Shown in pieces: positions 1 through 64,000 of a stretch of DNA of 64,000 nucleotides (position 1 is the first letter of the stretch; every line of letters starts with the position of its first letter). The DNA lies in NCBI GenBank assembly GCA_049510745.1, contig JBEKYR010000007.1, positions 32,001 to 96,000 of the forward strand. The letters are read 5' to 3'. The DNA comes from Verrucomicrobiota bacterium. GTDB taxonomy: Bacteria; Verrucomicrobiota; Verrucomicrobiia; Limisphaerales; Palsa-1400. The position numbers and the translations under genes are program-made. Below the pieces are notes generated by a model. That model did not search any database, had not been told where the DNA came from, and saw nothing but the letters and a program-made list of their open reading frames with translations.

Positions 1-1
1 G

Positions 2-1258
2 CAATGCGCCCTGGGAGTGGCCGGCTCGCTTGCGTTGCTGGCCGGCGTCGCGCCCGCGCTGATGCTGGCGCTGCTCTGGGCGCTCTACCTGTCGTTCTGC
101 ACCATCGCCAGCCCGTTTTTCAACTTTCAGTGGGACAGCCTGCTGCTGGAGACGGGTTTTTTGGCGATTTTTTACGCGCCGTTGCAATGGCTGGAGCGGC
201 CCTCGCGCCAGGCGCCGCCGCCGGCGCTGGTGGTGTGGCTGCTGCGCTGGGAACTGTTCCGGCTCATGTTCGAGTCCGGCTGCGTCAAGCTGATGAGCGG
301 GGATCCTTCGTGGTGGAACCTGACCGCGCTGCGCGTCCACTACGAAACGCAGCCGCTGCCCACCTGGATCGGATGGCACGCGCACCAACTGCCCGCGGGG
401 GCGCAGGCCGTCTCGCAGTTTTTGATGCTGGCGATTGAACTGGCGGCGCCCGCCCTGATTTTTTGCGGCCGGCGCCCGCGCCTGCTGGCGGCGGGGGCAT
501 TCGCGGCGCTGCAAGTCGCAATTCTATTGACAGGCAATTACACCTTTTTCAATTGGCTGGCCATCCTGCTGTGCGTGCCGCTCCTGGACGACCGCGTTTT
601 GAAAATGTTCCGCCGCAAAAGCGGGGAAGCGCCCGCTCCCGCGACCGTCCGCCCGGCGCGCTGGCCTTGGGCGGTGACGCTCGGCCTGTCGGTCGTGGTC
701 GTGACGGTGACGTTGATTCAGGTCCTGGCGGCGGCGCGCAGCAACCAGCGCTGGCCCGCGCCGGTGCTGGCGCTTTATGGCTGGCTGGAACCGTTCCGCA
801 GCCTCAACAGTTACGGACTGTTCGCGGTGATGACGCAGACGCGGCCGGAGATCGTGATCGAAGGGAGCGACGACGGGCGGAACTGGCAGGCGTATGAATT
901 CAAGCACAAGCCGGGCGACTTGAAGCGGCGGCCGGGATTTGTCGCGCCCTATCAGCCGCGGCTGGATTGGCAGATGTGGTTCGCGGCGCTGGGAAGCCCG
1001 CGCGGGAACCCGTGGTTTTTGAGCCTGGAATTGCGCCTGCTGCAAAACGCGCCCCCGGTGCTGGCGCTGCTGGGGCGCAACCCATTTCCCGCCGCTCCGC
1101 CCAAATACATTCGCGCCCAGCTCTACGAGTATCATTTCACCGACATCCCGACCCGCCGCGCCACCGGACAGTGGTGGCGCCGGGAGTTGAAACGCGCCTA
1201 CGTTCCGCCGCTGTCCCTGGAGGACTTTCGGGCGGGGCAGGAGCCGGGACGGCAGTGA
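2..1258 (+). CDS. Lipase maturation factor (LMF1) family membrane protein, 5'-truncated by window edge
   Basis: Motifs FQWDSLLLETGFLAIF, YETQPLP, APYQPRLDWQMWFAAL; multiple TM helices; frame open from position 2. Confidence 0.9.
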   Translation, partial: QCALGVAGSLALLAGVAPALMLALLWALYLSFCTIASPFFNFQWDSLLLETGFLAIFYAPLQWLERPSRQAPPPALVVWLLRWELFRLMFESGCVKLMSGDPSWWNLTALRVHYETQPLPTWIGWHAHQLPAGAQAVSQFLMLAIELAAPALIFCGRRPRLLAAGAFAALQVAILLTGNYTFFNWLAILLCVPLLDDRVLKMFRRKSGEAPAPATVRPARWPWAVTLGLSVVVVTVTLIQVLAAARSNQRWPAPVLALYGWLEPFRSLNSYGLFAVMTQTRPEIVIEGSDDGRNWQAYEFKHKPGDLKRRPGFVAPYQPRLDWQMWFAALGSPRGNPWFLSLELRLLQNAPPVLALLGRNPFPAAPPKYIRAQLYEYHFTDIPTRRATGQWWRRELKRAYVPPLSLEDFRAGQEPGRQ

Positions 1259-1272
1259 GATTGCGGGGACAA

Positions 1273-1307
1273 GTATGAAGTCAGAAGGATGAAGGAAGAA
1301 GGATGAA
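1273..1307 (+). repeat. Five degenerate 7-bp tandem repeats (GnnnGAA)
   Basis: GTATGAA GTCAGAA GGATGAA GGAAGAA GGATGAA read directly. Confidence 0.75.
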
Positions 1308-1443
1308 GTCCAAGTTCCGATGGGCGCTGCACTCTGGATTTCCCTTGCCGTCCACGCTTTAAGCGAGCCGCGGCCGAGCGGGCAACGAAACTCTCTTGAG
1401 AACGACTGGGCAAAACTTTATCCTCTCGCCGGCAAAGCTGAAT

Positions 1444-1548
1444 GTGATTTATCTCGACCACAACGCCACAACGCCGATTGGGCCGGAGGTGCTTGTCCAG
1501 GCGGGCATTCCGGCCGTCAAACAGGCAGCGGCGTCATTGCGGAACTGA
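1444..1548 (+). pseudogene. Cysteine desulfurase (IscS/NifS/DndA-like) remnant, 34 codons
   Basis: Translates VIYLDHNATTPIGPEVLVQAGIPAVKQAAASLRN*; IYLDHNATTP..PEV is the diagnostic N-terminus of class V cysteine desulfurases; below the ORF-track length cutoff. Confidence 0.7.
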
Positions 1549-1557
1549 AAGCCACAA

Positions 1558-1797
1558 ATGAAACTGGAACTCTACACCGATGCGATGCTGACCTGCGACC
1601 TGCCGCAACATCGGCTTCGGCGCGGCGACATTGTCAAACTGGTCGAACGTCACGTGGCCCCTGACGGCACGGAAGGCTTTTCCATCGAAGTCTTCAACGC
1701 CGTCGGTGACACCATCGCCGTCAGGGCTGTCTCCGCCTCCGCTCTCGAAGTCTTGCGCGAAGACGACATCCTTTGCGCGCGTCCGCCGCAACCCTGA
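1558..1797 (+). CDS. DUF4926-like small protein
   Basis: 79 aa; LTCDLPQHRLRRGDIVKLVE...GFSIEVFNAVGDTIAV pattern. Confidence 0.75.
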   Translation: MKLELYTDAMLTCDLPQHRLRRGDIVKLVERHVAPDGTEGFSIEVFNAVGDTIAVRAVSASALEVLREDDILCARPPQP

Positions 1798-1903
1798 AGC
1801 GGGAGCATATACTGCTGCCCCTCACCCGTCGCTCCTCACCCGAGTTTATGATCCTGTCTATGTGAAATCGCGGTACGTAGTGGTGCAATTTGGCCTCGCT
1901 CAT
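1721..1903 (-). pseudogene. DUF4238-like gene remnant (N-terminus only recognisable)
   Basis: MSEAKLHHYVPRF matches the N-terminal HHYVP.F motif of DUF4238 proteins; similarity is lost afterwards and the ORF runs into the opposite-strand gene. Confidence 0.5.
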
Positions 1904-1915
1904 AATCGGCAATTC

Positions 1916-2134
1916 CTATGGTGAATAGCTACGGATGCCCTCATGGTAATGGGGGAACGTGTAGATTCCGTTCGTTTGGAGCCAGTACCCTTCTCTGCCG
2001 TCGGGGGCCTTGTAAGCCCGGCTCAGCCCAATACGGAGGAACACTGCGTCTTGAGTTTGGAGCAATTGATTCAGGGCGAACAGGTCATTGTTACTAAACC
2101 GCGTGAGGTCTGTAACAATAATCGTTCGTTGCAT
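1916..2134 (-). pseudogene. Probable internally deleted dual-OB-fold-like gene (72 aa)
   Basis: N-terminal RTIIVTDLTRF joined directly to C-terminal VFLRIGLSRAY..DGREGYWLQTNGIYTFP; tight operonic spacing with the DUF488 genes. Confidence 0.5.
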
Positions 2135-2143
2135 GGCCCTGGG

Positions 2144-2596
2144 TCACGTGATGTGTTTGATATCGAGGTTGCCCCAGCGCCGCTGAAGGTATTCCACCAC
2201 CAAGCGGCGGTGACAGTGGTGGGGCTTGTCCTCACTACACAGCAGGCAGGCGCCGGCAATCATCTCACGGTCAGTTTTTTCTTCGATGTGGCGATCTTCC
2301 ATCAACCGGAGGAAACCGCGTTCGTAATCTTCCCAGCTTCCCTTGCTCTTCTTGTAGGCGTCTAGCAATGGTTGTGTGGGAGCGAGGAGCGGGGCCTCGA
2401 CATAATCTACGTTGAGAATTTGTTTGAGGAAATATTTCAGGTCATCGCGCTTGCTGAAACCGGCGAGTTGCGAAACCTTGTTGAGCCGCACGTCCACCAG
2501 GCGCTTAATTCCTGCGGCGCGCAGTTTCTCAAAAAACTCACCGGCGGTTTTTTTAGTAAAACCGATGGTAAAAACATTGATAGGTTCGGATGGCAT
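2144..2596 (-). CDS. DUF488 family protein
   Basis: VFTIGFTKK, LVDVRL, SQLAGF, LLCSEDKPHHCHRRLV; start set at ATG 2596. Confidence 0.9.
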   Translation of the reverse strand: MPSEPINVFTIGFTKKTAGEFFEKLRAAGIKRLVDVRLNKVSQLAGFSKRDDLKYFLKQILNVDYVEAPLLAPTQPLLDAYKKSKGSWEDYERGFLRLMEDRHIEEKTDREMIAGACLLCSEDKPHHCHRRLVVEYLQRRWGNLDIKHIT

Positions 2597-2601
2597 AAAA
2601 T

Positions 2602-3198
2602 TCACAGTTGCGCGACTGGTTCGGCGCACTCGTGGTAGGCGATCTTAGCACCGCGACGGTCGTAGGCTTTTGCGATCAATTCCTCGCGCGGCGTAAAAAA
2701 GTCGTCAGTGGGGACTTTTTCCTCGCCAAGCAAACGGGTTTCCGCGTCGATGTGGGTTTCAATGCCGCCATCGTTCAAGATGTGCCGGATATTTAGGTCG
2801 TTTCTGATCTGGCGACAAATCAAGATGGTGCGGTGACATTCCAGCGGGTCCTTTTCCGCACACATCAGGGCGAGGCGAAAGCGGGCGCTGCCGGTTTGCA
2901 CGCGCTCCAAGCCAGAGCGAAACGCAGCCATTCGCGCAATACGGTCGTAGCGGGCGACGCCTTCAACGTAACATTCTCGCTCGGCGCGGCGCGCACCGAG
3001 TTCATCACCAAGAAAGACATAGCGGATGTTGGCGACGCGCAGTGCGCGATCCAGAATTTCGCGGTTGAAGTGAGGAAACCGAGCGCTGTAAGGACTGCTT
3101 CGCACGTCCCCGATGGCTTCGATGCGATGGCGCAACAGCAATTCGAGGAACTGTTCCCACGATTGCGTCGAGTGGCCGATGGTAAAAAGTTCACTCAT
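2602..3198 (-). CDS. DUF488 family protein
   Basis: LFTIGHST, DVRSSPYS, YVFLGDELGAR, LMCAEKDPLECHR. Confidence 0.92.
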   Translation of the reverse strand: MSELFTIGHSTQSWEQFLELLLRHRIEAIGDVRSSPYSARFPHFNREILDRALRVANIRYVFLGDELGARRAERECYVEGVARYDRIARMAAFRSGLERVQTGSARFRLALMCAEKDPLECHRTILICRQIRNDLNIRHILNDGGIETHIDAETRLLGEEKVPTDDFFTPREELIAKAYDRRGAKIAYHECAEPVAQL

Positions 3199-3938
3199 TA
3201 CGGTTCAAAAATAGTAGCACCAATCTTGTAGTGGCGGCCGAGAAATTCCAACCCAAGACTTAAACAAAGGAAATAGTTTGCCGCATCCTGTATTCTCATC
3301 AGTTGGGGCATGTCAGTCATCCGATTCCATATATCGTGGCGCTTCATGAATTTAGGATCGGTGACCGAAAACTCATGGTAGGTACCAGCGTAGTTAAACG
3401 ACAGGTCTCGAACATATTTGGTTTTCATCTGGCCGGGATTGTTGCTGTCGGAAACAGATTTCTTCCAAAAGCAAAAATCCATCTTCGGCGGCGCTGAAAT
3501 GAGGTAAATGCTTGACGCCTGAGGAGTCATCGTGCGGACAAACCCTGCCTGAACCGAAGAAGCCTGCTGACCGTCGTGCCACAATTGTAACGGCGTATCC
3601 ACAATTGAGCGAAGACAGCTTGTATTGGCGCGGGAAATGACCTGCCAAGGCCGTGATGGCTCATAATACCAATCTTCGGGATGGTCCGGATTATTACACG
3701 GATCTCGCAACTCCACTTGAATGATGTCGAGCGGTTGGATTTGTCCGCGTCCTGGGCAAATGGTCTTGGCGTAAGGAACTGCCCCCTCATCGCCGTCCGG
3801 ATTGGTCAGCCGAATCCACTGCGGTTGAATATCAAAATTCTTATCATCGACGCGGGTAGCAATTTTTCCCGCGACGCAAAATTTGTTCTTCGTTCGAGCA
3901 GAATTTGCCAGAACAATCATGTATTTCGCCGCAGCCAT
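3198..3938 (-). CDS. Dual OB-fold domain-containing protein
   Basis: IVLANS...FCVAGK...WIRL, PLDIIQV, HPEDW, FSVTDP, FLCLSLG..F.GRHYKIGATI; TAATG-coupled to DUF488; AT-richer than flanks. Confidence 0.7.
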   Translation of the reverse strand: MAAAKYMIVLANSARTKNKFCVAGKIATRVDDKNFDIQPQWIRLTNPDGDEGAVPYAKTICPGRGQIQPLDIIQVELRDPCNNPDHPEDWYYEPSRPWQVISRANTSCLRSIVDTPLQLWHDGQQASSVQAGFVRTMTPQASSIYLISAPPKMDFCFWKKSVSDSNNPGQMKTKYVRDLSFNYAGTYHEFSVTDPKFMKRHDIWNRMTDMPQLMRIQDAANYFLCLSLGLEFLGRHYKIGATIFEP

Positions 3939-4120
3939 ACAAGTAAGCCCTTTCTTCGTTCGACCATACTGTTACCATGCCATTTGAGCCTTGACAAGTA
4001 ATCCGAAGTGTTTGAAATCTGCAATTCGCTCAGTAAGCCAGCGCCGCCGTCGGCACTGAATAAAACGTCGGCAGATTGTCGGCCAGCAAACGCCACCTCT
4101 TCCCTCGTCATCCGAGGAAA

Positions 4121-4882
4121 TCATTGATCGGAAACGCGCAGCAGTTCTTCGGACGTTTCCGGGCCGGGATGCGGTTCTTCCCGCGCCGCGGCGACCAGGG
4201 ACGGCTTGATCGAGCCGGCGTTGTTGCCGCCCAGGTTCGACCGGATGTAGGTGAGCACGACGGCGATTTCGTCGTCTTTGAGATTCTCCCGCCAGGGGGG
4301 CATGGGGAGGTTCCAATCGCGGCCTTGCACGCGGATTGGCCCGGTCAAGCCGTTCAAAACGATGCGTACCAGGCGCGCGCCGCCCGGCGCCAGCACCCAC
4401 TCGGAGCCGGCCAGCGGCGGGGCGACGCCGTCCTTGCCCCCGCCGCCGGGTTGATGGCAGGCAGCGCAAATTTTGCCGTAGATGGCCCTGGCTTTGGCGG
4501 TGGGGTCGTTGCCGCTGGTCATGACCGACTGGATGAACGCCTGCAAGAGCGGGTCGGGGGTGCCGTAGCTGACATAGACCGGCGGGTCTTTGCCGATATA
4601 AAAGCCGGGGGGCGGAGCGGAGGGGGGCGGGTTTGTTTTCAGTTGCTCGCGCAGGCGGGCCAAGACGGCGGAGTCCCGGCGCACGGTCTGCAATTCCGCT
4701 TCCCTGGCGGCGACCTTGGCCAAGGCGGCTTGGCGGCCGGCTTGCGCTTGTTGCAATTGCTGTCGGAGCGATTGATTGCGCGCAGCGAGGGTGTCGATGG
4801 CGCTTTGGCGGTCCAGGAACACGGCCAGGGCGGCGAGAGCGGCTGCGGCAATGATGGCGGCGATGGCCTTGGTGCGGGTCAT
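4121..4882 (-). CDS. Membrane-anchored monoheme cytochrome c with coiled-coil stalk
   Basis: N-terminal hydrophobic helix, coiled coil, CAACH heme motif, PPLAGSEWV, distal Met in LPMPPW. Confidence 0.88.
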   Translation of the reverse strand: MTRTKAIAAIIAAAALAALAVFLDRQSAIDTLAARNQSLRQQLQQAQAGRQAALAKVAAREAELQTVRRDSAVLARLREQLKTNPPPSAPPPGFYIGKDPPVYVSYGTPDPLLQAFIQSVMTSGNDPTAKARAIYGKICAACHQPGGGGKDGVAPPLAGSEWVLAPGGARLVRIVLNGLTGPIRVQGRDWNLPMPPWRENLKDDEIAVVLTYIRSNLGGNNAGSIKPSLVAAAREEPHPGPETSEELLRVSDQ

Positions 4883-5055
4883 GGTTCTAAGCGTTTCCGG
4901 CGTGGTCTTTCATGCGGGTGACTATAACAAAGATCGCGCCTCGCGGCCAAAATTCTTTCGCGCCGTGCTGAATCATTGGAAGGTTCCCGGCAAAGCGCCT
5001 CTTCCGGCGTTGAATTGAGCTTGAAAACGGGAAGCAAGGGTGGGAAGTTCCCACC

Positions 5056-5295
5056 ATGAGCAAGACAGTGACAATTGACGAGAAGCGGCGGGCGAGCCTT
5101 GGGCCGAGTTTTTCGCCGGGCGATTCCTTCGTGCGGGAGATTAGCGGGGACAAGGTGACCTTCACCCGAGTGGAGCCGGTGAGGACGCCCGCAGCCAAGG
5201 TGAGGATGGCCCGAGCCGGAGGTTACACGGTGGGAATTCTGGACCGGCCCATCGACCCGAAAGCGATCGCGCGGGCGCTGGAGGAATTTCCTTGA
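5056..5295 (+). CDS. AbrB/MazE-like antitoxin (VapB-type)
   Basis: 79 aa; TVTIDEKRR...PGD swapped-hairpin-like N-terminus; 4-bp overlap with PIN gene. Confidence 0.7.
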   Translation: MSKTVTIDEKRRASLGPSFSPGDSFVREISGDKVTFTRVEPVRTPAAKVRMARAGGYTVGILDRPIDPKAIARALEEFP

Positions 5296-5663
5296 AATAC
5301 CTCTTGGACGTCAACGTGCTTCTGCAAGGGATCTGGAAGGACCATCCCGACCATGAAGCGACGTTTAAGTGGCTTCAAGGCAAAGCAGTGGTCGTCTGCC
5401 CGCTGGCGGAGTTGGGCTTTATTCGTGTCAGCACCGGAGCGTTAGGAGCACCCATGGCCGAGACGCGGCAGCTATTGGAAAGGTTTTTGTCCGAGCGCAA
5501 TGCGGGGCGCATAGCCGACGACCTGCCGGCGCTGGGGTCAATGCCCAAAACCTCAGGACAGGTGACGGACCATTACCTGGCCGATTTGGCGCAAATGCAT
5601 GGAATCCAGCTTGCGACGTTCGATCAGAAGATTTCACATCCTGCCGTGCAGAGCATCGGCTAA
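5292..5663 (+). CDS. PIN-domain toxin (VapC family)
   Basis: YLLDVNVL, ELGFIR, QVTDHYL, LATFD acidic motifs. Confidence 0.88.
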   Translation: MKYLLDVNVLLQGIWKDHPDHEATFKWLQGKAVVVCPLAELGFIRVSTGALGAPMAETRQLLERFLSERNAGRIADDLPALGSMPKTSGQVTDHYLADLAQMHGIQLATFDQKISHPAVQSIG

Positions 5664-5773
5664 GACAGCGCGATGAGCCGGCAGTCGATGGGAGGGGGTG
5701 AATTCCGCCGGCGAAGTTGCGCTCCCAGAAAGTCATTAAGAATTGGGGAGGTTCGCCGCGCCGGTTCATTGGC

Positions 5774-5802
5774 TTGACGGGGGGCGGGGGGCGCGGTAGC
5801 GT
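5774..5802 (+). promoter_or_regulatory. Putative sigma70 promoter of the TPP riboswitch-thiC transcript
   Basis: TTGACG-17 bp-TAGCGT immediately upstream of the riboswitch. Confidence 0.55.
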
Positions 5803-5807
5803 TTTGG

Positions 5808-7800
<1,993 letters not shown>

Positions 7801-7896
7801 AGGCAGCGCGGGCGTCTCGCCTGCGGCATCGGGCAACTGCGCCCGACGCAAAACTCGGACTTTCAAAGCCGCACCCATGATGCTAGTGTTAACGCG

Positions 7897-8217
7897 GTGA
7901 AGACAATTCAGCCCGGCCTTTTGGAAACTATAATCGAGCGGTTGAAAGCCGAGTTTCAGCCGGAGGAGATTTATTTGTTTGGCTCGCATGCCTGGGGCAC
8001 GCCCGATGAAGACAGCGACGTGGACTTGATGGTGATTTTGCCGCAGAGCGACGAGCGGCCCATCCGGCGCGACCAACGCGCGCAGCATTGTCTGGGCAAG
8101 CTGGCCGTGCCTGCCGACGTGTTGGTGCGAACGCGCGCCGAAGTGAACCGCTACAAACACCTTCGCGCCTCCTTGTTTCATCAAGTCCTGAACCAGGGCC
8201 GAAAGCTGTATGGATGA
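7897..8217 (+). CDS. Minimal nucleotidyltransferase (MNT) antitoxin
   Basis: IYLFGSHAWG..DSDVDL motif; overlaps HEPN gene. Confidence 0.9.
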   Translation: MKTIQPGLLETIIERLKAEFQPEEIYLFGSHAWGTPDEDSDVDLMVILPQSDERPIRRDQRAQHCLGKLAVPADVLVRTRAEVNRYKHLRASLFHQVLNQGRKLYG

Positions 8218-8623
8218 GGCCGACCTGGAACTGGTCAAAGACTGGCTGACTCGCGCGCACCAGGATTTGCGCGCGGCCCTCATCCTCGCTGCCGCCGAAG
8301 ATGCGCCTTTGGACGTGGCCATTTACCACTGTCAGCAGGCCGGCGAAAAGGCGGTGAAAGCCTATCTGCAATGGCGTGATGAACCTTTCGCCAAGACCCA
8401 CAACCTCCGCGCGCTGGTGATTCAAGCGGCAACGCTGGACAAAGGATTTGACGCGTTTGAAAAACCCGCTGAAATTCTCACGCCATACGTCTCCGCGTGT
8501 CGCTATCCCGGCGGCGCGGACGAACCCATGCCCACGCGCGAAGAATTCAACGAGGCGCTCCAACACGCCCAAGCCATTTACGATTTCGTCTTGAACCTGC
8601 TCCCGGCGGAAGCGCGGCCATGA
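8210..8623 (+). CDS. HEPN domain protein (MNT-HEPN module)
   Basis: YHCQQAGEKAVKAYL, KTHNL, RYPG. Confidence 0.9.
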   Translation: MDEADLELVKDWLTRAHQDLRAALILAAAEDAPLDVAIYHCQQAGEKAVKAYLQWRDEPFAKTHNLRALVIQAATLDKGFDAFEKPAEILTPYVSACRYPGGADEPMPTREEFNEALQHAQAIYDFVLNLLPAEARP

Positions 8624-8717
8624 AACGTAAACCGACGGAGGACATGGCACCGGCCCTGCGTGCCGCCTCAGACGCTTGCAGAATGGCGCCGAGACTTTCG
8701 GACATTTTCAGCCGCCC

Positions 8718-10121
8718 TCAAACCGCCTTTATGGAAGCGCATTGTTCCTCGACGCTTTCGAGCAGCGCCGCGACCATCCGCCGGACCTGCGGGGCGGTGG
8801 TGCAGTAGGGAGGCATCAGCACGATCACGTTTCCGACCGGGCGGGTGAAAACGCCGCGACGGGCCAGGGCTTCACAGACGCGGAGGCCCACCCGCTCGCG
8901 CAATGGGAACGGCTCGCGCGTCCGCCAATTGCGCACCAGTTCCACTCCGGCAATCAGCCCCACCTGCCGCACGTCGCCCACGGCGGGCAACTGCCAGAGG
9001 GATTGCAGGGATTCGGCCAGGTGTTTTTGCAGTTGACTGCGGGAGCGGACGGAGGCGGGGGATTGCAGGAGGCGGAGGCTGGCGAGCGCGGCGGCCGCGC
9101 CGATTTGGTTGGCGGTGTAGCTGTGGCCGTGGAAAAAAGTTTTGAACTCGGCGTAATCGCCCAGGAACGCGTTGAAGATCGCGGGGGAAGCCAGGGTGGC
9201 GGCCATCGGCAGGCAGCCGCCGGTCAGGCCCTTGGCCAGGGCCATGAGGTCGGGCGCGACGGATTCTTGTTGACAGGCAAAGATCGGGCCGGTCCGGCCG
9301 AAACCGGTCATCACTTCGTCGGCCAGCAGGAGCGCGCCGTGGCCGCGGGCGATGTCCGTGGCGCGCCGCAGCCAGCCTTCGGGTTGCGGCGTCATGCCGG
9401 CGGCGCCCTGAATGAGCGGCTCGAAGACGAAGGCGGCGTAAGGGTTGCCCTTTTTCTTTTGCGCGGAGAATTTCCGTTCCAGCAGGCCGAGGCATTCCCA
9501 GTGGCATTTGCGGCCCAGGCGGGCGTCGGCGCGTTCGGGCCGGGCGCGGTTGAAGGGGCAGCGATAACAAAACGGCGCCATCACGCGGTCGGTTTTGAAG
9601 AGCAAACCGCGGTAGGCCTCATGGAAGAGGTCGATGTGGCCGAGGCTGACGGCGCCGACGGTGTCGCCGTGGTAGGCGGAGTCAAGGGAAAGGAATTTCG
9701 GCTTGGGGCTGTGCCCGGAGCGGCGGGCAAATTCGTACGCCATTTTGAGGGCCGCCTCCATCGCCGTCGAGCCGTCATCGGAAAAGAAGACGCGCCGGAG
9801 TTTTTGGCGCGGCGACGGGCTGGCGAGGCGGATCAATTGGGCGGCGAGCAGGGAGGCCGGCTCGTTGGCGAGGCCCAGGGCGGAGGAGTGGGCGATTTTT
9901 CCAAGCTGCCGGGTGAGGGCGGCGTTGATGGCCGGATGACGGTGGCCGTGCAGATTGGTCCAGATGGACGAGTTGGCGTCGAGGTATTCCTTCCCCTTTG
10001 TGTCAATCAAAACGGCGCCGCGGCCGGCGACGATGACAATGGGTTCGCGCCGCAGCCAGTCGCGCATCTGCGTGAAAGGATGCCAGAGGTATTTGTGATC
10101 CAATTGCGCGAGAGAGGGCAA
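8718..10121 (-). CDS. bioA: Adenosylmethionine-8-amino-7-oxononanoate aminotransferase
   Basis: LWHPFTQM, YHGDTVGA, DEVMTGFGRTG, AKGLTGG, FFHGHSYTAN; likely TTG start just after the bioF stop. Confidence 0.95.
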   Translation of the reverse strand: MPSLAQLDHKYLWHPFTQMRDWLRREPIVIVAGRGAVLIDTKGKEYLDANSSIWTNLHGHRHPAINAALTRQLGKIAHSSALGLANEPASLLAAQLIRLASPSPRQKLRRVFFSDDGSTAMEAALKMAYEFARRSGHSPKPKFLSLDSAYHGDTVGAVSLGHIDLFHEAYRGLLFKTDRVMAPFCYRCPFNRARPERADARLGRKCHWECLGLLERKFSAQKKKGNPYAAFVFEPLIQGAAGMTPQPEGWLRRATDIARGHGALLLADEVMTGFGRTGPIFACQQESVAPDLMALAKGLTGGCLPMAATLASPAIFNAFLGDYAEFKTFFHGHSYTANQIGAAAALASLRLLQSPASVRSRSQLQKHLAESLQSLWQLPAVGDVRQVGLIAGVELVRNWRTREPFPLRERVGLRVCEALARRGVFTRPVGNVIVLMPPYCTTAPQVRRMVAALLESVEEQCASIKAV

Positions 10122-10123
10122 GA

Positions 10124-11320
10124 TCAGGGGCTGCCGGCAAGGTTGACGGCGCGCAAGGCCGAGAGCAATTGCTCGACGTCGGCCTTGGTGTGCGCCGCGG
10201 TCACGGTCAGGCGCAGGCGGGCCTGGCCCTGGGCGACGGTCGGGTAGCGAATGGCGGGAATAAAAATGCCCTGGCTGCGCAAGGCGGCGGCCATTTGCAC
10301 GGCCTTGTCTTCGTCGCCGATGAGAATCGGAATGATGGCGCTGCCTTGGGATTCGAGGTGGCGGCAGACAAGGGCGACGTTGCTCCACAAAAGATTGCGC
10401 CGCTGCTCGCCGGCATCGCTTTGCACAAAACGGACACCCGCCGCCGCCGCCGCCGCCGCCGCCGGAACGGGGGCGGTCGAGAAAATGAAGGAGCGCGAGC
10501 GGTTAACCAGGAAATCGATCAGCGGGCGCGAACCGCAAATGTAACCGCCGGCGGCGCCGAAGGCTTTTCCGAGGGTGCCCATTTGAATTTCAACGTTTTG
10601 CGAGACGTCGAGTTCCTCCGGCAGGCCGCGGCGCGATTTGCCGTAGAGACCGGTGGCGTGGGCGTCATCGACCATGAGCCAGGCGCCGAATTTTTCCTTC
10701 AACGCGACCAATTCGCGCAGGGGCGCCTGGTCGCCGTCCATCGAGAAGATGCTCTCGGTGACGATGAGTGTGCGCGGGCGGCGGCTGGCCGGGGTCAGGG
10801 GGGCGGCGGCGTGGCGGCGGTCGGCCCAGCGGAGAATTTTCGCCACGTCGTTGAGGTTGTTGTGTCCGAAGACGCGCAACTTGGCGCCGGAGAGGCGCGC
10901 GGCATCGACGATGCAGGCGTGAACGAGCTTATCGACCGCGATGACGTCGTTGTTATCCACCAGGGCGCAGATCGCGCCCAAGGCGGCGGCGTAGCCGGAG
11001 GAGAAGGACAGGGCCGCCTCGGCGCCCTTGAAGGCCGCCAGCGCCTCTTCGAGGTCGTGGTGGGGGGCGAGCGAACCGCAAATCAAGCGCGAAGCGCCCG
11101 CGCCCGCGCCGAATTTGTTGACGGCTGCGATGGCGGCTTCCTTGAGGAGGGGATCGTTGGCCAGGCCGAGGTAGTCGTTCGAGGAAAAATTGAGGAGCGA
11201 TTGGCCGTCGATGTCCAGGCGCGGCCCCTGGGGGGAATCGACGCGGCGCAATTGGCGGTAAAGGCCCTGCTCGCGGACCTCTTTCAATCGGGAAGACAAT
11301 TCCTCATCGAACGCGTTCAT
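10124..11320 (-). CDS. bioF: 8-amino-7-oxononanoate synthase
   Basis: FSSNDYLGLA, ESIFSMDGD, DDAHATG, GTLGKAFG, AIRYPTV. Confidence 0.96.
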   Translation of the reverse strand: MNAFDEELSSRLKEVREQGLYRQLRRVDSPQGPRLDIDGQSLLNFSSNDYLGLANDPLLKEAAIAAVNKFGAGAGASRLICGSLAPHHDLEEALAAFKGAEAALSFSSGYAAALGAICALVDNNDVIAVDKLVHACIVDAARLSGAKLRVFGHNNLNDVAKILRWADRRHAAAPLTPASRRPRTLIVTESIFSMDGDQAPLRELVALKEKFGAWLMVDDAHATGLYGKSRRGLPEELDVSQNVEIQMGTLGKAFGAAGGYICGSRPLIDFLVNRSRSFIFSTAPVPAAAAAAAAGVRFVQSDAGEQRRNLLWSNVALVCRHLESQGSAIIPILIGDEDKAVQMAAALRSQGIFIPAIRYPTVAQGQARLRLTVTAAHTKADVEQLLSALRAVNLAGSP

Positions 11321-11392
11321 GCCCAAGAAATGACACAGTTGGGAGGATTTGGCCAGCAGGTTTCATCATAATCTCAGCTATTAGGGCAAAGA

Positions 11393-11435
11393 GGACCAAA
11401 AGGACGCACACGGACGCACACGGACACACACGGAC
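11393..11435 (+). repeat. 10-bp-period tandem array (CACGGAC + 3 nt) at the 3' end of the four-helix-bundle gene
   Basis: GGAC at 11393, 11402, 11412, 11422, 11432. Confidence 0.85.
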
Positions 11436-11444
11436 GCTGTGAAT

Positions 11445-12089
11445 TCAGCCACGGTTTCGCCTTTCGCTGCGAACGCGGTAGAGGCGTTCGGTGAAACCGC
11501 CTTCCTTCTCGAAGGCTGCGGCCTGCGCCTTGAACTGGCGGTCGAGAAGGTAGCAGGACAGATTCAGGAGCGAGAGCGCCGCGTTGGCGACGAGTTCGGC
11601 GGAAGACACGGACGCGCACGGACGTTCACCGACACGCATGGACGGTTTCGCCTCTGTGAGTCCGTGTTTGTCCGTGTCCGTCCTTGAGCGGCTACGTTCC
11701 TCCTCCACCCATGCCCGGACCACTTGCAATGTGGCGCATCGCTTCGCCTTGAAGCGCTTCAAAGCCGGATGATCTGGCGGCATCGGCACCAACCCCCGCT
11801 GGCGCAAAAAATCCTCGTAGTCCAGGCGCAGCTCCTCCAGGCTGGCACGAGCCACGTTGGTCAGTTTAAGCTCGGTTTTTTTGGAGATGCCGGAGGCTTG
11901 GCTGCCCTCGGCGATGTTCTGCACGCCGGAACGCGCCGCCTGCACCATTTGATCGCGCGTGCGGCTCTTTCGATCCACGTAACGCTCGCAGAAACGCACC
12001 GTTACATCATAGACCAATTGCGCCAACTGAAAGCTTTTTAACTTCCGGTAGCCACCATGCAGAGGGATCAGTTCTTCCGGCTCAGGCAT
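11445..12089 (-). CDS. Four-helix-bundle (23S rRNA IVS-like) suffix-domain protein
   Basis: HGGYRKLKSFQ, DQMVQAARSGVQNIAEGS, VARASLEELRLDYEDFLRQR, FEKEGGFTERLYRVR. Confidence 0.9.
   Translation of the reverse strand: MPEPEELIPLHGGYRKLKSFQLAQLVYDVTVRFCERYVDRKSRTRDQMVQAARSGVQNIAEGSQASGISKKTELKLTNVARASLEELRLDYEDFLRQRGLVPMPPDHPALKRFKAKRCATLQVVRAWVEEERSRSRTDTDKHGLTEAKPSMRVGERPCASVSSAELVANAALSLLNLSCYLLDRQFKAQAAAFEKEGGFTERLYRVRSERRNRG
11607..11682. repeat. In-frame inverted 10-bp-period array inside the four-helix-bundle gene
   Basis: CACGGAC/CACGGAC/CACCGAC/CATGGAC (11607-11643) facing GTCCGTG/GTCCGTG/GTCC (11660-11682). Confidence 0.85.
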
Positions 12090-12149
12090 GGTCTGAAGCT
12101 GCCACGTTCCCCGTCCGTTGTCAGTTGATGAAAAATGACTTGCGGCGAT

Positions 12150-12163
12150 TAGACCGGTTCACA
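12150..12163. promoter_or_regulatory. Possible LacI-family operator upstream of the ALDH-GH39 operon
   Basis: TAGACCGGTTCACA (rc TGTGAACCGGTCTA), CG-centred imperfect palindrome lying in the spacer of a weak TTGCGG-17-AATGAT promoter. Confidence 0.3.
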
Positions 12164-12225
12164 ATGATAGCCCGATCACTTATGCGCCAGCCCACTCTTT
12201 GAGACAAATCAAACCACCAAAAGCC

Positions 12226-13809
12226 ATGTCACTCCAACCTGTTCTCATTGCCGGCGAATGGCGCGCGGCCAAAGCCAGCGGGACTTTCCGGGCTGAAAAC
12301 CCCGCGACCGGCGAAACGCTGCCGGAAGAATTTCCCGTCAGCGCGTGGGCCGATTGCGAGGCCGCGCTCGAGGCCGCCGTCGGAGCCGCCAACGAACTTG
12401 GGCAAACGCCGCCCGAAAAACTGGCGAACTTTCTGACGCGCTTCGCCGGGCGCATTGAGGCGCGCAAAACCGAACTGGTCGAAATCGCGCACGCTGAAAC
12501 CGGCCTGCCCAAATCGCCGCGTCTGGCGGAGGTGGAATTGCCGCGCACGACCGGGCAGTTGCGCCAGGCGGCCGCCGCCGCGCTGGACGGCTCGTGGGCT
12601 ATGGCGACGATTGACACGAAATTAAACATTCGCTCGATGCTCGCCCCGCTCGGGCCGGTGTGGGTTTTCGGCCCGAATAATTTTCCGTTCGCGTACAACA
12701 GCATCGCGGGCGGGGATTTTGCCGCCGCGATCGCGGCCGCCAATCCCGTGATTGCCAAAGCCAACACGTCGCATCCCGGCACGTCCCGGTTGCTGGCGGA
12801 GGAGGCCTTCGCCGCCGTGAGGGAAGCGGGGCTGCCGGGCGCGACGGTGCAATTGATCTATCGCACCAGCCACGCGGACGGCGAACGGCTGGCCGCCGAT
12901 GCGCGCACCGGGGCGCTGGCTTACACGGGCAGCCGCGCCGCCGGCCTCAAGCTCAAAGCCGCCGCGGACCGGGCGGGCAAGCCGATCTATCTGGAACTGT
13001 CCAGCGTCAATCCGGTGCTGATGCTGCCGGGCGCGTTGGCGGAACGGGGGGCGAAATTGGCGGAGGAATTCTGCGCCAGTTGCCTGCTGGCCACGGGGCA
13101 ATTCTGCACCAGCCCGGGCCTGGTGCTGTTGTTTGCCGGCGAAGCGGCGGAACAATTCATCGCCGCCGTGCGCCAAAAGCTGGAAGCGACGCCGCCCGCG
13201 CCGTTGCTCTCCGGCGGCGTGTTGCGGTCGCTGGAAGAAAGCGTGGGAACCCTGCGCGCGGCGGGCGCCGAACTGGTCACGGGCGGCAGGGCGTTGCCGC
13301 CGCCCGGCCATCGGTTTGCCAACACGCTGCTGCGCGTGAGCGGGGAGAAATTTTTGGCCGAACCGGAACAATTGCAGACGGAGGCGTTTGGCAACGCCTC
13401 GCTCATCGTCGTGCTGCGCGACGCCGGCCAGGCGCGCGCCGTCATCGAGCATCTCGAAGGCAATCTGACCGGCAGCATTTATTCCGACACGGCGGGCGCG
13501 GACGACGCGCTTTACGCCCAACTGGCGCCGCTGCTGCGGGCGCGGGTGGGGCGTTTATTGAACGACAAGATGCCGACAGGTGTGGCGGTCACGGCGGCGA
13601 TGAACCACGGCGGACCGTATCCGGCGACGGGACATCCGGGCTTTACCGCCGTCGGCATTCCCGCGTCATTGCGGCGTTTTGCGATGCTCCAGTGTTTTGA
13701 CAGTGTCCGCCCGCAGCGTCTGCCAGCCGCGCTGCGCAATCAGAATCCGACTGGAAAAATGTGGCGGCTTATGGATGGCCACTGGACGCAAGACAGCGCC
13801 GCCGGATAA
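12226..13809 (+). CDS. NAD(P)+ aldehyde dehydrogenase, alpha-ketoglutaric semialdehyde dehydrogenase-like
   Basis: ELPRTTGQLR, GPNNFPFA, AGGDFAAA, ELSSVNP, GQFCTSPG, PTGVAVTAAMNHGGPYPATG. Confidence 0.9.
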   Translation: MSLQPVLIAGEWRAAKASGTFRAENPATGETLPEEFPVSAWADCEAALEAAVGAANELGQTPPEKLANFLTRFAGRIEARKTELVEIAHAETGLPKSPRLAEVELPRTTGQLRQAAAAALDGSWAMATIDTKLNIRSMLAPLGPVWVFGPNNFPFAYNSIAGGDFAAAIAAANPVIAKANTSHPGTSRLLAEEAFAAVREAGLPGATVQLIYRTSHADGERLAADARTGALAYTGSRAAGLKLKAAADRAGKPIYLELSSVNPVLMLPGALAERGAKLAEEFCASCLLATGQFCTSPGLVLLFAGEAAEQFIAAVRQKLEATPPAPLLSGGVLRSLEESVGTLRAAGAELVTGGRALPPPGHRFANTLLRVSGEKFLAEPEQLQTEAFGNASLIVVLRDAGQARAVIEHLEGNLTGSIYSDTAGADDALYAQLAPLLRARVGRLLNDKMPTGVAVTAAMNHGGPYPATGHPGFTAVGIPASLRRFAMLQCFDSVRPQRLPAALRNQNPTGKMWRLMDGHWTQDSAAG

Positions 13810-13840
13810 AGAGTTTTCCTCAAACCCAAGCCAAAAACAC

Positions 13841-15529
13841 ATGATGCGTCATCTCCAAGCCGCCCGCTTGTTCGCCGCGCTTTTGCCGGCGTCAATCGCC
13901 ATTGCCGAGCCGGCCACCAACGCTTCGTTTCCCGTCGCCATCACGGTGGACGCGGCCAAGCCGGTGGGAGAACTGACGCCGATCTGGCGCTTCTTCGGCG
14001 CGGACGAACCGAACTACGCCTACATGAAGGACGGCAAGAAGCTTTTGTCTGAACTCGGCCAGCTCGGCGGGGCGCAGGTTTATTTTCGCGCGCACCATCT
14101 GCTGACCAGCGGCGACGGCTGGGCGGCGTTGAAATGGGGTTCGACCAGCGCCTACAAGGAGGATGCGAACGGCAAAGCGATTTACGACTGGACGATCAAC
14201 GACCGGATTTTCGACGCGTATCTCGAACACGGCCTCAAACCTTATGTGCAGATCGGCTTCATGCCGGAGGCGCTGACGACGCATCCGCAGAATTATCCGC
14301 ACCATCCGCCGGCCAACCAGCGCGCGCCCGCCGACGCGGGACAGTCGTATCCGCCGAGAGATTACGCGAAGTGGGGCGAGCTTGCGCATCAATGGGCCAG
14401 GCATTGCGTGGAGAAATACGGGCGGGCGGAAGTGGAGAAATGGTATTGGGAAGTCTGGAACGAGCCGAACATCAGTTACTGGCACGGGTCGCACGCGGAG
14501 TATTTCAAGCTTTACGATTACGCGGTGGACGGCGTGCGGCGGGCGCTGGCGAGCGCGCGCGTCGGCGGGCCGGAAACAGCGGGCGGGCCGGGCGGGAGGT
14601 TTTTGCGCGAATTTCTGGAACATTGCGCGTCGGGCACGAATTACGTCAGCGGCAAAACCGGCTCGCCCCTGGACTTTATCTCATTCCACGCCAAAGGCGC
14701 GCCGGTGTTCACCAACGGCCACGTCCGCATGGGCATGGCGAACCAGTTCAAGAATATCGACAGCGCCTTTGCCGTGATCGCGTCTTTTCCTGAATTCAAA
14801 AACCTGCCCATCATCATCGGCGAATCCGATCCGGAAGGATGCGCGGCGTGCCGCGAGCCGCACGACGCCTATCGCAACGGCACGATGTATTCCAGTTACA
14901 CGGCGGCGAGTTTTCCGCGCGCCTATGAACTGGCGGCGGAACGCGGGATGAATCTCCAGGGGGCGCTGACCTGGGCGTTTGAATTTGAAGACCAATTGCC
15001 GTTCGCCGGCTTCCGTCAACTGGCCAGCGCGGGGATGGATTTGCCGGTGCTGAATGTGTTCCGGATGTTCGCCAAAATGAGCGGCGAGCGCCTGGCCGCG
15101 GTCAGCAGCGCGGGACTGGAGGCGCAAACGATTCTCAAATCCGGCGTGCGCGGCCCTCCCGACGTGGCCGCGCTGGCGAGCCTGGACAAAGGCAAACTGG
15201 CCGTGCTGGCCTGGCATTATCACGACGACGATGTGGCCGGCCCGGAGGCGAGGGTGGACCTGGCGCTGAACAACCTGCCGTTCGCCAACGGCGAGGCGAA
15301 GATGACGCACTACCGGATTGACGCCGACCACAGCAATTCCTACCAGGCGTGGCTGCGGATGGGTTCGCCGCAGCCGCTCTCGGACAAGCAATTTTCCGAA
15401 CTGGAAAAGGCCGGGCAGCTTGCCCTGCTTGGCCCGCCGGAAAACATCCGCGTGGAAAACGGCAGGGCCGGCGTGAAATTCAACCTGCCGCGCCAGGCGG
15501 TGACCCTGCTGGTGGTGGAGTGGAATTAA
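13841..15529 (+). CDS. GH39 beta-xylosidase-like glycoside hydrolase, secreted
   Basis: Signal peptide; WRFFGADEPNY, WEVWNEP (acid/base), IIIGESDPEGCAAC. Confidence 0.9.
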   Translation: MMRHLQAARLFAALLPASIAIAEPATNASFPVAITVDAAKPVGELTPIWRFFGADEPNYAYMKDGKKLLSELGQLGGAQVYFRAHHLLTSGDGWAALKWGSTSAYKEDANGKAIYDWTINDRIFDAYLEHGLKPYVQIGFMPEALTTHPQNYPHHPPANQRAPADAGQSYPPRDYAKWGELAHQWARHCVEKYGRAEVEKWYWEVWNEPNISYWHGSHAEYFKLYDYAVDGVRRALASARVGGPETAGGPGGRFLREFLEHCASGTNYVSGKTGSPLDFISFHAKGAPVFTNGHVRMGMANQFKNIDSAFAVIASFPEFKNLPIIIGESDPEGCAACREPHDAYRNGTMYSSYTAASFPRAYELAAERGMNLQGALTWAFEFEDQLPFAGFRQLASAGMDLPVLNVFRMFAKMSGERLAAVSSAGLEAQTILKSGVRGPPDVAALASLDKGKLAVLAWHYHDDDVAGPEARVDLALNNLPFANGEAKMTHYRIDADHSNSYQAWLRMGSPQPLSDKQFSELEKAGQLALLGPPENIRVENGRAGVKFNLPRQAVTLLVVEWN

Positions 15530-15542
15530 CCCGCGGTCCGGT

Positions 15543-15833
15543 TTAAAGTTTTTGCAGGACGGCTTCCGGCGCGAAACCGTGAAGTTTAATCACCTTGTGC
15601 CGCGATTTATGGCCGCGAACCAGTTCGACGCGATGGCGGGCGCAATCGAGTTTTTCGGCGAGCAACTCAATCAACGCTTCGTTGGCGGCGGCATCCACCG
15701 GCGGGGCGGTGACCTTGATTTTCAGCTCGTCGCCAGCCAGCCCGACGATTTGATTGGACGAGGCGCGCGGTTGGAGTTTCACGGACAGGAGCGTGCCGTC
15801 CGGTTGGGCGCGGAGGAAAATCGGAGTCGCCAT
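15543..15833 (-). CDS. DUF167 (YggU-like) protein
   Basis: VKLQPRASSN..LKIKVTAPPVDAAANEAL..GHKSRHK. Confidence 0.9.
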   Translation of the reverse strand: MATPIFLRAQPDGTLLSVKLQPRASSNQIVGLAGDELKIKVTAPPVDAAANEALIELLAEKLDCARHRVELVRGHKSRHKVIKLHGFAPEAVLQKL

Positions 15834-15918
15834 GGCCGCGCATAGTAAGCGGCGGCAGGCCATTTGTCTCTGGAATTCCGAATTTGCAGGCAGATGGGAA
15901 ACAGGGCACCTTGGGGGG

Positions 15919-18009
15919 ATGAAACACAACTCGACCGGGAAAGCGTGGCTCCTTGCCGGGAGTCTTCTGGCTTTGCCGGGTTTCCTCAACCTGGGGGGGA
16001 CGGCGCGGGCGCAGACTGTATTTATGGTTGACGCGTTCAATCCATCGGGCGTGGGCGGCAATAACTACGCCAGCGGCCAGATCACCAATGTCTGGGGGAA
16101 TTGGTTCGGGAACGCGTTTCAATCATTGGCTTGGGATTCCGCCAGCGACGCCAACAATAACGCCGCTTCGGGATCGATGAAGATCACGGCCAACTTCAAC
16201 GGCGCCAGCAATCAGTTCGAGGTTTATGACTTTAACGGCATCTACCCGCCGGTGAACGGGGTGCAATACACGAATTTTCAATGCGATGTCCGTTTCGATC
16301 CCAGTTCCGCCACCGTGACGGCGGGCGGCAAGCTCATCTTTGGCCACCTGGAATTCGGCACGCCGAACGGCTACGGCCAGGATTACTTTGGCGGAGTGGA
16401 CGTTCCGGCCACGAACACAAACTGGGTGCATGTCAGCCTGCCGCTCAGCGCGGCGTCGGACCCGAATCTGACGAACATCTACAACGTTCTCATTCACATC
16501 TACGGGCCTTATTACAGTCCCGGGTTGAGCGGCGCTTCGATCCTCTGGGTGGACAACATCAAGTTTGTCGGCGCCACGCCGGTGACGACAAATTGCGTCG
16601 TGGACTGGAACGACGTGCATCAAAGGATAGATGGTTTTGGCGCTTCCTCGGCTTGGGATGGCAGTTGGACGAGCGCGCAAGCGGACCTGTTTTTTTCCAC
16701 CAATGCCGGGATCGGCCTTTCCTTGTTGCGCACACGCATCGCCCCTGGCGGCACGACGGTGGAAAACAGCATCATGCAGATGGCCCAAGCCCGCGGGGCC
16801 AGGGTCTGGAGCACGCCGTGGAGTCCGCAGGCGTCGTTCAAAAGCAATACAAATGTCGATGGCGGAGAATTTCTTTCGGCCAGCAACCAGGCTTACGCCA
16901 GCCAACTGGCCGGTTACGTGGCCAACATGAAGAACACTTACGGCGTCACCCTCTACGCCCTCTCCATCCAGAACGAACCCGGGATTGCGACCAGTTACGA
17001 ATCCTGCGTGTGGAACGCGCAGCAGATTCATGATTTTGTCCCTTACCTTTACGCCGCGTTGGCGGCGAGCAACGTGGCTTCGACAAAGATCCTGCTGGCG
17101 GAAGACCAGAGCTGGGAGACCAGTCTTTACCTCACCGCCATGAGTGATCCTTCGGTCGCGACGAACGTCGGCATTATCGCCTGCCACAATTATGACGGCA
17201 GTCCGCCCGGCGGGAATCCGGCGGCGCTGCCCCGGTCTGCCAATCCCAACGCGGCGCTCTGGGAGACGGAAGTTTCCACGTTCGACGCCTTTGACGGAAG
17301 CATGAGCAACGCCCTGTATTGGGCCGGCCGGATTCACCTGTTCCTGACGGCCGCGGAGGTCAACGCTTTTCATTATTGGTGGCTCATTCCCTTCAACCCC
17401 GATAACGAAGGATTGACCGACCCATCCGGCAATCCGGCCAAGCGCATGTATGCGCTGGGCAATTACAGCCGGTTTGTCCGGCCGGGCTATTACCGGATCG
17501 GAGTGTCCAACAACGCGTTCACCTCGATCAGCGCCTACAAGGACACCAACTCCGGCAGCTTTGCCATCGTCGCCATTAATTCGAGCTTCGGCGCCGTCAC
17601 GCAGATTTTTAATCTGGCCAACTTCACGGCCAGTTCTGTCACCCCATCGGTTACCTCCGGCACACTTTCGCTTTCCAACCAGGCTGCCGTGGCCGTTTCC
17701 AACTCAACTTTCAGCTACGCGCTGCCCGCTCTGAGCGTGGTGACCTTCATCGGGCAGGCTTACGTGGCGCCGTCCAGCATCACGATCTCGCGCGCTGTTC
17801 TCAACGGGAGCGCTTTTGTTCTCAGTTGGAATTCGGTCGCGGGCGCAAGCTACAGCGTGCTCAGAACCAATGTCCTGGCCGGACCCGCCACGCGCTGGCC
17901 CGCCATTGTCACCGGCTATCCGGCGGGAGGCGCCGCGGCCGGTTCGCTCTCCTACACGGATGTGACAGTGAGGGTGGCCCCGAGTTTTTATCGGGTGAGC
18001 AGTCCCTGA
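15919..18009 (+). CDS. GH30 glucuronoxylanase-like hydrolase with N-terminal beta-sandwich and C-terminal FYR domain
   Basis: Signal peptide; QRIDGFGAS, STPWSP, SIQNEP, LWETEVS, GNYSRFVRPGYYR. Confidence 0.88.
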   Translation: MKHNSTGKAWLLAGSLLALPGFLNLGGTARAQTVFMVDAFNPSGVGGNNYASGQITNVWGNWFGNAFQSLAWDSASDANNNAASGSMKITANFNGASNQFEVYDFNGIYPPVNGVQYTNFQCDVRFDPSSATVTAGGKLIFGHLEFGTPNGYGQDYFGGVDVPATNTNWVHVSLPLSAASDPNLTNIYNVLIHIYGPYYSPGLSGASILWVDNIKFVGATPVTTNCVVDWNDVHQRIDGFGASSAWDGSWTSAQADLFFSTNAGIGLSLLRTRIAPGGTTVENSIMQMAQARGARVWSTPWSPQASFKSNTNVDGGEFLSASNQAYASQLAGYVANMKNTYGVTLYALSIQNEPGIATSYESCVWNAQQIHDFVPYLYAALAASNVASTKILLAEDQSWETSLYLTAMSDPSVATNVGIIACHNYDGSPPGGNPAALPRSANPNAALWETEVSTFDAFDGSMSNALYWAGRIHLFLTAAEVNAFHYWWLIPFNPDNEGLTDPSGNPAKRMYALGNYSRFVRPGYYRIGVSNNAFTSISAYKDTNSGSFAIVAINSSFGAVTQIFNLANFTASSVTPSVTSGTLSLSNQAAVAVSNSTFSYALPALSVVTFIGQAYVAPSSITISRAVLNGSAFVLSWNSVAGASYSVLRTNVLAGPATRWPAIVTGYPAGGAAAGSLSYTDVTVRVAPSFYRVSSP

Positions 18010-18051
18010 CCGTGGCGGGGGGAGCTCGAACCCTCGTTAAAGGACGGTTTG

Positions 18052-18111
18052 TGGCGGGCTTGCGGAAAGAAATCCGCATGTTTTTGGCGGGTTTGAAGCT
18101 GGAATTCCGCA
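18052..18111 (+). promoter_or_regulatory. Tandem putative ECF promoters TGGCGGG-N16-CGCA
   Basis: TGGCGGG 18052-18058/CGCA 18075-18078 and TGGCGGG 18085-18091/CGCA 18108-18111; same motif recurs at 21868. Confidence 0.6.
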
Positions 18112-18315
18112 CATACAAGGAGAAGTCACAGTGTATATGAGCGCAAAGCGACACCAATGCCGTTGCGGGGGTATCGACTCGTTGTCGCCGGGCTATTTAT
18201 GGAGCAAGACCTCGTTTCCCAAACGGCTGTGGCGCCGGATGGACAATGGCGGGGAAAGACCGGGGTGATGCAAAATCGGAAAACCTCTCAACTAAAACCC
18301 ATCAAATATCAAGAT

Positions 18316-21162
18316 ATGAAAAGAGACACGAAAAAAATCCTCAACGTCAAACTAACAGCGGCGGCTGCCGTCACGATCTTGTTGGCGGCGATGCCTTCCA
18401 CAACCCGGGCACAGGTTAACACCAATCCGGTGCCAAACCTGGCCATCAGTTGGTCCTTGGATTCTTATGGATTCGACAACGCTGTTGGTGGAAGTGGCGT
18501 ACCGGTCCCCAATACTGCGGCGGGCCTTGCTCTGGCGACCAATTGGAACGACACATGGAGTGAGAATTTCACTCACGTGAGCGGGGTTCCCCCCGTGACA
18601 GTAAATAACTTGTTTGACATAACGGGGGCCGCGACCAGCGTGAGTCTAACCTACGCTGCCTGGGGCTCGTGGTATATTGTGAACGCACACGTTGGACCGG
18701 ATGCGGATGGCTCCTACAACAGGGAGATGCTCAACGGCTTTTTGAACGCAGGCCCGGCTGCGTGGGGCCCTAACATCACTAATTCATCCCTCATCTTCAG
18801 CGGCATTCCCTATACCAATTACGACGTTGTGGTCTATATTTCTGATGACACAAGCGGCCGGAAGTTCCGAATGACGGACGGGGCCATAAATTATTATGGC
18901 AGCACAGTGGCAGCAGCCGAAATCAGCGGGGCCAACGCTTTGTTTTTACCTACGACTCAAACCAGCAACACCCGGTTTCCCAGCGCAGACTTCGCCTTCT
19001 TCCCCGGAGAAACAAACAGCGCCCCCTCTTTCAATTGCTATCCATTATCCGGTAATGACCAGTGGCTCGGCATCTCGTCGATTCAGATCATCCAGGCCTC
19101 CAACGTCTATGTGCTCTTTGGCCCAAGTCCGGTCACTCAGATAGTTCCGGTCGGCCAGCCAGCCAGTTTCAGTGTCATGGCAGGCGGTTTGACCCCTCAA
19201 TATCAGTGGCAACATGCCGGCACAAACATCCCCAATGCCACCAGCGCCACCTACTCCATCGTTGCGGCGGCGCTGGGACAGGACGGAAGCTATGATGTCA
19301 TTGTCTCCAACAGTTTCAGTGCCGTGACCAGCGCGGTGGCCACGCTGACCTTCTATACGCCGAAGACTGACACGTGGGACGGCGTTGGCTCCGCTTGGGA
19401 CACCAGTTCAACCAACTGGACCGTCAACAATGGCGTTTCAAAGACGAATTACACGGAAACAGACAATGTGGTTTTTGGCCCGCTCGGCGCCGCCCAGCCG
19501 GCCGTTTCCCTGGCCAGCACCTTCACGCCGTCTTCCATCACGGTTTCCAACGCCGCTTACACACTTGCTTCCGGCGGGCTTGCCGGCACGGGGTCTCTGC
19601 ATGTGATGAACAATGCCACGTTGATTCTGGACACGGGTGACACCAGCACCGGGCCGACGTTGATTGACAGCGGCAGCACGCTCCAACTCGACAACAACGA
19701 CGCCGCCGGCGCGCTGGGTTCCGGGCCGCTGACCAACAACGGCGCATTGGTCTTCAACAGCTCCGGCAGTTATGCCTACGGCTTTCCGATCTATGGAACC
19801 GGCAACATCACAAATCTTGGGTCCGCCAACGAAATCACCTTGGGTGCGGGTGTCAGCGCCGATTATCTTGTCCAGGCGGGCGCCGGCCAACTGCTTCTCC
19901 AAGGCAATAACAACCTGACGGGCGGGCTGGTGGTTTCCGCCGGCACGGTTTATGCGCGCGTCAACACCAGTCTGGGACAGGGCACGGTGGTGCTCAACGG
20001 GGGAATGCTTCAGCTCTATTTTGCCAATGACTTCACCGGTTCGGCCATGACGCTGGCAGGCGGTGCGTTGCAAGGCGGCCTCAACGGCAACAACAGCTAC
20101 GACGGCACGGTTTCACTGGCGGTGGATTCAGACATTGATGTTGGCGCGGGCGATACCTTCACGTTGAACAGTGCCGCCGGACTCAATGGCGCCGGCTACA
20201 ACTTCAGTATAAATGCAAGTGGGGGTGGCACGTTGATTCTGCCGGGAACCGACAATACCTGGGCCAGCGTCACCATCAACGCCGGAACGCTCCAGATTGG
20301 CAATGGCGGCAGTGGGAGCCTGGGCGCCGGCACCATTACGGACAGCGGCGCTTTGACCTTCGATGTTGCCGGAAATCTGGTCGTGACCAATCCCATCACC
20401 GGCGGGGGCGCCATCAACCAGAACGGCGCCGGCACGGTCACGTTGACGGCGGACAATAACAGCGCCGGATTCGGCGGCCCCATCAACGTCAACAGCGGGA
20501 CGCTTCTGATCAACGGGACCGGCGGGACCGGAGGCGTAAGCGTGAACGGCGGCGCCCTTGGCGGCACCGGCGCAATTGAAAGCACGGTGGTGACGTCCGC
20601 AGGCTCGACGTTGTTCGCCGGCGCCCCGGCTTCGGTGGGCACACTCGCCATTGTTGGCGGCGATCTGGACATCGGCGGCAACGTCCTGGTGAAGCTGCAC
20701 AAATCCCTGGCCCAGTCCAACGACGTGGTGACGGTGTCCGGCGCGTTGAACAACACCGGCACCGGCATCGTGAATGTCGAAAACCTGGGTCCGGCGCTGG
20801 CGCCGGGAGACAAGTTCACGATCTTCAGCAAAGCCGTTGGCGGCAATGCACTGACGGTGGCTGGCAATGGCGTGGTTTGGAACAACAATCTGGCTGCGGA
20901 CGGCTCCATTTCAGTGCAGTCCTTGGGCACCGTCAGCCATCCGACCATCCAAAGTGTTTCCTATGGTGTCACCAACGTTGTCTTCAGCGGCGCCACTGGT
21001 TATGCCTACGGCCTCTACCATGTTTTGTCCTCCACCAATCTGGCGCTGGGCAACTGGACGCTGCAGGCCGTTGGCAACTTTGACGCCAGCGGGAATTTTT
21101 CCGTGACCAACAGCATCTCCGGGGCTGCGCCGGAGACATTCTATAAGCTGCAACTGCCGTGA
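18316..21162 (+). CDS. Large secreted surface protein: N-terminal globular domain, Ig domain, autotransporter-associated beta-strand repeats, C-terminal FYK domain
   Basis: Signal peptide (..TTRA|Q); YQWQHAGTNIP..DGSYDVIVSN Ig; repeats such as GAGTVTLTADN, TINAGTLQIGNGG; no beta-barrel. Confidence 0.85.
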   Translation: MKRDTKKILNVKLTAAAAVTILLAAMPSTTRAQVNTNPVPNLAISWSLDSYGFDNAVGGSGVPVPNTAAGLALATNWNDTWSENFTHVSGVPPVTVNNLFDITGAATSVSLTYAAWGSWYIVNAHVGPDADGSYNREMLNGFLNAGPAAWGPNITNSSLIFSGIPYTNYDVVVYISDDTSGRKFRMTDGAINYYGSTVAAAEISGANALFLPTTQTSNTRFPSADFAFFPGETNSAPSFNCYPLSGNDQWLGISSIQIIQASNVYVLFGPSPVTQIVPVGQPASFSVMAGGLTPQYQWQHAGTNIPNATSATYSIVAAALGQDGSYDVIVSNSFSAVTSAVATLTFYTPKTDTWDGVGSAWDTSSTNWTVNNGVSKTNYTETDNVVFGPLGAAQPAVSLASTFTPSSITVSNAAYTLASGGLAGTGSLHVMNNATLILDTGDTSTGPTLIDSGSTLQLDNNDAAGALGSGPLTNNGALVFNSSGSYAYGFPIYGTGNITNLGSANEITLGAGVSADYLVQAGAGQLLLQGNNNLTGGLVVSAGTVYARVNTSLGQGTVVLNGGMLQLYFANDFTGSAMTLAGGALQGGLNGNNSYDGTVSLAVDSDIDVGAGDTFTLNSAAGLNGAGYNFSINASGGGTLILPGTDNTWASVTINAGTLQIGNGGSGSLGAGTITDSGALTFDVAGNLVVTNPITGGGAINQNGAGTVTLTADNNSAGFGGPINVNSGTLLINGTGGTGGVSVNGGALGGTGAIESTVVTSAGSTLFAGAPASVGTLAIVGGDLDIGGNVLVKLHKSLAQSNDVVTVSGALNNTGTGIVNVENLGPALAPGDKFTIFSKAVGGNALTVAGNGVVWNNNLAADGSISVQSLGTVSHPTIQSVSYGVTNVVFSGATGYAYGLYHVLSSTNLALGNWTLQAVGNFDASGNFSVTNSISGAAPETFYKLQLP

Positions 21163-21196
21163 CGGGTCTGGCGGTTCTACAGTGACGGGTTCAGAC

Positions 21197-21228
21197 GACC
21201 GGAGCCTGAAACTCCGGTTGTTTTTTTT
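21197..21228 (+). terminator. Rho-independent terminator
   Basis: ACCGGAG-CCTGAAA-CTCCGGT stem followed by T8. Confidence 0.85.
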
Positions 21229-21289
21229 AAATCCAGAGCGAAATTGATGTCGTCATTTTTCAGGGGAACCGGTAGGGTGCGGCATCCAA

Positions 21290-21847
21290 ATGAGCGAGAT
21301 TACGTTGGTGCTGGAGGGGATTGGGCGGGGCGACAAGCAGGCTTCCGAAGACCTCCTGCCGCTGGTGTATGGAGAGCTGCGACGGCTGGCCGCCGCCAAA
21401 ATGGCCAGGGAGGCGGAGGGACAAACCATCCAGCCGACGGAACTGGTTCATGAGGCCTGGCTGCGCCTGGTTGGCGACGCGGCCCAAACCTGGCAAAACC
21501 GCAACCACTTCCTGGGCGCCGCCGCCGAGGCGATGCGCCGCATTTTGGTGGACCGCGCGCGGCGCAAATCCGCCGTCCGGCACGGCGGCGGCCAGTTCCG
21601 GCTCGACATCGAAGGGCTGGACCTGGCCGCGGCCGGGGCCGACGACAAAATCCTGCTGGTGGACGAGGCCTTGGAACAACTGCGCGAGGAGGACCCGGAA
21701 AAAGCGCGCATTGTCACGTTGAAATTCTTTGGCGGCTTGACCAACCAGGAAATCGCGGCCCATCTCAACCTGGGCGAGCGCACGGTCGAGCGCCAGTGGT
21801 CTTTCGCCAAGGCCTGGCTGCTGCGGGCCATCCGCGCGCGAAGCTGA
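21290..21847 (+). CDS. ECF sigma factor, TIGR02999-like (STK-associated)
   Basis: LLPLVYGELRRLA, TIQPTELVHEAWLRL, AAEAMRRILVDRAR, TVERQWSFAKAWL. Confidence 0.93.
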   Translation: MSEITLVLEGIGRGDKQASEDLLPLVYGELRRLAAAKMAREAEGQTIQPTELVHEAWLRLVGDAAQTWQNRNHFLGAAAEAMRRILVDRARRKSAVRHGGGQFRLDIEGLDLAAAGADDKILLVDEALEQLREEDPEKARIVTLKFFGGLTNQEIAAHLNLGERTVERQWSFAKAWLLRAIRARS

Positions 21848-21867
21848 CACGACAAAGCGGCGTTCCG

Positions 21868-21894
21868 TGACGGGTTAAGCGGGCTATTTTCGCA
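21868..21894 (+). promoter_or_regulatory. Putative ECF promoter TGACGGG-N16-CGCA upstream of the kinase
   Basis: Ends 21 bp before the kinase ATG; matches two copies upstream of the 18316 gene. Confidence 0.55.
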
Positions 21895-21915
21895 TATAAT
21901 ACATGACGTAGCGCG

Positions 21916-24900
21916 ATGAACGGGAACCTGCAACGAGAAGAAGCCCTCTTCCATGAAGCCATTCAGTTGGCCGATCCCCTTCGGCGCAAACTATTCCTCG
22001 ACCGCGCTTGCGCGGGCGACCCGATTCTGCGCGCGGGGGTGGAGGAATTGCTGGCGGCGCATGCCTTGGGAGAAGAGTTTTTTGACGGGGAAGGCTCGGC
22101 GTTCAGTTGGTCCGGAGGGCGCGTTGGCTCTTCCGCGCCCGCCAACAGAGATTCTTCCGTGAAATCTCCGGTCGAGGAACAGCCCGGAACGAAAATCGGC
22201 TGTTACAAGCTGCTGGAAAAAATCGGCGAGGGCGGGTGCGGCGTCGTCTATATGGTCGAGCAGACCGAACCGGTCCGCCGCCGCGTGGCGCTGAAAATCA
22301 TCAAGCTGGGCATGGACACCAAGAACGTCATCGCCCGCTTTGAGGCCGAGCGGCAAGCCTTGGCGCTGATGGAGCATCCCAACATAGCGCGGGTCCTGGA
22401 CGCCGGAGCCACGGAAACCGGACGGCCGTATTTCGTGATGGAACTGGTGCATGGGGTCAAGCTCACGGAGTATTGCGACCAGCACCATTTGGACACCCGG
22501 CAGCGCCTGGACCTGTTCGTGCAGATTTGCCATGCCCTTCAGCACGCTCATCAGAAGGGCGTCATTCACCGCGATATCAAGCCGTCGAACATATTGGTGA
22601 CGCTGCACGACGGCGTGCCGGTTCCGAAGGTGATTGATTTCGGCATCGCCAAGGCGACGGCGGAGCAACTGACCGACAAGACCTTGTTCACCGGCTACGG
22701 CAACTTCATCGGCACCCCGGCCTACATGAGCCCGGAACAGGCCGAGATGAGCGGCCTGGACGTGGACACGCGGAGCGACATTTACAGTCTGGGCGTGTTG
22801 CTCTACGAATTGCTGACCAGCAAAACGCCCTTTGACGGAAAAAAACTGTTGGAGAGCGGCCTTTTCGAAATGCGGCGCACGCTTTGCGAAACGGATCCGC
22901 AGCGGCCCTCGACCATGCTCGCGGCTTTGGACCATTCCGAATTAACGATCACGGCCGAGCGGCGCCACGCCGATCCGCCCAGATTGATTTCGCAACTGCG
23001 CGGAGATTTGGACTGGATCGTGATGAAAGCCCTGGAGAAAGATCGCCGTCGCCGCTATGAAACCGCCAACGGCCTGGCGCTGGATGTCCAGCGCTATCTG
23101 AACAACGAACCCATCCTGGCCCGCCCGCCCAGCCGTTCGTACCGCTTTCAAAAACTGGTTTACCGCAACAAAGTGGTCTTCGCCGCCGGCGCTGCGGTGG
23201 CGCTGGCCCTGATCCTCGGTTTTGGAACCTCCACCTGGCTCTTTTTCCGCGAAAGAGACGCCGAGCAGAAACAGTCGCGCCTGCGCCAGGAAGCCGAGCA
23301 AACCAGCGCCCGGGAAATGGAACTGCGGCGGCAGGCAGAACTCCGCGAGAAGATTACGCAGGCGTCTTTTGCCCTCAGCCAGGATCGGATGGAGGACGCG
23401 GACCAGGCAATCATCCAGGTTTCCAATGTGCCGCCTTCGCTGGAAAGCGCGGCCGTGTTTCGACGGCTGGGCGAGTGGCATGCGCTTGCGGGACGTTGGA
23501 AACAAGCTGCTGAACGATTTGCCACCTTGCTCAGCGTCAATCGGTTTGACGGCTGGGATGCGGCGGCGTCGGACGCGCTCAAGTGCGCGGCGGCCCTGGC
23601 GGAATTGGGCAACCTGGATGCGTACGACCGTTTTCGTGAAGCCCTGGTGGACCGCTTTGCCGCCAGTTCCAATCAGACGGCATCCGACCGGATGGTGAAG
23701 GCGGCCCTGATTCTGCCGGCCACCGATCGCTTTCTTCAGACGTTGCAGCCGCTGGTTGATACCATCACCTCGAAGATACCGCCCGCCATTCGCGCCCAGC
23801 CTCCCGCCGAGGTGTTGCATCCCGCCGCCGCCGAATCCAGCTCCAGCGCGCGGCCTGCCCTGGTCGATGTCTCCAGTTTTGACGGGCGCGCCATCGGAGT
23901 GGACTTCGGGGAAGCGGTTGACTTCGCCAGCGCCACCAACCCTGCCAACTATCTTGTTCCAGGAACGACCGTGACCAACGTCACGCTAGGCGCGGACAGC
24001 CTATCGGTGACCCTCTGGCTGGCATCACCGCTCGACGGACAATTCACCGTGCGGGTTGACAATGTCAAGGATGCGTCCGGAGACCGGGTTTTGCCCGCGG
24101 CAACAGCGACGAACTCCGTGCCGAACTTGAATTGGTGGGTCAGCGGAAACGCCAGCAACCAACCCAGCTCGGTGGCTTACAGCGGCAATACCGCCACCAT
24201 TGTGGCCGGTGGATCGGACGTGTGGCTTCATGGCGACAACTTCGTCTTCCAGTATCGATTGGAGACCAACGACTTTGATTGCCGCCTGCGCGTGCAATCG
24301 GTCGCGGACACCGACGGCACAGGCTTTGCGCGCACCGGCTTAATGGTGCGAGATTCATTGACGGACATCAACGGGCACATGATGATGGTCCAGAAAAACG
24401 CGGGGCCGAACGCCGGGAACAATAACATCGATTCCTTTGAAGTGACCCTGCGGTTTATTGCCGACCATCCCGAAACCACCTTCAGCGCGCCTCCCAATCC
24501 CCTGCCGGCGGCTTACGGTTCGAACTCGTGGCTCCGTCTGCGCCGATCCGGGACAAGATTTGCCGCCTATGTGTCCAGCAACAGCGTGGACTGGGCGCAA
24601 CTGATCGAAAGCGACGGCGCATCCCATGGCGACAAGACGTTTACGAACAACGTCCTTTTTTTCGGCATCGCTACCAGCGCCCACAGCACGGACGCCACTA
24701 CCAAAGCTGTCGTCAGCGGGCTGGGCGCGGTCCCTGCCACGCCGGTCAAAATCATCGCCCAGCCGGCGGCTTCTGTGGCATGGAATCAAGGCGCTCCCGG
24801 CGCCCTCAAACTGGTCGCCACGGGCGATTCGGTGTCCTGCCAATGGCGCCTCAACGGCGTGGACATTCCCGGGGCCACCGACGCCGCCTATCTTGTGCCC

Positions 24901-26286
24901 GCCGCACGGCTGTCGGACGCCGGAGTTTATTCAACGCTTGTTTACAACAACGTCAACGCGCTCGTCAGCTCCCCTATCAGCGTCACCGTTTCCAAAGACA
25001 CCACCCCCCCCTTCATCACCGACATCGTCAGTTACGATGGCCTCAGCGTGAAGGTGGAATACAACAAGGTGATGGATTCCGCCACGGCGGCCAACCCCGC
25101 CAACTATCGCGTCAATGGCTCCCCGGTCGCCGCGGCCGATTTCGCGCCCGGCGGCCGATCGGTCGTTCTGCGGCTTGGCCAGCCCATCGATGGCCAGGTG
25201 GAGGCCACGGTCAGCAACGTAAAAGACTTTTCCTTGAACACCATCGTTCCAGAGACCAAAGCCGTTGGCTCCGTGTTGCCTCTGCAACTCTTGGCCCTCG
25301 GAGACGCGTCCCTGCAGCCGTATTCAGTTTCTTACAGCGGAGACAGGGTTTCCATCGTCGCGGGCGGATCGGATGTCAGCGGGGGCGGCGACAATCTGGT
25401 TTATCAATATCTGGTGGTGACCAACGACTTCGACTTTCGTTTGCGCGTCCAATCCGTTTCGGGCGGCGGCGGTATGTTTGCCCGATCCGGCTTGATGGCT
25501 CGCGATTCGTTTCGCGACACGTCCAGCCACCAAGTCATGGTCGCCGTCAACGCGGGAAACACGTTTCAAACCATTGCCCGCACCATGACCGGATCCATTC
25601 AAACCCAAAGTCAGCCGCCCAACCCGCTGCCGTCGTCCTTTGGCTCGAATTCCTGGGTCCGGCTGCAGCGGGTCGGAACCATTTTCCGGACCTACTACGG
25701 CGACAACGGGGTGGACTGGACGTCGCTGTATCAGTTCGACAGCGCGGCGGATGCCGACGGACCGTTTGCCAATCCCCTCTATTTGGGCATCGCCACTTCC
25801 TCGTGGAGCGCCAGAAAGACCGCCACAGCCGTGGTGAGCGATTTTGGGGTGACTCAAACCACCCCCGTCAGCGCCACGATCTCGCTGGCGTTGATTGACT
25901 ACCGCCGGAAGAACTATGCCCAAGCCATGGAATGGTGCCGTCGCTGTCTGGCTGATCCTGACTATCAGGCGGCCCGCATCGCCACCGCGCGGGCCATCCT
26001 GGCGATGTGCTGCTTCCGGCTCAATCAGATGGCGGAGGCGCGTTCCGAATTGGCCGAGAGCCGCGAGATCATCCGGGGCAGATTCGCCGCCGGTCTTAAC
26101 GCCGGCAACGCCACCTACGGTTATTGGTTCGATTGGGTTTCAGCCCGCATCCTTCTGCGCGAAGCGGCGGCGCTCATCGAAGAGCGGGAGAAGGGTCTCA
26201 CCCAGAATTCCCGTGGTTCGCAAAGTGAGATCACCCCGGGGGGAGACCTGCCCGTTGCCACTGCGATTCAAAAAAGGAGGATTTAA
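21916..26286 (+). CDS. Transmembrane Ser/Thr protein kinase with helical-repeat region interrupted by duplicated Ig/lectin-like modules
   Basis: IGEGGCGVVY, VALK, HRDIKPSN, DFG, GTPAYMSPEQ; TM VVFAAGAAVALALILGFGTSTWLFF; two homologous SATNPANY...GGSDV...DN.V.QY..TNDFD.RLRVQSV...PNPLP...GSNSW.RL.R modules. Confidence 0.93.
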   Translation: MNGNLQREEALFHEAIQLADPLRRKLFLDRACAGDPILRAGVEELLAAHALGEEFFDGEGSAFSWSGGRVGSSAPANRDSSVKSPVEEQPGTKIGCYKLLEKIGEGGCGVVYMVEQTEPVRRRVALKIIKLGMDTKNVIARFEAERQALALMEHPNIARVLDAGATETGRPYFVMELVHGVKLTEYCDQHHLDTRQRLDLFVQICHALQHAHQKGVIHRDIKPSNILVTLHDGVPVPKVIDFGIAKATAEQLTDKTLFTGYGNFIGTPAYMSPEQAEMSGLDVDTRSDIYSLGVLLYELLTSKTPFDGKKLLESGLFEMRRTLCETDPQRPSTMLAALDHSELTITAERRHADPPRLISQLRGDLDWIVMKALEKDRRRRYETANGLALDVQRYLNNEPILARPPSRSYRFQKLVYRNKVVFAAGAAVALALILGFGTSTWLFFRERDAEQKQSRLRQEAEQTSAREMELRRQAELREKITQASFALSQDRMEDADQAIIQVSNVPPSLESAAVFRRLGEWHALAGRWKQAAERFATLLSVNRFDGWDAAASDALKCAAALAELGNLDAYDRFREALVDRFAASSNQTASDRMVKAALILPATDRFLQTLQPLVDTITSKIPPAIRAQPPAEVLHPAAAESSSSARPALVDVSSFDGRAIGVDFGEAVDFASATNPANYLVPGTTVTNVTLGADSLSVTLWLASPLDGQFTVRVDNVKDASGDRVLPAATATNSVPNLNWWVSGNASNQPSSVAYSGNTATIVAGGSDVWLHGDNFVFQYRLETNDFDCRLRVQSVADTDGTGFARTGLMVRDSLTDINGHMMMVQKNAGPNAGNNNIDSFEVTLRFIADHPETTFSAPPNPLPAAYGSNSWLRLRRSGTRFAAYVSSNSVDWAQLIESDGASHGDKTFTNNVLFFGIATSAHSTDATTKAVVSGLGAVPATPVKIIAQPAASVAWNQGAPGALKLVATGDSVSCQWRLNGVDIPGATDAAYLVPAARLSDAGVYSTLVYNNVNALVSSPISVTVSKDTTPPFITDIVSYDGLSVKVEYNKVMDSATAANPANYRVNGSPVAAADFAPGGRSVVLRLGQPIDGQVEATVSNVKDFSLNTIVPETKAVGSVLPLQLLALGDASLQPYSVSYSGDRVSIVAGGSDVSGGGDNLVYQYLVVTNDFDFRLRVQSVSGGGGMFARSGLMARDSFRDTSSHQVMVAVNAGNTFQTIARTMTGSIQTQSQPPNPLPSSFGSNSWVRLQRVGTIFRTYYGDNGVDWTSLYQFDSAADADGPFANPLYLGIATSSWSARKTATAVVSDFGVTQTTPVSATISLALIDYRRKNYAQAMEWCRRCLADPDYQAARIATARAILAMCCFRLNQMAEARSELAESREIIRGRFAAGLNAGNATYGYWFDWVSARILLREAAALIEEREKGLTQNSRGSQSEITPGGDLPVATAIQKRRI

Positions 26287-26364
26287 CCGCATAAAGGGCA
26301 AAGAACACAGAGAGAGGAACTTATGTCTTTTTCTTTGCTTGTCCGCCGAAGCCTTATAGGTAAT

Positions 26365-26435
26365 CCAAAGTTATTCATCGGCGGCAAGGTGAGCGCAACG
26401 AATTCAGCACCGCAGCCGACGGTGAATAACTTTGG
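26365..26435. repeat. 71-bp element bounded by 21-bp imperfect inverted repeats
   Basis: CCAAAGTTATTCATCGGCGGC vs rc of GCCGACGGTGAATAACTTTGG (19/21 identical). Confidence 0.75.
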
Positions 26436-26667
26436 GGCGGCTCTACCGCACTGGGCTCTGTTGCGGCCATTTCATCTTCGGCTGTTTTGCGGTTTTCTGC
26501 CACTGACCTCCAGGCCCCCTGTTCGAAAAATAAGAAGGTCAAAGCCAAGCCCAACGACCCAGGCTGCGCCGGAGGCTTCGCCGAGGCGAGACCTTCGACC
26601 GCAGAGCCGGCGAGCTGAATGGCTCGCTACCGGTTCTGCTCGTTTTATTGTGCTGCTGACACGCGCA

Positions 26668-26991
26668 ATGAATGCAATTATCACAGTGGGGGGCGCCTTC
26701 GTGGTGCTGCTGGTGGCGATGATCGCATTGGTCCTGGTCGCGAGAGCTACGAAGTGGAAACCCAAACCGGTTAAGCCGATTTGCGGAATATTGGCGATAT
26801 GCGCAACAGTTCTTTCGGCTGGTGTCGTGTGCAGCATCGCCGGGAACGACATTCACATACTTTACTGGTGGCTTGTGGGCATTCCGATAGCTGCTGTTGT
26901 CTTTCCCGTCTGCTTTGCGGTGGCAAACTTGTCCGTCCGATTATTACGCACCTGTTGTTATTTCGTGGCGAAATGGCGCCGGAAAAACTGA
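26668..26991 (+). CDS. Small hypothetical membrane protein (about 3 TM)
   Basis: 107 aa, three hydrophobic stretches, basic C-terminus; AT-richer codon use. Confidence 0.55.
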   Translation: MNAIITVGGAFVVLLVAMIALVLVARATKWKPKPVKPICGILAICATVLSAGVVCSIAGNDIHILYWWLVGIPIAAVVFPVCFAVANLSVRLLRTCCYFVAKWRRKN

Positions 26992-27178
26992 TTCGCACGG
27001 ATTCCGACGTTGCGGCCGCGGATATGAAGAAAATGGGAAGCGTCTTGCTTGCATCAAGAAACCCGATAAGGATTAACCATTCAGAGTGGCCGGTTGAAGT
27101 GACCGGTGACACCAGCCTGACCCCTTTGACGGGTCAGCGGCGGCAGAGCGCCGTCCGCCGCAACCGGTTGCACGGCGG

Positions 27179-27982
27179 TCATTTCTTTCCAACGGCCTTG
27201 AAAAAGGTGTAGCAGAAGACGCCATCCGAGGCGGCAGTCCGGTACAAGTCCCTGATGCCCTTGTCGAAGACGTCTTGCGCAATTATTCCCGCCTTGATGG
27301 CCGAGGCGCGGACACCTTCAATCATGGCCGTGAACGTATTCTTGGTGAACCCTTCAACCAGTTGCGGCTTGCTGGAATCAACATAGACCATTCGAGGAGA
27401 GACGCGGATTGAGCGATAGCCCGCCTTGCACAGCAGTGGATAAAGCTCTCTGCCGACCATGGCGTTGCCGCCTGCCCGCCGCTGTAGTTCAACCTGACAC
27501 TGAATCGCCTGGCGGGCGGCTTCACTGTCGGGATAAAAATAGACGGAGCCGTGGTCCCCTTCGATGACCGTGATGGTGCCGCCTTGGCGCAAGTGCTTTT
27601 TCAGTCTGCGCAGCGCCTCGACGGGCCGCGGGAGATGTTCCAGGACAAAACAAACGAAAATGTGGTCGAAGGAGGCCGCCCGGAAGGGCAAATGGAGGAG
27701 GTCCGCTTGTTGACATTGAACATTGCCCAGACCTGCCGCCGCGACTTTTCGCCTGGCTTCAGCGACCGACGCCCCGGATATATCCACAGAAGTGATGAAC
27801 GCATCCGGACTGTTCCTGGCCAGGGTGATGGTCTGCGCGCCGACGCCGCAACCGGCTTCCAGAACACGGCTTCCCGCCGGGTAGGCGGTGTCGGCGTGCA
27901 ATAGCTCGACCAGTGTGGAGGCTTGGTCCTGCAGGCGCAGATTTTCCCGATGATGATAGCCGTGGACGTACGCCTTATTCAT
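27179..27982 (-). CDS. Class I SAM-dependent methyltransferase
   Basis: VLEAGCGVG, SVDIS, FDHIFVCFVLEH, IEGDHGS. Confidence 0.92.
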   Translation of the reverse strand: MNKAYVHGYHHRENLRLQDQASTLVELLHADTAYPAGSRVLEAGCGVGAQTITLARNSPDAFITSVDISGASVAEARRKVAAAGLGNVQCQQADLLHLPFRAASFDHIFVCFVLEHLPRPVEALRRLKKHLRQGGTITVIEGDHGSVYFYPDSEAARQAIQCQVELQRRAGGNAMVGRELYPLLCKAGYRSIRVSPRMVYVDSSKPQLVEGFTKNTFTAMIEGVRASAIKAGIIAQDVFDKGIRDLYRTAASDGVFCYTFFKAVGKK

Positions 27983-28080
27983 GCTTCCTGTTTCCTGCCA
28001 GACGATAGACGCCAGCCGCGCCCGGCCACAAGAGCAGAACCGCGGCCGCAGCCATCCCGGAGGTGGATGGCAATGGGCGA

Positions 28081-28536
28081 TTACTTGTTGGTCGCAGCGG
28101 CGGGCGCCGGCGTTTGGCCGGGGGCGGCGGCGGCCGGAGCGGAGGGGGTCTCCAGAGGCGCCGCGTTGGTCAACTGCAACAAGCCGCCACTGACGGGAGT
28201 GGTCGCGGCGGCGGGCGGCGGAGCCGCAGTATGTGAGATCCCTGTCGCGCCTTTTCTGGCGAGTTCTTCCTCAAGCAACGCGGCGGCGGACTTGGATTTA
28301 TTCGAGGCCATGACGGCCATGATGAGGGCCAGGGCGAAGAAGATGCCGGCCAAATACTTGGTGATCTTGGTCAGGACGTTGCCGGAACCCGCGCCAAAAA
28401 GGGCGTCGGTCGCCGCGCCGCCAAAAGCCATGCCCGCGCCGGCGTCCTTCTTGGGCAACTGCGCCAGCACCAGAACGACCAGCAAAACGCAGTCCAGAAA
28501 CATCACGACTGTCAAACAAATGTAAATAAAGTTCAT
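28081..28536 (-). CDS. secG: Preprotein translocase subunit SecG
   Basis: VLAQLPKKDAGAGMAFGG...LFGAGSGNVLTKIT; downstream of tpiA. Confidence 0.9.
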   Translation of the reverse strand: MNFIYICLTVVMFLDCVLLVVLVLAQLPKKDAGAGMAFGGAATDALFGAGSGNVLTKITKYLAGIFFALALIMAVMASNKSKSAAALLEEELARKGATGISHTAAPPPAAATTPVSGGLLQLTNAAPLETPSAPAAAAPGQTPAPAAATNK

Positions 28537-28545
28537 AGTTGCACG

Positions 28546-29310
28546 TTAAATCGAGTTCTTGATTATATCAGAGAAATTCCGCACGTCCAGCGAAGCGCCG
28601 CCCACCAGCGCGCCATCGACATCGGGCTGTTCCATCAATTCGCGGGCGTTGGAGGGCTTGACGCTGCCGCCGTATTGAATGCGGACGTGCCGCGCCACGC
28701 TCTCGTCAAACATCCCGGCGATGAGCTTGCGGATGAAGGCGTGGGCCTGCTGCGCCTGGGCGGAAGTGGCGGTCTTGCCCGTGCCAATCGCCCAAACCGG
28801 TTCGTAGGCCAGGATCGTTTCGCGCATCTGCTCGCCCGTCAAACCCGCCAGGCTCCCGCGCACCTGCGTGGTGAGCACCGCTTCGGTCTGGCCGCTTTCC
28901 CGCTCGGCCAACAGTTCGCCGACGCAGACGATGGGCTTGAGCGAGGCGGCGTGGGCGGCGCGGGCTTTCCTGGAAATCAATTCGTCGGTTTCCTTCTGGA
29001 ACTGGCGGCGCTCGGAGTGGCCGAGGATGACGTAGCGGACGGAGAATTCCTTCAACATCCCCGCCGCGATCTCGCCGGTAAAGGCGCCGAAATTGTTCTC
29101 GCTCATGTTTTGCGCGCCCAGGCGGATGGCGCTGTCCAGGACCGCCTTGGAGACTTCGCTCAAGGCGGTGAACGGCGGGCAGACGACCACGTCCATCTCC
29201 TTGAGGTTGGCCAGCTCCAGTTTCAGGCCTTTGACCAAAGCGAGGGCTTCGGCCACGGTCTTGTTCATCTTCCAGTTGCCCGCGATAATTAATTTTCGTT
29301 CTTTGTTCAT
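28546..29310 (-). CDS. tpiA: Triosephosphate isomerase
   Basis: AGNWKMN, GHSERR, AYEPVWAIGTG, LVGGASL. Confidence 0.99.
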   Translation of the reverse strand: MNKERKLIIAGNWKMNKTVAEALALVKGLKLELANLKEMDVVVCPPFTALSEVSKAVLDSAIRLGAQNMSENNFGAFTGEIAAGMLKEFSVRYVILGHSERRQFQKETDELISRKARAAHAASLKPIVCVGELLAERESGQTEAVLTTQVRGSLAGLTGEQMRETILAYEPVWAIGTGKTATSAQAQQAHAFIRKLIAGMFDESVARHVRIQYGGSVKPSNARELMEQPDVDGALVGGASLDVRNFSDIIKNSI

Positions 29311-29331
29311 GTGATTGTGCCATGCGAGGCG

Positions 29332-30588
29332 CTATTTGTCCGAAAGCGCGGCCACGCCCGGGAGGACTTTGCCCTCCAAAAACTCCAGGCTGGCCCCGCC
29401 GCCGGTGCTCATAAAAGTCACCTTGTCTCCCAGCCCGGCCTTGTGCAGGGCCTTGACGCTGTCTCCGCCGCCAATGATGCTTTTGGCGCCGTTCCGGGCC
29501 GTGGCCTCCGCCACCGCGCGCGCCACCGCGTTGGTGCCCTCGGCAAAGCGGGGGTCCTCGAACATCCCCATCGGGCCGTTCCACATGATGGTCTTGGCCG
29601 TGCTGAGAATTTGAGCATAACGCCGGGCCGTCTCCGGTCCGATGTCCAACCCTTGCGCCTCCGCCGGAATGTCCGCGTCCTTAGTGGCACACGGATTCTG
29701 AATGTCAATCACCGGCTTGCCTTTTTTGTTGAGTTTGCCCGTCTCGACGGGCGTGCCGATGACATGGTCGGAGGGCAGCAAAAACTGGACGCCGCGCGCC
29801 TTGGCCTTGTCCAAGGCGGCCTTGGCCACGGCCTGTTTGTCAGGCTCGGCCAGGGATTTGCCGATTTTAAGCCCTTGCGCCAGATTGAACGTATAAGCCA
29901 TCGCGCCGCCGATCAAAATGGTGTCCGCCTTTTCCAGGAGGCGGTCGATGACCTTGATTTTGTCCGAAACCTTCGCGCCGCCGAGCACGACAACGAACGG
30001 ACGCCGCGGCTTTTCCAACTCCTCGCCGAGAAACTTCAATTCCCGCTCCATCAACAAACCCGCCGCGCACTTGCCCCCGCGTTTGGCGATGACCCGCGCC
30101 ACCCCTTCGGTGGAAGCGTGGGCGCGATGCGCCGCGCCAAAGGCGTCATTGACATACAGGTCGGCCAGCCGGGCCAGTTTTTCCGCGAAGGCGGGATCAT
30201 TGGCTTCCTCCTCGTTGTAGAAGCGGACGTTCTCCAACAGGAGCAGGTCGCCCGGCTTGAGGGCGGCGGCGGCTTTTTCCGCGGCGTCGCTGATGCAATC
30301 GTCGGCAAAGGCCACCGGGCGGCCGATCAATTCAGAGAGTTTGGCGGCGACCGGGCGCAGGGACATGGAAGGCTCCCGTTTGCCCTTGGGCCGGCCGAGG
30401 TGGGCGGCGAGGATGATTTTGGCGCCCTTGTCGATGAGCAGGCGCAAGGTGGGGAGAGTTTCCTGGATGCGGGTGGCATCAGTGATGACCATCTTCCCGT
30501 CTTTTTCCTCCATCGGCACATTGAAATCCACGCGCACAAGCACCCGTTGGTTGTTCACGTTCAAGTTATTGACACTCAATTTTTCCAT
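29332..30588 (-). CDS. pgk: Phosphoglycerate kinase
   Basis: VRVDFNVP, HLGRP, DAFGAAHRAHAS, WNGPMG, STGGGASLEFLEG. Confidence 0.99.
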   Translation of the reverse strand: MEKLSVNNLNVNNQRVLVRVDFNVPMEEKDGKMVITDATRIQETLPTLRLLIDKGAKIILAAHLGRPKGKREPSMSLRPVAAKLSELIGRPVAFADDCISDAAEKAAAALKPGDLLLLENVRFYNEEEANDPAFAEKLARLADLYVNDAFGAAHRAHASTEGVARVIAKRGGKCAAGLLMERELKFLGEELEKPRRPFVVVLGGAKVSDKIKVIDRLLEKADTILIGGAMAYTFNLAQGLKIGKSLAEPDKQAVAKAALDKAKARGVQFLLPSDHVIGTPVETGKLNKKGKPVIDIQNPCATKDADIPAEAQGLDIGPETARRYAQILSTAKTIMWNGPMGMFEDPRFAEGTNAVARAVAEATARNGAKSIIGGGDSVKALHKAGLGDKVTFMSTGGGASLEFLEGKVLPGVAALSDK

Positions 30589-30814
30589 AAGGGGAAAAGA
30601 GTAACCGGCATGAGAATCCAATTTCAACTAATAAACAAAGGGCCGCCGTGTTACGAAATGGAAAAATCAGCGCCGGAGGGGTTGCGCCCGGCCAGGGGGC
30701 GTGCTAACTTGCTGTCATTCAAGGCCCAAGGCTTTTGGGAAAATTCGCTAAAGAAAGAGTTGACGGCGGCCGATGGTTTTGGTCGAATGACCGCTCTTTT
30801 TCGAGAGTGGAACT

Positions 30815-31126
30815 ATGTATGCTGTAATTGAAACTGGTAGCAAGCAATACCGCGTCAGCGCCGGCGATACGCTGGAAGTCGAACGGCTTTCGGCCGAGGC
30901 GGGGCAATCGGTGACGTTTGACCGCGTGTTGTTGATCAATAATGAAGGCAAAATCACGCCCGGCGCGCCCACGGTGGCGCAGGCGGCGGTGGTGGCCGAC
31001 GTGGTCGAACATATTCGCGGGGAGAAGAAAGTGGCGTTCAAAATGAAGCGCCGCAAAGGGTATCATAAGAAAATTGGACATCGCCAGGAGTTGTCCGTTG
31101 TCAAAATCAAAGAAATCAAAGGATAG
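30815..31126 (+). CDS. rplU: 50S ribosomal protein L21
   Basis: [14 protein letters not shown]...KRRKGY...GHRQ. Confidence 0.98.
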
Positions 31127-31137
31127 TCGAGGTCTTT

Positions 31138-31407
31138 ATGGCTCATAAAAAAGGTCAAGGCAGCGTGCGCAACGGGCGCGACAGCGTCAGCAAGCGGCTG
31201 GGCGTGAAAGAATTTGGCGGTCAATTTGTGACGGCCGGCAGCATATTGGTCCGGCAACGCGGCTCGAAGTTTATCGCCGGCCAGAATGTCGGCACGGGCC
31301 GGGATTGGACCCTGTTCGCACTGACGGACGGGCGCGTTTTGTTCGACAAGAACAGCCACCGCATCAATGTGAAACCCAAGAGCGAGAGCGAGGTTGGCAG
31401 CAACTAG
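31138..31407 (+). CDS. rpmA: 50S ribosomal protein L27
   Basis: [16 protein letters not shown]. Confidence 0.99.
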
Positions 31408-31429
31408 GATGTTTCCAGGGGATGGCGCC

Positions 31430-31458
31430 GGCGAGGTTGGAAAGGCCTCGCCTTTTTT
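31430..31458 (+). terminator. Intrinsic terminator between rpmA and obgE
   Basis: GGCGAGG-N9-CCTCGCC followed by T6. Confidence 0.7.
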
Positions 31459-31518
31459 GTTGGAGGAGGGCCGCGCAGAGGCGCGATTCTCCCCGGCTTG
31501 CCCGCGCCGGACGATTCG

Positions 31519-32673
31519 ATGTTTGTTGATGAAGTCAAAGTCTATGGACGCGCGGGCCACGGCGGCAAAGGCTGCGTGGCCTTTCTGCGCGAGATTTTTC
31601 GTCCCAAGGGCGGTCCCAGCGGCGGCAACGGCGGGCGGGGCGGCGATGTCATTCTGCAAGCCGACCATGATTTGAACAATCTGGTGGCGCAATTCTACAA
31701 CGCGCGGTTGATCGCCCAGGAGGGCGAACCGGGCATGGGCAAGGGCATGGATGGCGCGGCGGGCAAGGACCTGGTGGTGCGAGTCCCCTGCGGCACGCTG
31801 GTGTGGTCTTTGGAGCCGGCCGAGACTTCCCCATCTGAGGAGCCGGAGAGGAAACCACCGGCCCTGCTGACCGCCGCCAGTTGCCGGCCCATGATCCGTC
31901 ACGCCGGTCCCGAGCAGGCGGTGGAAATCAATTTGGAAGAGGAACAACCGGCGGGGCAGTTCCGCCGCCGGGGCGAGTTGATCGCCGACCTGACCCAGGA
32001 CGGCCAGCGGTATATATTATGCAAGGGCGGGCGAGGCGGGTTGGGAAACCGCAACTTCGCCACCGCGCGGCGGCAGACGCCGCGCTTTGCCCAACCGGGA
32101 GAGGCGGGGAGCGAAGGCGAGTTTTTGCTCGAACTGCGGACCATCGCGGACGTCGGCCTGGTCGGTTTTCCCAACGCGGGCAAATCGACCTTGCTGGGCG
32201 CCGTTTCGCAAGCGCATCCAAAGGTCGCCCCTTATCCGTTCACCACGCTTCATCCGCAAATCGGGGTTGTCGAGTATCCCGATTACGTGCGATTGACGAT
32301 GTGCGACGTGCCGGGCCTGGTGGCCGGCTCGCATCGGAATGTCGGCCTGGGCCACAAGTTTCTCCGGCATGTCGAACGCTGCAAGCTGCTGGTGCTGTTG
32401 CTGGACATGGCGGGAACGGACGGCCGGGAGCCGGCGGACGATTACAAGCAGTTGCTGGATGAATTGGCGTTGTACGACCCCGGCTTGCTGGAAAAACCCC
32501 GCCTCGTCGTGGCCAACAAGATGGATGAACCCGTGGCGGAGACAAATCTGAAGAAATTCAAGCGCAAAATCCGCCGCGTCCCTGTTCTCCCGATTTCGGC
32601 CGCGTTCGACCAAGGCCTGGAGCATTTCAAAAATGCCATGCGCAAGGCCGCGGCCACTGAGGCGGAGGCGTGA
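31519..32673 (+). CDS. obgE: GTPase ObgE/CgtA
   Basis: MFVDEV, GGPSGGNGGRGG, GFPNAGKST, YPFTT, NKMD. Confidence 0.97.
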   Translation: MFVDEVKVYGRAGHGGKGCVAFLREIFRPKGGPSGGNGGRGGDVILQADHDLNNLVAQFYNARLIAQEGEPGMGKGMDGAAGKDLVVRVPCGTLVWSLEPAETSPSEEPERKPPALLTAASCRPMIRHAGPEQAVEINLEEEQPAGQFRRRGELIADLTQDGQRYILCKGGRGGLGNRNFATARRQTPRFAQPGEAGSEGEFLLELRTIADVGLVGFPNAGKSTLLGAVSQAHPKVAPYPFTTLHPQIGVVEYPDYVRLTMCDVPGLVAGSHRNVGLGHKFLRHVERCKLLVLLLDMAGTDGREPADDYKQLLDELALYDPGLLEKPRLVVANKMDEPVAETNLKKFKRKIRRVPVLPISAAFDQGLEHFKNAMRKAAATEAEA

Positions 32674-32714
32674 AACGCTGAACTCCGTTTTCTGCTTCGC
32701 GGCAAATACTCTCT

Positions 32715-33818
32715 ATGCTCAAAGCTGGAATCGTCGGATTGCCCAACGTCGGCAAAAGCACCCTCTTTAACGCCCTGACCCGGACACGCAAAGCGCCCGC
32801 CGCCAATTACCCTTTCTGCACGATTGATCCCAACCTCGGCATCGTGACGGTGCCGGACGCGCGTTTGGAGGCGCTGGCCCCGATCGCGAAAACGACGGTG
32901 ATAATTCCCGCGGTGATCGAATTTGTGGATATCGCCGGGTTGGTCAAGGGGGCCTCGCAAGGAGAAGGGCTGGGCAACAAATTCCTCAGCCACATCCGGG
33001 AAGTCGATGCCATTATCCAAGTCGTCCGTTGCTTCGAGGACCCGGACGTCCATCATGTCGCCGGGGCCATTGATCCGGTCCGCGACATTGAAACGGTCAC
33101 GACGGAATTGGTGTTGGCCGATTTGGAAGCCGTGCAGAAGCGCCTGGAGAAAAGCGCCAAGGAGGTCAAGCGGGGCGACAAACTGGCGATGGAAGAGGCC
33201 AGGGTCCTGAAGAAGTTCCAGAGCCACTTCGATTCCGGCCAGCCTGGGATCACTTTGCATTTGACGCCGGAGGAGCGGGCTTTAGCCAGATCATTCTATC
33301 TGCTGACCGATAAACCGACCATTTTCGCCGCAAACGTTAAAGAAGCCGACTTGGCCGGAGCCGCGTCCAACCCCTTTGTTGAACAGGTCAGGAACTACGC
33401 GCGCAAACACCACGCCTGCGAAACGGTCGTCATTTGCGCCCAGATTGAAAGCGACCTGATCGACCTGGCAGCCGACGAGTCGAAGGCGTTTTTGAAGGAA
33501 TTGGGGGTGGAGGAATCCGGGGTTGGCACGCTTATCGGGAGCACGTATCGCTTGCTGGGGCTTCGCACCTTTTTTACGGCCAGTGAGAAGGAAGTCCGGG
33601 CCTGGACGATTCACGCCGGCGACACTGCGCCGAAAGCGGCGGGGGTCGTCCACAGCGATTTCGAACGCGGTTTCATCAAAGCGGAAACCGTCGCGTACGC
33701 GGATTTGGTGCGCTGTGGGTCCATTGCCGTCGCCCGGGATAAGGGGCTTTACCGAATGGAGGGCAAAGAGTACGTGGTGCAGGATGGGGACGTGATTCTG
33801 TTCAAATTCAACGTATGA
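32715..33818 (+). CDS. ychF: Redox-regulated ATPase YchF
   Basis: [35 protein letters not shown]. Confidence 0.98.
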
Positions 33819-33952
33819 TGCGGGATCTTCACGCAAAACCAATGAGTTCTTTTCACGCAATATGCGTGGAATTTTAGCGCAAGCGGGTGAAAACAGGGAA
33901 GAACGGGGGGTAAACGGGGCGAAAAACGGGATTTTTGGCGTTTTTTGGCCTG

Positions 33953-33968
33953 TGGCACTATCCGTGCT
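33953..33968 (+). promoter_or_regulatory. Sigma54 (-24/-12) promoter of the pilin-like gene
   Basis: TGGCAC-TATCC-GTGCT, i.e. GG-N10-GC, about 80 bp upstream of the ATG. Confidence 0.7.
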
Positions 33969-34047
33969 TGAAAGAAGGCAAATCGAGTCGGCACTGATAA
34001 CAGAGTAATTACAGAGCGCAGTCGATTCCAAATTAACCTAAGAAAAC

Positions 34048-34923
34048 ATGAAAGAATTACGGAACAGAAAAGTCGGAGCTTTCACTCTCATTGAGTTGTT
34101 AGTTGTCATCGCCATCATCGCCATTCTTGCCAGTATGCTGCTGCCGGCGCTGGCTCGCGCCAAACAAAAGGCGCAGAGAATTTCGTGCATCAACAACCTG
34201 AAGCAGGTCGGCACCGCGTATCGCATTTGGGCCAATGACAACGGCGACCGGTTTCCATGCCAGCAGACCATAGCCTTGGGCGGCATGTCGGACTTGGTCA
34301 CCACCAGCGGGACCGTTTCCCAGTTCGCCTTCCTCGACTACGCCCTCATGCAGAACGAAATGGGCCAATCGGCGAAAATCGTGTGCTGCCCGTCCGACGA
34401 TCGCACGCCCAACACCAACTTCTATTGGGGAAATAACCCTTCGGTCAACAGCAGCTATTTTACGCAAACGGCTTCGGGCACCTTCAACACTACCAACTGC
34501 TCCTATTGGGTTGGGGTTGGCGCCAATGACACCTACCCGCAGTCGCTTCTGGGTGGGGATCGCAACCTCGGTTGCACCGGCGCGACCGGAACCTCTCAGG
34601 ATCAGAACTACGGCTTCTCTCCACCCCAGATCTCTTCAACACAAGGCGCTGACGTTGCGATTTATACTAACGGATCCTTGGATACGGCCGTTCAGGCCTA
34701 CAGCGTCCCCGGCACCGGCTTGGTAGGCTGGTCTGCCAAACTGCATTCCGCCGGCAACCTGGCGGGCGCCGGTGACATCCTTCTTGGTGACGGCAGTTCC
34801 CAACAGGTGACCTCGGGTGGTCTCCGTCTAAACTGGATCAAGAATGCCGTCGATGCCGGTCAATGGGGCGGTGGGATCTCGACGCAGCCGGCCTATGCTG
34901 CCATTCGCCTGTTGTTCCCGTAA
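34048..34923 (+). CDS. Prepilin-type N-terminal cleavage/methylation protein (type IV pilin/T2SS-G-like, H-X9-DG-like C-terminus)
   Basis: [44 protein letters not shown]. Confidence 0.93.
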
Positions 34924-34949
34924 TCCGGCCAGCTAGTCCGTTCTTTCGC

Positions 34950-34977
34950 AAAGGCATCCGCAAGGATGCCTTTTTTT
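34950..34977 (+). terminator. Intrinsic terminator (possibly bidirectional)
   Basis: AAAGGCATCC-GCAA-GGATGCC-T7, GNRA loop, between convergent genes. Confidence 0.92.
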
Positions 34978-35944
34978 ATTCCTCCGCCCCGGCTGTCCGC
35001 TGGATGATTTCAGAGAGCGGGGTCGCCGGTTGGAAGCCGACGTACCGGGCCAGCTTTTCGATGATTGGTTTGCGCCGCAGCATGTCCTGGAACCCGGGCG
35101 CGTAGGCTTTCTCGTAAGGCACAGACTCGATGACTGAGGACGACTTGAGCAGGGCAATGACCGTCTCCGCCAGTTTGCCAATGCTGATTTCCTCCGAACC
35201 GCCGACGTTGAAGATTTCCCCGCGGGCAGCGGCGCAAGAGCCCAGGCGGACCAAAGCTTCCACGGTGTCGCCCACGTAACAGAAGCACCGCGTCTGGCGG
35301 CCATCCCCGAACACTTTGAGCGGCTCGCCGCGGCGCGCGGCCCGGATGAAGCGCGGCAAAACCATCCCGTATTGGCCGGTCTGCCGGGGGCCGACCGTAT
35401 TGAAGAGCCTGGCGATGACAACCGGCGTCTTATGCTCTTTGGCATGGGCCAGCGCCAAAAACTCATCCATCAGCTTCGAGCAGGCATAACTCCACCGGCT
35501 CAAGTGCGGCGGGCCGATGAGCAAGTCGTCCTCCTCGGAAAACGCCGCCTTCCGGCTCTTGCCATAAACCTCCGAAGTCGAGGCGAGCAGAATCGGCACG
35601 CCCTTGGCGCTGACGGCGTCCAGGATAAAGCGCGTCTCGCGCAGGTTGGTTTCGATGGTCCTGACACCGTAAGCCATGACCAATTCGACGCCGACCGCCG
35701 CCGCCAGATGGTAAACGGCCCCGGCCTTGGCGACCAACTCTCCCAAAGCGCGGCATTCGGAAACCTTCGATTCGATCACGACCAGGTCCGGATGCGAGCG
35801 CACGGCCCGCAAATTCTCCAGACGCCCCGTGGAGAGGTCATCGAGCACCGTGACGGAATGGCCATCGGCCAGCAAACGTTCGACCAAATGAGAGCCGATG
35901 AATCCGGCGCCGCCGGTCACCAGGATGTTTGTTTTGCCGCCCAC
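34976..35944 (-). CDS. NAD-dependent nucleotide-sugar epimerase/dehydratase (extended SDR)
   Basis: TGGAGFIGSH, ASTSEVYG, YACSK, RLFNTVGPRQ. Confidence 0.93.
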   Translation of the reverse strand: MGGKTNILVTGGAGFIGSHLVERLLADGHSVTVLDDLSTGRLENLRAVRSHPDLVVIESKVSECRALGELVAKAGAVYHLAAAVGVELVMAYGVRTIETNLRETRFILDAVSAKGVPILLASTSEVYGKSRKAAFSEEDDLLIGPPHLSRWSYACSKLMDEFLALAHAKEHKTPVVIARLFNTVGPRQTGQYGMVLPRFIRAARRGEPLKVFGDGRQTRCFCYVGDTVEALVRLGSCAAARGEIFNVGGSEEISIGKLAETVIALLKSSSVIESVPYEKAYAPGFQDMLRRKPIIEKLARYVGFQPATPLSEIIQRTAGAEE

Positions 35945-36076
35945 GACCGCCCCATTGTGCGGGGGGACCGGGCTGGACTCAAGCAGGAACAGCGGGAGCG
36001 ACGCGTTTTCGTTTGATTTCGTCTTGCGGCCAGGCGGGCGGCGTCCTACACTCAGGCACGGTGTTCAGCCGGTACA

Positions 36077-36760
36077 ATGATTGAACTGATCCAATTTCCC
36101 TGGAGCCCGTTCTGCCTGGTGCAGCGGCGCATTTTGGAATACGCCTGCGTTCCGCATAAACTCACGAACATCCCCAACCAGGACCGCTCGCTGGTCTGGC
36201 GCCTGACCCGCCGGCGCTATTACGGCGTGCCCATCATCCGGGACGGCCGCACGGTGGTGTTTGAGACCGATGACGATTCGCAGGTGATCGCCAAATACAT
36301 CAACGAAAAATTCCAGCTCGACCTGTTCCCCAAATCGTTCCGGGGCGTGGACCGGATTATGTGGCGGTACATCGAGAATGAAATCGAGGGCTCTTGCTTC
36401 AAGCTCAATGACATTTACTGGGAGGAGTTTGTGCCCAAGGCCGGGCGCCTGGCGTTTTTGCGCCATAAGGAACGGAAATTCGGGCGCGGCTGCCTGGACC
36501 AATGGCGGACGGCACAGCCGCAGTTGATTGCGGACCTGACGCAGAAGCTGGTCCCCTTTGAAACGATGCTGGCGGAGCGGCCCTTCTTGTTGCCAGGACA
36601 GGCGCATTTCCTCGACTTCGACCTTTGGGGCATGCTGGCCAATTTTCTCCATACCGGGCATTACCAGTTGCCGGCCATTCACAGTTGTTTGAATGACTGG
36701 TTCGCGCGGATGTCCAAACTCAAGCGAGCCGCCATCCAAAGTGAAAAACTACATTCTTGA
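36077..36760 (+). CDS. Glutathione S-transferase family protein
   Basis: PWSPFC, VPII.DG, DSQVIAKY, LAERPFL, FLDFDLWG. Confidence 0.82.
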   Translation: MIELIQFPWSPFCLVQRRILEYACVPHKLTNIPNQDRSLVWRLTRRRYYGVPIIRDGRTVVFETDDDSQVIAKYINEKFQLDLFPKSFRGVDRIMWRYIENEIEGSCFKLNDIYWEEFVPKAGRLAFLRHKERKFGRGCLDQWRTAQPQLIADLTQKLVPFETMLAERPFLLPGQAHFLDFDLWGMLANFLHTGHYQLPAIHSCLNDWFARMSKLKRAAIQSEKLHS

Positions 36761-38048
36761 CACCAATGTTCTGCTGCACGACCCCAATTCACTCCTGGCC
36801 TTCAAGGGCAACGCCGTCCTGATCCCAATCGAAGTCATCGAGGAAATCGACCGTTTCAAACGGGAGTCATCCGAGTTGGGCCAGAACGCCCGCACCGTTT
36901 CGCGCGCGCTGGACGCCTTGCGCGCCAAAGGCCACCTCAACAAGGGGGTCAAACTCGACAACGGGGGCACCTTGCGCATCATTTTTCACGACCGCAATGG
37001 CGAGGCCACTTCTCCCTTTGGCAACAACACCGTCGATAGCCGCATTGTCAGCCTGGCCCTGGCGGTGCATAAGGCCGAACCCAAAGTGCCCGCCATCCTG
37101 GTCACCAAAGACATCAACCTGCGCCTCAAGGCCGACATCCTGGGCCTGCCCGCCGAGGATTACGAAACCGACCGCGTGCTGTTGACAGACCTTTACACCG
37201 GCATGATCGAGTTGACGGTCACGGCGGAGAAAATGTCCCGCTTCCGCGTCGAAAGCGAACTGGATTTGAACGGCCGCGGCAAATACTTTCCCAACGAATA
37301 CTGCACGCTACAGGAAGAAACCAACCCCAAGCGCACTGCCCTGGCCAAGGTGGACCTGACCGGGACGAAATTGGTTCCGATCCTGGATTGCCGCGAGGGC
37401 ATCTGGGGCATCAAACCGCGCAACCGCGAACAACAATTCGCCTTCGACGCCCTGCTCGACGACCGGGTCAAGCTGGTGACGTTGATGGGCAAGGCCGGCA
37501 CGGGCAAAACCCTCATGGCCATGGCCGCCGGACTGAAACGAACGGTGCTGGACCGCGAATTCCGCCGCCTGGTCGTCGCCCGCCCCACCGTCTCGATGGG
37601 CCGCGAACTGGGTTTCCTTCCCGGTTCGCTGGAGGAGAAGTTGAACCCGTGGATGCAGCCGATCCACGACGCGCTGGAACTGTTGAGCGATTTGAACATG
37701 GGCTCCGACCACCGCCGCAGCACCGATTTGATGCGCTCGGGCACGATTGTGGTCGAGGCCCTCAGCTATATTCGCGGGAGGAGCATCGCCCATCAGTTCA
37801 TGGTCATCGACGAGGCGCAGAACCTGACGCCGCTCGAAGTCAAGACTATTATTACGCGGGTCGGGACGGGCACCAAGATCATTTTCACGGGCGACCCCTA
37901 CCAGATCGACAACCCGTATGTCGATTCCTCCTCCAACGGCTTCAACTACATCATCAGCCGGTTCCGCGACCAGGCGATTTCGGCCCACATCGAACTGCAA
38001 AAGGGGGAGCGCTCGGAACTGGCGGAGCTGGCGGCGAATATTTTATGA
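36741..38048 (+). CDS. PhoH family protein (PIN + PhoH ATPase, PhoH2/YlaK-like)
   Basis: YILDTNVLLHDP, VTKDINLR, GKAGTGKT, YIRGRS, DEAQN, GDPYQID; GTG start. Confidence 0.95.
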   Translation: MKNYILDTNVLLHDPNSLLAFKGNAVLIPIEVIEEIDRFKRESSELGQNARTVSRALDALRAKGHLNKGVKLDNGGTLRIIFHDRNGEATSPFGNNTVDSRIVSLALAVHKAEPKVPAILVTKDINLRLKADILGLPAEDYETDRVLLTDLYTGMIELTVTAEKMSRFRVESELDLNGRGKYFPNEYCTLQEETNPKRTALAKVDLTGTKLVPILDCREGIWGIKPRNREQQFAFDALLDDRVKLVTLMGKAGTGKTLMAMAAGLKRTVLDREFRRLVVARPTVSMGRELGFLPGSLEEKLNPWMQPIHDALELLSDLNMGSDHRRSTDLMRSGTIVVEALSYIRGRSIAHQFMVIDEAQNLTPLEVKTIITRVGTGTKIIFTGDPYQIDNPYVDSSSNGFNYIISRFRDQAISAHIELQKGERSELAELAANIL

Positions 38049-38049
38049 T

Positions 38050-40896
38050 TTACTTCTTTGGAACCAGGCGCAACAAGGGCCGGGGTTCCTTCAGGATGGG
38101 CTGAATGAAGCCTTGGCGGCCGCCGCCTCGCCCCCCGGAGAGCCGGTCCTTCAATAATTCCAGGCGCGATTCAAAATTCAGCACAGGCTTCGCTCCAAGG
38201 TCGGTGCCCCATACCCACAAGGTCCCGTCCGAGGTCAGGCCAAACCACGTTTCTCCGGCGACCCACACATCGACCCAGTCCGAGCGGGAGCCGATCTGGC
38301 GCCACAAACCCACCCAAGGGCGGCCGGCAGTCCATAAGGTGCCATCAGACCGCACCCGGTCTTGCGTTTGGTACGACACCGAGTGAACGTGGTCCGCGGC
38401 CCAATCCGAACTTATGAAAGAACAAACGGCGCTGGCGCCGGCTTGGGCATTCGGCAAACCAACCCCTGCTTCCCACAATTCACCCGCCCGATTTCGGACC
38501 AGGCCGCCGGCGTCAAGTCCGATCCAATTCGTCTCCGCACAAACCTGTGTCGGGAAGGTCAGGTTCGTGTGGAACCAGAGAGACCCGACCCGCGAACCGG
38601 CCAGACTGCCCCACGCCCACAGCGTTCCGTCGGACCGCAGGCCGAACATCGCTCCGCCCCGGATGGAAACGGCCGTCCAATTGCTCGCGGTTCCGACCTG
38701 AACCCATCGATTGGAATTGGCATGAATGAGCTGCTGGATCGCTATGCCACGGTCATCCCGGTTCCAGAGCGTTCCGTCTTTTCTGAGGGCAATCATGTGA
38801 TTCCAGCCAACGCAAATGTCAGTCCAATCCCGGCCGGGGAACGCCGGCTGGGGATCGTTGTGCATGTTGCCGTAGTGGTAGCCCCATTCCCAGACCGTTC
38901 CATCGGCGCGCAAACCGAGGCAATACGAGCCGTCTCCAGTCGCCTTGACCCAATTGCGGGCGGCGCCGATTTGCTCCGGGACGGCGGCGCGCCGCATCGT
39001 GGGCGGACCGGTCCACCCCCAGCGCCAAAGAGTGCCATCGGGCAGGACCAAAAACACTCCGTTGCGTGGAAGGACGGGAAAGATTCTGACCGGGCCGTTG
39101 CTTTGTGTGATTGACACAAGGACGGGCGGGGGAAATTGGGAACGGGTGCGGGCCAGCACCACGCCGGCCAGCGCCAGCACGGCGGCCAGACAGACGACGA
39201 CCGGCTTGCGGAAACGCGGGGCAACGATGCGCCCGGCGAATCCGACCATAGCCGCCGCCATTTTTCCCGGGAATTGCCGCCAGCGAAAATGCGTCCGCTC
39301 CGGGATGAGCGGCCGCTGCGCCAACTCGCGGAACCTCACGCGCAACGATCTCCAGGCGCGCAGTCCGTAAAAAAGGTCCGCCAGAAGCCCCGTGCCCAGC
39401 CATAGCCCCAGCGTGAAACGCTCGCCCGGCGTCTGGCGCGTCAGGTCCAGCAAGGAACACGCGTTCCAGACGGCCAGGATGCCGGCGAACGCAATCCAAG
39501 GGACGACCAAAATGCGAACGACCGCCGTCATGGTGGCGCGCGTCTGGCTCCGGGCCGTGAGCGCCGCCAGCATGGCCACCCAAATTAACGCCGCCACGTC
39601 CGCCACCAACATGATGACGATGACCAGCAAAGTATAGACTTCCTCGCGCGCGTTGTGCCGGCGGACCATCATTCCGGCGAAGATCAATTCCACGGCCACC
39701 ACGACCAGCAGCGGGCGGAGAAATTGCCGGCGCAAAGCGCGCACCTGGCCACCCAGGATGTCGCCGACCATCAGTGGCGTGACGAGCAACAATTCAAAGG
39801 CGCCGGAGCGGCGGTCTTCACCCAAGCGGTGTCCGGCCTCCAGCGTGATCCAGAGTTTGAAGGTGGAATTGAGGAGCACGGCGACCACAAAATAGGTGGA
39901 TTCGTCCAGCCAAAGGCGGCCCTCCTTAATCCATCCATAGACCCACCAAACCGCTGCCAGCCCCAGGAAGATCCAGACATGGACCGGCTTGAGCCGGGCG
40001 CGCGCCGCCAGCCAGAAGAAGGCGTTGGCGTCCAGCGCTCTTCTGCGGAAGGCGGCTCGTTGGGCCGGGCCGCCGTAATTGAGGAGCGGGCCGAGTTCCC
40101 GCCAACGCCACCGGCCCGACGCCGCCACCGCCGGTTTGTCGGACCAGGCGTGGGGCACAATCGAGCAGGCCAAAAACACAAAGAGCCACGCCAGCAAATG
40201 AGTCAAACCCACCGACCACCAAAAATCCGCCGCCATGGTCGCGTATAAACGGTCGGCGCAGAGGGCAAACGAATACAGGGGGCACAAATAAAAGAGTGGC
40301 GGCAGAAACACATTTGTGGCCGCAGCCAGCGCGAGGCCGCAGCCCGCCAGCCCGCCCACCACCAGCGCAAAGAGGAAGAAGTTCGCCGCCATTGCCGCCC
40401 GGTATTCCCGCGTCGCCGCCGATGCCAGGATGCCGATGGCCAGGGAAAGAAAGAAGGTGTTCGCCAGGACCAACACCATCCGCCAAAGTTCGCCGTTGGT
40501 CATCCCGCCCAACAGCAGCGGGATTGCCAGGACGGGGAAGACGGCCAGCAACGCGTAAAAGGCCGACAGCGAGGTTGCCACGAGCTTTCCCAAAACGACA
40601 TCGTAACCTTTCAAGTCGGTCAGGAAGAGCAGCCCCAGGGTTCCTTCCCGTTTTTCCCGGCTCAGGCAGTCGGCGGTCGAGCTTCGACCCACAGTCAAGC
40701 AAAAGAGAATCGACAGGCCGGACAATCCCCAGAAGAGCACCGTGCCGAGTTTGGCCTGGGGTTGGAAGAAGTTGACCAGAGCGGCGGCCACGCCGATGAG
40801 CACGGCCAGGAAGGCGACCCCGACCCGACTCCAATAGGTGACGGGGCGGCGCGAACCTTCCCGCAACTCCCGATCCACAATGGGCAGGAATCTCAT
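38050..40896 (-). CDS. ABC-2-type permease-like membrane protein fused to C-terminal RCC1-like repeats
   Basis: LPIVDRELR, ADCLSREKREGTLGLLFLT, EDRRSGAFELLLVTP; repeated L..DGTLW.WG in the C-terminal third. Confidence 0.8.
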   Translation of the reverse strand: MRFLPIVDRELREGSRRPVTYWSRVGVAFLAVLIGVAAALVNFFQPQAKLGTVLFWGLSGLSILFCLTVGRSSTADCLSREKREGTLGLLFLTDLKGYDVVLGKLVATSLSAFYALLAVFPVLAIPLLLGGMTNGELWRMVLVLANTFFLSLAIGILASAATREYRAAMAANFFLFALVVGGLAGCGLALAAATNVFLPPLFYLCPLYSFALCADRLYATMAADFWWSVGLTHLLAWLFVFLACSIVPHAWSDKPAVAASGRWRWRELGPLLNYGGPAQRAAFRRRALDANAFFWLAARARLKPVHVWIFLGLAAVWWVYGWIKEGRLWLDESTYFVVAVLLNSTFKLWITLEAGHRLGEDRRSGAFELLLVTPLMVGDILGGQVRALRRQFLRPLLVVVAVELIFAGMMVRRHNAREEVYTLLVIVIMLVADVAALIWVAMLAALTARSQTRATMTAVVRILVVPWIAFAGILAVWNACSLLDLTRQTPGERFTLGLWLGTGLLADLFYGLRAWRSLRVRFRELAQRPLIPERTHFRWRQFPGKMAAAMVGFAGRIVAPRFRKPVVVCLAAVLALAGVVLARTRSQFPPPVLVSITQSNGPVRIFPVLPRNGVFLVLPDGTLWRWGWTGPPTMRRAAVPEQIGAARNWVKATGDGSYCLGLRADGTVWEWGYHYGNMHNDPQPAFPGRDWTDICVGWNHMIALRKDGTLWNRDDRGIAIQQLIHANSNRWVQVGTASNWTAVSIRGGAMFGLRSDGTLWAWGSLAGSRVGSLWFHTNLTFPTQVCAETNWIGLDAGGLVRNRAGELWEAGVGLPNAQAGASAVCSFISSDWAADHVHSVSYQTQDRVRSDGTLWTAGRPWVGLWRQIGSRSDWVDVWVAGETWFGLTSDGTLWVWGTDLGAKPVLNFESRLELLKDRLSGGRGGGRQGFIQPILKEPRPLLRLVPKK

Positions 40897-40997
40897 GCTT
40901 GGCAGGGGAAGTTTTGAAGATTGGCCCGGCGATGTCAACGCGGGGCGGCGCCGAAAATGATTGCCAACTTCCCGCGCCGGGGGCATTGGAGAACCCG

Positions 40998-41636
40998 ATG
41001 TGCGGCCGATATTCGCTGACGAAAAAGGAACTGCGGCTGGTTTCGCAACTGCCGCCGGCAGAGGTGCAGCTTCATCTTCAGCCGCGCTTCAACATCGCGC
41101 CGACGCAAAACGCGCCGGTGATTATCATGGAAGACGGGCAAATGGCACCGCGGGAAATGCGCTGGGGCCTGCAACCCGCCTGGTCGCCCGGACCCATCAT
41201 CAACGCCAGGGCCGAAACGTTGACCGCCAAACCAGCCTTTCGCCGCGCCTTTTTGCATGGCCGCTGTTTGGTCCCCGCGGATGGCTTTTACGAGTGGCGC
41301 CGGCCGGACAAAGCCCCGTTTCGCTTTGTCGCGCCGGAGGGGGAGGCGTTTTGTTTCGCGGGGATTTGGGATCAGGCCCTTGTCCAGAAGGCGGCGGGGC
41401 CTGTGAGGGCGTATGCCATTCTGACGACGGGTGCGAGCGCGGAAGTGCTGCCGATTCACGCGCGCATGCCGCTGATCCTGGCGCCGGCCGACTACGGCGG
41501 GTGGCTGGCCGACGGGGCGCGGGCGGAAGAGATTCTGAGGACGCCCTGCGCGGCCCGGTTGCGCCGCTACCCCGTCAGCACGCTGGTCAACAGCCCGTTG
41601 AACGAGGACCCACGATGCGTGGAACAGCAGAATTGA
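40998..41636 (+). CDS. SOS response-associated peptidase (SRAP/YedK/HMCES family)
   Basis: MCGRY start, RFNIAPTQ, INARAET, RCLVPADGFYEW, IHARMP. Confidence 0.95.
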   Translation: MCGRYSLTKKELRLVSQLPPAEVQLHLQPRFNIAPTQNAPVIIMEDGQMAPREMRWGLQPAWSPGPIINARAETLTAKPAFRRAFLHGRCLVPADGFYEWRRPDKAPFRFVAPEGEAFCFAGIWDQALVQKAAGPVRAYAILTTGASAEVLPIHARMPLILAPADYGGWLADGARAEEILRTPCAARLRRYPVSTLVNSPLNEDPRCVEQQN

Positions 41637-41662
41637 TTTTCCCGTTTTTTGCCCGTTGTCCT

Positions 41663-41690
41663 TTGACAGCCGCAACGGCTTGGTTATACT
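41663..41690 (+). promoter_or_regulatory. Near-consensus sigma70 promoter of the repeat-protein gene
   Basis: TTGACA-16 bp-TATACT ending 20 bp upstream of ATG 41711. Confidence 0.65.
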
Positions 41691-41710
41691 CCCTCCGACA
41701 AGAACCGCCC

Positions 41711-44700
41711 ATGAAACCGCTGATACGCCGCTGCATCGGGTTGCTCGCCCTCCAACTCGCCTCCACCCTTCACGCCCAGCCCATTCTGATCCAGCCGCAG
41801 AACCAGACCATCGGCGGCACCAGCGTCAGCAATCTGCGCATCCTCAAGCAATCGGCCGACGGCACGGAAACCATCTTGATGGTCGATTTTATATACGACG
41901 GCGTCAACGGGCCTTCCGCGCGGGTCTTGCCCGTTATCACCGACAAAAAGGTGCCCAACGTCTCCAGTTGGTTCGGGGCGGACCCCGTCACCATTGGCAG
42001 CGGCCACGGCACCATCTCCTTGCGCGTCAAGTTTTTCAATGATGATCCCGGCGTGCCGCCGCAGGTCACCACCGATCACGTCCGCATCATGATTATGTCG
42101 GACACCGGCAACGCTGTTATCAGCCAGGGCATTTTCTCCAGGACCATCAAGTGGGGCAGTGCCACTGCTCCGGTTGCCACCGCGCCGCCGCCGCCCGCCG
42201 CTACCGCGCCTCCGCCCCAACCCCAAGACCAAGCCAGCCTCCGCGCCCTGGCGGAAGCCCAGCGCATCGCGGAAGAAAAGGCCAGAGCCGAAGCCAAAGC
42301 CCAGCAGGAAGCCAGGCTCAAAGCCGAAGCCGAAGAAAAAGCGCGCCAGGAAGCCGAAGCCAAGCGCCTGGCGGAGGAAAAAGCCAGGGCCGAAGTCGAA
42401 GCCAAAGCCCGCGAGGAGGCCAGGTTAAAAGCGGAAGCAGAAGAAAAGGCCCGGCAAGAAGCCGAAGCCAAACGATTGGCCGACGAAAAAGCCAGGGCCG
42501 AAGCCGAAGTCAAGGCCCGCGAAGAAGCCCGGCTCAAGGCCGAAGCCGAAGAACGGGCGCGCCAGGAAGCCGAAGCCAAGCGGCTGGCCGAAGAAAGAGC
42601 CAAAGCCGAAGCCGAAGCCAAAGCCCGCGAGGAAGCCCGACTCAAGGCTGAAGCCGAAGAACGGGCGCGCCAGGAAGCCGAAGCCCGGCGATTAGCCGAG
42701 GAAAAGACCAAGGCTGAAGCCGAAGCCAAAGCCCGCGAAGAAGCCAGACTAAAAGCGGAGGCCGAAGAAAAAGCGCGCCAGGAAGCCGAAGCCAAGCGGC
42801 TGGCCGAAGAAAAGGCCAAGGCCGAAGCCGAAGCCAAAGCCCAGGAGGAGGCCAGGCTCAAAGCCGAAGCCGAAGAGAAGGCCCGCCAGGAAGCCGAAGC
42901 CAGGCGGCTGGCCGAAGAAAAGGCCAAAGCTGAAGCTGAAGCCAAAGCCCGCGAGGAAGCCCGGCTCAAGGCCGAAGCCGAAGAAAGAGCCAAGGCCGAA
43001 GCCGCAGCCAAACGACTGGCCGAGGAAAAAGCCAAGGCCGAAGCCGAAGCCAAGGCCCGCGAGGAAGCCAGATTGAAAGCCGAAGCCGAAGAAAGAGCGC
43101 GCCAGGAAGCCGAAGCCAAGCGGCTAGCCGAAGAAAAAGCCAAAGCCGAAGCCGCTGCCAAAGCCCGCGAGGAAGCTAGATTAAAAGCCGAAGCCGAAGA
43201 AAAAGCGCGTCAGGAAGCCGAAGCCAAGCGGCTGGCCGAAGAAAAAGCCAAGGCCGAAGCCGAAGCCAAAGCCCGGGAAGAAGCCAGATTAAAAGCGGAA
43301 GCCGAAGAAAAGGCCCGGCAAGAAGCCGAAGCCAAGCGGTTGGCCGACGAGAAAGCCAAAGCCGAAGCCGAAGCCAAAGCTCGCGAAGAAGCCAGACTAA
43401 AAGCGGAAGCGGAAGAAAAAGCCCGCCAGGAAGCCGAAGCCAAGCGGCTGGCCGAAGAAAAGGCCAAGGCCGAGGCCGAAGCCAAAGCTCGCGAGGAGGC
43501 CAGGCTCAAAGCCGAGGCGGAAGAAAAAGCCCGCCATGACGCCGAAGCCAAGCGGCTGGCCGAAGAAAAAGCCAAGGCCGAGGCCGAAGCCAAAGCGTTG
43601 GTTGAAGCCAAAGCTCGTGAAGAAGCCAAAGCCCGCGAGGAAGCCAGGCTCAAAGCCGAAGCGGAAGAAAAGGCCCGCCATGAAGCCGAAGCCAAGCGGC
43701 TGGCCGAGGAAAAAGCCAAGGCCGAAGCAGAAGCCAAAGCCCGCGAAGAAGCCAGATTGAAAGCCGAAGCCGAAGAAAAGGCCCGGCAGGAAGCCGAAGC
43801 CAAGCGGCTGGCTGAAGAAAAAGCCAAAGCCGAAGCCGAAGCCAAGGCCCGCGAAGAAGCCAGATTGAAAGCCGAAGCCGAAGAAAAAGCGCGCCAAGAA
43901 GCCGAAGCCAAGCGGCTGGCCGAAGAAAAAGCCAAGGCCGAAGCCGAAGCCAAGGCCCGCGAAGAAGCCCGGCTCAAGGCCGAAGCCGAAGAGAAGGCGC
44001 GCCAGGAAGCCGAAGCCAGGCGGCTGGCCGAAGAAAAGGCCAAGGCCGAAGCCGAAGCCAAAGCTCGCGAAGAAGCCCGGCTCAAGGCTGAAGCCGAAGA
44101 AAGAGCCAAAGCCGAAGCTGCAGCCAAACGATTGGCCGAAGAAAAGGCCAAGGCCGAAGCCGAAGCCAAGGCCCGCGAAGAAGCCAGATTGAAAGCCGAA
44201 GCCGAAGAAAAGGCCAGGCAGGCCGCAGAAGCCAAGCGGCTGGCCGAGGAAAAAGCCAAAGCCGAAGCCGAGGCTAAAGCCCAGGAGGAAGCCAGATTAA
44301 AAGCGGAAGCCGAAGAAAAAGCGCGCCAGGAAGCCGAAGCCAAACGGCTGGCCGAAGAAAAAGCCAAAGCCGAGGCCGAAGCCAAGGCCCGCGAGGAAGC
44401 CCGACTCAAGGCCGAAGCCGAAGAGAAGGCCCGCCAGGAAGCCGAAGCCAAGCGGCTGGCCGAGGAAAAAGCCAAGGCCGAAGCCGAAGCCAAGGCCCGC
44501 GAAGAAGCCCGATTGAAGGCGGAAGCCGAAGAAAAGGCGCGCCACGAGGCGGAGGCCAAACGGCTGGCCGAAGAAAAGGCCAAGGCCGAAGCCGAGGCCA
44601 AACGGTTGGCCGAGGAAAAAGCCAAAGCCGAAGCCGAGGCCAAAGCCCGCGAAGAAGCCCGCCTCAAGGCCGAAGCCGAGGAGAAGGCGCGCCAGGAAGC

Positions 44701-45784
44701 CGAAGCCAAACGCTTGGCCGAAGAAAGAGCCAAGGCCGAGGCCGAAGCCAAGCGACTGGCCGAAGAAAAAGCCAGAGCCGAGGCCGAAGCCAAGCGGATT
44801 GCCGAGGAAAAAGCCAAGGCCGAGGCCGAAGCCAAACGGATTGCCGAGGAAAAAGCCAAGGCCGAGGCCGAAGCCAAGCGGATTGCCGAGGAAAAAGCCA
44901 AGGCCGAGGCCGAAGCCAAACGGATTGCCGAAGAAAAGGCCAAAGCCGAGGCCGAAGCCAAGCGCCTGGCCGAAGAAAGGGCCAAGGCAGTGGCCACAGC
45001 CCCGCCGGCCCAAGCCGCTCCGGCCCCCAGGAAAGCGGCGTTTGCCATTTCTTCAAAGGCCCGCAGCAAAGTCACCAACATTGACGTTGTGAACCGGAAC
45101 ATCGACCGCACCGAGATGACCATTGCGGTCGAGTATCAATACGCCAAGGATGATGCTTTGCCGAGAATGGGTGTCGATCTGGCCAGCACGGACGAGCCGC
45201 TGGCCTCCGACTGTTTCACCTGCGCTCCCGTCGATATTGGCAAGGGCAGCCGCAATTTCGTCATGTTCCCTGTCAAACTGAACGCCGCCGCCGCCGCGCA
45301 AACCTTCAAACGGGCCACCCTGCCGACCGACAAGGTCTGGGTTTACCTCACCGACGACGCCGGCTTGAAATCCTACATTTTCCAGGGAACCATGCTCCTG
45401 GTCTGGCACATGCCCGGCGGCGCCGCGGCCGCCCCCGCCGCCGCCACTTCCCGCAACACGGTGGAAATCGACAATTTCAAACAGAACGACTATTTCAGCG
45501 GCTACATCACGGTCAAGTACAACCTTATCCCCGCCGGCGGCAAACTCCGCCTCCGCATCCAGGACTCCTCCAACCCCGCCGTCGCCGACTACTTCGCTTC
45601 CGACGACATCCCGGTGAAAGCGGGGCCGGGCCTGCAATTGATCAAGATCGCCGTGCCCAAGGAATCGAAGTCGCCGGACGTGTTTAACGCCGACACCATC
45701 GAAGTCCAACTGCTCGACGACAAGGACGCGGTCCTGACCAGCGCCAAGAAGCAAACGCCGATGAGCTGGGCGAAGCCGAAATAA
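41711..45784 (+). CDS. Secreted protein with ~910-aa Ala/Glu/Lys/Arg helical repeat between three homologous globular domains (TolA-like composition only)
   Basis: Signal peptide MKPLIRRCIGLLALQLASTLHA|Q; 36-aa repeats; Pro-rich hinges. Confidence 0.88.
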   Translation: MKPLIRRCIGLLALQLASTLHAQPILIQPQNQTIGGTSVSNLRILKQSADGTETILMVDFIYDGVNGPSARVLPVITDKKVPNVSSWFGADPVTIGSGHGTISLRVKFFNDDPGVPPQVTTDHVRIMIMSDTGNAVISQGIFSRTIKWGSATAPVATAPPPPAATAPPPQPQDQASLRALAEAQRIAEEKARAEAKAQQEARLKAEAEEKARQEAEAKRLAEEKARAEVEAKAREEARLKAEAEEKARQEAEAKRLADEKARAEAEVKAREEARLKAEAEERARQEAEAKRLAEERAKAEAEAKAREEARLKAEAEERARQEAEARRLAEEKTKAEAEAKAREEARLKAEAEEKARQEAEAKRLAEEKAKAEAEAKAQEEARLKAEAEEKARQEAEARRLAEEKAKAEAEAKAREEARLKAEAEERAKAEAAAKRLAEEKAKAEAEAKAREEARLKAEAEERARQEAEAKRLAEEKAKAEAAAKAREEARLKAEAEEKARQEAEAKRLAEEKAKAEAEAKAREEARLKAEAEEKARQEAEAKRLADEKAKAEAEAKAREEARLKAEAEEKARQEAEAKRLAEEKAKAEAEAKAREEARLKAEAEEKARHDAEAKRLAEEKAKAEAEAKALVEAKAREEAKAREEARLKAEAEEKARHEAEAKRLAEEKAKAEAEAKAREEARLKAEAEEKARQEAEAKRLAEEKAKAEAEAKAREEARLKAEAEEKARQEAEAKRLAEEKAKAEAEAKAREEARLKAEAEEKARQEAEARRLAEEKAKAEAEAKAREEARLKAEAEERAKAEAAAKRLAEEKAKAEAEAKAREEARLKAEAEEKARQAAEAKRLAEEKAKAEAEAKAQEEARLKAEAEEKARQEAEAKRLAEEKAKAEAEAKAREEARLKAEAEEKARQEAEAKRLAEEKAKAEAEAKAREEARLKAEAEEKARHEAEAKRLAEEKAKAEAEAKRLAEEKAKAEAEAKAREEARLKAEAEEKARQEAEAKRLAEERAKAEAEAKRLAEEKARAEAEAKRIAEEKAKAEAEAKRIAEEKAKAEAEAKRIAEEKAKAEAEAKRIAEEKAKAEAEAKRLAEERAKAVATAPPAQAAPAPRKAAFAISSKARSKVTNIDVVNRNIDRTEMTIAVEYQYAKDDALPRMGVDLASTDEPLASDCFTCAPVDIGKGSRNFVMFPVKLNAAAAAQTFKRATLPTDKVWVYLTDDAGLKSYIFQGTMLLVWHMPGGAAAAPAAATSRNTVEIDNFKQNDYFSGYITVKYNLIPAGGKLRLRIQDSSNPAVADYFASDDIPVKAGPGLQLIKIAVPKESKSPDVFNADTIEVQLLDDKDAVLTSAKKQTPMSWAKPK
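42250..44990 (+). repeat. Coding tandem repeat: about 22 x 108 bp, then about 6 x 42 bp
   Basis: Unit AEAEAKAREEARLKAEAEEKARQEAEAKRLAEEKAK; terminal unit AEAEAKRIAEEKAK. Confidence 0.95.
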
Positions 45785-45843
45785 GGGCCGGACTTGCAAA
45801 TCAGCGCCGTCGGTTTAGGTTCTGGCAAGCCAGCGTATTGCCG

Positions 45844-46095
45844 ATGAAATCCGACCAGGAGTTAATTGAGGAAATCCAGAGGGAACTGGCGCCCGGCTCG
45901 AGCCTGGGCCGGCAGATCGGCGAGCTGGCTTCGCGCCTGGAGGCGGCTCAAGCGAAGGCGGAGGCACTGCAGCGCGAGAACGCAGCCTTGAAAGCAAAGT
46001 TGCAGGCCGCCGGCCACAAGGAATCCGACATCAGCCAGGAAACCCTTCGCGGCATCGCCGACGTGATGCGCTCCGGGGCGCGGCCCTCGGATTGA
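45844..46095 (+). CDS. Small coiled-coil hypothetical protein
   Basis: 83 aa; IGELASRLEAAQAKAEALQRENAALKAKL heptads. Confidence 0.65.
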   Translation: MKSDQELIEEIQRELAPGSSLGRQIGELASRLEAAQAKAEALQRENAALKAKLQAAGHKESDISQETLRGIADVMRSGARPSD

Positions 46096-46213
46096 GCGCG
46101 CCGCCACCCGCGGGAGCGGCGTGGTTTTTCCGGGATCGAACTGCTGAACCGCTGATGAGGATGACGAATCGCCTTGAGACTTCCGCAAAAACGTCTATGT
46201 ACCAGCGCTGTTG

Positions 46214-48034
46214 ATGGACCTGATTCACTTAAGTCTCAAACGCGTTGTTGTCGGCAATTACAAAAGCATCAAGCGCATTGAGTTGGATGACTTGAACAAC
46301 ATTGCGCTCCTGATGGGACGGAACAACGCCGGCAAATCCAATTGCCTGGACGCGTTCAAATTTCTCTCCGAAGCCTCCGTGAGCCTCGCGCGCGCCGTCG
46401 CGGTCCGCGGCAGCAGCCTGACCGATGTCATCCATCGCAAACGCGCTGACGAAACGATTGAGTTTCTGCTCGAGTTCGTTCCCGTTCCCCGGAAACGGAT
46501 CGAATTCATCCACCGCCTCTTTGCCGGGAATCAGCACATGTCGGCGGCCGACGCGATCAATTCCGGTTTTCTCTCCTCCTTGATCCTCAAAGTCGCGCTG
46601 GCCCAGGAGAGCTTCAGCGAGGAACTGTCCACTCCCAATGTGGTGGGGGACCGGCCCTTCGTGATTTTTTCCATCCAGGGGACGCCGCACAGCGTGGAGG
46701 CGTCCTGCGGGCAATTGGAGGCCCTGTGCAAACGATGCGGCGGCGAATTGCCGTCCGAGCCGGTGCCGCTGGAGACGAAAGCGGAGGGGTTGGAGCCGTA
46801 CCGATTGCGACTGGGGCGGCCGGAGGCGGCGGGAGCGTTTCCGGTTTCGCAGGAACTGGCCGAGGCGGTCTGGCAACAGTTCGCCCATCTGGAATGGGCC
46901 GATCCGTTGCGCAAAATGCCCACCTCCTCCCCCATCCTCGGCCAGCACACCCTGGCGGCCGATGTGTCCAATCTGCCCGACGTCTTGCACTGGCTCTACA
47001 ACAACAAGCCCAAACAATTCCGCAAGATCGAATCCGAAGTCTCGAAACTGGTCCCGAATCTGGGCAAGCTCTACACCCCGACCCTCCAGAACGCCGCCAC
47101 CCTGGGGCTGATCGACGATGCCGACGAAGACCTGGTGTATTCCATCAACCAGATGAGTTTCGGCACCCGCTCCGTCGTGGCCATCATCGCCAAGATCATC
47201 CTGGCCCAGCCGGGCGCCTGGGTCTGCATCGAGGAACCGGAAACCTACCTTCATCCCAAAGCCCAACTGGGCCTGTTCCACTTCCTGCGCGAGGAGGCGA
47301 AAAACAAACGGATTTTTGTCACGACCCATTCCACCGCCATTGCCGCCTCGTGCCCGCTCCCCTCCCTTTTCATCGTGCAGCGGGACGCCGGGCAATCGAC
47401 CGTGGCCTTGCCGGTCACGCCGGCCGAGGCTTTCGAGGTCATCGAGCAATTGGGGGTCAAGCCTTCCTTCAGCTTCGAGGCGGATGCGATTGTGTTTGTC
47501 GAAGAGGCCGATCATGTGGCGATCTTCGAGGCCTGGGCGCGGAAATTTCAATTCCACATCAAGGTGCAGTTTCTGGACGCGGAAGGCGCCTGCACGCTGC
47601 ATTACCACGCCAATACCCGCATCGCCTTGAGCAAGTTCGTCCATACCCTGGTCTTCGCCGTCTTCGGCAACGGCAGCGAGATGGCCAGCCGCACCCGGAA
47701 AACGATCGTCGAACAATTGCAACTGCCGCCGGAGCAGGTGGTCACGATGGACTTCCCGGAACTGGAAGGCTACCTGCTCGATCCGAAGGCGATTCTCCGC
47801 GCCTTTCCCGCCGTCACCCTTCCGCCGGCGGAGTTGGAAGCGCTCCTGGACCCGGCCCGGACGATGCCGGACCAGAAAAAGGCCTTGAGTGAATTGTTGA
47901 CACAATTCCGAATCGGCGAATACGACAGCCGCCTGGGCGCGCGCATCGCTGAAGCGATGGACGAACTGCCTGCGTGCGTCCGGCAATTGTTCGAGCAGAT
48001 TGACGCCAGCTCCAAACCGTATTGGAAGATTTGA
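46214..48034 (+). CDS. OLD-family-like ABC ATPase with degenerate TOPRIM domain
   Basis: NYKSI, GRNNAGKSN, MSFG, IEEPETYLHP, VTTHS; then IVFVEE.., VFGNG, ELEGYLL. Confidence 0.8.
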   Translation: MDLIHLSLKRVVVGNYKSIKRIELDDLNNIALLMGRNNAGKSNCLDAFKFLSEASVSLARAVAVRGSSLTDVIHRKRADETIEFLLEFVPVPRKRIEFIHRLFAGNQHMSAADAINSGFLSSLILKVALAQESFSEELSTPNVVGDRPFVIFSIQGTPHSVEASCGQLEALCKRCGGELPSEPVPLETKAEGLEPYRLRLGRPEAAGAFPVSQELAEAVWQQFAHLEWADPLRKMPTSSPILGQHTLAADVSNLPDVLHWLYNNKPKQFRKIESEVSKLVPNLGKLYTPTLQNAATLGLIDDADEDLVYSINQMSFGTRSVVAIIAKIILAQPGAWVCIEEPETYLHPKAQLGLFHFLREEAKNKRIFVTTHSTAIAASCPLPSLFIVQRDAGQSTVALPVTPAEAFEVIEQLGVKPSFSFEADAIVFVEEADHVAIFEAWARKFQFHIKVQFLDAEGACTLHYHANTRIALSKFVHTLVFAVFGNGSEMASRTRKTIVEQLQLPPEQVVTMDFPELEGYLLDPKAILRAFPAVTLPPAELEALLDPARTMPDQKKALSELLTQFRIGEYDSRLGARIAEAMDELPACVRQLFEQIDASSKPYWKI

Positions 48035-48068
48035 ACAATCCGGGTTAGTTTGTGGCGGTCAAAATGCT

Positions 48069-49166
48069 TTGAACTCGAAGTCCACACTGCAACTTTTGCG
48101 GTTCAGCCCGGCGCGCTGGCTGCTGGCCCTCCTGCTGGCCGTTTCGGCCTGGCCGGCCGGCGCGCAGCCTGCCGCGATTTCCGTTTCGAGAGGCGCGGCC
48201 GTGCCGGTTTCGGCCGCGCTGGCCATGCCCGGACCCGCCCCGGATCACCGGCTGGAACTGCCCGCCGTCTTTCGCAAGGCGGCGCCCGCCTCGATGGCTG
48301 ACTTGCAGGCCATCCAGAAATGCGTCGAGGCGCTGGTTCCCCAGGTTTCTCCGGCCGTGGTCGCGGTGGAAGTCGGCGTGGCCAGCGGCAGCGGGGTCAT
48401 CATCTCCGCCGATGGCCTGGTGCTGACGGCCGGGCACGTATGCGAAAGTCCCAATCGCAATGTCCGCTTTGAATTTCCCGACGGCAAAACGGCCAGGGGC
48501 AAGACGCTGGGTCTGGATGACGACGCCGACACCGGCTTGATGAAAATCACGGACCCCGGCCCCTGGCCCCATGTGGCTGTCGGAGATTTGGAGCAGGCGC
48601 GCCCGGGCGATTGGGTGCTGGCGCTGGGCCATCCCGGCGGTTTTGATGTCAAGCGTTCGCTGGTCGTGCGCCTGGGGCGCATCATCCGCCTGGCGCCGGG
48701 CGTGCTGCAAACCGATTGCATGATCAGTCCGGGCGACTCCGGCGGGCCTCTTTTCGACATGCAGGGCCGGGTCATCGGCATCCACACCGCCATCAGCAGT
48801 TCCAGCGCTGAAAATTTCCACGTGCCGATCACCGAATTCTACGACACCTGGAATCAATTGGTTCTGACGCCCCGCGCGGACGGCCGCCCGCGCCCTCCGC
48901 CGGCCTACGCCGGCGTCAGCGTCGTGGATGACGCCGCCGGCTGCCGCCTCCGTGCGATTGACAACAACAGTCCCGCCTCGAAGGCCGGGCTGAAAATCGA
49001 CGACGTGATCCTCAAAGTGGAAGGGCGCACCCTCGCGGCCTCGGCGTCCTTTGCGCGCTGGGTGGCCGAGGCCGGCCCCGGTGAAACGTTGGCTCTGCAA
49101 GTCAAGCGCGGCGACAAACTCCTCTCCTTGAATTTGAAACTCCAACCCCCGCCGCAGAACAACTGA
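48069..49166 (+). CDS. HtrA/DegP-like S1C serine protease with PDZ domain (start uncertain)
   Basis: Signal peptide; GSGVII, LTAGHV, DTGL, PGDSGGPL; C-terminal PDZ (SPASKAGLKIDDVI). Confidence 0.92.
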   Translation: MNSKSTLQLLRFSPARWLLALLLAVSAWPAGAQPAAISVSRGAAVPVSAALAMPGPAPDHRLELPAVFRKAAPASMADLQAIQKCVEALVPQVSPAVVAVEVGVASGSGVIISADGLVLTAGHVCESPNRNVRFEFPDGKTARGKTLGLDDDADTGLMKITDPGPWPHVAVGDLEQARPGDWVLALGHPGGFDVKRSLVVRLGRIIRLAPGVLQTDCMISPGDSGGPLFDMQGRVIGIHTAISSSSAENFHVPITEFYDTWNQLVLTPRADGRPRPPPAYAGVSVVDDAAGCRLRAIDNNSPASKAGLKIDDVILKVEGRTLAASASFARWVAEAGPGETLALQVKRGDKLLSLNLKLQPPPQNN

Positions 49167-49173
49167 GAGCCTG

Positions 49174-50217
49174 ATGAATCTCCCGCGTTTCCATCCCGCC
49201 CGCTGGCTGCTGGCCGCCGCGCTCTTGTGGGGCGGTCTGCCCCGGATGGCGCCGGCGCAGGACTTGTCCCTGTATCCCGCCCTGCCGCATTCCCGTTTTC
49301 GCAGCGGCGAAGAAACCTTGGCGGCGTTTGCGCCCGTCTCGGCGGCGGCGCGGGATTCGATCGTGGAAGTGAATGTCGATGGAGACGCGGTGGCGCTGGG
49401 CACGGTCGTCGAGGCCGGCGGGCTGGCCCTGACCAAAGCCAGCGAGATCAAGCCGGGCAAACTGACCTGCTGGCTCGCCGCCGGGAAAGAGGTCGCGGCC
49501 GAGGTGCTCGCCATTGACGAGGACGACGATGTGGCGCTGCTGCGCGTGCAGGCCCAGGGGTTGAAGCCGATCCGATGGGCGGCGCAGAAGGTGGCGGTCG
49601 GGCAATGGGCCATTACGCCCGCCCTGGCCGAAACTCCGCAAGCCGTCGGCATCATTAGCGCCCTGTCGCGCAGAATCCGGCCCGAGCGCGCTTTTATCGG
49701 TGTGGACTGGGACCCCAACCAAAGCAACTCCGTGCCCGAGGTCCACGCGCTCGAACCCGGACTGGGCGCCGAAAAGGCCGGCGTCAAACCGGGCGACGTC
49801 ATCGTGGCTGTCAACAACGAACTGGTCACGACGCGCGAGCGGGTTTCGGAGATTTTGCGCGACTTCCGCGAGGGCCAGACCGTCCAGCTCCGTTTGGACC
49901 GCGACGGCCGGCAGATCGACGCGGAGGTCAAGTTGATGGCGCCGAGATCGGCAGGTTTTGCCCGGCAGCGCAACAATCGCCTGGCGGGCGACACCAGCCA
50001 GCGCGCCGAGGGATTCGACGAGGCCATCGAGCACGACACGGTTCTGCCACCCTGGCTGTGCGGCGGCCCGCTGGTGAACCTGGACGGCGAAGCCATCGGG
50101 CTGAACATCGCGCGGGCCAGCCGGGTCGCGACCTACGCGCTGCCCGCCCCCCTGGCGCAGAAGATACTCCAAACTCTCAAGGCCGCGCCCGCGTCAGCCC
50201 GTCAAACCGGCAAATGA
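49174..50217 (+). CDS. S1C-like pseudo-protease with internal PDZ domain
   Basis: LTKASE (catalytic His absent), DVALL, PDZ (GAEKAGVKPGDVI) before HDTVL..LCGGPLVNLDG. Confidence 0.8.
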   Translation: MNLPRFHPARWLLAAALLWGGLPRMAPAQDLSLYPALPHSRFRSGEETLAAFAPVSAAARDSIVEVNVDGDAVALGTVVEAGGLALTKASEIKPGKLTCWLAAGKEVAAEVLAIDEDDDVALLRVQAQGLKPIRWAAQKVAVGQWAITPALAETPQAVGIISALSRRIRPERAFIGVDWDPNQSNSVPEVHALEPGLGAEKAGVKPGDVIVAVNNELVTTRERVSEILRDFREGQTVQLRLDRDGRQIDAEVKLMAPRSAGFARQRNNRLAGDTSQRAEGFDEAIEHDTVLPPWLCGGPLVNLDGEAIGLNIARASRVATYALPAPLAQKILQTLKAAPASARQTGK

Positions 50218-50238
50218 CTTTGGAGTTTGAAATTTCAA

Positions 50239-51066
50239 TTACTTCCCAAGGTTCGCGTGCAGCACGGCGAAGGTCCTTAAAAACCAAGCCATCTCGTTGC
50301 GCTTGCTTTCGACCGTGGCCACAACGTCCGAATGCGACAGCACTCCGGTTTTTTCGTCGCCGCCGGCCTTGTTGGTGATGCAGGAAACGCCCACCACCGC
50401 CAGGCCGCATTGCCGCGCCACGATCGCTTCCGGCACGGTGCTCATGCCGACGGCGTCGGCGCCCAGGCGGCGGAAGGCGCGGATTTCCGCGGGCGTTTCG
50501 TAGTTCGGGCCGGACACGGCCAGGTACACGCCCGTGCGCAACCGGAGCCGGCTGGCCTTGGCCGCTTTCTTGGCCACCTCGATCAGGCGCCGGTCATAGA
50601 CCCGCGTCAGATCGACAAACTGCGGCAGGCCCGGATAAGTCGGCCCGCGCAACGGATTGGCCCCCATGAAATTGATGTGGTCGTCCAGCGCCATGAAGTC
50701 GCCCGCGCGGAACGAGGTGTTGACCGCGCCCGCCGCGTTGGTCAACAATAAAGTCCGCACCCCGAACTCCGCCAGCACCCGCACCGGAAACGTCAGCCGC
50801 TCCATCTCGTGCCCCTCGTAGTAATGCGCCCGCCCCTTGAGCACGACGACCGGGACCGTCTCGAATTTGCCAAACACCAGCTTGCCCGCGTGGCCGGTCA
50901 CGCCGACCGTCGGAAACCCGGCAATCTGGCTGTAGGCAATCTCGCGCGCCACCTCCAACTCGTCCAGGGCGTGCTGGAAACCGCTGCCCAGCACCATGCC
51001 CAGCGCGGGCCGGAGCGGCGTTTCTTTCTTCAACTGCGCCGCCGTCGTTTTCGGATCAAAACTCAT
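50239..51066 (-). CDS. punA: Purine-nucleoside phosphorylase (trimeric type)
   Basis: VLGSG, GHAG, GRAHYYEG, TNAAG, GPNYETPAE, VGMSTVPE. Confidence 0.93.
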   Translation of the reverse strand: MSFDPKTTAAQLKKETPLRPALGMVLGSGFQHALDELEVAREIAYSQIAGFPTVGVTGHAGKLVFGKFETVPVVVLKGRAHYYEGHEMERLTFPVRVLAEFGVRTLLLTNAAGAVNTSFRAGDFMALDDHINFMGANPLRGPTYPGLPQFVDLTRVYDRRLIEVAKKAAKASRLRLRTGVYLAVSGPNYETPAEIRAFRRLGADAVGMSTVPEAIVARQCGLAVVGVSCITNKAGGDEKTGVLSHSDVVATVESKRNEMAWFLRTFAVLHANLGK

Positions 51067-51135
51067 CGTTGTGCCGGGATTATTGGCTCAGGTCCGCCGC
51101 CGAGCGCAATTCTTTTCGTGCGGCGCAATTGCGAG

Positions 51136-51897
51136 CTACAACCCCGTTGGATGATCCAGAAATGTCCAGGGGACGCCGAAGGTTCTTGATAACTCGGCGG
51201 CCAGGGCCTTGACTCCGAATGTTTCGGTCGCGTAATGGCCGCCGTAGAAAACGTTCAATCCCAATTCCTCCGCCAGCGCGCAGGTCCAGTGCGGGCCTTC
51301 GCCGGTGATGAACGTGTCCACTCCTTCCTGCGCCGCCAGTTTAAGCTGGCTCCCCGCGCCGCCCGTGACGACGCCAATCCGTTGGCATCGCCCGGCGCCG
51401 CCGGGCAGCACAACCGGCGCGCGGCCCAGGACGGCGGCCAGCTTTTTCGAAAGAGCTTCGCGCGAGATGTTCGTCCGCGTCCGCCAGCCGATGTGCCGGC
51501 CTTTTTCCAGGAAGAACGGCCGCAAGTTTTTAAAGCCCAGCGCGGCGCATAACTTCGCGTTGTTGCCCAGGCGCGGATGCGCGTCGAGCGGCAGGTGCGA
51601 ACTGTAAATGGCCAGATCGTTTCCGAGCAAGAGGCCGAGCATTTCCCGGCGGCGGCCCGTCCACGGAACGGTCGGACTCCAAAACAACCCGTGATGCACG
51701 AGCAGCAGGCGCGCTTGCGCGGCGATGGCCAGTTTGATGGTGGCCAGCGACGCATCGACCGCGGCCGCGATTTTCGTCACGGCCCCCGAGTTTTCCACTT
51801 GCAGGCCGTTGACGGCGCCGTCCCAGTCGGAAAAAGTTTCGGGGCGGAGAATTTTCTGGCAGTGGCGGACGATTTTGGCCAGGGGCGCTGTTGGCAT
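51136..51897 (-). CDS. Nif3-like dinuclear metal centre protein (DUF34/YbgI)
   Basis: NGLQVE, LVHHGLFW, HLPLDAHP..GNN, ITGE, GHYATE. Confidence 0.95.
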   Translation of the reverse strand: MPTAPLAKIVRHCQKILRPETFSDWDGAVNGLQVENSGAVTKIAAAVDASLATIKLAIAAQARLLLVHHGLFWSPTVPWTGRRREMLGLLLGNDLAIYSSHLPLDAHPRLGNNAKLCAALGFKNLRPFFLEKGRHIGWRTRTNISREALSKKLAAVLGRAPVVLPGGAGRCQRIGVVTGGAGSQLKLAAQEGVDTFITGEGPHWTCALAEELGLNVFYGGHYATETFGVKALAAELSRTFGVPWTFLDHPTGL

Positions 51898-52009
51898 GGC
51901 TGCAGGAGAACAAAAACGGCGGAGATTTTCAACACGGGAAAAATTTTTGCAACCCGTTGTTGAATTCCTCAGCGGTCTTCTTATAGTGCGAGAGGAGTTT
52001 GAAATAGAA

Positions 52010-53947
52010 ATGAGCCAAGTTGCCTCGCCGACCGCTCCCTGGGACATCCAGGCCGCGCGCGCCCTTTACAACATCAATCGTTGGGGGGTGAAGTACTTCG
52101 ACATCAATGAAGCCGGGCACGTCGTCGCCATGCCGTTGCGCGAGAACGGGGCGGTGGTGGATTTGACGGACGTGATCGAAGAGGCCAAGGGCCGGGGTTT
52201 GAAGTTTCCGGTGCTCATTCGTTTCCAGGATATATTGCGCGACCGGGTGGAGGCGATCAACCAGGCCTTCGCCGCGTCCATCGCCGAGTTCACTTATCAA
52301 AACAAATACCGCGGCGTCTTTCCGATCAAGGTCAACCAACTGCGCGAGGTGGTGGAGGAGATTCTGGACGCGGGCAAACCTTACCAATTCGGCCTGGAAG
52401 TGGGGAGCAAGCCGGAGTTGTTCGCCGGTCTGGCCCTGCAGAACCAGCCGGGCTGCCTCATCGTTTGCAACGGCTACAAGGACGCGCTCTTCATCCGCAT
52501 GGCGCTGATGGGCATCAAGCTGGGCAAAAAGGTGGTCCTGGTGGTCGAGAAGATCGAGGAGTTGAAACAAATCATCGTCGTCTCGCGCCAGATGGGGGTC
52601 GAGCCGCTCATCGGCATCCGCGTCCGTTTGATCAGCAAGGGAGCGGGCAAATGGGCCGACAGCGGCGGGGAGAACGCGAAGTTCGGGCTGAACACCGCCG
52701 AGCTGCTGGCCGCCGCCGATATTTTGCGCGCGGAAAAAATGGAGCATTGCCTGCGGCTGCTGCATTTCCACATTGGCTCGCAGGTGCCGGACATCCTGAC
52801 GATCAAGAAAGCGGTGCAGGAAGCGGCGCGCTTTTACGCCAAACTCTACAAAATGGGTTTTGCCATCGAATCGCTCGATGTCGGCGGCGGTTTGGGGGTC
52901 GATTACGACGGCAGCCGCTCGGCCTTTGACAGTTCGACCAATTACACCCTGCAGGAGTACACCAACGACATTGTTTTTTACATCGCCGAGGTTTGCAACC
53001 AGGAGCAAGTGCCCCATCCGCAGATCATCAGTGAAAGCGGGCGCGCCATTGTCGCCCACCACAGCGTGTTGCTGGTGGAGACGTTCGGCACGATCGAGAA
53101 AACCGGCTCCGGCCCGCCCATGGCCTACGGCGAAAACGAGCACGCGCTGGTGCGCGATCTTCTGGACATCCGCAAGAACCTGCCGCTGCTCAACAAATTG
53201 GAGGCCTTGCACGACGCGACCGACCGGCGGGAAGAGGCGCAGCACATGTTTGCGCTGGGCCTGCTGGAATTGAGCGACAAGGCGAAAATCGAGACGCTTT
53301 ACTGGGAAATCGGGCAGGGGGTCGTGCAGAGTTTTCGCGGCCAGGGGTATGCGCCGGAGGAAATTCGCAAGCTCGAGGACAACCTCGGCGACCAGTACCT
53401 TTGCAATTTTTCCGTCTTCCAATCGCTGCTCGACCATTGGGCGCTGGGCCAGCTCTTCCCCATCATGCCCGTCAGCCGGCTCAACGAGAGGCCGACCCGC
53501 GAAGCCACCCTGGTGGATATCACGTGCGATTCGGACGGCGAGGTGAAGAAATTCATCGACTTGTTCGACGTGCGCGACACCCTGCCGTTGCACGCTCCGC
53601 GCCTCAACGGCAACGGCCCCGAACCGTATTATTTGGGGTTTTTCCTCATGGGCGCCTATCAGGACATCATGGGCGATCTGCACAATCTTTTCGGACGCGT
53701 CAACGAACTGCATGTCTTCCTGGACCCGGACGAGCCGTCCGGCTATTACGTCGAGGAAATCATCGAAGGCTCGACCATCGTGCAGACGCTGACCTCGGTG
53801 CAATACGATGAAAACGAATTGAAGCGCCAGATGAAGATGCAAATCGACGAGGCCATCAAGTCCGACCGCCTCAAGCCCTCGGAAGGCATGCGCCTGCTGG
53901 ACGATTATGAACGCGGCCTCAAGGAGTACACCTACCTGACCATTTGA
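52010..53947 (+). CDS. speA: Biosynthetic arginine decarboxylase
   Basis: FPIKVNQ, GLEVGSKPEL, HFHIGSQ, DVGGGLGVDYDG, DITCDSDG, GAYQDIMGDLHNLFG. Confidence 0.97.
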   Translation: MSQVASPTAPWDIQAARALYNINRWGVKYFDINEAGHVVAMPLRENGAVVDLTDVIEEAKGRGLKFPVLIRFQDILRDRVEAINQAFAASIAEFTYQNKYRGVFPIKVNQLREVVEEILDAGKPYQFGLEVGSKPELFAGLALQNQPGCLIVCNGYKDALFIRMALMGIKLGKKVVLVVEKIEELKQIIVVSRQMGVEPLIGIRVRLISKGAGKWADSGGENAKFGLNTAELLAAADILRAEKMEHCLRLLHFHIGSQVPDILTIKKAVQEAARFYAKLYKMGFAIESLDVGGGLGVDYDGSRSAFDSSTNYTLQEYTNDIVFYIAEVCNQEQVPHPQIISESGRAIVAHHSVLLVETFGTIEKTGSGPPMAYGENEHALVRDLLDIRKNLPLLNKLEALHDATDRREEAQHMFALGLLELSDKAKIETLYWEIGQGVVQSFRGQGYAPEEIRKLEDNLGDQYLCNFSVFQSLLDHWALGQLFPIMPVSRLNERPTREATLVDITCDSDGEVKKFIDLFDVRDTLPLHAPRLNGNGPEPYYLGFFLMGAYQDIMGDLHNLFGRVNELHVFLDPDEPSGYYVEEIIEGSTIVQTLTSVQYDENELKRQMKMQIDEAIKSDRLKPSEGMRLLDDYERGLKEYTYLTI

Positions 53948-53953
53948 ACCGGG

Positions 53954-54640
53954 ATGGATGCCGCCAAAGCCGATCTCATGCGCGCCCTCGGGCGGTTGGC
54001 GCGCGGTCTGTCAACGCTGTTTTGGTGCCTGCCGTTGACGCTGGTGGCGCAGGTGGAGACGGGGCGGACGGACTGGGTGGGGTTTTTGGGCGCGTTTGCT
54101 TTTGTGCCGGCGTTGGTTCTCAGCGGCCTGCTCTGGCATGGGCTGCGCCAACTGCGGGATTTTCAGAGGCAGGAGCGCGTCTGGCAGCAGGCACTGGATC
54201 GGGCGGAGTTTCTCGCCATCGTCAACGCTGGCTTGTCGCCGTTTTTGTTTTGGTGGCACCGCTTTCCCCTCGTCCCGCTTTACATCGTTTGCGTCGATTT
54301 CCTGGCGGTGGCGGGCCTGCTTTTTTTGATGCAGCTCAACCGCGTGCTGCTTCGGCTCAGCGCGATGCTGCCCGATGAAATGCTGCGGTTGGAGACCCGG
54401 ACGTTCACCGGCTTGAACATCTGGATGCTGCTGGCCGTGTTGGCGGGCTTCAGCGCCGAGCGCATCCTGCGGGGCGTGCTGGGCGCGCCGCGGCTCCTGG
54501 GCGCTTTTCCGTGGGGGTTGCAAGAGGCGGCCGTGTGGCTGGCGTTATTCTTTGCGTTGATGCCGGTGGCGATGACCCTGGCGCTCCTGTGGAAAATCAA
54601 GGAGGCGATTTTCACCAGCCTGATTGAAACGGAGCGGTGA
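53954..54640 (+). CDS. Hypothetical integral membrane protein
   Basis: 228 aa, about 6 TM segments, directly downstream of speA. Confidence 0.75.
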   Translation: MDAAKADLMRALGRLARGLSTLFWCLPLTLVAQVETGRTDWVGFLGAFAFVPALVLSGLLWHGLRQLRDFQRQERVWQQALDRAEFLAIVNAGLSPFLFWWHRFPLVPLYIVCVDFLAVAGLLFLMQLNRVLLRLSAMLPDEMLRLETRTFTGLNIWMLLAVLAGFSAERILRGVLGAPRLLGAFPWGLQEAAVWLALFFALMPVAMTLALLWKIKEAIFTSLIETER

Positions 54641-54685
54641 ATTTGTCCGTGTTCAAGTCACACTTCGGGCATCCAGCCTTTCCTG

Positions 54686-57600
54686 TTACGGCGTTATGAG
54701 CATGGCGCGGTAAAACTGGTCGGGATTGGCCGTGTTGGTGTCGGTGAAAGACCAGTTGCCGTTGGCATCGGCAGCGTTGGTGACCAGAGGCTGCCAGTTT
54801 ACGGGCGGTGTGAGGTTGGCCGCCACCTGCAGCACATACGAATAGCCCGGCGTGCCGGTGAATTGAAACTGCACGCCTTGTCCGGCGCCCAAGGCGGCGC
54901 TCAAGGGTGGCAAAGCCACGTTCAGAGTGGCTATGCTGCTCGTGACGCTGCCGTAAGGGCTTGTCACCACCACGTCGTACATTCCAGCACTGCCCCCGGT
55001 TACATTCGACAGCAGGAGTAGCGGGGTTTGATAAAGAACCTCGCGGATGCGGTTATTGTGCATGTCCGCAATGAAAACGTCCCCGGCCGCATTCACGGCC
55101 ACGCCAATGGGAAGGGCCAGTTCGGCATCGACAGGCCATCCACCATCGCCGAGAAAACCCTCCGTCCCATTGCCTGCCAGTGTGGTGATTGTGCCCGTGT
55201 TTGCGACTTTGCGGACTCGGAAATTACCGCCGTCGGCGATAAACAGATTGCCGAACCCATCAACGGCCACAGCGTACGGATGGTTCAGGGCGGCATTGGT
55301 CGCCGCACCGCCGTCACCTGAGAATCCCGCAGTCCCATTGCCCGCGACGGTGGCAACAAGGCCGTTGGTTCCAATCTGCCGAATTCGAGAATTCCCTAAG
55401 TCCGCGATGAATAAATTGCCGGAGCTATCAAAGGCGATGCCCCAAGGACCATGAAACGTGGCATTGGTGGCCGGGCCGCCATCGCCCGAAAAACCGGGCG
55501 CGCCCGTGCCTGCCACGGTGGTGATGGAGCCGCTGGCGCTCACTTCCCGTATGCGGTTGCTGGACGTATCCGCAATGAACAGATTGCCCAGACTGTTTAC
55601 GGCCAGTCCACGAGGAGAGGAGAGACTGGCATTGGTCGCCAAGACCCCATTGCCGGAGGAGTTGGTTCCGCCACCCGCCGCGGTGGTGATGATGCCGTTG
55701 GTTCCGACTTTACGAATCACATCATTTTCCAAATCCACGATGAACAAGTTGCCAAGATTGTCCGCCGCGACAGCAACAGGTTCCGACATGGTTGCGTTGG
55801 TTGCCGGGCCTCCATTGCCGGTATAACCATACGATCCGTTTCCTGCCACAGTGCTGGTAATGCCATTGGTCCGTATCTCACGAACGAGGTCGTTTCCCAC
55901 ATCGCAATAAAGGAGATTGCCTGAAGGGTCCAGCGCCACTGCGATAGGCTCCCGAATGCAGGCATTGACGGCCGCGCCTCCGTCCCCGATGCCACCGCCT
56001 GCAACCGTATTGATGACGCCGCCAACTTTTGTCTGACGCACACGACCGTTGTCGGTGTCCGCAATGATAACGTTCCCCAGAGAGTCCACCGCCAGGCCTT
56101 GAGGATAACCCAATTCCGCGTTGACCGCCGGGCCGCCATCGCCCGAATAGCCGCCCACTCCCCCCCGCCCCGCGACCGTGGTGATGATCCCATTGGTTCC
56201 GACTTCGCGGATGACGCTATTATTGCCATCGGCAATGAACAGGCTGCCGGAGGCGTCCACGGCCACAGCCGTCGGATAGTAGAGAGAGGCGTTGGTCGCC
56301 GGGCCGCCGTTTCCAGAGTAACCTCCTGAGCCGCCGTCGCCGGCCACCGTCGTGATAATGCCGTTGGTGGCCACCTCCCGGATGCGCTGGTTATATTGAT
56401 CCGCGATAAACAGATTGCCCGAGGCGTCCAGCGCCAACCCGCCAGGATAAGACAAGAGGGCGTTGGCGGCCGGGCCGCCATCGCCGGAGAATCCATTCGT
56501 GCCATTGCCCGCCACCGTGGTAATAATGCCGTTGGCAGCCAACTTACGGATGCAGTTGTTGCCGCTGTCGGCGATGAACAGGTTGCCGTAAATGTCCACG
56601 GCCACGCCGGAAGGGCCGTTGAGTTCGGCATTCGTGCCCGCCCCGCCGTCGCCAAAATATCCATACTTGCCGTTCCCTGCTATCGTAGTGATGATGCCAT
56701 TGGTGTTCACTTGGCGGATGCGGTTGTTGAGCATATCCGCTATGAACAGGTTGCCGAGGTTGTCCACCGCCACGGCAGCGGGAAGAGCCAGGCTGGCACT
56801 GGTGGCTGCGCCGCCGTCACCCGAGTAGCTCCCGAAACTGTCGTAGGTCACCTTTCCCGCCACCGTCGTGAGAATGCCGTTGACCGCCACTTTGCAGATT
56901 CGGTTATTGTACTGGTCAGTAACAAATAGATTTCCCATGGCGTCCATCGCCACGGCGCATGGATCATCGAGCATGGTATTGGTCGCCCAACCGCCCGTGT
57001 CCTCGCCCGCAACGGTGATGATGACGGGATTGGGAAAACTCACGCCGTTGAGTTGCCACTGGTAAGTGAACGGGCCGGTGCCGGAAACCGCGACGGTGAA
57101 CGAGGCCGTGCCCGCCGCAAGCGCCGTTTGGCTGGCAGGTTCGGAGTCAATGACCGGCGCCAATCCAACGGTCAAAGCCGCCACGGCGCTGGTCACGCTG
57201 CCGTAGTTGTTCGTGACCACAACGGTGTAATTGCCGGCTTCATTGGTGGAAACGTTTGTCAGAGTCAAAATTGAGTCCGTGGCGCCGCTTAGGTTCGTGC
57301 CATCAAACTGCCACTGATATGACAAAGGGTCTGTCCCGTCCGCGGTGACAGTGAAAGCGGCACTGTAGCCAATCCCGGCAGCCTCGGACGCCGGCTGGAC
57401 TGTGATCGAGGGCGGATACAACACGGTCAAGGTGGCCACCGCGCTGGTGACGCTGCCGTAAGGACCCGTCACGATGACGTCGTAATTGCCCGCGTTGTTG
57501 AAAGCCACATTGTTCACGAGAAAGGCCGGGCCTTGAAGGATCACTTTGGCAATTCGAGGTGGCTCAACCACACTTTGCGTCATAAAGATGTTCCCATAAG

Positions 57601-60295
57601 CGTCCGCCGCCAATCCGATCGGATCTCCCAAATAGGCGTTCGTTGCATTTTGGCCAACGAAGCCGCTTTCGTATCCGCCGCCGGCGACGGTCGTGATAAT
57701 TCCGTTGGTTGACACCCGCCGGATGCGCCTGTTCTCTCCATCTGCTATGAACAAATTGCCGTAAATATCCAAAACGACGTCGTAAGGGTGGAAAAGCGAA
57801 GTGTTGGTGGCTGCAACGCCATCGCCGGAGTAGCCATCCTTTCCGTTTCCGGCCACAGTGGAAATAATGCCGTTGGTCCCGACTTCGCGGATGCGATTGT
57901 TCCCGGAATCGGCAATAAAAAGATCGCCACTGCCGTCAAGCGCCACGCCCGAGGGGACGTTGAGCTTGGCGCTGGTTGCCGGACCGCCGTCGCCCGCGTA
58001 GCTTCCCACGCTCGGGTAACTGGGGCCGCTTCCGGCAACGGTGGTAATGATCCCGTTAGTGGCAACCTTCCTGATCCGGTTGTTGTAGGTGTCGGCAATG
58101 AAAAGCTGGCCCGTCGCGTCCACCGCCACGGACTCGGGCGCATAGAGCCGGGCGTTGGTCGCCTGGCCGGCGTCGCCGGTGTAGCCGTTGGTTAGGTACC
58201 CGGCAAAAGTCGTAATGATGCCATTGGTATTGACCTTGCGGATGCGGTCATTGTCAGTGTCAGCAATAAACAGGTTTCCGAGAGCGTCCGCGGCCACTCC
58301 ATCAGGCATGTTCAGGCTGGCGTTGGTCCCCTGGCCGCCATCGCCGGAATACCCGCGCCTGCCCTTTCCCGCCACCGTGGTAATAATGCCGGCGGCATTC
58401 ACCTTGCGGATGCAATTGGTTCCGAAGTCGGCGATAAAGACGTTGCCGTGTGTGTCCACGCTGAGATGGGCGGGGTTCGTTAATTCGGCGTTGGTCGCCG
58501 GCACTCCGTCACCGCTATAGCCCGCCGCGCTGGAGCCTGCGAACAGCGTGATAATATGGTTGGGCAGATTGGTCCCATTGAACTGCCATTGGTAGGTGAA
58601 AGGGCCTGTGCCGGAAACCGCGACGTCGAACGTGGCGCTGCTCCCGAGGAGGTTTGTCTGGTTCGACGGTTGAACGACAAGGGCGGGCGAATATCCGACC
58701 GCCAGCGTCGCCACGCTGCTGGTGACGCTGCCATACGCATTGGTAATGACGACGGAATAGGAGCCTTGATCCGAAAGCTCAGTTGGGTCCAAGGACAACG
58801 TCGCCGTCTGCGATCCGTTGATGCGGCTGCCATCGATTATGTTCGTCCTATCGAGTTCCCATTGGCAGATCAGTGGCGGGGTTCCAATCGCCACCACCGT
58901 GAGACTATTGCTGCTCCCCACGATCACCATGCTGCTTGACGGTTGAGTTGTAATGGCGGGCGATGAGAGAACGTTTAGTGTCGCGACAGTACTGGTGACG
59001 CTTCCCGCGACCGACGTGATAATCACCTCATAAGATCCTTCATCAGCCCACGTGACGCTGTTGAGCAAAAGCCCTGGCCACCAACCGACCGCGCGGATGC
59101 GCATGTTGCTCTGATCGGCAATAAACACGTTGCCGACGGTGTCCACTATCACGCCTGATGGATAGTTCAGCGCCGCGGCAGTCGCCGGTCCGCCGTCGCC
59201 ATAGTAGGCGCGATTCTCGTTTCCCGCCACGGTGGAAATGATGCCATTGGTCCCTACTTTGCGGATACGGCTGTCGATAGAATCCGCAATATAAAGATTG
59301 CCGGCCCCATCCACAGCGACCCCCACTGGATTATCCAAGGCGGTATTGGTAGCCGGCACGTCATTCCCGTAAATGAGGCCGCCATTGCCGGCGACCGTTT
59401 CGATAATGCCGTTGGTACCGACTTTTCGGATGCGGGAGTTATCAGTATCAGCAATGAAGAGATTGCCATAGGCGTCCACGGCCACGCCATAGGGATTGCT
59501 CAACCCGGCATTGGTAGCAGGGCCGCCATCGCCCGAGAAATCTATGTCCCCGAAACCTGGTGGGCTACTGCCTGCGACAGTCGTGATGACGCCGCCGGTC
59601 GTGAACGCTCTGATTCGATTGTTGCCCGTATCCGCTATGAACAGGTTGCCGTTGGGGTCCATTGCAATGGCCGAGGGAACGCTGAATTCCGCGTTCGTGG
59701 CCGCGCCGCCATCGCCGGAAAAGCCGTTGGTGGTCGTCCCCGCCACTGTTAAGATAATCCCATTGGTCAACACCTCGCGCACGCAATTATTACCCGTATC
59801 CGCAATAAACAGGTTGCCGAAACCGTCCACCACCACGCCCGCCGGGCCGTTGAGTTCGGCGTTGGTCGCTGCGCCGCCGTCACCGCAATAGCCGTTGGTG
59901 CCATTGCCCGCAAAGGTGGAGATAAGCCCGTTGGACCCGACCTTGCGAATGCAACCGTTGCCGGAATCCGCGATGTAGAGATTGCCGGATGCATCGCGGG
60001 TGAGGCCTGAAGGCAAGTTCAAACTGGCATTGGTGGACTGATCGCCGTCACCGGAATAGCCCTCTGTCCCATCACCTCCAACTGTCATGATGGTCTGCGG
60101 CAGGTTGGCGCCGTCAAATTGCCATTCATAACCCAATGGACCGGTGCCGGAAACGGCCACGGTCAGCATCGCGTTGCTGCCGGCAAAAACGGTCTGGTTG
60201 GTGGGTTGTTGTGTAATCGCGGGCGTCGATTGCCCGCGCGCCATTCCCGCCGCAAAGAGCCACAAGCCAAAAAGGGTGAGGATTGTCCTTTTCAT
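54686..60295 (-). CDS. Large secreted NHL-repeat/Ig-domain surface protein
   Basis: Signal peptide; many GDGG.ATNA.L..P.GVAVD..GNLFIAD..N.RIR units; Ig motifs YQWQF.GTNL and GNYDVIVT..YGSVTS; C-terminal FYR domain. Confidence 0.93.
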   Translation of the reverse strand: MKRTILTLFGLWLFAAGMARGQSTPAITQQPTNQTVFAGSNAMLTVAVSGTGPLGYEWQFDGANLPQTIMTVGGDGTEGYSGDGDQSTNASLNLPSGLTRDASGNLYIADSGNGCIRKVGSNGLISTFAGNGTNGYCGDGGAATNAELNGPAGVVVDGFGNLFIADTGNNCVREVLTNGIILTVAGTTTNGFSGDGGAATNAEFSVPSAIAMDPNGNLFIADTGNNRIRAFTTGGVITTVAGSSPPGFGDIDFSGDGGPATNAGLSNPYGVAVDAYGNLFIADTDNSRIRKVGTNGIIETVAGNGGLIYGNDVPATNTALDNPVGVAVDGAGNLYIADSIDSRIRKVGTNGIISTVAGNENRAYYGDGGPATAAALNYPSGVIVDTVGNVFIADQSNMRIRAVGWWPGLLLNSVTWADEGSYEVIITSVAGSVTSTVATLNVLSSPAITTQPSSSMVIVGSSNSLTVVAIGTPPLICQWELDRTNIIDGSRINGSQTATLSLDPTELSDQGSYSVVITNAYGSVTSSVATLAVGYSPALVVQPSNQTNLLGSSATFDVAVSGTGPFTYQWQFNGTNLPNHIITLFAGSSAAGYSGDGVPATNAELTNPAHLSVDTHGNVFIADFGTNCIRKVNAAGIITTVAGKGRRGYSGDGGQGTNASLNMPDGVAADALGNLFIADTDNDRIRKVNTNGIITTFAGYLTNGYTGDAGQATNARLYAPESVAVDATGQLFIADTYNNRIRKVATNGIITTVAGSGPSYPSVGSYAGDGGPATSAKLNVPSGVALDGSGDLFIADSGNNRIREVGTNGIISTVAGNGKDGYSGDGVAATNTSLFHPYDVVLDIYGNLFIADGENRRIRRVSTNGIITTVAGGGYESGFVGQNATNAYLGDPIGLAADAYGNIFMTQSVVEPPRIAKVILQGPAFLVNNVAFNNAGNYDVIVTGPYGSVTSAVATLTVLYPPSITVQPASEAAGIGYSAAFTVTADGTDPLSYQWQFDGTNLSGATDSILTLTNVSTNEAGNYTVVVTNNYGSVTSAVAALTVGLAPVIDSEPASQTALAAGTASFTVAVSGTGPFTYQWQLNGVSFPNPVIITVAGEDTGGWATNTMLDDPCAVAMDAMGNLFVTDQYNNRICKVAVNGILTTVAGKVTYDSFGSYSGDGGAATSASLALPAAVAVDNLGNLFIADMLNNRIRQVNTNGIITTIAGNGKYGYFGDGGAGTNAELNGPSGVAVDIYGNLFIADSGNNCIRKLAANGIITTVAGNGTNGFSGDGGPAANALLSYPGGLALDASGNLFIADQYNQRIREVATNGIITTVAGDGGSGGYSGNGGPATNASLYYPTAVAVDASGSLFIADGNNSVIREVGTNGIITTVAGRGGVGGYSGDGGPAVNAELGYPQGLAVDSLGNVIIADTDNGRVRQTKVGGVINTVAGGGIGDGGAAVNACIREPIAVALDPSGNLLYCDVGNDLVREIRTNGITSTVAGNGSYGYTGNGGPATNATMSEPVAVAADNLGNLFIVDLENDVIRKVGTNGIITTAAGGGTNSSGNGVLATNASLSSPRGLAVNSLGNLFIADTSSNRIREVSASGSITTVAGTGAPGFSGDGGPATNATFHGPWGIAFDSSGNLFIADLGNSRIRQIGTNGLVATVAGNGTAGFSGDGGAATNAALNHPYAVAVDGFGNLFIADGGNFRVRKVANTGTITTLAGNGTEGFLGDGGWPVDAELALPIGVAVNAAGDVFIADMHNNRIREVLYQTPLLLLSNVTGGSAGMYDVVVTSPYGSVTSSIATLNVALPPLSAALGAGQGVQFQFTGTPGYSYVLQVAANLTPPVNWQPLVTNAADANGNWSFTDTNTANPDQFYRAMLITP

Positions 60296-60482
60296 GCTTG
60301 GGCTATCCTTGGGCAATTTCGTAGCTGCTTCAAGAAAGATCCAGTTGAAAAACGCACCATCCCTTGTCGTTTGAGGCGCAGAGGATAAGTAGGTTCAGGC
60401 GTCCTTCCGCAGCGCCTCGCTTCGTCGCCTTGGAATGTGACAGAGTTTAATTGAACGTGACAATCTGAATTGTCCGCGGACA

Positions 60483-61574
60483 CTAATTCAACAGGTTGTA
60501 CCAATTGTCCCGCTGGCGGGCCTCGTAGCCGAGTTCCTCGATCAGGCGCCGCATGTCCGCCACGCCCATGCGGTAAGTGGCGCCGGCCTGGGAAACCACG
60601 TTCTCTTCAATCATGATGCTGCCCAGGTCGTTGGCGCCGAATTGCAGCGCGATCTGGCCGATCTCCGGGCCTTGCGTGACCCACGAGCTTTGCACGCTGG
60701 GAAAATTGTCCAGGTAAATCCGGCTCAACGCCTGCGTGCGCAGGTATTCGTGCGCCCCGGCCGTCGGGGCCTTCAGCCGCGTGTGTTCGGCCTGGAACGT
60801 CCAGGCAATGAACGCCGTGAACCCTTTGCTTTTGTCCTGTTGCGCGCGCACCCGTTCCAGGTGCTCGATCCGGTCCTCGATCGTTTCGACGTGCCCGAAC
60901 ATCATCGTCGCCGTCGAGTTCAGCCCCAGGCGATGGGCCACGTCCATCACCTCCAGCCAGTCGTCGCTCATTGCTTTGAGCGGGGAAATGCGCCGGCGGA
61001 CGCGGTCCACCAGGATTTCCCCGCCGCCGCCCGGGATCGACCCCAGTCCCGCCCGCGCGAACCGGGAAATGATCTCCTCCAGCGGCAACCCGAAGACCTC
61101 GCGGAAATGGACGAATTCACTCGGGCTGAAGCCGTGGATGTTGACGGCGGGGAACTTGTGTTTTATATGCGACAGCAAATCGAGGTACCATTGCAGGGAA
61201 AGCTTCGGGTGATGGCCGCCTTGGAGGAGGATCTGGGTTCCGCCCAGGGCGAGGGTCTCCTCGATTTTGCGGTCCATTTCCTTCAGCGAGATGACGTAGG
61301 CGCCGGCGTCCTGCTCCGTGCGGTAGAAGGCGCAGAATTTGCAATAGACATTGCAGACATTGGTATAGTTGACGTTGCGGTCAACGATGTAGGTGACGAT
61401 CCGGTTGCCGCGGCCCTGGTGGGCGGCGGCGCGGGCCAGTTGGCGCCGGCGATGGGCCAGCATCCCCAGTTCCTCCAGTGGCAGGCGGCAGAGCCGGAGG
61501 GCCTCGTCCTGATCGACGCGCCCGCCGTTCCAGACCTTTTGCAGCAGGTCATCCGATGGCAATTCGCAAGTCAT
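60483..61574 (-). CDS. mqnC: Cyclic dehypoxanthinyl futalosine synthase (radical SAM)
   Basis: VTYIVDRNVNYTNVCNVYCKFCAFYR, GGTQILLQGG, SIPGGGGEIL, GANDLGSIMIEENVVSQAG. Confidence 0.88.
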   Translation of the reverse strand: MTCELPSDDLLQKVWNGGRVDQDEALRLCRLPLEELGMLAHRRRQLARAAAHQGRGNRIVTYIVDRNVNYTNVCNVYCKFCAFYRTEQDAGAYVISLKEMDRKIEETLALGGTQILLQGGHHPKLSLQWYLDLLSHIKHKFPAVNIHGFSPSEFVHFREVFGLPLEEIISRFARAGLGSIPGGGGEILVDRVRRRISPLKAMSDDWLEVMDVAHRLGLNSTATMMFGHVETIEDRIEHLERVRAQQDKSKGFTAFIAWTFQAEHTRLKAPTAGAHEYLRTQALSRIYLDNFPSVQSSWVTQGPEIGQIALQFGANDLGSIMIEENVVSQAGATYRMGVADMRRLIEELGYEARQRDNWYNLLN

Positions 61575-61640
61575 GCAATTCCGTTCAGTTTGCCGTCTGC
61601 GCAGCCAAAGTGCAATCGCTCGATCAGGGTTGCGTGTTCT

Positions 61641-61777
61641 CGGGTGCATTTCAGATTTCTGGGTTCCCCTCCTAATCTTGCTCCTAATCTTAATCTCTTC
61701 GCCCTCCTGCATTCGGATTAAGAGCAAGATTACGATTACGATTAAGCAAATCAACCCAAAAATGTGAAATACACCCG
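61641..61777. mobile_element. MITE-like 137-bp element with 25-bp terminal inverted repeats and internal inverted hexamer arrays
   Basis: CGGGTGCATTTCAGATTTCTGGGTT vs rc CGGGTGTATTTCACATTTTTGGGTT (22/25); no TSD seen. Confidence 0.65.
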
Positions 61778-61838
61778 CGCGCGCCGACGGCCACGCCGCG
61801 CTTGCCGAAAGCCGTCCGCCAAGGCATGTAATATCCCC

Positions 61839-62609
61839 ATGCGTCTCACGAGCGGCCTCAATCTCTCGCTCTGCCTGGCGACGGCCCTGATCGCCACGGC
61901 GGGACACGCCGCCACCGTCACGGTCTTCGCGGCGGCCAGCTTGACGGATTGTCTCAGGCAAATCGCCTCGGAGCACGAGCGGCGGACCGGGGACAAAATC
62001 ACGCTCAACTTCGCCGGCTCGAGCCTGCTGGCGCGGCAAATCGAGGAAGGCGCGCCGGCCGATATTTTCTTCTCCGCGGACGAATCGTGGATGGATGAAT
62101 TGGAGAAAAAGGGCCTGCTCCTCAAGGGCACCCGCCGGAGCCGGCTCTCCAATTCGCTGGTCATTATCGTGGCCAGGGACAGCCCGCTCGCCCTGGTTTC
62201 GCCGCGCGACTTGGCCAAACCGTCCGTCGCCCGCATCGCCCTGGCCGATCCGCAGGCCGTTCCGGCGGGGAAGTACGCCCGGCAGTTTTTGGAAAAGGAA
62301 AACCTTTGGGCCACTCTCCAAGCCAAGGTCGTGCCGACCGGCAATGTGCGCGGGGCCTTGGCGGCGGTGGAGTCCGGCGATGTCGAGGCGGCCATTGTCT
62401 ATAAGACCGACGCGGCCATATCGAAGCGGGTGAAAGTGGCTTATGAAGTGCCGTCAAGCGGCGGCCCCACGATCAGTTATCCAATGGCGGTGCTCAGCGG
62501 AACGAGGGAGCCGGCGGCGGCGAAACGATTCCTGGAATATCTCAACTCGCCATCGGCCGGGCGGGTCTTCGCGCAATTCGGCTTCATTGTTCGCGGCGAG
62601 GAGCGATGA
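61839..62609 (+). CDS. modA: Molybdate ABC transporter substrate-binding protein
   Basis: VFAAASL, FAGSSLLARQIEEGAPADIFFSAD, VPAGKYA, VYKTDA. Confidence 0.96.
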   Translation: MRLTSGLNLSLCLATALIATAGHAATVTVFAAASLTDCLRQIASEHERRTGDKITLNFAGSSLLARQIEEGAPADIFFSADESWMDELEKKGLLLKGTRRSRLSNSLVIIVARDSPLALVSPRDLAKPSVARIALADPQAVPAGKYARQFLEKENLWATLQAKVVPTGNVRGALAAVESGDVEAAIVYKTDAAISKRVKVAYEVPSSGGPTISYPMAVLSGTREPAAAKRFLEYLNSPSAGRVFAQFGFIVRGEER

Positions 62610-63271
62610 CAGCGGAATGGCAAATTGTCTGGTTCACCGCCTGGGTGTCCGCGTTGAGCACGCTGCTGATCCTGCCGTTTGGCCTGGCGCTGGCCTGGCT
62701 GCTGGCGCGTTATGACTGGCCGGGAAAATCGCTGGTGGAAACCCTCGTCACCCTGCCTCTAGTCATGCCCCCCGTGGCGACGGGATTGATTCTGCTCAAG
62801 GTCCTGGGCCGGCACGGGCTGATTGGACGGTTCTTTCACGACACACTGCGCCTGGACATCGCGTTCACCTGGCGCGCCGTGCTGGCGGCGTTGGCCGTGA
62901 TGTCCTTTCCCCTGCTGGTGCTCTCGACGCGCGTGGCTTTTGAACAAGTCAATCCGCGCCTCGAGCAAATTGCGCGCACGCTGGGGGCGGGGGAGTTGCG
63001 GGTGTTTTTTTCCATCACCGTTCCGCTGGCCCGGCGCGGCATCATCGGCGGGATGATCCTGGCCTTCGCGCGGGCCTTGGGCGAATTCGGGGCCACCATC
63101 ATGGTGGCCGGCAACATCCCGGGACAGACGGCCACGCTGTCCCTTTCCATTTACGAATCGGTCCAACTCGGCCAGGACGCCGCCGCGTTCCGGCTGCTGG
63201 GCATTTCGGTCGCGCTCGCGTTTGGCGCGGTCTGGACCAGCCTCTGGTTCCTGCGCCTCGGGCGGAAATGA
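62606..63271 (+). CDS. modB: Molybdate ABC transporter permease
   Basis: LPLVMPPVATG, ARTLGA, FARALGEFGATIMVAGNIPG. Confidence 0.96.
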   Translation: MTAEWQIVWFTAWVSALSTLLILPFGLALAWLLARYDWPGKSLVETLVTLPLVMPPVATGLILLKVLGRHGLIGRFFHDTLRLDIAFTWRAVLAALAVMSFPLLVLSTRVAFEQVNPRLEQIARTLGAGELRVFFSITVPLARRGIIGGMILAFARALGEFGATIMVAGNIPGQTATLSLSIYESVQLGQDAAAFRLLGISVALAFGAVWTSLWFLRLGRK

Positions 63272-63272
63272 A

Positions 63273-63983
63273 ATGAAACTCCTGCTCCGACGCATCTCCC
63301 TCCCGCTGGCGGACTTCGTGCTCGAAGTCGATGTCGAACTGCAAAGCCAGGTCACGGCCATTTTTGGCGCCTCCGGCGCGGGGAAGACTTCGCTGCTGGA
63401 TTTGATCGCGGGGCTGCGCCAGCCCGCCTCGGCCCTGATTCAACTGGAGGAGCGGGTGCTGACGGACACGGCGCGGGCCGAGGCGCTGCCGCCGCGCAGC
63501 CGGCAAATCGGCTACGTGCCGCAGGACCTGGCGCTTTTCCCGCATCTGTCCGTGCGGCAAAATCTTCTTTACGGGCAGAAGCGCGCGCCGGGGGAGGGAT
63601 CGCTCTTCAGTTTCGAGCACGTGGCCGGGGTATTGGAAATCGGGCCTCTGGCCGGGCGCGGCGTGACCGGCTTGTCCGGCGGCGAAAAGCAGCGGGTGGC
63701 GCTGGCGCGGGCCTTGTTGACCTCGCCCAAACTGCTCTTGCTGGACGAGCCGCTGGCCAGCCTGGATGAGGCCCTGAAGGCGAAAATCATCCCCTACCTT
63801 TTGCGCGTGCGGGAAGAATTCCGGGTGCCGATGCTCTATGTGAGCCACGACCGGCGCGAGGTCCAGGCGCTGTGCGACGAAGTGCTCGAATTGGCGCGCG
63901 GAAAAGTCATCCGCCGCGCCTCGCGCGAGGCCTGGCGCGCCAACGGGAACGGCGTGACCGATCAGGGGGCGGCATCGCAGTAG
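63273..63983 (+). CDS. modC: Molybdate ABC transporter ATP-binding protein
   Basis: GASGAGKTS, LFPHLSVRQNL, LSGGEKQRV, LLLDEP, YVSHD. Confidence 0.93.
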   Translation: MKLLLRRISLPLADFVLEVDVELQSQVTAIFGASGAGKTSLLDLIAGLRQPASALIQLEERVLTDTARAEALPPRSRQIGYVPQDLALFPHLSVRQNLLYGQKRAPGEGSLFSFEHVAGVLEIGPLAGRGVTGLSGGEKQRVALARALLTSPKLLLLDEPLASLDEALKAKIIPYLLRVREEFRVPMLYVSHDRREVQALCDEVLELARGKVIRRASREAWRANGNGVTDQGAASQ

Positions 63984-64000
63984 GAAGCCCCAAATGTCAG

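Follow-up and report, generated by a model that had tools for sequence, protein, structure and literature searches.

An ECF43 sigma factor/kinase circuit in a Verrucomicrobiota bacterium with a variant sensor ectodomain, a predicted clade-specific promoter and an apparently decayed target operon

We analysed a stretch of 64,000 nucleotides from a Verrucomicrobiota bacterium (contig JBEKYR010000007.1, positions 32,001 to 96,000), here called the window. Three full-length genes for an exported protein, a sigma factor and a kinase follow one another in it, accompanied by a gene relic and by three copies of a promoter-like element (Table 1).

Table 1. Features of the sigma factor/kinase locus, in window positions
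Feature	Position	Strand	Description
Predicted ECF43 promoter, copy 1	18052..18078	+	-35 TGGCGGG, N16, -10 CGCA
Predicted ECF43 promoter, copy 2	18085..18111	+	TGRCGGG-N16-CGCA
Relic ORF, 43 codons	18137..18268	+	Start and C-terminal tail of a prepilin-type (N-methylation) gene, internally deleted
Exported protein, 948 aa	18316..21162	+	Signal peptide, galactose-binding-like/malectin-like beta-sandwich (predicted), Ig domain, passenger-associated repeats
Intrinsic-terminator-like hairpin and T-run	21193..21223	+	Between surface gene and ECF gene
ECF43-type sigma factor, 185 aa	21290..21847	+	PF07638, TIGR02999
Predicted ECF43 promoter, kinase-proximal	21868..21894	+	21 nt before kinase ATG
Hanks-type kinase, 1456 aa	21916..26286	+	Catalytic motifs intact, one TM helix, TPR-like ectodomain
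Cassette inserted in TPR ectodomain	23848..25851	+	Residues about 645-1312; predicted ligand-binding part

The sigma factor scores 186 bits against PF07638 and 208 bits against TIGR02999, both above the cut-off; a single-sequence PDB search with it returned no match. Its residues 48-51 read QPTE, and T50 (codon 21437-21439) aligns with the acidic residue of the SigL motif QAED, which bears out the preliminary description that placed this threonine in the sigma2.2 acidic motif. T46 and T50 are invariant among 20 aligned ECFs. The kinase gene follows after 68 nt, the terminator scan lists no terminator between the two genes, and no anti-sigma-like gene is called beside either of them, again as first described. 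In the kinase, a single hydrophobic stretch at about residues 418-444 forms the predicted transmembrane helix, and the ectodomain behind it contains helical repeats that appear in the model as two TPR-like halves (residues 446-626 and 1318-1422); Pfam TPR matches are below the cut-off. In the PDB, the kinase is matched best by PknS (9EED, E 5e-56).

For the exported protein, the signal peptide and a 948-aa database entry indicate that the start given in Table 1 is most likely the correct one. Its N-terminal domain is modelled with a pLDDT of 89 as a galactose-binding-like/malectin-like sandwich and aligns to 2O14 with Z 10.3 (rmsd 2.8, 133 aligned), only a moderate excess over the background, usually 7-8; Foldseek gave weak CBM-type matches only, one of them at E<=0.001. 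In 6 of 112 homologues this domain is fused to GH27. The ATG lies about 205-240 nt downstream of the tandem promoter-like sites, and the relic ORF occupies part of this leader. The tail of the relic aligns with the C-terminal end of the prepilin-like gene of relatives (14 of 24 identical, E 4e-7 pairwise), and the best 3 of 76 prepilin-like tails are those from orthologous loci, where the gene stands before the surface gene. Moreover, the distance from the relic stop to the surface ATG is 47 nt, compared with 43-45 nt in the relatives. An internal deletion in the prepilin-like gene would explain the long leader, and the apparent deletion may be an assembly artefact.

Do these genes constitute an undescribed signalling system, as had been proposed? 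The pair is an ECF43/kinase circuit of the EcfK/PknS and EcfP/PknT type, hence of a known kind, and the analogy that the preliminary description drew with these two pairs was right. Six PF07638-type ECFs are found in this genome, and at least one in 26 of the 41 genomes searched. ECF43 members are marked by Sigma70_ECF (PF07638) instead of the canonical sigma2/sigma4 models (PMC7826278); the window pair combines this domain with a Thr for the acidic sigma2.2 motif, a kinase at +1 without anti-sigma factor, and in that kinase one TM helix with extracytoplasmic TPRs. In the available text of the same classification, the ECF43 core set of 2021 lists only Proteobacteria and was later widened to >900 members, and promoters are not used to define ECF groups (PMC7826278). 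Its proteobacterial ECF43 promoter prediction, GTC (-35)/CAG (-10), is not matched by the TG.C[CG]...CGCAT found here, which is therefore no obstacle to the assignment. Closer in form are the ECF41 and ECF42 promoters TGTCACA...CGTC and TGTCGAT...CGTC, which share the TG-led -35 and the CG-led -10, although the window -10 is CGCA(T) and not CGTC (PMC7826278). Our literature search, with most subscription papers outside its coverage, returned no ECF43 promoter of the TG(G/A)CGGG-N16-CGCA form. A large survey, as far as its available text describes, took in the DNA before ECF genes and their operons and before divergent genes (bioRxiv 10.1101/2020.06.23.168245), places from which this site is mostly missing; the element precedes the kinase and the targets, not the sigma gene, so searches upstream of ECF genes or operons would miss it.

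The closest characterised pair is EcfK/PknS of Xanthomonas citri, which controls a T6SS against amoebae (PMC13147305). Like the window pair it has a PF07638-type sigma factor in which a Thr replaces the sigma2.2 acid (QATE versus QPTE), and a kinase with an N-terminal extension, one TM helix and periplasmic TPRs. EcfK is phosphorylated at T51, yet a T51A variant is still functional (PMC13147305); T50 may therefore be only a part of the switch in the window ECF. The second EcfK phosphosite, T106 in the linker, is without counterpart, since the window ECF has no Ser/Thr at residues 95-142, where acidic residues are present; the two-site arrangement is thus not shared. The available text of this study describes no lectin-like insert in PknS, unlike the window kinase, and gives no promoter motif for EcfK (PMC13147305). 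EcfP/PknT of Vibrio parahaemolyticus likewise consists of an inactive sigma factor activated by Thr phosphorylation without an anti-sigma factor; it differs in its STTA motif without acidic residue, its response to polymyxin and its unrelated targets (PMC8999054, PMC8103513, PMC13147305). By analogy with these pairs, a phospho-switch at T50 is highly probable.

The preliminary description had further reported three intergenic, correctly oriented copies of TG(G/A)CGGG-N16-CGCA with equal spacing, and all three are present on the + strand. A fourth literal match at 40839 had been overlooked; an independent matrix gives it 0.35 bits and the three sites 14.8-17.5 bits, and we treat it as chance. 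TGACGGG half-sites at 21160 and 21184 are both without a -10 box and were discarded. The chance expectation of the pattern in the window is 0.27 and none of 100 shuffles reaches four, a count made post hoc. In the 5.6-Mb genome the literal pattern shows no excess at N16 (19 matches, versus 4-33 for N12-N20), and its significance thus rests on comparative evidence rather than on the post hoc window count.

To what extent does the element recur in relatives? We collected 74 ECF43 sequences from their loci and could place the start of the downstream kinase for 35. From the intergenic DNA of 23 ECF-to-kinase spacers of other genomes, each at least 35 nt long, EM yielded de novo TG(A/G)C(C/G)G..TT-...-CGCAT with the same 7+16+4 geometry as in the window; 20 of the 23 spacers were assigned, and the log-likelihood was 171 versus 95-99 for shuffled spacers. 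Among 468 held-out upstream regions, 31 reached at least 12 bits; the count was 5.5 with a spacer altered by 2-3 nt, 5 on the opposite strand, and 20 with a spacer altered by +/-1. A match preceded the kinase in 7 of 22 cases, a large secreted protein in co-orientation in 8 of 53 and an ECF gene in 0 of 43, and 29 of the 31 matches were co-oriented with the ECF (background 316/468). A third set, drawn from 58 new ECFs, had the element in 17 of its 73 regions, versus 1.75. Being directional and bipartite, with a fixed spacer upstream of genes, it has the attributes of an ECF promoter.

The matrix from these spacers gives the window sites 15.1 bits (18052), 14.8 bits (18085) and 17.5 bits (21868; rank 2 of 2828 regions). 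As a general matrix it showed no genome-wide excess (17 of 2828 upstream regions at 13 bits or more, versus 8-25 in shifted or reversed controls), which implies a small regulon. The window ECF groups with full support in a QPTE clade of six members, in which the sites have the form TG(G/A)CGG. For a second matrix we used 11 sites in six orthologous loci, all of them outside the window genome. With it the window sites rank 1, 2 and 3 (21868, 23.7 bits; 18085, 23.4 bits; 18052, 20.2 bits), and the next score among the 2828 regions is 17.9 bits. The genome-wide scan that had been suggested as a check thus discriminates with the ortholog matrix, not with the literal pattern or the general matrix, and the scan suggested for orthologous ECF-kinase loci recovers the element independently. 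In the divergent orthologous loci L115-L117 the site points toward the target operon, and in L124 it directly precedes the surface-protein orthologue. Taken together, the element is very probably the promoter of the window ECF, and as judged by site scores the surface protein and the kinase are its two best candidate targets in the genome, as initially proposed.

Feedback on the kinase gene, which had also been proposed, is plausible here and common in relatives but not universal: in 9 of the 35 loci the ECF-kinase spacer is shorter than 35 nt and too short for the element. Autoregulation of the ECF gene was considered and rejected, as its upstream region in the window scores at most 3.3 bits, without a site, in keeping with the absence of held-out matches before ECF genes in relatives. 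A housekeeping -10 was found before 14 of 34 ECF genes, which is not significant against shuffles (mean 8.9, max 16).

We compared 52 single-ECF loci with a site (20 within-locus and 1546 between-locus pairs). Kinase and target sites of one locus have 82% of the variable -35, 78% of the -10 and 32% of the spacer in common; between loci, these values are 41%, 54% and 30%. The similarity of the -35 tracks ECF identity across loci (rho 0.28, 0/300 permutations), and covariation of the -10 is weak (rho 0.08, 25/300 permutations). An Arg at the position of RpoE Arg171 selects C at -31, according to the available text of the survey cited above (bioRxiv 10.1101/2020.06.23.168245). In the window ECF this position, the K of SigL GTVKSR, is E167 (codon 21788-21790). 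In 51 discovery loci an acidic residue there goes with G at motif position 5 and a basic one with C (22:2 versus 4:18), and R-C loci are nested among E-G loci in the ECF tree. An underpowered prospective set, in which 8 of 22 sites had no assigned residue, gave 2:1 versus 0:6 (p 0.08). These comparisons of related, non-independent loci are suggestive of motif variants that track the sigma4 residue reading -31. Two paralogues, on C1 and C69, have the same -31-reading residue as the window ECF and -35 boxes one base away, and cross-talk is possible, although the top ranks of the window sites fit the claim that the circuit is self-contained.

In sister kinases of about 740-760 aa, TPR-N runs straight into TPR-C, whereas about 690 residues separate the two in the window kinase. 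An AlphaFold model (pLDDT 84, pTM 0.49) resolves in the cassette, in this order, an S-layer-type Ig, a DUF1349/ConA-like, an Ig, an S-layer-type Ig and a second DUF1349/ConA-like domain. The first ConA-like domain aligns to 3MEP with Z 20.2 (rmsd 2.3, 170 aligned), to 3O12 with Z about 20, and to GH43 C-terminal sandwiches with Z 16-17.6. The insert is thus modelled as a ConA-like beta-sandwich, a fold of carbohydrate-binding modules, and the ConA fold of a DUF1349 domain is by itself no function. Homologues of the second ConA domain in the searched length range (n=47) comprise 32 kinases, 5 GH27/GH29 enzymes, which are among the closest non-kinase homologues of the insert, 9 other proteins without kinase domain and the window's own fragment. 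Of 301 genomes in the order, 157 also encode large secreted proteins with DUF1349-like modules. The literature search, with the coverage given above, found no paper on DUF1349 kinases. What is new here is that the TPR ectodomain of an ECF43 kinase carries an inserted Ig/DUF1349 cassette, and that such kinases are linked to GH27 genes and to the surface-protein operon. Iyer et al. 2020 reportedly survey ECF43 kinase ectodomains and may have pre-empted the insert architecture or include a promoter of EcfP.

Is the cassette part of a common locus type? We examined 22 insert-kinase loci (L114-L135), of which L128 and L131 repeat L109 and L110; the latter, whose kinases have one 180-residue domain between the TPR halves, were left out of the comparison set of other ECF43-kinase loci. 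Most often the ECF gene is followed by a site, the kinase, a further site, a PEP-CTERM protein with the surface N-domain, a prepilin-like gene, the surface-protein orthologue, DUF1349-GH27 and GH27. Among insert-kinase loci of at least 8 kb (n=18), 13 contain GH27 and 11 the surface N-domain; the corresponding counts in the other ECF43-kinase loci (n=47) are 2 and 0. The DUF1349 family is also appended to the co-located GH27 enzymes. Intergenic sites of at least 12 bits occur in 15 of the 22 loci (32 sites, one of them a training site, versus 6.75 shifted), and 7 of 22, including the complete locus L119, have none at that threshold. In the window, no GH27 gene adjoins the ECF-kinase unit and the PEP-CTERM partner is missing from the locus as well; 8 GH27-like genes elsewhere in the genome score at most 3.5 bits on the 11-site matrix, and no site precedes the adjacent GH30 gene. 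With the query used, none of 30 other genomes in the family yielded the surface N-domain, and the distribution of the module is thus patchy. Compared with its relatives, the window copy has, by gene content, apparently arisen by reduction from a larger glycan operon.

We propose the following mechanism. The sigma factor and the kinase would be made at a basal level, which we assume for the ECF. An extracellular glycan would be bound by the two inserted lectin-like domains of the kinase, which would autophosphorylate and, by analogy with characterised ECF43 pairs, transfer phosphate to T50; as in these pairs, this would restore RNA polymerase binding. The holoenzyme would then act at the three sites to give more of the exported glycan-binding-type protein and more kinase, and the comparison with relatives suggests that the internal site would boost only the kinase. 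We favour this reading as a whole, with reservation. One of its steps, a glycan as kinase input, is not independent of the promoter identity and the phospho-switch, and we lean towards it to a similar degree; a plant-type sugar chain is the likely stimulus. The weakest step is the assignment of the ligand as a GH27-type substrate, drawn from fold and neighbours. GH27 substrates are alpha-galactosides or beta-L-arabinopyranosides.

The reading most in competition with ours keeps the ECF43 circuit and its promoter, takes the insert as a structural spacer or protein-binding module and lets the TPRs sense a non-sugar cue, as in PknS/PknT. The literature examined identifies no ligand of an ECF43 kinase, and the characterised ones respond to amoebae and polymyxin (PMC13147305, PMC8999054). 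Sister kinases without insert also reside in glycan loci (GH51 in 4/47, GH29 in 1/47), where the insert would be dispensable, and the window copy has no GH27 neighbour. However, the tight linkage of the insert to GH27 and to the surface N-domain, the sharing of its domain family with the co-located GH27 enzymes and the predicted CBM-like fold of the target's N-domain speak for a sugar, and we consider a non-sugar cue rather unlikely. Cell contact, envelope stress and the exported protein itself were the non-sugar cues considered. The locus might also be a decaying remnant with a true ECF43 promoter, in which no useful glycan response is left or the paralogous ECF43s mainly read the sites. The relic of the prepilin-like gene, the lost PEP-CTERM and GH27 partners, the patchiness of the module and the near-identical -35 boxes of the C1 and C69 paralogues fit such decay; yet the three genes have their full length and their motifs are intact, no other region of the genome fits the clade-specific variant as well as the three sites do, and orthologues exist whose second ConA domain is 82-84% identical. 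We therefore regard this as unlikely.

Finally, the element could be the site of another regulator or sigma factor (sigma-54, XylR-like), an RNA structure or a chance pattern. TGCG/CGCA is partly palindromic, a weak terminator-like hairpin (18061-18078) overlaps promoter copy 1 and precedes a T-rich run, XylR-like genes occur in some loci, and the published ECF43 prediction differs (PMC7826278). Against this, the motif is strand-specific and spacer-specific, its variants follow the ECF tree and the known base-reading residue, and the fold of the site at 21868-21894 is not unusual (z 0.87). Sigma-54 promoters have GG and GC dinucleotides in a -24/-12 register. Only 3 of 85 sites have them in this register, and we rejected a sigma-54 promoter; this whole group of explanations is very unlikely. 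A glycan-responsive ECF43 circuit thus stays our preferred reading. It recalls the clostridial sigma-I/RsgI and Bacteroidetes PUL ECF/anti-sigma systems, in which a sigma factor goes with an extracellular module of carbohydrate-binding type and with glycan-degrading genes; those act by anti-sigma release in contrast to the kinase phosphorylation proposed here, and the insert-kinase operons, unlike them, carry prepilin-like and PEP-CTERM genes.

In summary, the locus is a well-supported ECF43 circuit of known kind with a variant sensor, a readable, clade-specific predicted promoter and a decayed target operon. The preliminary description is supported by comparison on the motif as probable ECF promoter and had overlooked the lectin-like insert, the glycan-enzyme context in relatives and the decay of the operon. 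In this locus family the input is testable through the soluble lectin-like insert with its linkage to GH27 enzymes, and the output is readable through the promoter that picks targets from the whole genome. A one-residue specificity prediction is that E167R would change G to C at motif position 5. If this holds, glycan-degrading operons of mostly uncultured Verrucomicrobia would be mappable from sequence alone, and phospho-switchable sigma/promoter pairs would be usable as parts. We speculate, tentatively and with more doubt than confidence, that glycan-locus switches of Verrucomicrobia are lectin receptor kinases wired to sigma factors: a lectin module in common with the controlled enzymes, inserted at a constant position of the TPR ectodomain, would set the sugar, and single sigma4 residues would adjust the -35 box and so insulate the many paralogous circuits. 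If the lectin-kinase reading is true, these kinases would correspond in bacteria to lectin receptor kinases and would add a form of polysaccharide-locus control to anti-sigma release and two-component systems.

Just 5' of the terminator-like hairpin that follows the surface gene, two TGACGGGT half-sites match exactly the -35 box found ahead of the kinase gene; neither is accompanied by a -10 box. They are possibly relics of promoters whose genes once stood in the stretch from the surface gene to the ECF gene and have since been lost; in L114, one of the loci with an insert-bearing kinase, that stretch holds a GH27 gene. No motif site precedes the GH30-like gene of the window, and the GH30 catalytic part has no tag in the orthologous loci.

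Features of the window and of its genome (G000), with contig coordinates for the latter
Feature	Location	Strand	Remark
Aldehyde dehydrogenase, GH39 and secreted GH30-like (XynC-type) genes	window 12226-18009	+	directly 5' of the module
Two TGACGGGT half-sites	window 21160-21190	+	24 nt apart, just 5' of the terminator-like hairpin
ORF, up to 1607 aa	window 40961-45784	+	repeat-rich, predicted long coiled coil
Paralogous ECF43-kinase locus	C1:73386-84452		own motif variant TGTCGGG...GGCGCAT
Paralogous ECF43-kinase locus	C69:3158-15283		own motif variant TGGCGGA...GCGCGT
Secreted protein gene	C4:87221-89524	-	general-matrix site, 17.1 bits

The long window ORF consists mostly of near-perfect repeats of a unit rich in Ala, Glu, Lys and Arg, with a globular part at either end, and had no match in Pfam.

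Further arrangements were observed in other loci: a 113-aa 5' piece of the kinase gene that has been duplicated together with a near-identical motif copy of its own (L107:6510-9484), two back-to-back ECF43-kinase pairs (L130:1-5497), and a stand-alone ectodomain fragment with a ConA domain adjoining an ECF-kinase pair (L134:6825-10900). Six compared loci (L118, L123, L124, L129, L131 and L135) carry non-Verrucomicrobia database labels with a gene content that looks verrucomicrobial; these are likely mislabelled bins, and their taxon labels were therefore not counted toward transfer.

Within G000, the motif variants of both paralogous loci precede LamG-type secreted genes, followed at the C69 locus by prepilin-like and fucosidase-type genes; relatives of the C1 locus contain GH51 and XylR-like genes. 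The secreted protein gene on C4 has a strong site and no ECF43 gene nearby, and is a candidate remote target of one among the six ECF43 paralogues.

Follow-up and report, generated by a model that had tools for sequence, protein, structure and literature searches.

The open reading frame at positions 41711-45784 (+ strand) raises the question of what an exported protein would do with a rod-like stretch of 926 amino acids that separates one folded domain from two others. The frame lies in a window of 64,000 nucleotides (the whole stretch of DNA that was analysed) and encodes a protein of 1357 aa, laid out as a signal peptide, a domain N, a Pro- and Gly-free rod of 926 aa, and domains C1 and C2. 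The features of the locus, in positions of the window, are as follows.

41663..41690, + strand: sigma-70-type promoter, TTGACA-16 nt-TATACT, 11/12 consensus positions, kept 5' of homologues
41711..41776, + strand: predicted Sec/SPI signal peptide, aa 1-22, cleavage between LHA and QP, without lipobox (by eye and simple rules)
41789..42160, + strand: domain N, aa 27-150, Ig/FnIII-like beta-sandwich; predicted C1-binding face formed by the WFGADP and FFND motifs
42161..42223, + strand: Pro/Ala hinge, aa 151-171 (from the sequence)
42224..45001, + strand: rod of the single-alpha-helix type, 926 aa (aa 172-1097), contour ~139 nm at 0.15 nm/residue
45002..45040, + strand: second Pro/Ala hinge, aa 1098-1110 (from the sequence)
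45041..45427, + strand: domain C1, aa 1111-1239, homologous beta-sandwich; predicted N-binding face formed by the first strand (VVNR motif) and the RNF strand
45452..45784, + strand: domain C2, aa 1248-1357, and stop codon; homologous beta-sandwich, without confident contact to N

Promoter sites of at least 9/12 occur within 110 nt upstream of 27 of 41 homologous loci, compared with 21 of 820 shuffles, which agrees with the initial annotation of a stand-alone gene with its own promoter. The cleavable signal and missing membrane anchor reported there also hold: the signal peptide is predicted by rules, no TM segment was found in the whole protein, and among 120 homologues a hydrophobic h-region is present in 114 and a lipobox-like motif in three. 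A longer, TTG-started frame from 40961 was rejected because it overlaps the SRAP gene and homologues begin at the signal peptide.

The exported family comes from soil and peat Verrucomicrobia, where the gene is patchily distributed (17 of 41 relatives; within the order, 68 of 401 genomes). Its domain family and architecture were previously unannotated, and the lineage that carries them, from soil, peat and freshwater, is abundant and for the most part uncultured. The gene neighbours are SRAP and an AAA_15/21 ATPase. Across 61 locus groups no conserved neighbour is common to more than seven, those that recur being housekeeping genes of kin, and the conserved neighbours give no pathway pointer. 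The downstream 83-aa ORF lies beside no homologue fetched.

As assembled, the rod consists of 22 longer units (20 of exactly 36 aa, one of 34 aa and one of 48 aa) and eight units of 14 aa, with the motif VATAPP at aa 155 and aa 1094 of the sequence. This is the pattern first described, about 22 units of 36 aa plus 14-aa units, free of Pro and Gly and flanked by VATAPP, except that the stretch measures 926 aa rather than ~910. Opposite-charge pairs outnumber like-charge pairs both at i+3 (154 versus 22) and at i+4 (389 versus 21), giving a net favourable charge score of 500, compared with -1 +/- 23 (maximum 86) in 500 shuffles, and the dominant charge period is 6-9 in 54/54 windows along the rod, at about 7.2. 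Its composition is 34% Ala, 56% charged residues and 6% LIVMF. The apolar moment (0.062-0.081) is at or below that of shuffles (0.083), the LIVMF-only moment is slightly above its shuffled value (0.045 versus 0.038), and an average of 18% of the best a/d positions are occupied by LIVMF. The rod thus resembles a single alpha-helix without an apolar stripe, and the single-alpha-helix character originally proposed is supported by the charge score, the charge period and the lack of a hydrophobic seam. A further proposal, that 36 residues are meaningful as exactly 10 helical turns, does not survive: it is a coincidence of this copy, and conservation of helical phase is ruled out by the differing dominant periods of homologues (34, 27, 41, 32, 46, 60, 24, 53, 16, 14 and 6, among others).

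In its dense i+3/i+4 salt bridges, charge period of ~7.2, absence of Pro and Gly, scarcity of apolar residues and placement between folded domains, the rod is like the single alpha-helices (SAHs, ER/K) of myosin VI/X, caldesmon and INCENP. Unlike these, the protein is exported and its ends are predicted to bind each other. The values given in PMC5378345 are a mean SAH of ~75 aa, a longest myosin SAH of ~200 aa and ~76% charged residues in myosin SAHs, against 926 aa, 34% Ala and 56% charged residues here, so that the stiffness of this Ala-rich rod may fall below the assumed value.

The repeat array is no simple assembly artefact, a concern that had been raised at the outset, because all 20 DNA units differ (by 6-26 nt per 108), no exact repeat is longer than 71 nt and the differences are mostly synonymous (2028 of 2534 codon differences between units, versus 23% of sites). 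The amino-acid sequence of the rod is under purifying selection. Genome G012, assembled in 5 contigs, likewise speaks against an artefact, with a linker of 832 aa. Contigs from four read runs cover 29-30 of 30 bins, none spanning the array; their joints are too short to trust, and repeat-number variation is seen between species and genera. Tandem DNA repeats and a variable stalk separating functional ends are shared with the periscope proteins SasG, Rib and Sgo_0707 as presented in PMC8201768. Here, however, the stalk is one helix of 14-36-aa segments and not an array of folded domains, the DNA units are only ~85% alike, homologous domains occupy both ends, and no wall or membrane anchor (TM, lipobox) was found, although anchoring through a binding domain is conceivable.

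Profile-profile comparison (HHalign) relates N to C1 at 97.6%, N to C2 at 95.1% and C1 to C2 at 96.2%, and by this measure the three domains are homologous to one another; pairwise BLAST is weak (N-C2 E 5e-5, C1-C2 E 0.41, N-C1 no match). The three copies of an unknown domain aligned by eye in the initial annotation are thereby recovered, and searches of Pfam, NCBIfam, PHROGs and PDB sequences returned no family for them; the N profile matched no PDB sequence, and the protein had no match in plasmid and phage collections. AF2 models of the terminal domains (pLDDT 92.6 and 93.7, with only short helices) predict Ig/FnIII-like beta-sandwiches with high confidence. Fold matches are generic, the best at Z 10.0-10.3 amid many at 8-9.5, and TolA-III/TonB-C folds are absent among those listed. 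For C2, the top VIA match (Z 10.3, rmsd 2.7 A, 99 aligned) is to a porphyran-binding module; the 8wae-type carbohydrate-binding module reaches Z 10.3 with C2 and 9.4 with N at 7-15% identity, level with domain 3 of HAP2 and the Ig domains of GH2. C2 is a candidate ligand-binding domain. Matches in the ESM Atlas are only to unnamed clusters (Nitrososphaerota, Acidobacteriota) and serve as leads only, at scores of 0.84-0.89, below the 0.9 level. No literature on this protein family or on the 8wae module was found in the main texts of open-access PMC and bioRxiv.

N is predicted to dock on C1. The model of the complex has an ipSAE of 0.74 (0.75/0.74/0.72), compared with 0.00 for the best of three controls; its runs have at least 78% of contacts in common, with a partner pLDDT of at least 81. 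Of 157 solved complexes 116 reach this ipSAE mark, as do 2 of 215 mismatched pairs, a calibration that is rough here since own alignments were used, and the model gives no affinity and is blind to whether docking occurs in cis or in trans. The prediction is supported because the motifs involved are conserved: in C1, conservation is higher at the interface columns than outside them (0.73 versus 0.54, p=0.001), with a difference in N that is not significant (0.68 versus 0.61, p=0.11).

Domain fusions bear on both the clasp and its location. A single TM helix precedes the module in five kinase fusions and one nSTAND1 fusion, and precedes a distant relative in one TIR fusion (a search with this outlier, P0188, found only P0188 itself). 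Judged from these chains, the module serves kinases and a STAND NTPase as their ectodomain, a role that points to the periplasm. N alone is fused to polysaccharide-export (OPX) proteins, ahead of their Poly_export/SLBB domains. Nine such N domains, whose chains lack C1, have kept 35% of the conserved interface residues, versus 60% at conserved positions elsewhere and 56% at other polar/Gly/Pro positions (p=0.026), whereas N domains of rod proteins of equal divergence retain 69-77%; the OPX fusions probably share a single origin, so the nine cases are not independent. The interface is retained in one OPX fusion, L109 (0.69), and is lost from N in two kinase fusions despite the presence of C1 (0.46). 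As C2 is lost in G004 and P0064, N plus C1 is, on this distribution, the minimal unit; P0030 and P0076 carry an orphan C1. Mean-field DCA of 131 sequences (effective number only 39-84) gave predicted contact pairs an average z of 0.06 and placed 0 of the top 20 N-C1 pairs in the interface versus 0.66 expected, a result without power that says nothing either way.

Linkers range from 14 to 960 aa across 131 homologues, counted after P0079, P0082, P0083, P0086, P0087 and P0092 were dropped as unrelated (five very repetitive weak matches and one Ig/cadherin protein). The linker is long and of helical type in 119 homologues, short (14-31 aa) in five, and long with reduced or non-helical composition in seven. 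This natural length series can test the length limit of a single helix and the switching between cis and trans by linker length, and the rod studied here exceeds several-fold the length of the SAHs and TolA linkers in the cited papers (PMC5378345, PMC12204202).

The consequences of length for docking were calculated in a worm-like-chain simulation with persistence lengths of 15 and 22.4 nm (values from PMC9527754). The modelled effective concentration of N at its own C1 falls from ~1.7 mM for a 30-aa linker to 0.3-3 uM for one of 120 aa and is 1-2 uM for the 926-aa rod, whose rms span is ~60-70 nm at a persistence length of 15-22 nm, versus the 139 nm contour.

With some hesitation we favour a periplasmic, constitutive, Sec-exported soluble envelope protein that acts as a self-assembling elastic cross-linker. 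After Sec export and cleavage of the signal peptide, the E/K/R/A rod would stand as a monomeric single helix that separates and does not measure. With rods of at least 120 aa, N would meet its own C1 at only ~0.3-5 uM by the model calculation, and ~25-50 molecules per cell would already amount to 1 uM in a 25-nm periplasm. N would then mostly clasp the C1 of another molecule: because the rod hinders self-clasping, molecules would clasp each other into antiparallel dimers, both ends of which would bear a full N-C1-C2 head, or into head-to-tail chains along the envelope. The heads may bind envelope glycan or protein, for example peptidoglycan or nascent exopolysaccharide, and the rod may serve as a low-force spring; PMC4183817 treats an SAH as a constant-force spring. 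Homologues with linkers of 14-31 aa would dock in cis, so some members have no need to polymerise. The patchy occurrence of the gene, the lack of a neighbour indicating a pathway and the generic fold matches weigh against this reading.

A clasp working in trans would be a new way of building a mechanical network in a Gram-negative envelope, and would offer protein engineering a spacer of 10-140 nm that is genetically encoded and comes with its own orthogonal docking pair. Alpha-actinin and spectrin are antiparallel cross-linkers, and if chains of the present protein clasp antiparallel it would similarly be a symmetric two-headed cross-linker with a span set by its rod; it differs in having no homology to them, a single-helix rod, and assembly through clasping terminal Ig-like domains. 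The fuller version, a self-assembling net or cable in the Limisphaerales-type envelope, with springs of up to ~140 nm joined by a head-to-tail Ig clasp as a spectrin/alpha-actinin analogue, we regard as rather doubtful. Were it true, the helix would be an effective-concentration switch between closed monomer (short linker) and polymer (long linker), and kinase or STAND receptors with an unpaired C1 could sense free N.

The same clasp could instead close in cis, which we consider somewhat unlikely. N, C1 and C2 of one chain would then form a single binding or sensing head, as in the kinase ectodomains, and the helix would loop out as a tolerated insertion, a bulky or elastic appendage of near-neutrally drifting length. 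Consistent with this, the order N-C1-C2 is kept with linkers of 14-19 aa in kinase fusions and 31 aa in P0020 and P0177, length varies 7-fold within genera, and some linkers are acidic and Pro-rich or of low helix content (L033, P0035, L088). Tight binding would also close even the 926-aa loop at 1-2 uM if the protein were scarce, but the conserved near-consensus promoter suggests that it is not. The modelled drop in effective concentration and the predominance of long, helical-type linkers (119/131) also argue against a cis clasp, as does amino-acid-level purifying selection on the repeat, which a neutral loop would not need.

An extracellular counterpart of the cross-linker is unlikely. It would cross the outer membrane and act like RbmA of Vibrio cholerae as a matrix or cell-cell cross-linker, with heads binding exopolysaccharide or neighbouring cells. 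RbmA, too, is soluble with a Sec signal, has tandem FnIII-like sandwiches and a proposed cross-linking role, and according to PMC4551309 leaves by type II secretion. It appears among the Foldseek matches at rank 6 (E 7e-5, TM-score 0.29), amid many generic Ig matches. The porphyran-binding match of C2, the fusion of N to polysaccharide-export proteins, a contour of 139 nm that is large for a periplasm, and the fibrillar matrix around aggregates of one Limisphaera strain (PMC13608581, a statement on the strain and not on the gene) fit this alternative. However, in all fusions the module lies on the side of the periplasm, the conserved neighbours include no EPS or secretion gene, and the structure matches are generic. 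RbmA differs in having no sequence match to the protein and in being a compact homodimer without a rod, and no EPS cluster lies next to the present gene.

Less probable again is the version proposed initially, in which three independent binding domains, without N-C1 docking, are held by a rigid ruler or tether of tuned length between two structures. The architecture and SAH statistics fit a tether, and coevolution analysis, which lacked power, did not recover the predicted interface; against this stand the predicted N-C1 complex with its clean controls and the decay of the interface in orphan N domains. A tuned ruler is at odds with linkers of 123 versus 832, 212 versus 780 and 315 versus 878 aa within single genera, and with an rms span of ~60-70 nm rather than 139 nm. 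A ruler of periplasm width is rejected, as linker length is unrelated to the length of domain II (119-218 aa) of the true TolA that those genomes also encode (Spearman -0.07, n=14). The tether or cross-linker part of the proposal gains support from the predicted clasp, which, like the fusions to OPX and signalling proteins, had not been noticed initially.

A TolA-like energy transducer or coiled-coil stalk is highly improbable: the rod scores 96.3 bits against the 59.45 cut-off of TIGR02794 tolA_full and JGI labels several homologues 'membrane protein involved in colicin uptake', but the match is confined to the low-complexity rod, the reading fails on anchor (no TM) and fold (all-beta termini), a separate tolA lies beside pal on contig C3 of the same genome, and the low apolar moment and a/d occupancy do not favour a coiled coil. 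The missing TM anchor and tol-pal neighbours noted in the initial annotation are borne out, and a protein other than TolA/TonB is supported. The protein resembles TolA domain II as an Ala/Glu/Lys-rich helical linker in an envelope protein; it differs in its cleavable signal in place of an uncleaved N-terminal TM helix with SHLS motif, in beta-sandwich domains at both ends in place of alpha/beta TolA-III/TonB-C, in the lack of tolQR-tolB-pal context, and in a rod of 926 aa compared with the 110-335 aa given for TolA II in PMC12204202. Recognising the family puts right the repeated misnaming of its members as TolA. In this genome (G000) the true TolA has a Pro-rich domain II of ~163 aa; the TolB_N model gave no score there, and a TolB-like ORF, by position and size, lies between tolA and pal.

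The rod protein, whose gene is single-copy in its own genome (G000), belongs to a genuine family that lacks annotation; the mechanism predicted for it is unusual and can be tested. Its parts are as follows:

41711-45784, forward strand: rod-protein ORF, 1357 aa
aa 27-150: domain N
aa 1111-1239: domain C1
aa 1248-1357: domain C2

Neither N, C1 nor C2 matches a family in Pfam, PHROGs or NCBIfam, and the sole notable NCBIfam match of the protein is that of its rod to tolA_full. The initial annotation took the three domains to be copies of one, and profile comparison of N, C1 and C2 (97.6, 95.1 and 96.2%) bears this out. AlphaFold2 predicts confident beta-sandwiches (pLDDT 93.7 for C1-C2 and 92.6 for N), and a pTM of 0.60 suggests that the relative position of C1 and C2 is not fixed in the model. 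The fold search proposed in the initial annotation gave matches of a generic Ig/FnIII-like kind, namely to a porphyran-binding module (Z 10.3, rmsd 2.7, 99 aligned residues), to HAP2 domain 3 (Z 10.0, rmsd 3.5, 104 aligned), to GH2 Ig domains and, at a weak level, to RbmA. As no match is clear of the others, the fold assigns no function to this module.

The Pro/Gly-free stretch covers residues 172-1097 (926 aa; A 314, E 267, K 144, R 108, L 50) and can be parsed into 20 units of exactly 36 aa, one of 34 aa, one of 48 aa and eight of 14 aa. Opposite charge pairs exceed like pairs at i+3 (154 vs 22) and i+4 (389 vs 21); the net score is 500, where 500 shuffles give -1 +/- 23, and 54 of 54 rod windows show a charge period of ~7.2. 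At 98-103 degrees the helical moment of apolar residues does not exceed that of shuffles, and in the best register just 18% of heptad a/d positions carry large apolar residues. As judged from sequence, these features mark an Ala-rich single alpha-helix (SAH), the helix type proposed initially, and not a coiled coil. Apart from the rod, a search of G000 gave just one long SAH-like stretch, of 132 aa in a 1048-aa frame (contig C3, 5785-8928, reverse strand). No two DNA units of the array are identical (6-26 differences per 108 nt) and exact repeats reach at most 71 nt, so the array is old enough to assemble; 80% of codon differences between units are synonymous, against 23% of sites, and thus the rod has been selected as protein. 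Contigs of four peat metagenome runs cover the array but do not span it, and the figure of exactly 22 units therefore depends on the present assembly.

ESMFold2 docks N on C1 (the clasp) with ipSAE of 0.75, 0.74 and 0.72, against 0.00 for the best of three controls; the runs share at least 78% of contacts, with partner pLDDT of at least 81. In calibration, which is rough here as our own alignments were used, 116 of 157 solved complexes reached the ipSAE mark, as did 2 of 215 mismatches. To the predicted interface N contributes its WFGADP and FFND motifs, and C1 its first strand (VVNR) and its RNF strand; for C2 the model shows no confident contact. In C1, conservation is higher in interface columns than elsewhere (0.73 vs 0.54, p=0.001); in N the difference is not significant (0.68 vs 0.61, p=0.11). 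A natural test is provided by nine loci where a lone N precedes a polysaccharide-export (OPX, Wza-like) protein with Poly_export and SLBB domains. These N domains retain 35% of conserved interface residues vs 60% of other conserved positions and 56% of other polar positions (p=0.026 for the latter), whereas rod-protein N domains of equal divergence retain 69-77%. However, the OPX fusions seemingly represent one event, one of the nine retains the interface, and two kinase fusions lose the N interface even though C1 is present. DCA coevolution analysis of N-C1 was without power.

The protein would be, on these models, a spacer-tethered binding pair. In a worm-like-chain simulation with flexible hinges, in which the SAH was given a persistence length of 15 or 22.4 nm (PMC9527754), the effective N-C1 concentration is ~1.7 mM for a linker of 30 aa, ~0.1 mM for 60 aa and 0.3-5 uM for 120-926 aa, and the rms span of the 926-aa rod is 60-70 nm. 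For an assumed 25-nm periplasm in a cell 0.7-1 um across, 1 uM equals ~25-50 molecules. Micromolar values for long rods, together with so few molecules per uM, would move clasping from cis to trans: N would mainly clasp C1 of another molecule, forming either antiparallel dimers, whose two ends would each bear a complete N-C1-C2 head, or chains along the envelope. At constant force SAHs unfold below 30 pN and then refold (PMC4183817), so clasped links would be elastic. We tentatively favor a periplasmic, trans-clasping elastic cross-linker, although this reading is itself somewhat short of an even chance. Spectrin and alpha-actinin offer an analogy for such a clasped cross-linker. A clasp in cis with the rod looped out draws on the same predicted interface, and the modelled dilution in long rods tells against it; we regard it as the less probable arrangement. 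Two signaling proteins, P0030 and P0076, carry C1 without N; the two C1 copies of P0076 retain 9 and 11 of 13 interface residues vs 17 and 15 of 28 others, a weak hint of trans binding by this orphan C1.

Location is suggested by fusions in which a single TM helix is followed by the module: Ser/Thr kinases (P0037, P0059, P0070, L114), the cyclase-kinase P0076, the nSTAND1 NTPase P0030 and, more distantly, the TIR protein P0188. Kinase-fused N domains fall at two places in the tree by informal reading. Since all the predicted topologies place the module outside the inner membrane, they favor a location in the periplasm and a ligand that it would pay to sense, which we infer to be of glycan type; the rod protein itself would accordingly be an exported one. 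The OPX clade (L109, L111-L113, L115-L118; P0181-P0187) has signal peptides, and a copy of the Ig-like domain at the N-terminus. L110 (1676-5437, reverse strand, genome G467) is a 1254-aa ORF with the order chain-length determinant (PCP/Wzc-like), N, Pro-rich linker and OPX/Wza-like exporter, and at L113 a PCP gene adjoins and overlaps the N-OPX gene, followed by a second OPX. A fibrillar matrix and a diderm envelope are reported for Limisphaera (PMC13608581). An extracellular role like that of RbmA recalls the weak fold match; the rod protein is only loosely like RbmA as described in PMC4551309, and with the fusion topologies pointing to the periplasm we consider this role improbable.

In 131 unique proteins of N-C1-C2 architecture the linker between N and C1 measures 14-960 aa (median 277), that of the window protein being the longest; 119 are long and helical in type, seven long and less helical (one acidic and Pro-rich) and five under 80 aa. 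The C1-C2 linker keeps within 4-30 aa. Congeners differ up to 7-fold (123 vs 832 aa in G004 and G012; 212 vs 780 in G014 and G019; 315 vs 878 in G016 and G011), and repeat periods vary freely. At L033 (6688-8928, genome G030) a 71-aa repeat that is acidic (net -70) and contains Pro takes the place of the salt-bridged helix as linker. True TolA, adjoining pal, has a domain II of 119-218 aa irrespective of rod length (Spearman -0.07; n=14 of 17 genomes fetched), so the periplasm of carriers looks ordinary and the rod is no gauge of it. The molecular ruler first suggested for the protein is therefore abandoned; a ruler with independent domains would suit the long helical rods, but the length spread and the predicted clasp leave it little probability.

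Identity with TolA, or a coiled coil, is very improbable: the rod protein scores over the TIGR02794 cut-off and the genuine TolA of G000 under it, yet anchor, C-terminal fold and gene context rule TolA out. That genome has a genuine tolA-tolB-like-pal locus (C3, 42635-45332), preceded by tolQ- and tolR-like ORFs. At 926 aa the rod is also longer than TolA II (110-335 aa in PMC12204202) and than the longest myosin SAH (~200 aa in PMC5378345). Nor is it a Periscope protein in the sense defined in PMC8201768. Searches of open-access main texts listed no description of the family.

Searches gave matches for 17 of 41 relatives and, at E<=0.001, for 68 of 401 genomes of the order. By hand count 56 of the 68 reach E<=1e-20, including three with only an OPX fusion and one with only a kinase fusion; weaker matches are mostly to the rod only. 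A further 400 genomes of the phylum, nearly all from outside the order, gave no match. All 41 homologous loci from the genome collection are from MAGs; 33 are labelled Verrucomicrobiota, and four of these 33 Limisphaerales or Pedosphaera. Typical family members at L038, L041, L066 and L073 are labelled as other phyla, for which mislabelling or mis-binning is more likely than transfer. Interrupted copies (L079/L052, a G602-type locus; L119 in G502; L121 in G769), with an in-frame stop within N, a stop between N and a C2 fragment, or an N-only ORF, may be pseudogenes or assembly errors. The near-consensus promoter noted initially recurs at 27 of 41 homologous loci. The gene has no conserved neighbours. 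Other features in the window include:

38050-40986, reverse strand: ABC-2-type permease fused to an RCC1-like repeat domain
45844-46095, forward strand: 83-aa coiled-coil-like ORF immediately 3' of the rod-protein gene
46108-46124: terminator-like hairpin past the 83-aa ORF
46211-48034, forward strand: AAA_15/AAA_21 ATPase, 607 aa, with an uncharacterised C-terminal part
54686-60316, reverse strand: 1876-aa secreted-looking protein with Ig-like and NHL-like beta-propeller repeats, recognized by eye

The 83-aa ORF, found beside none of the homologues fetched, is possibly co-transcribed with the rod-protein gene. A close homologue of the ATPase lies near the rod-protein gene at locus L023.
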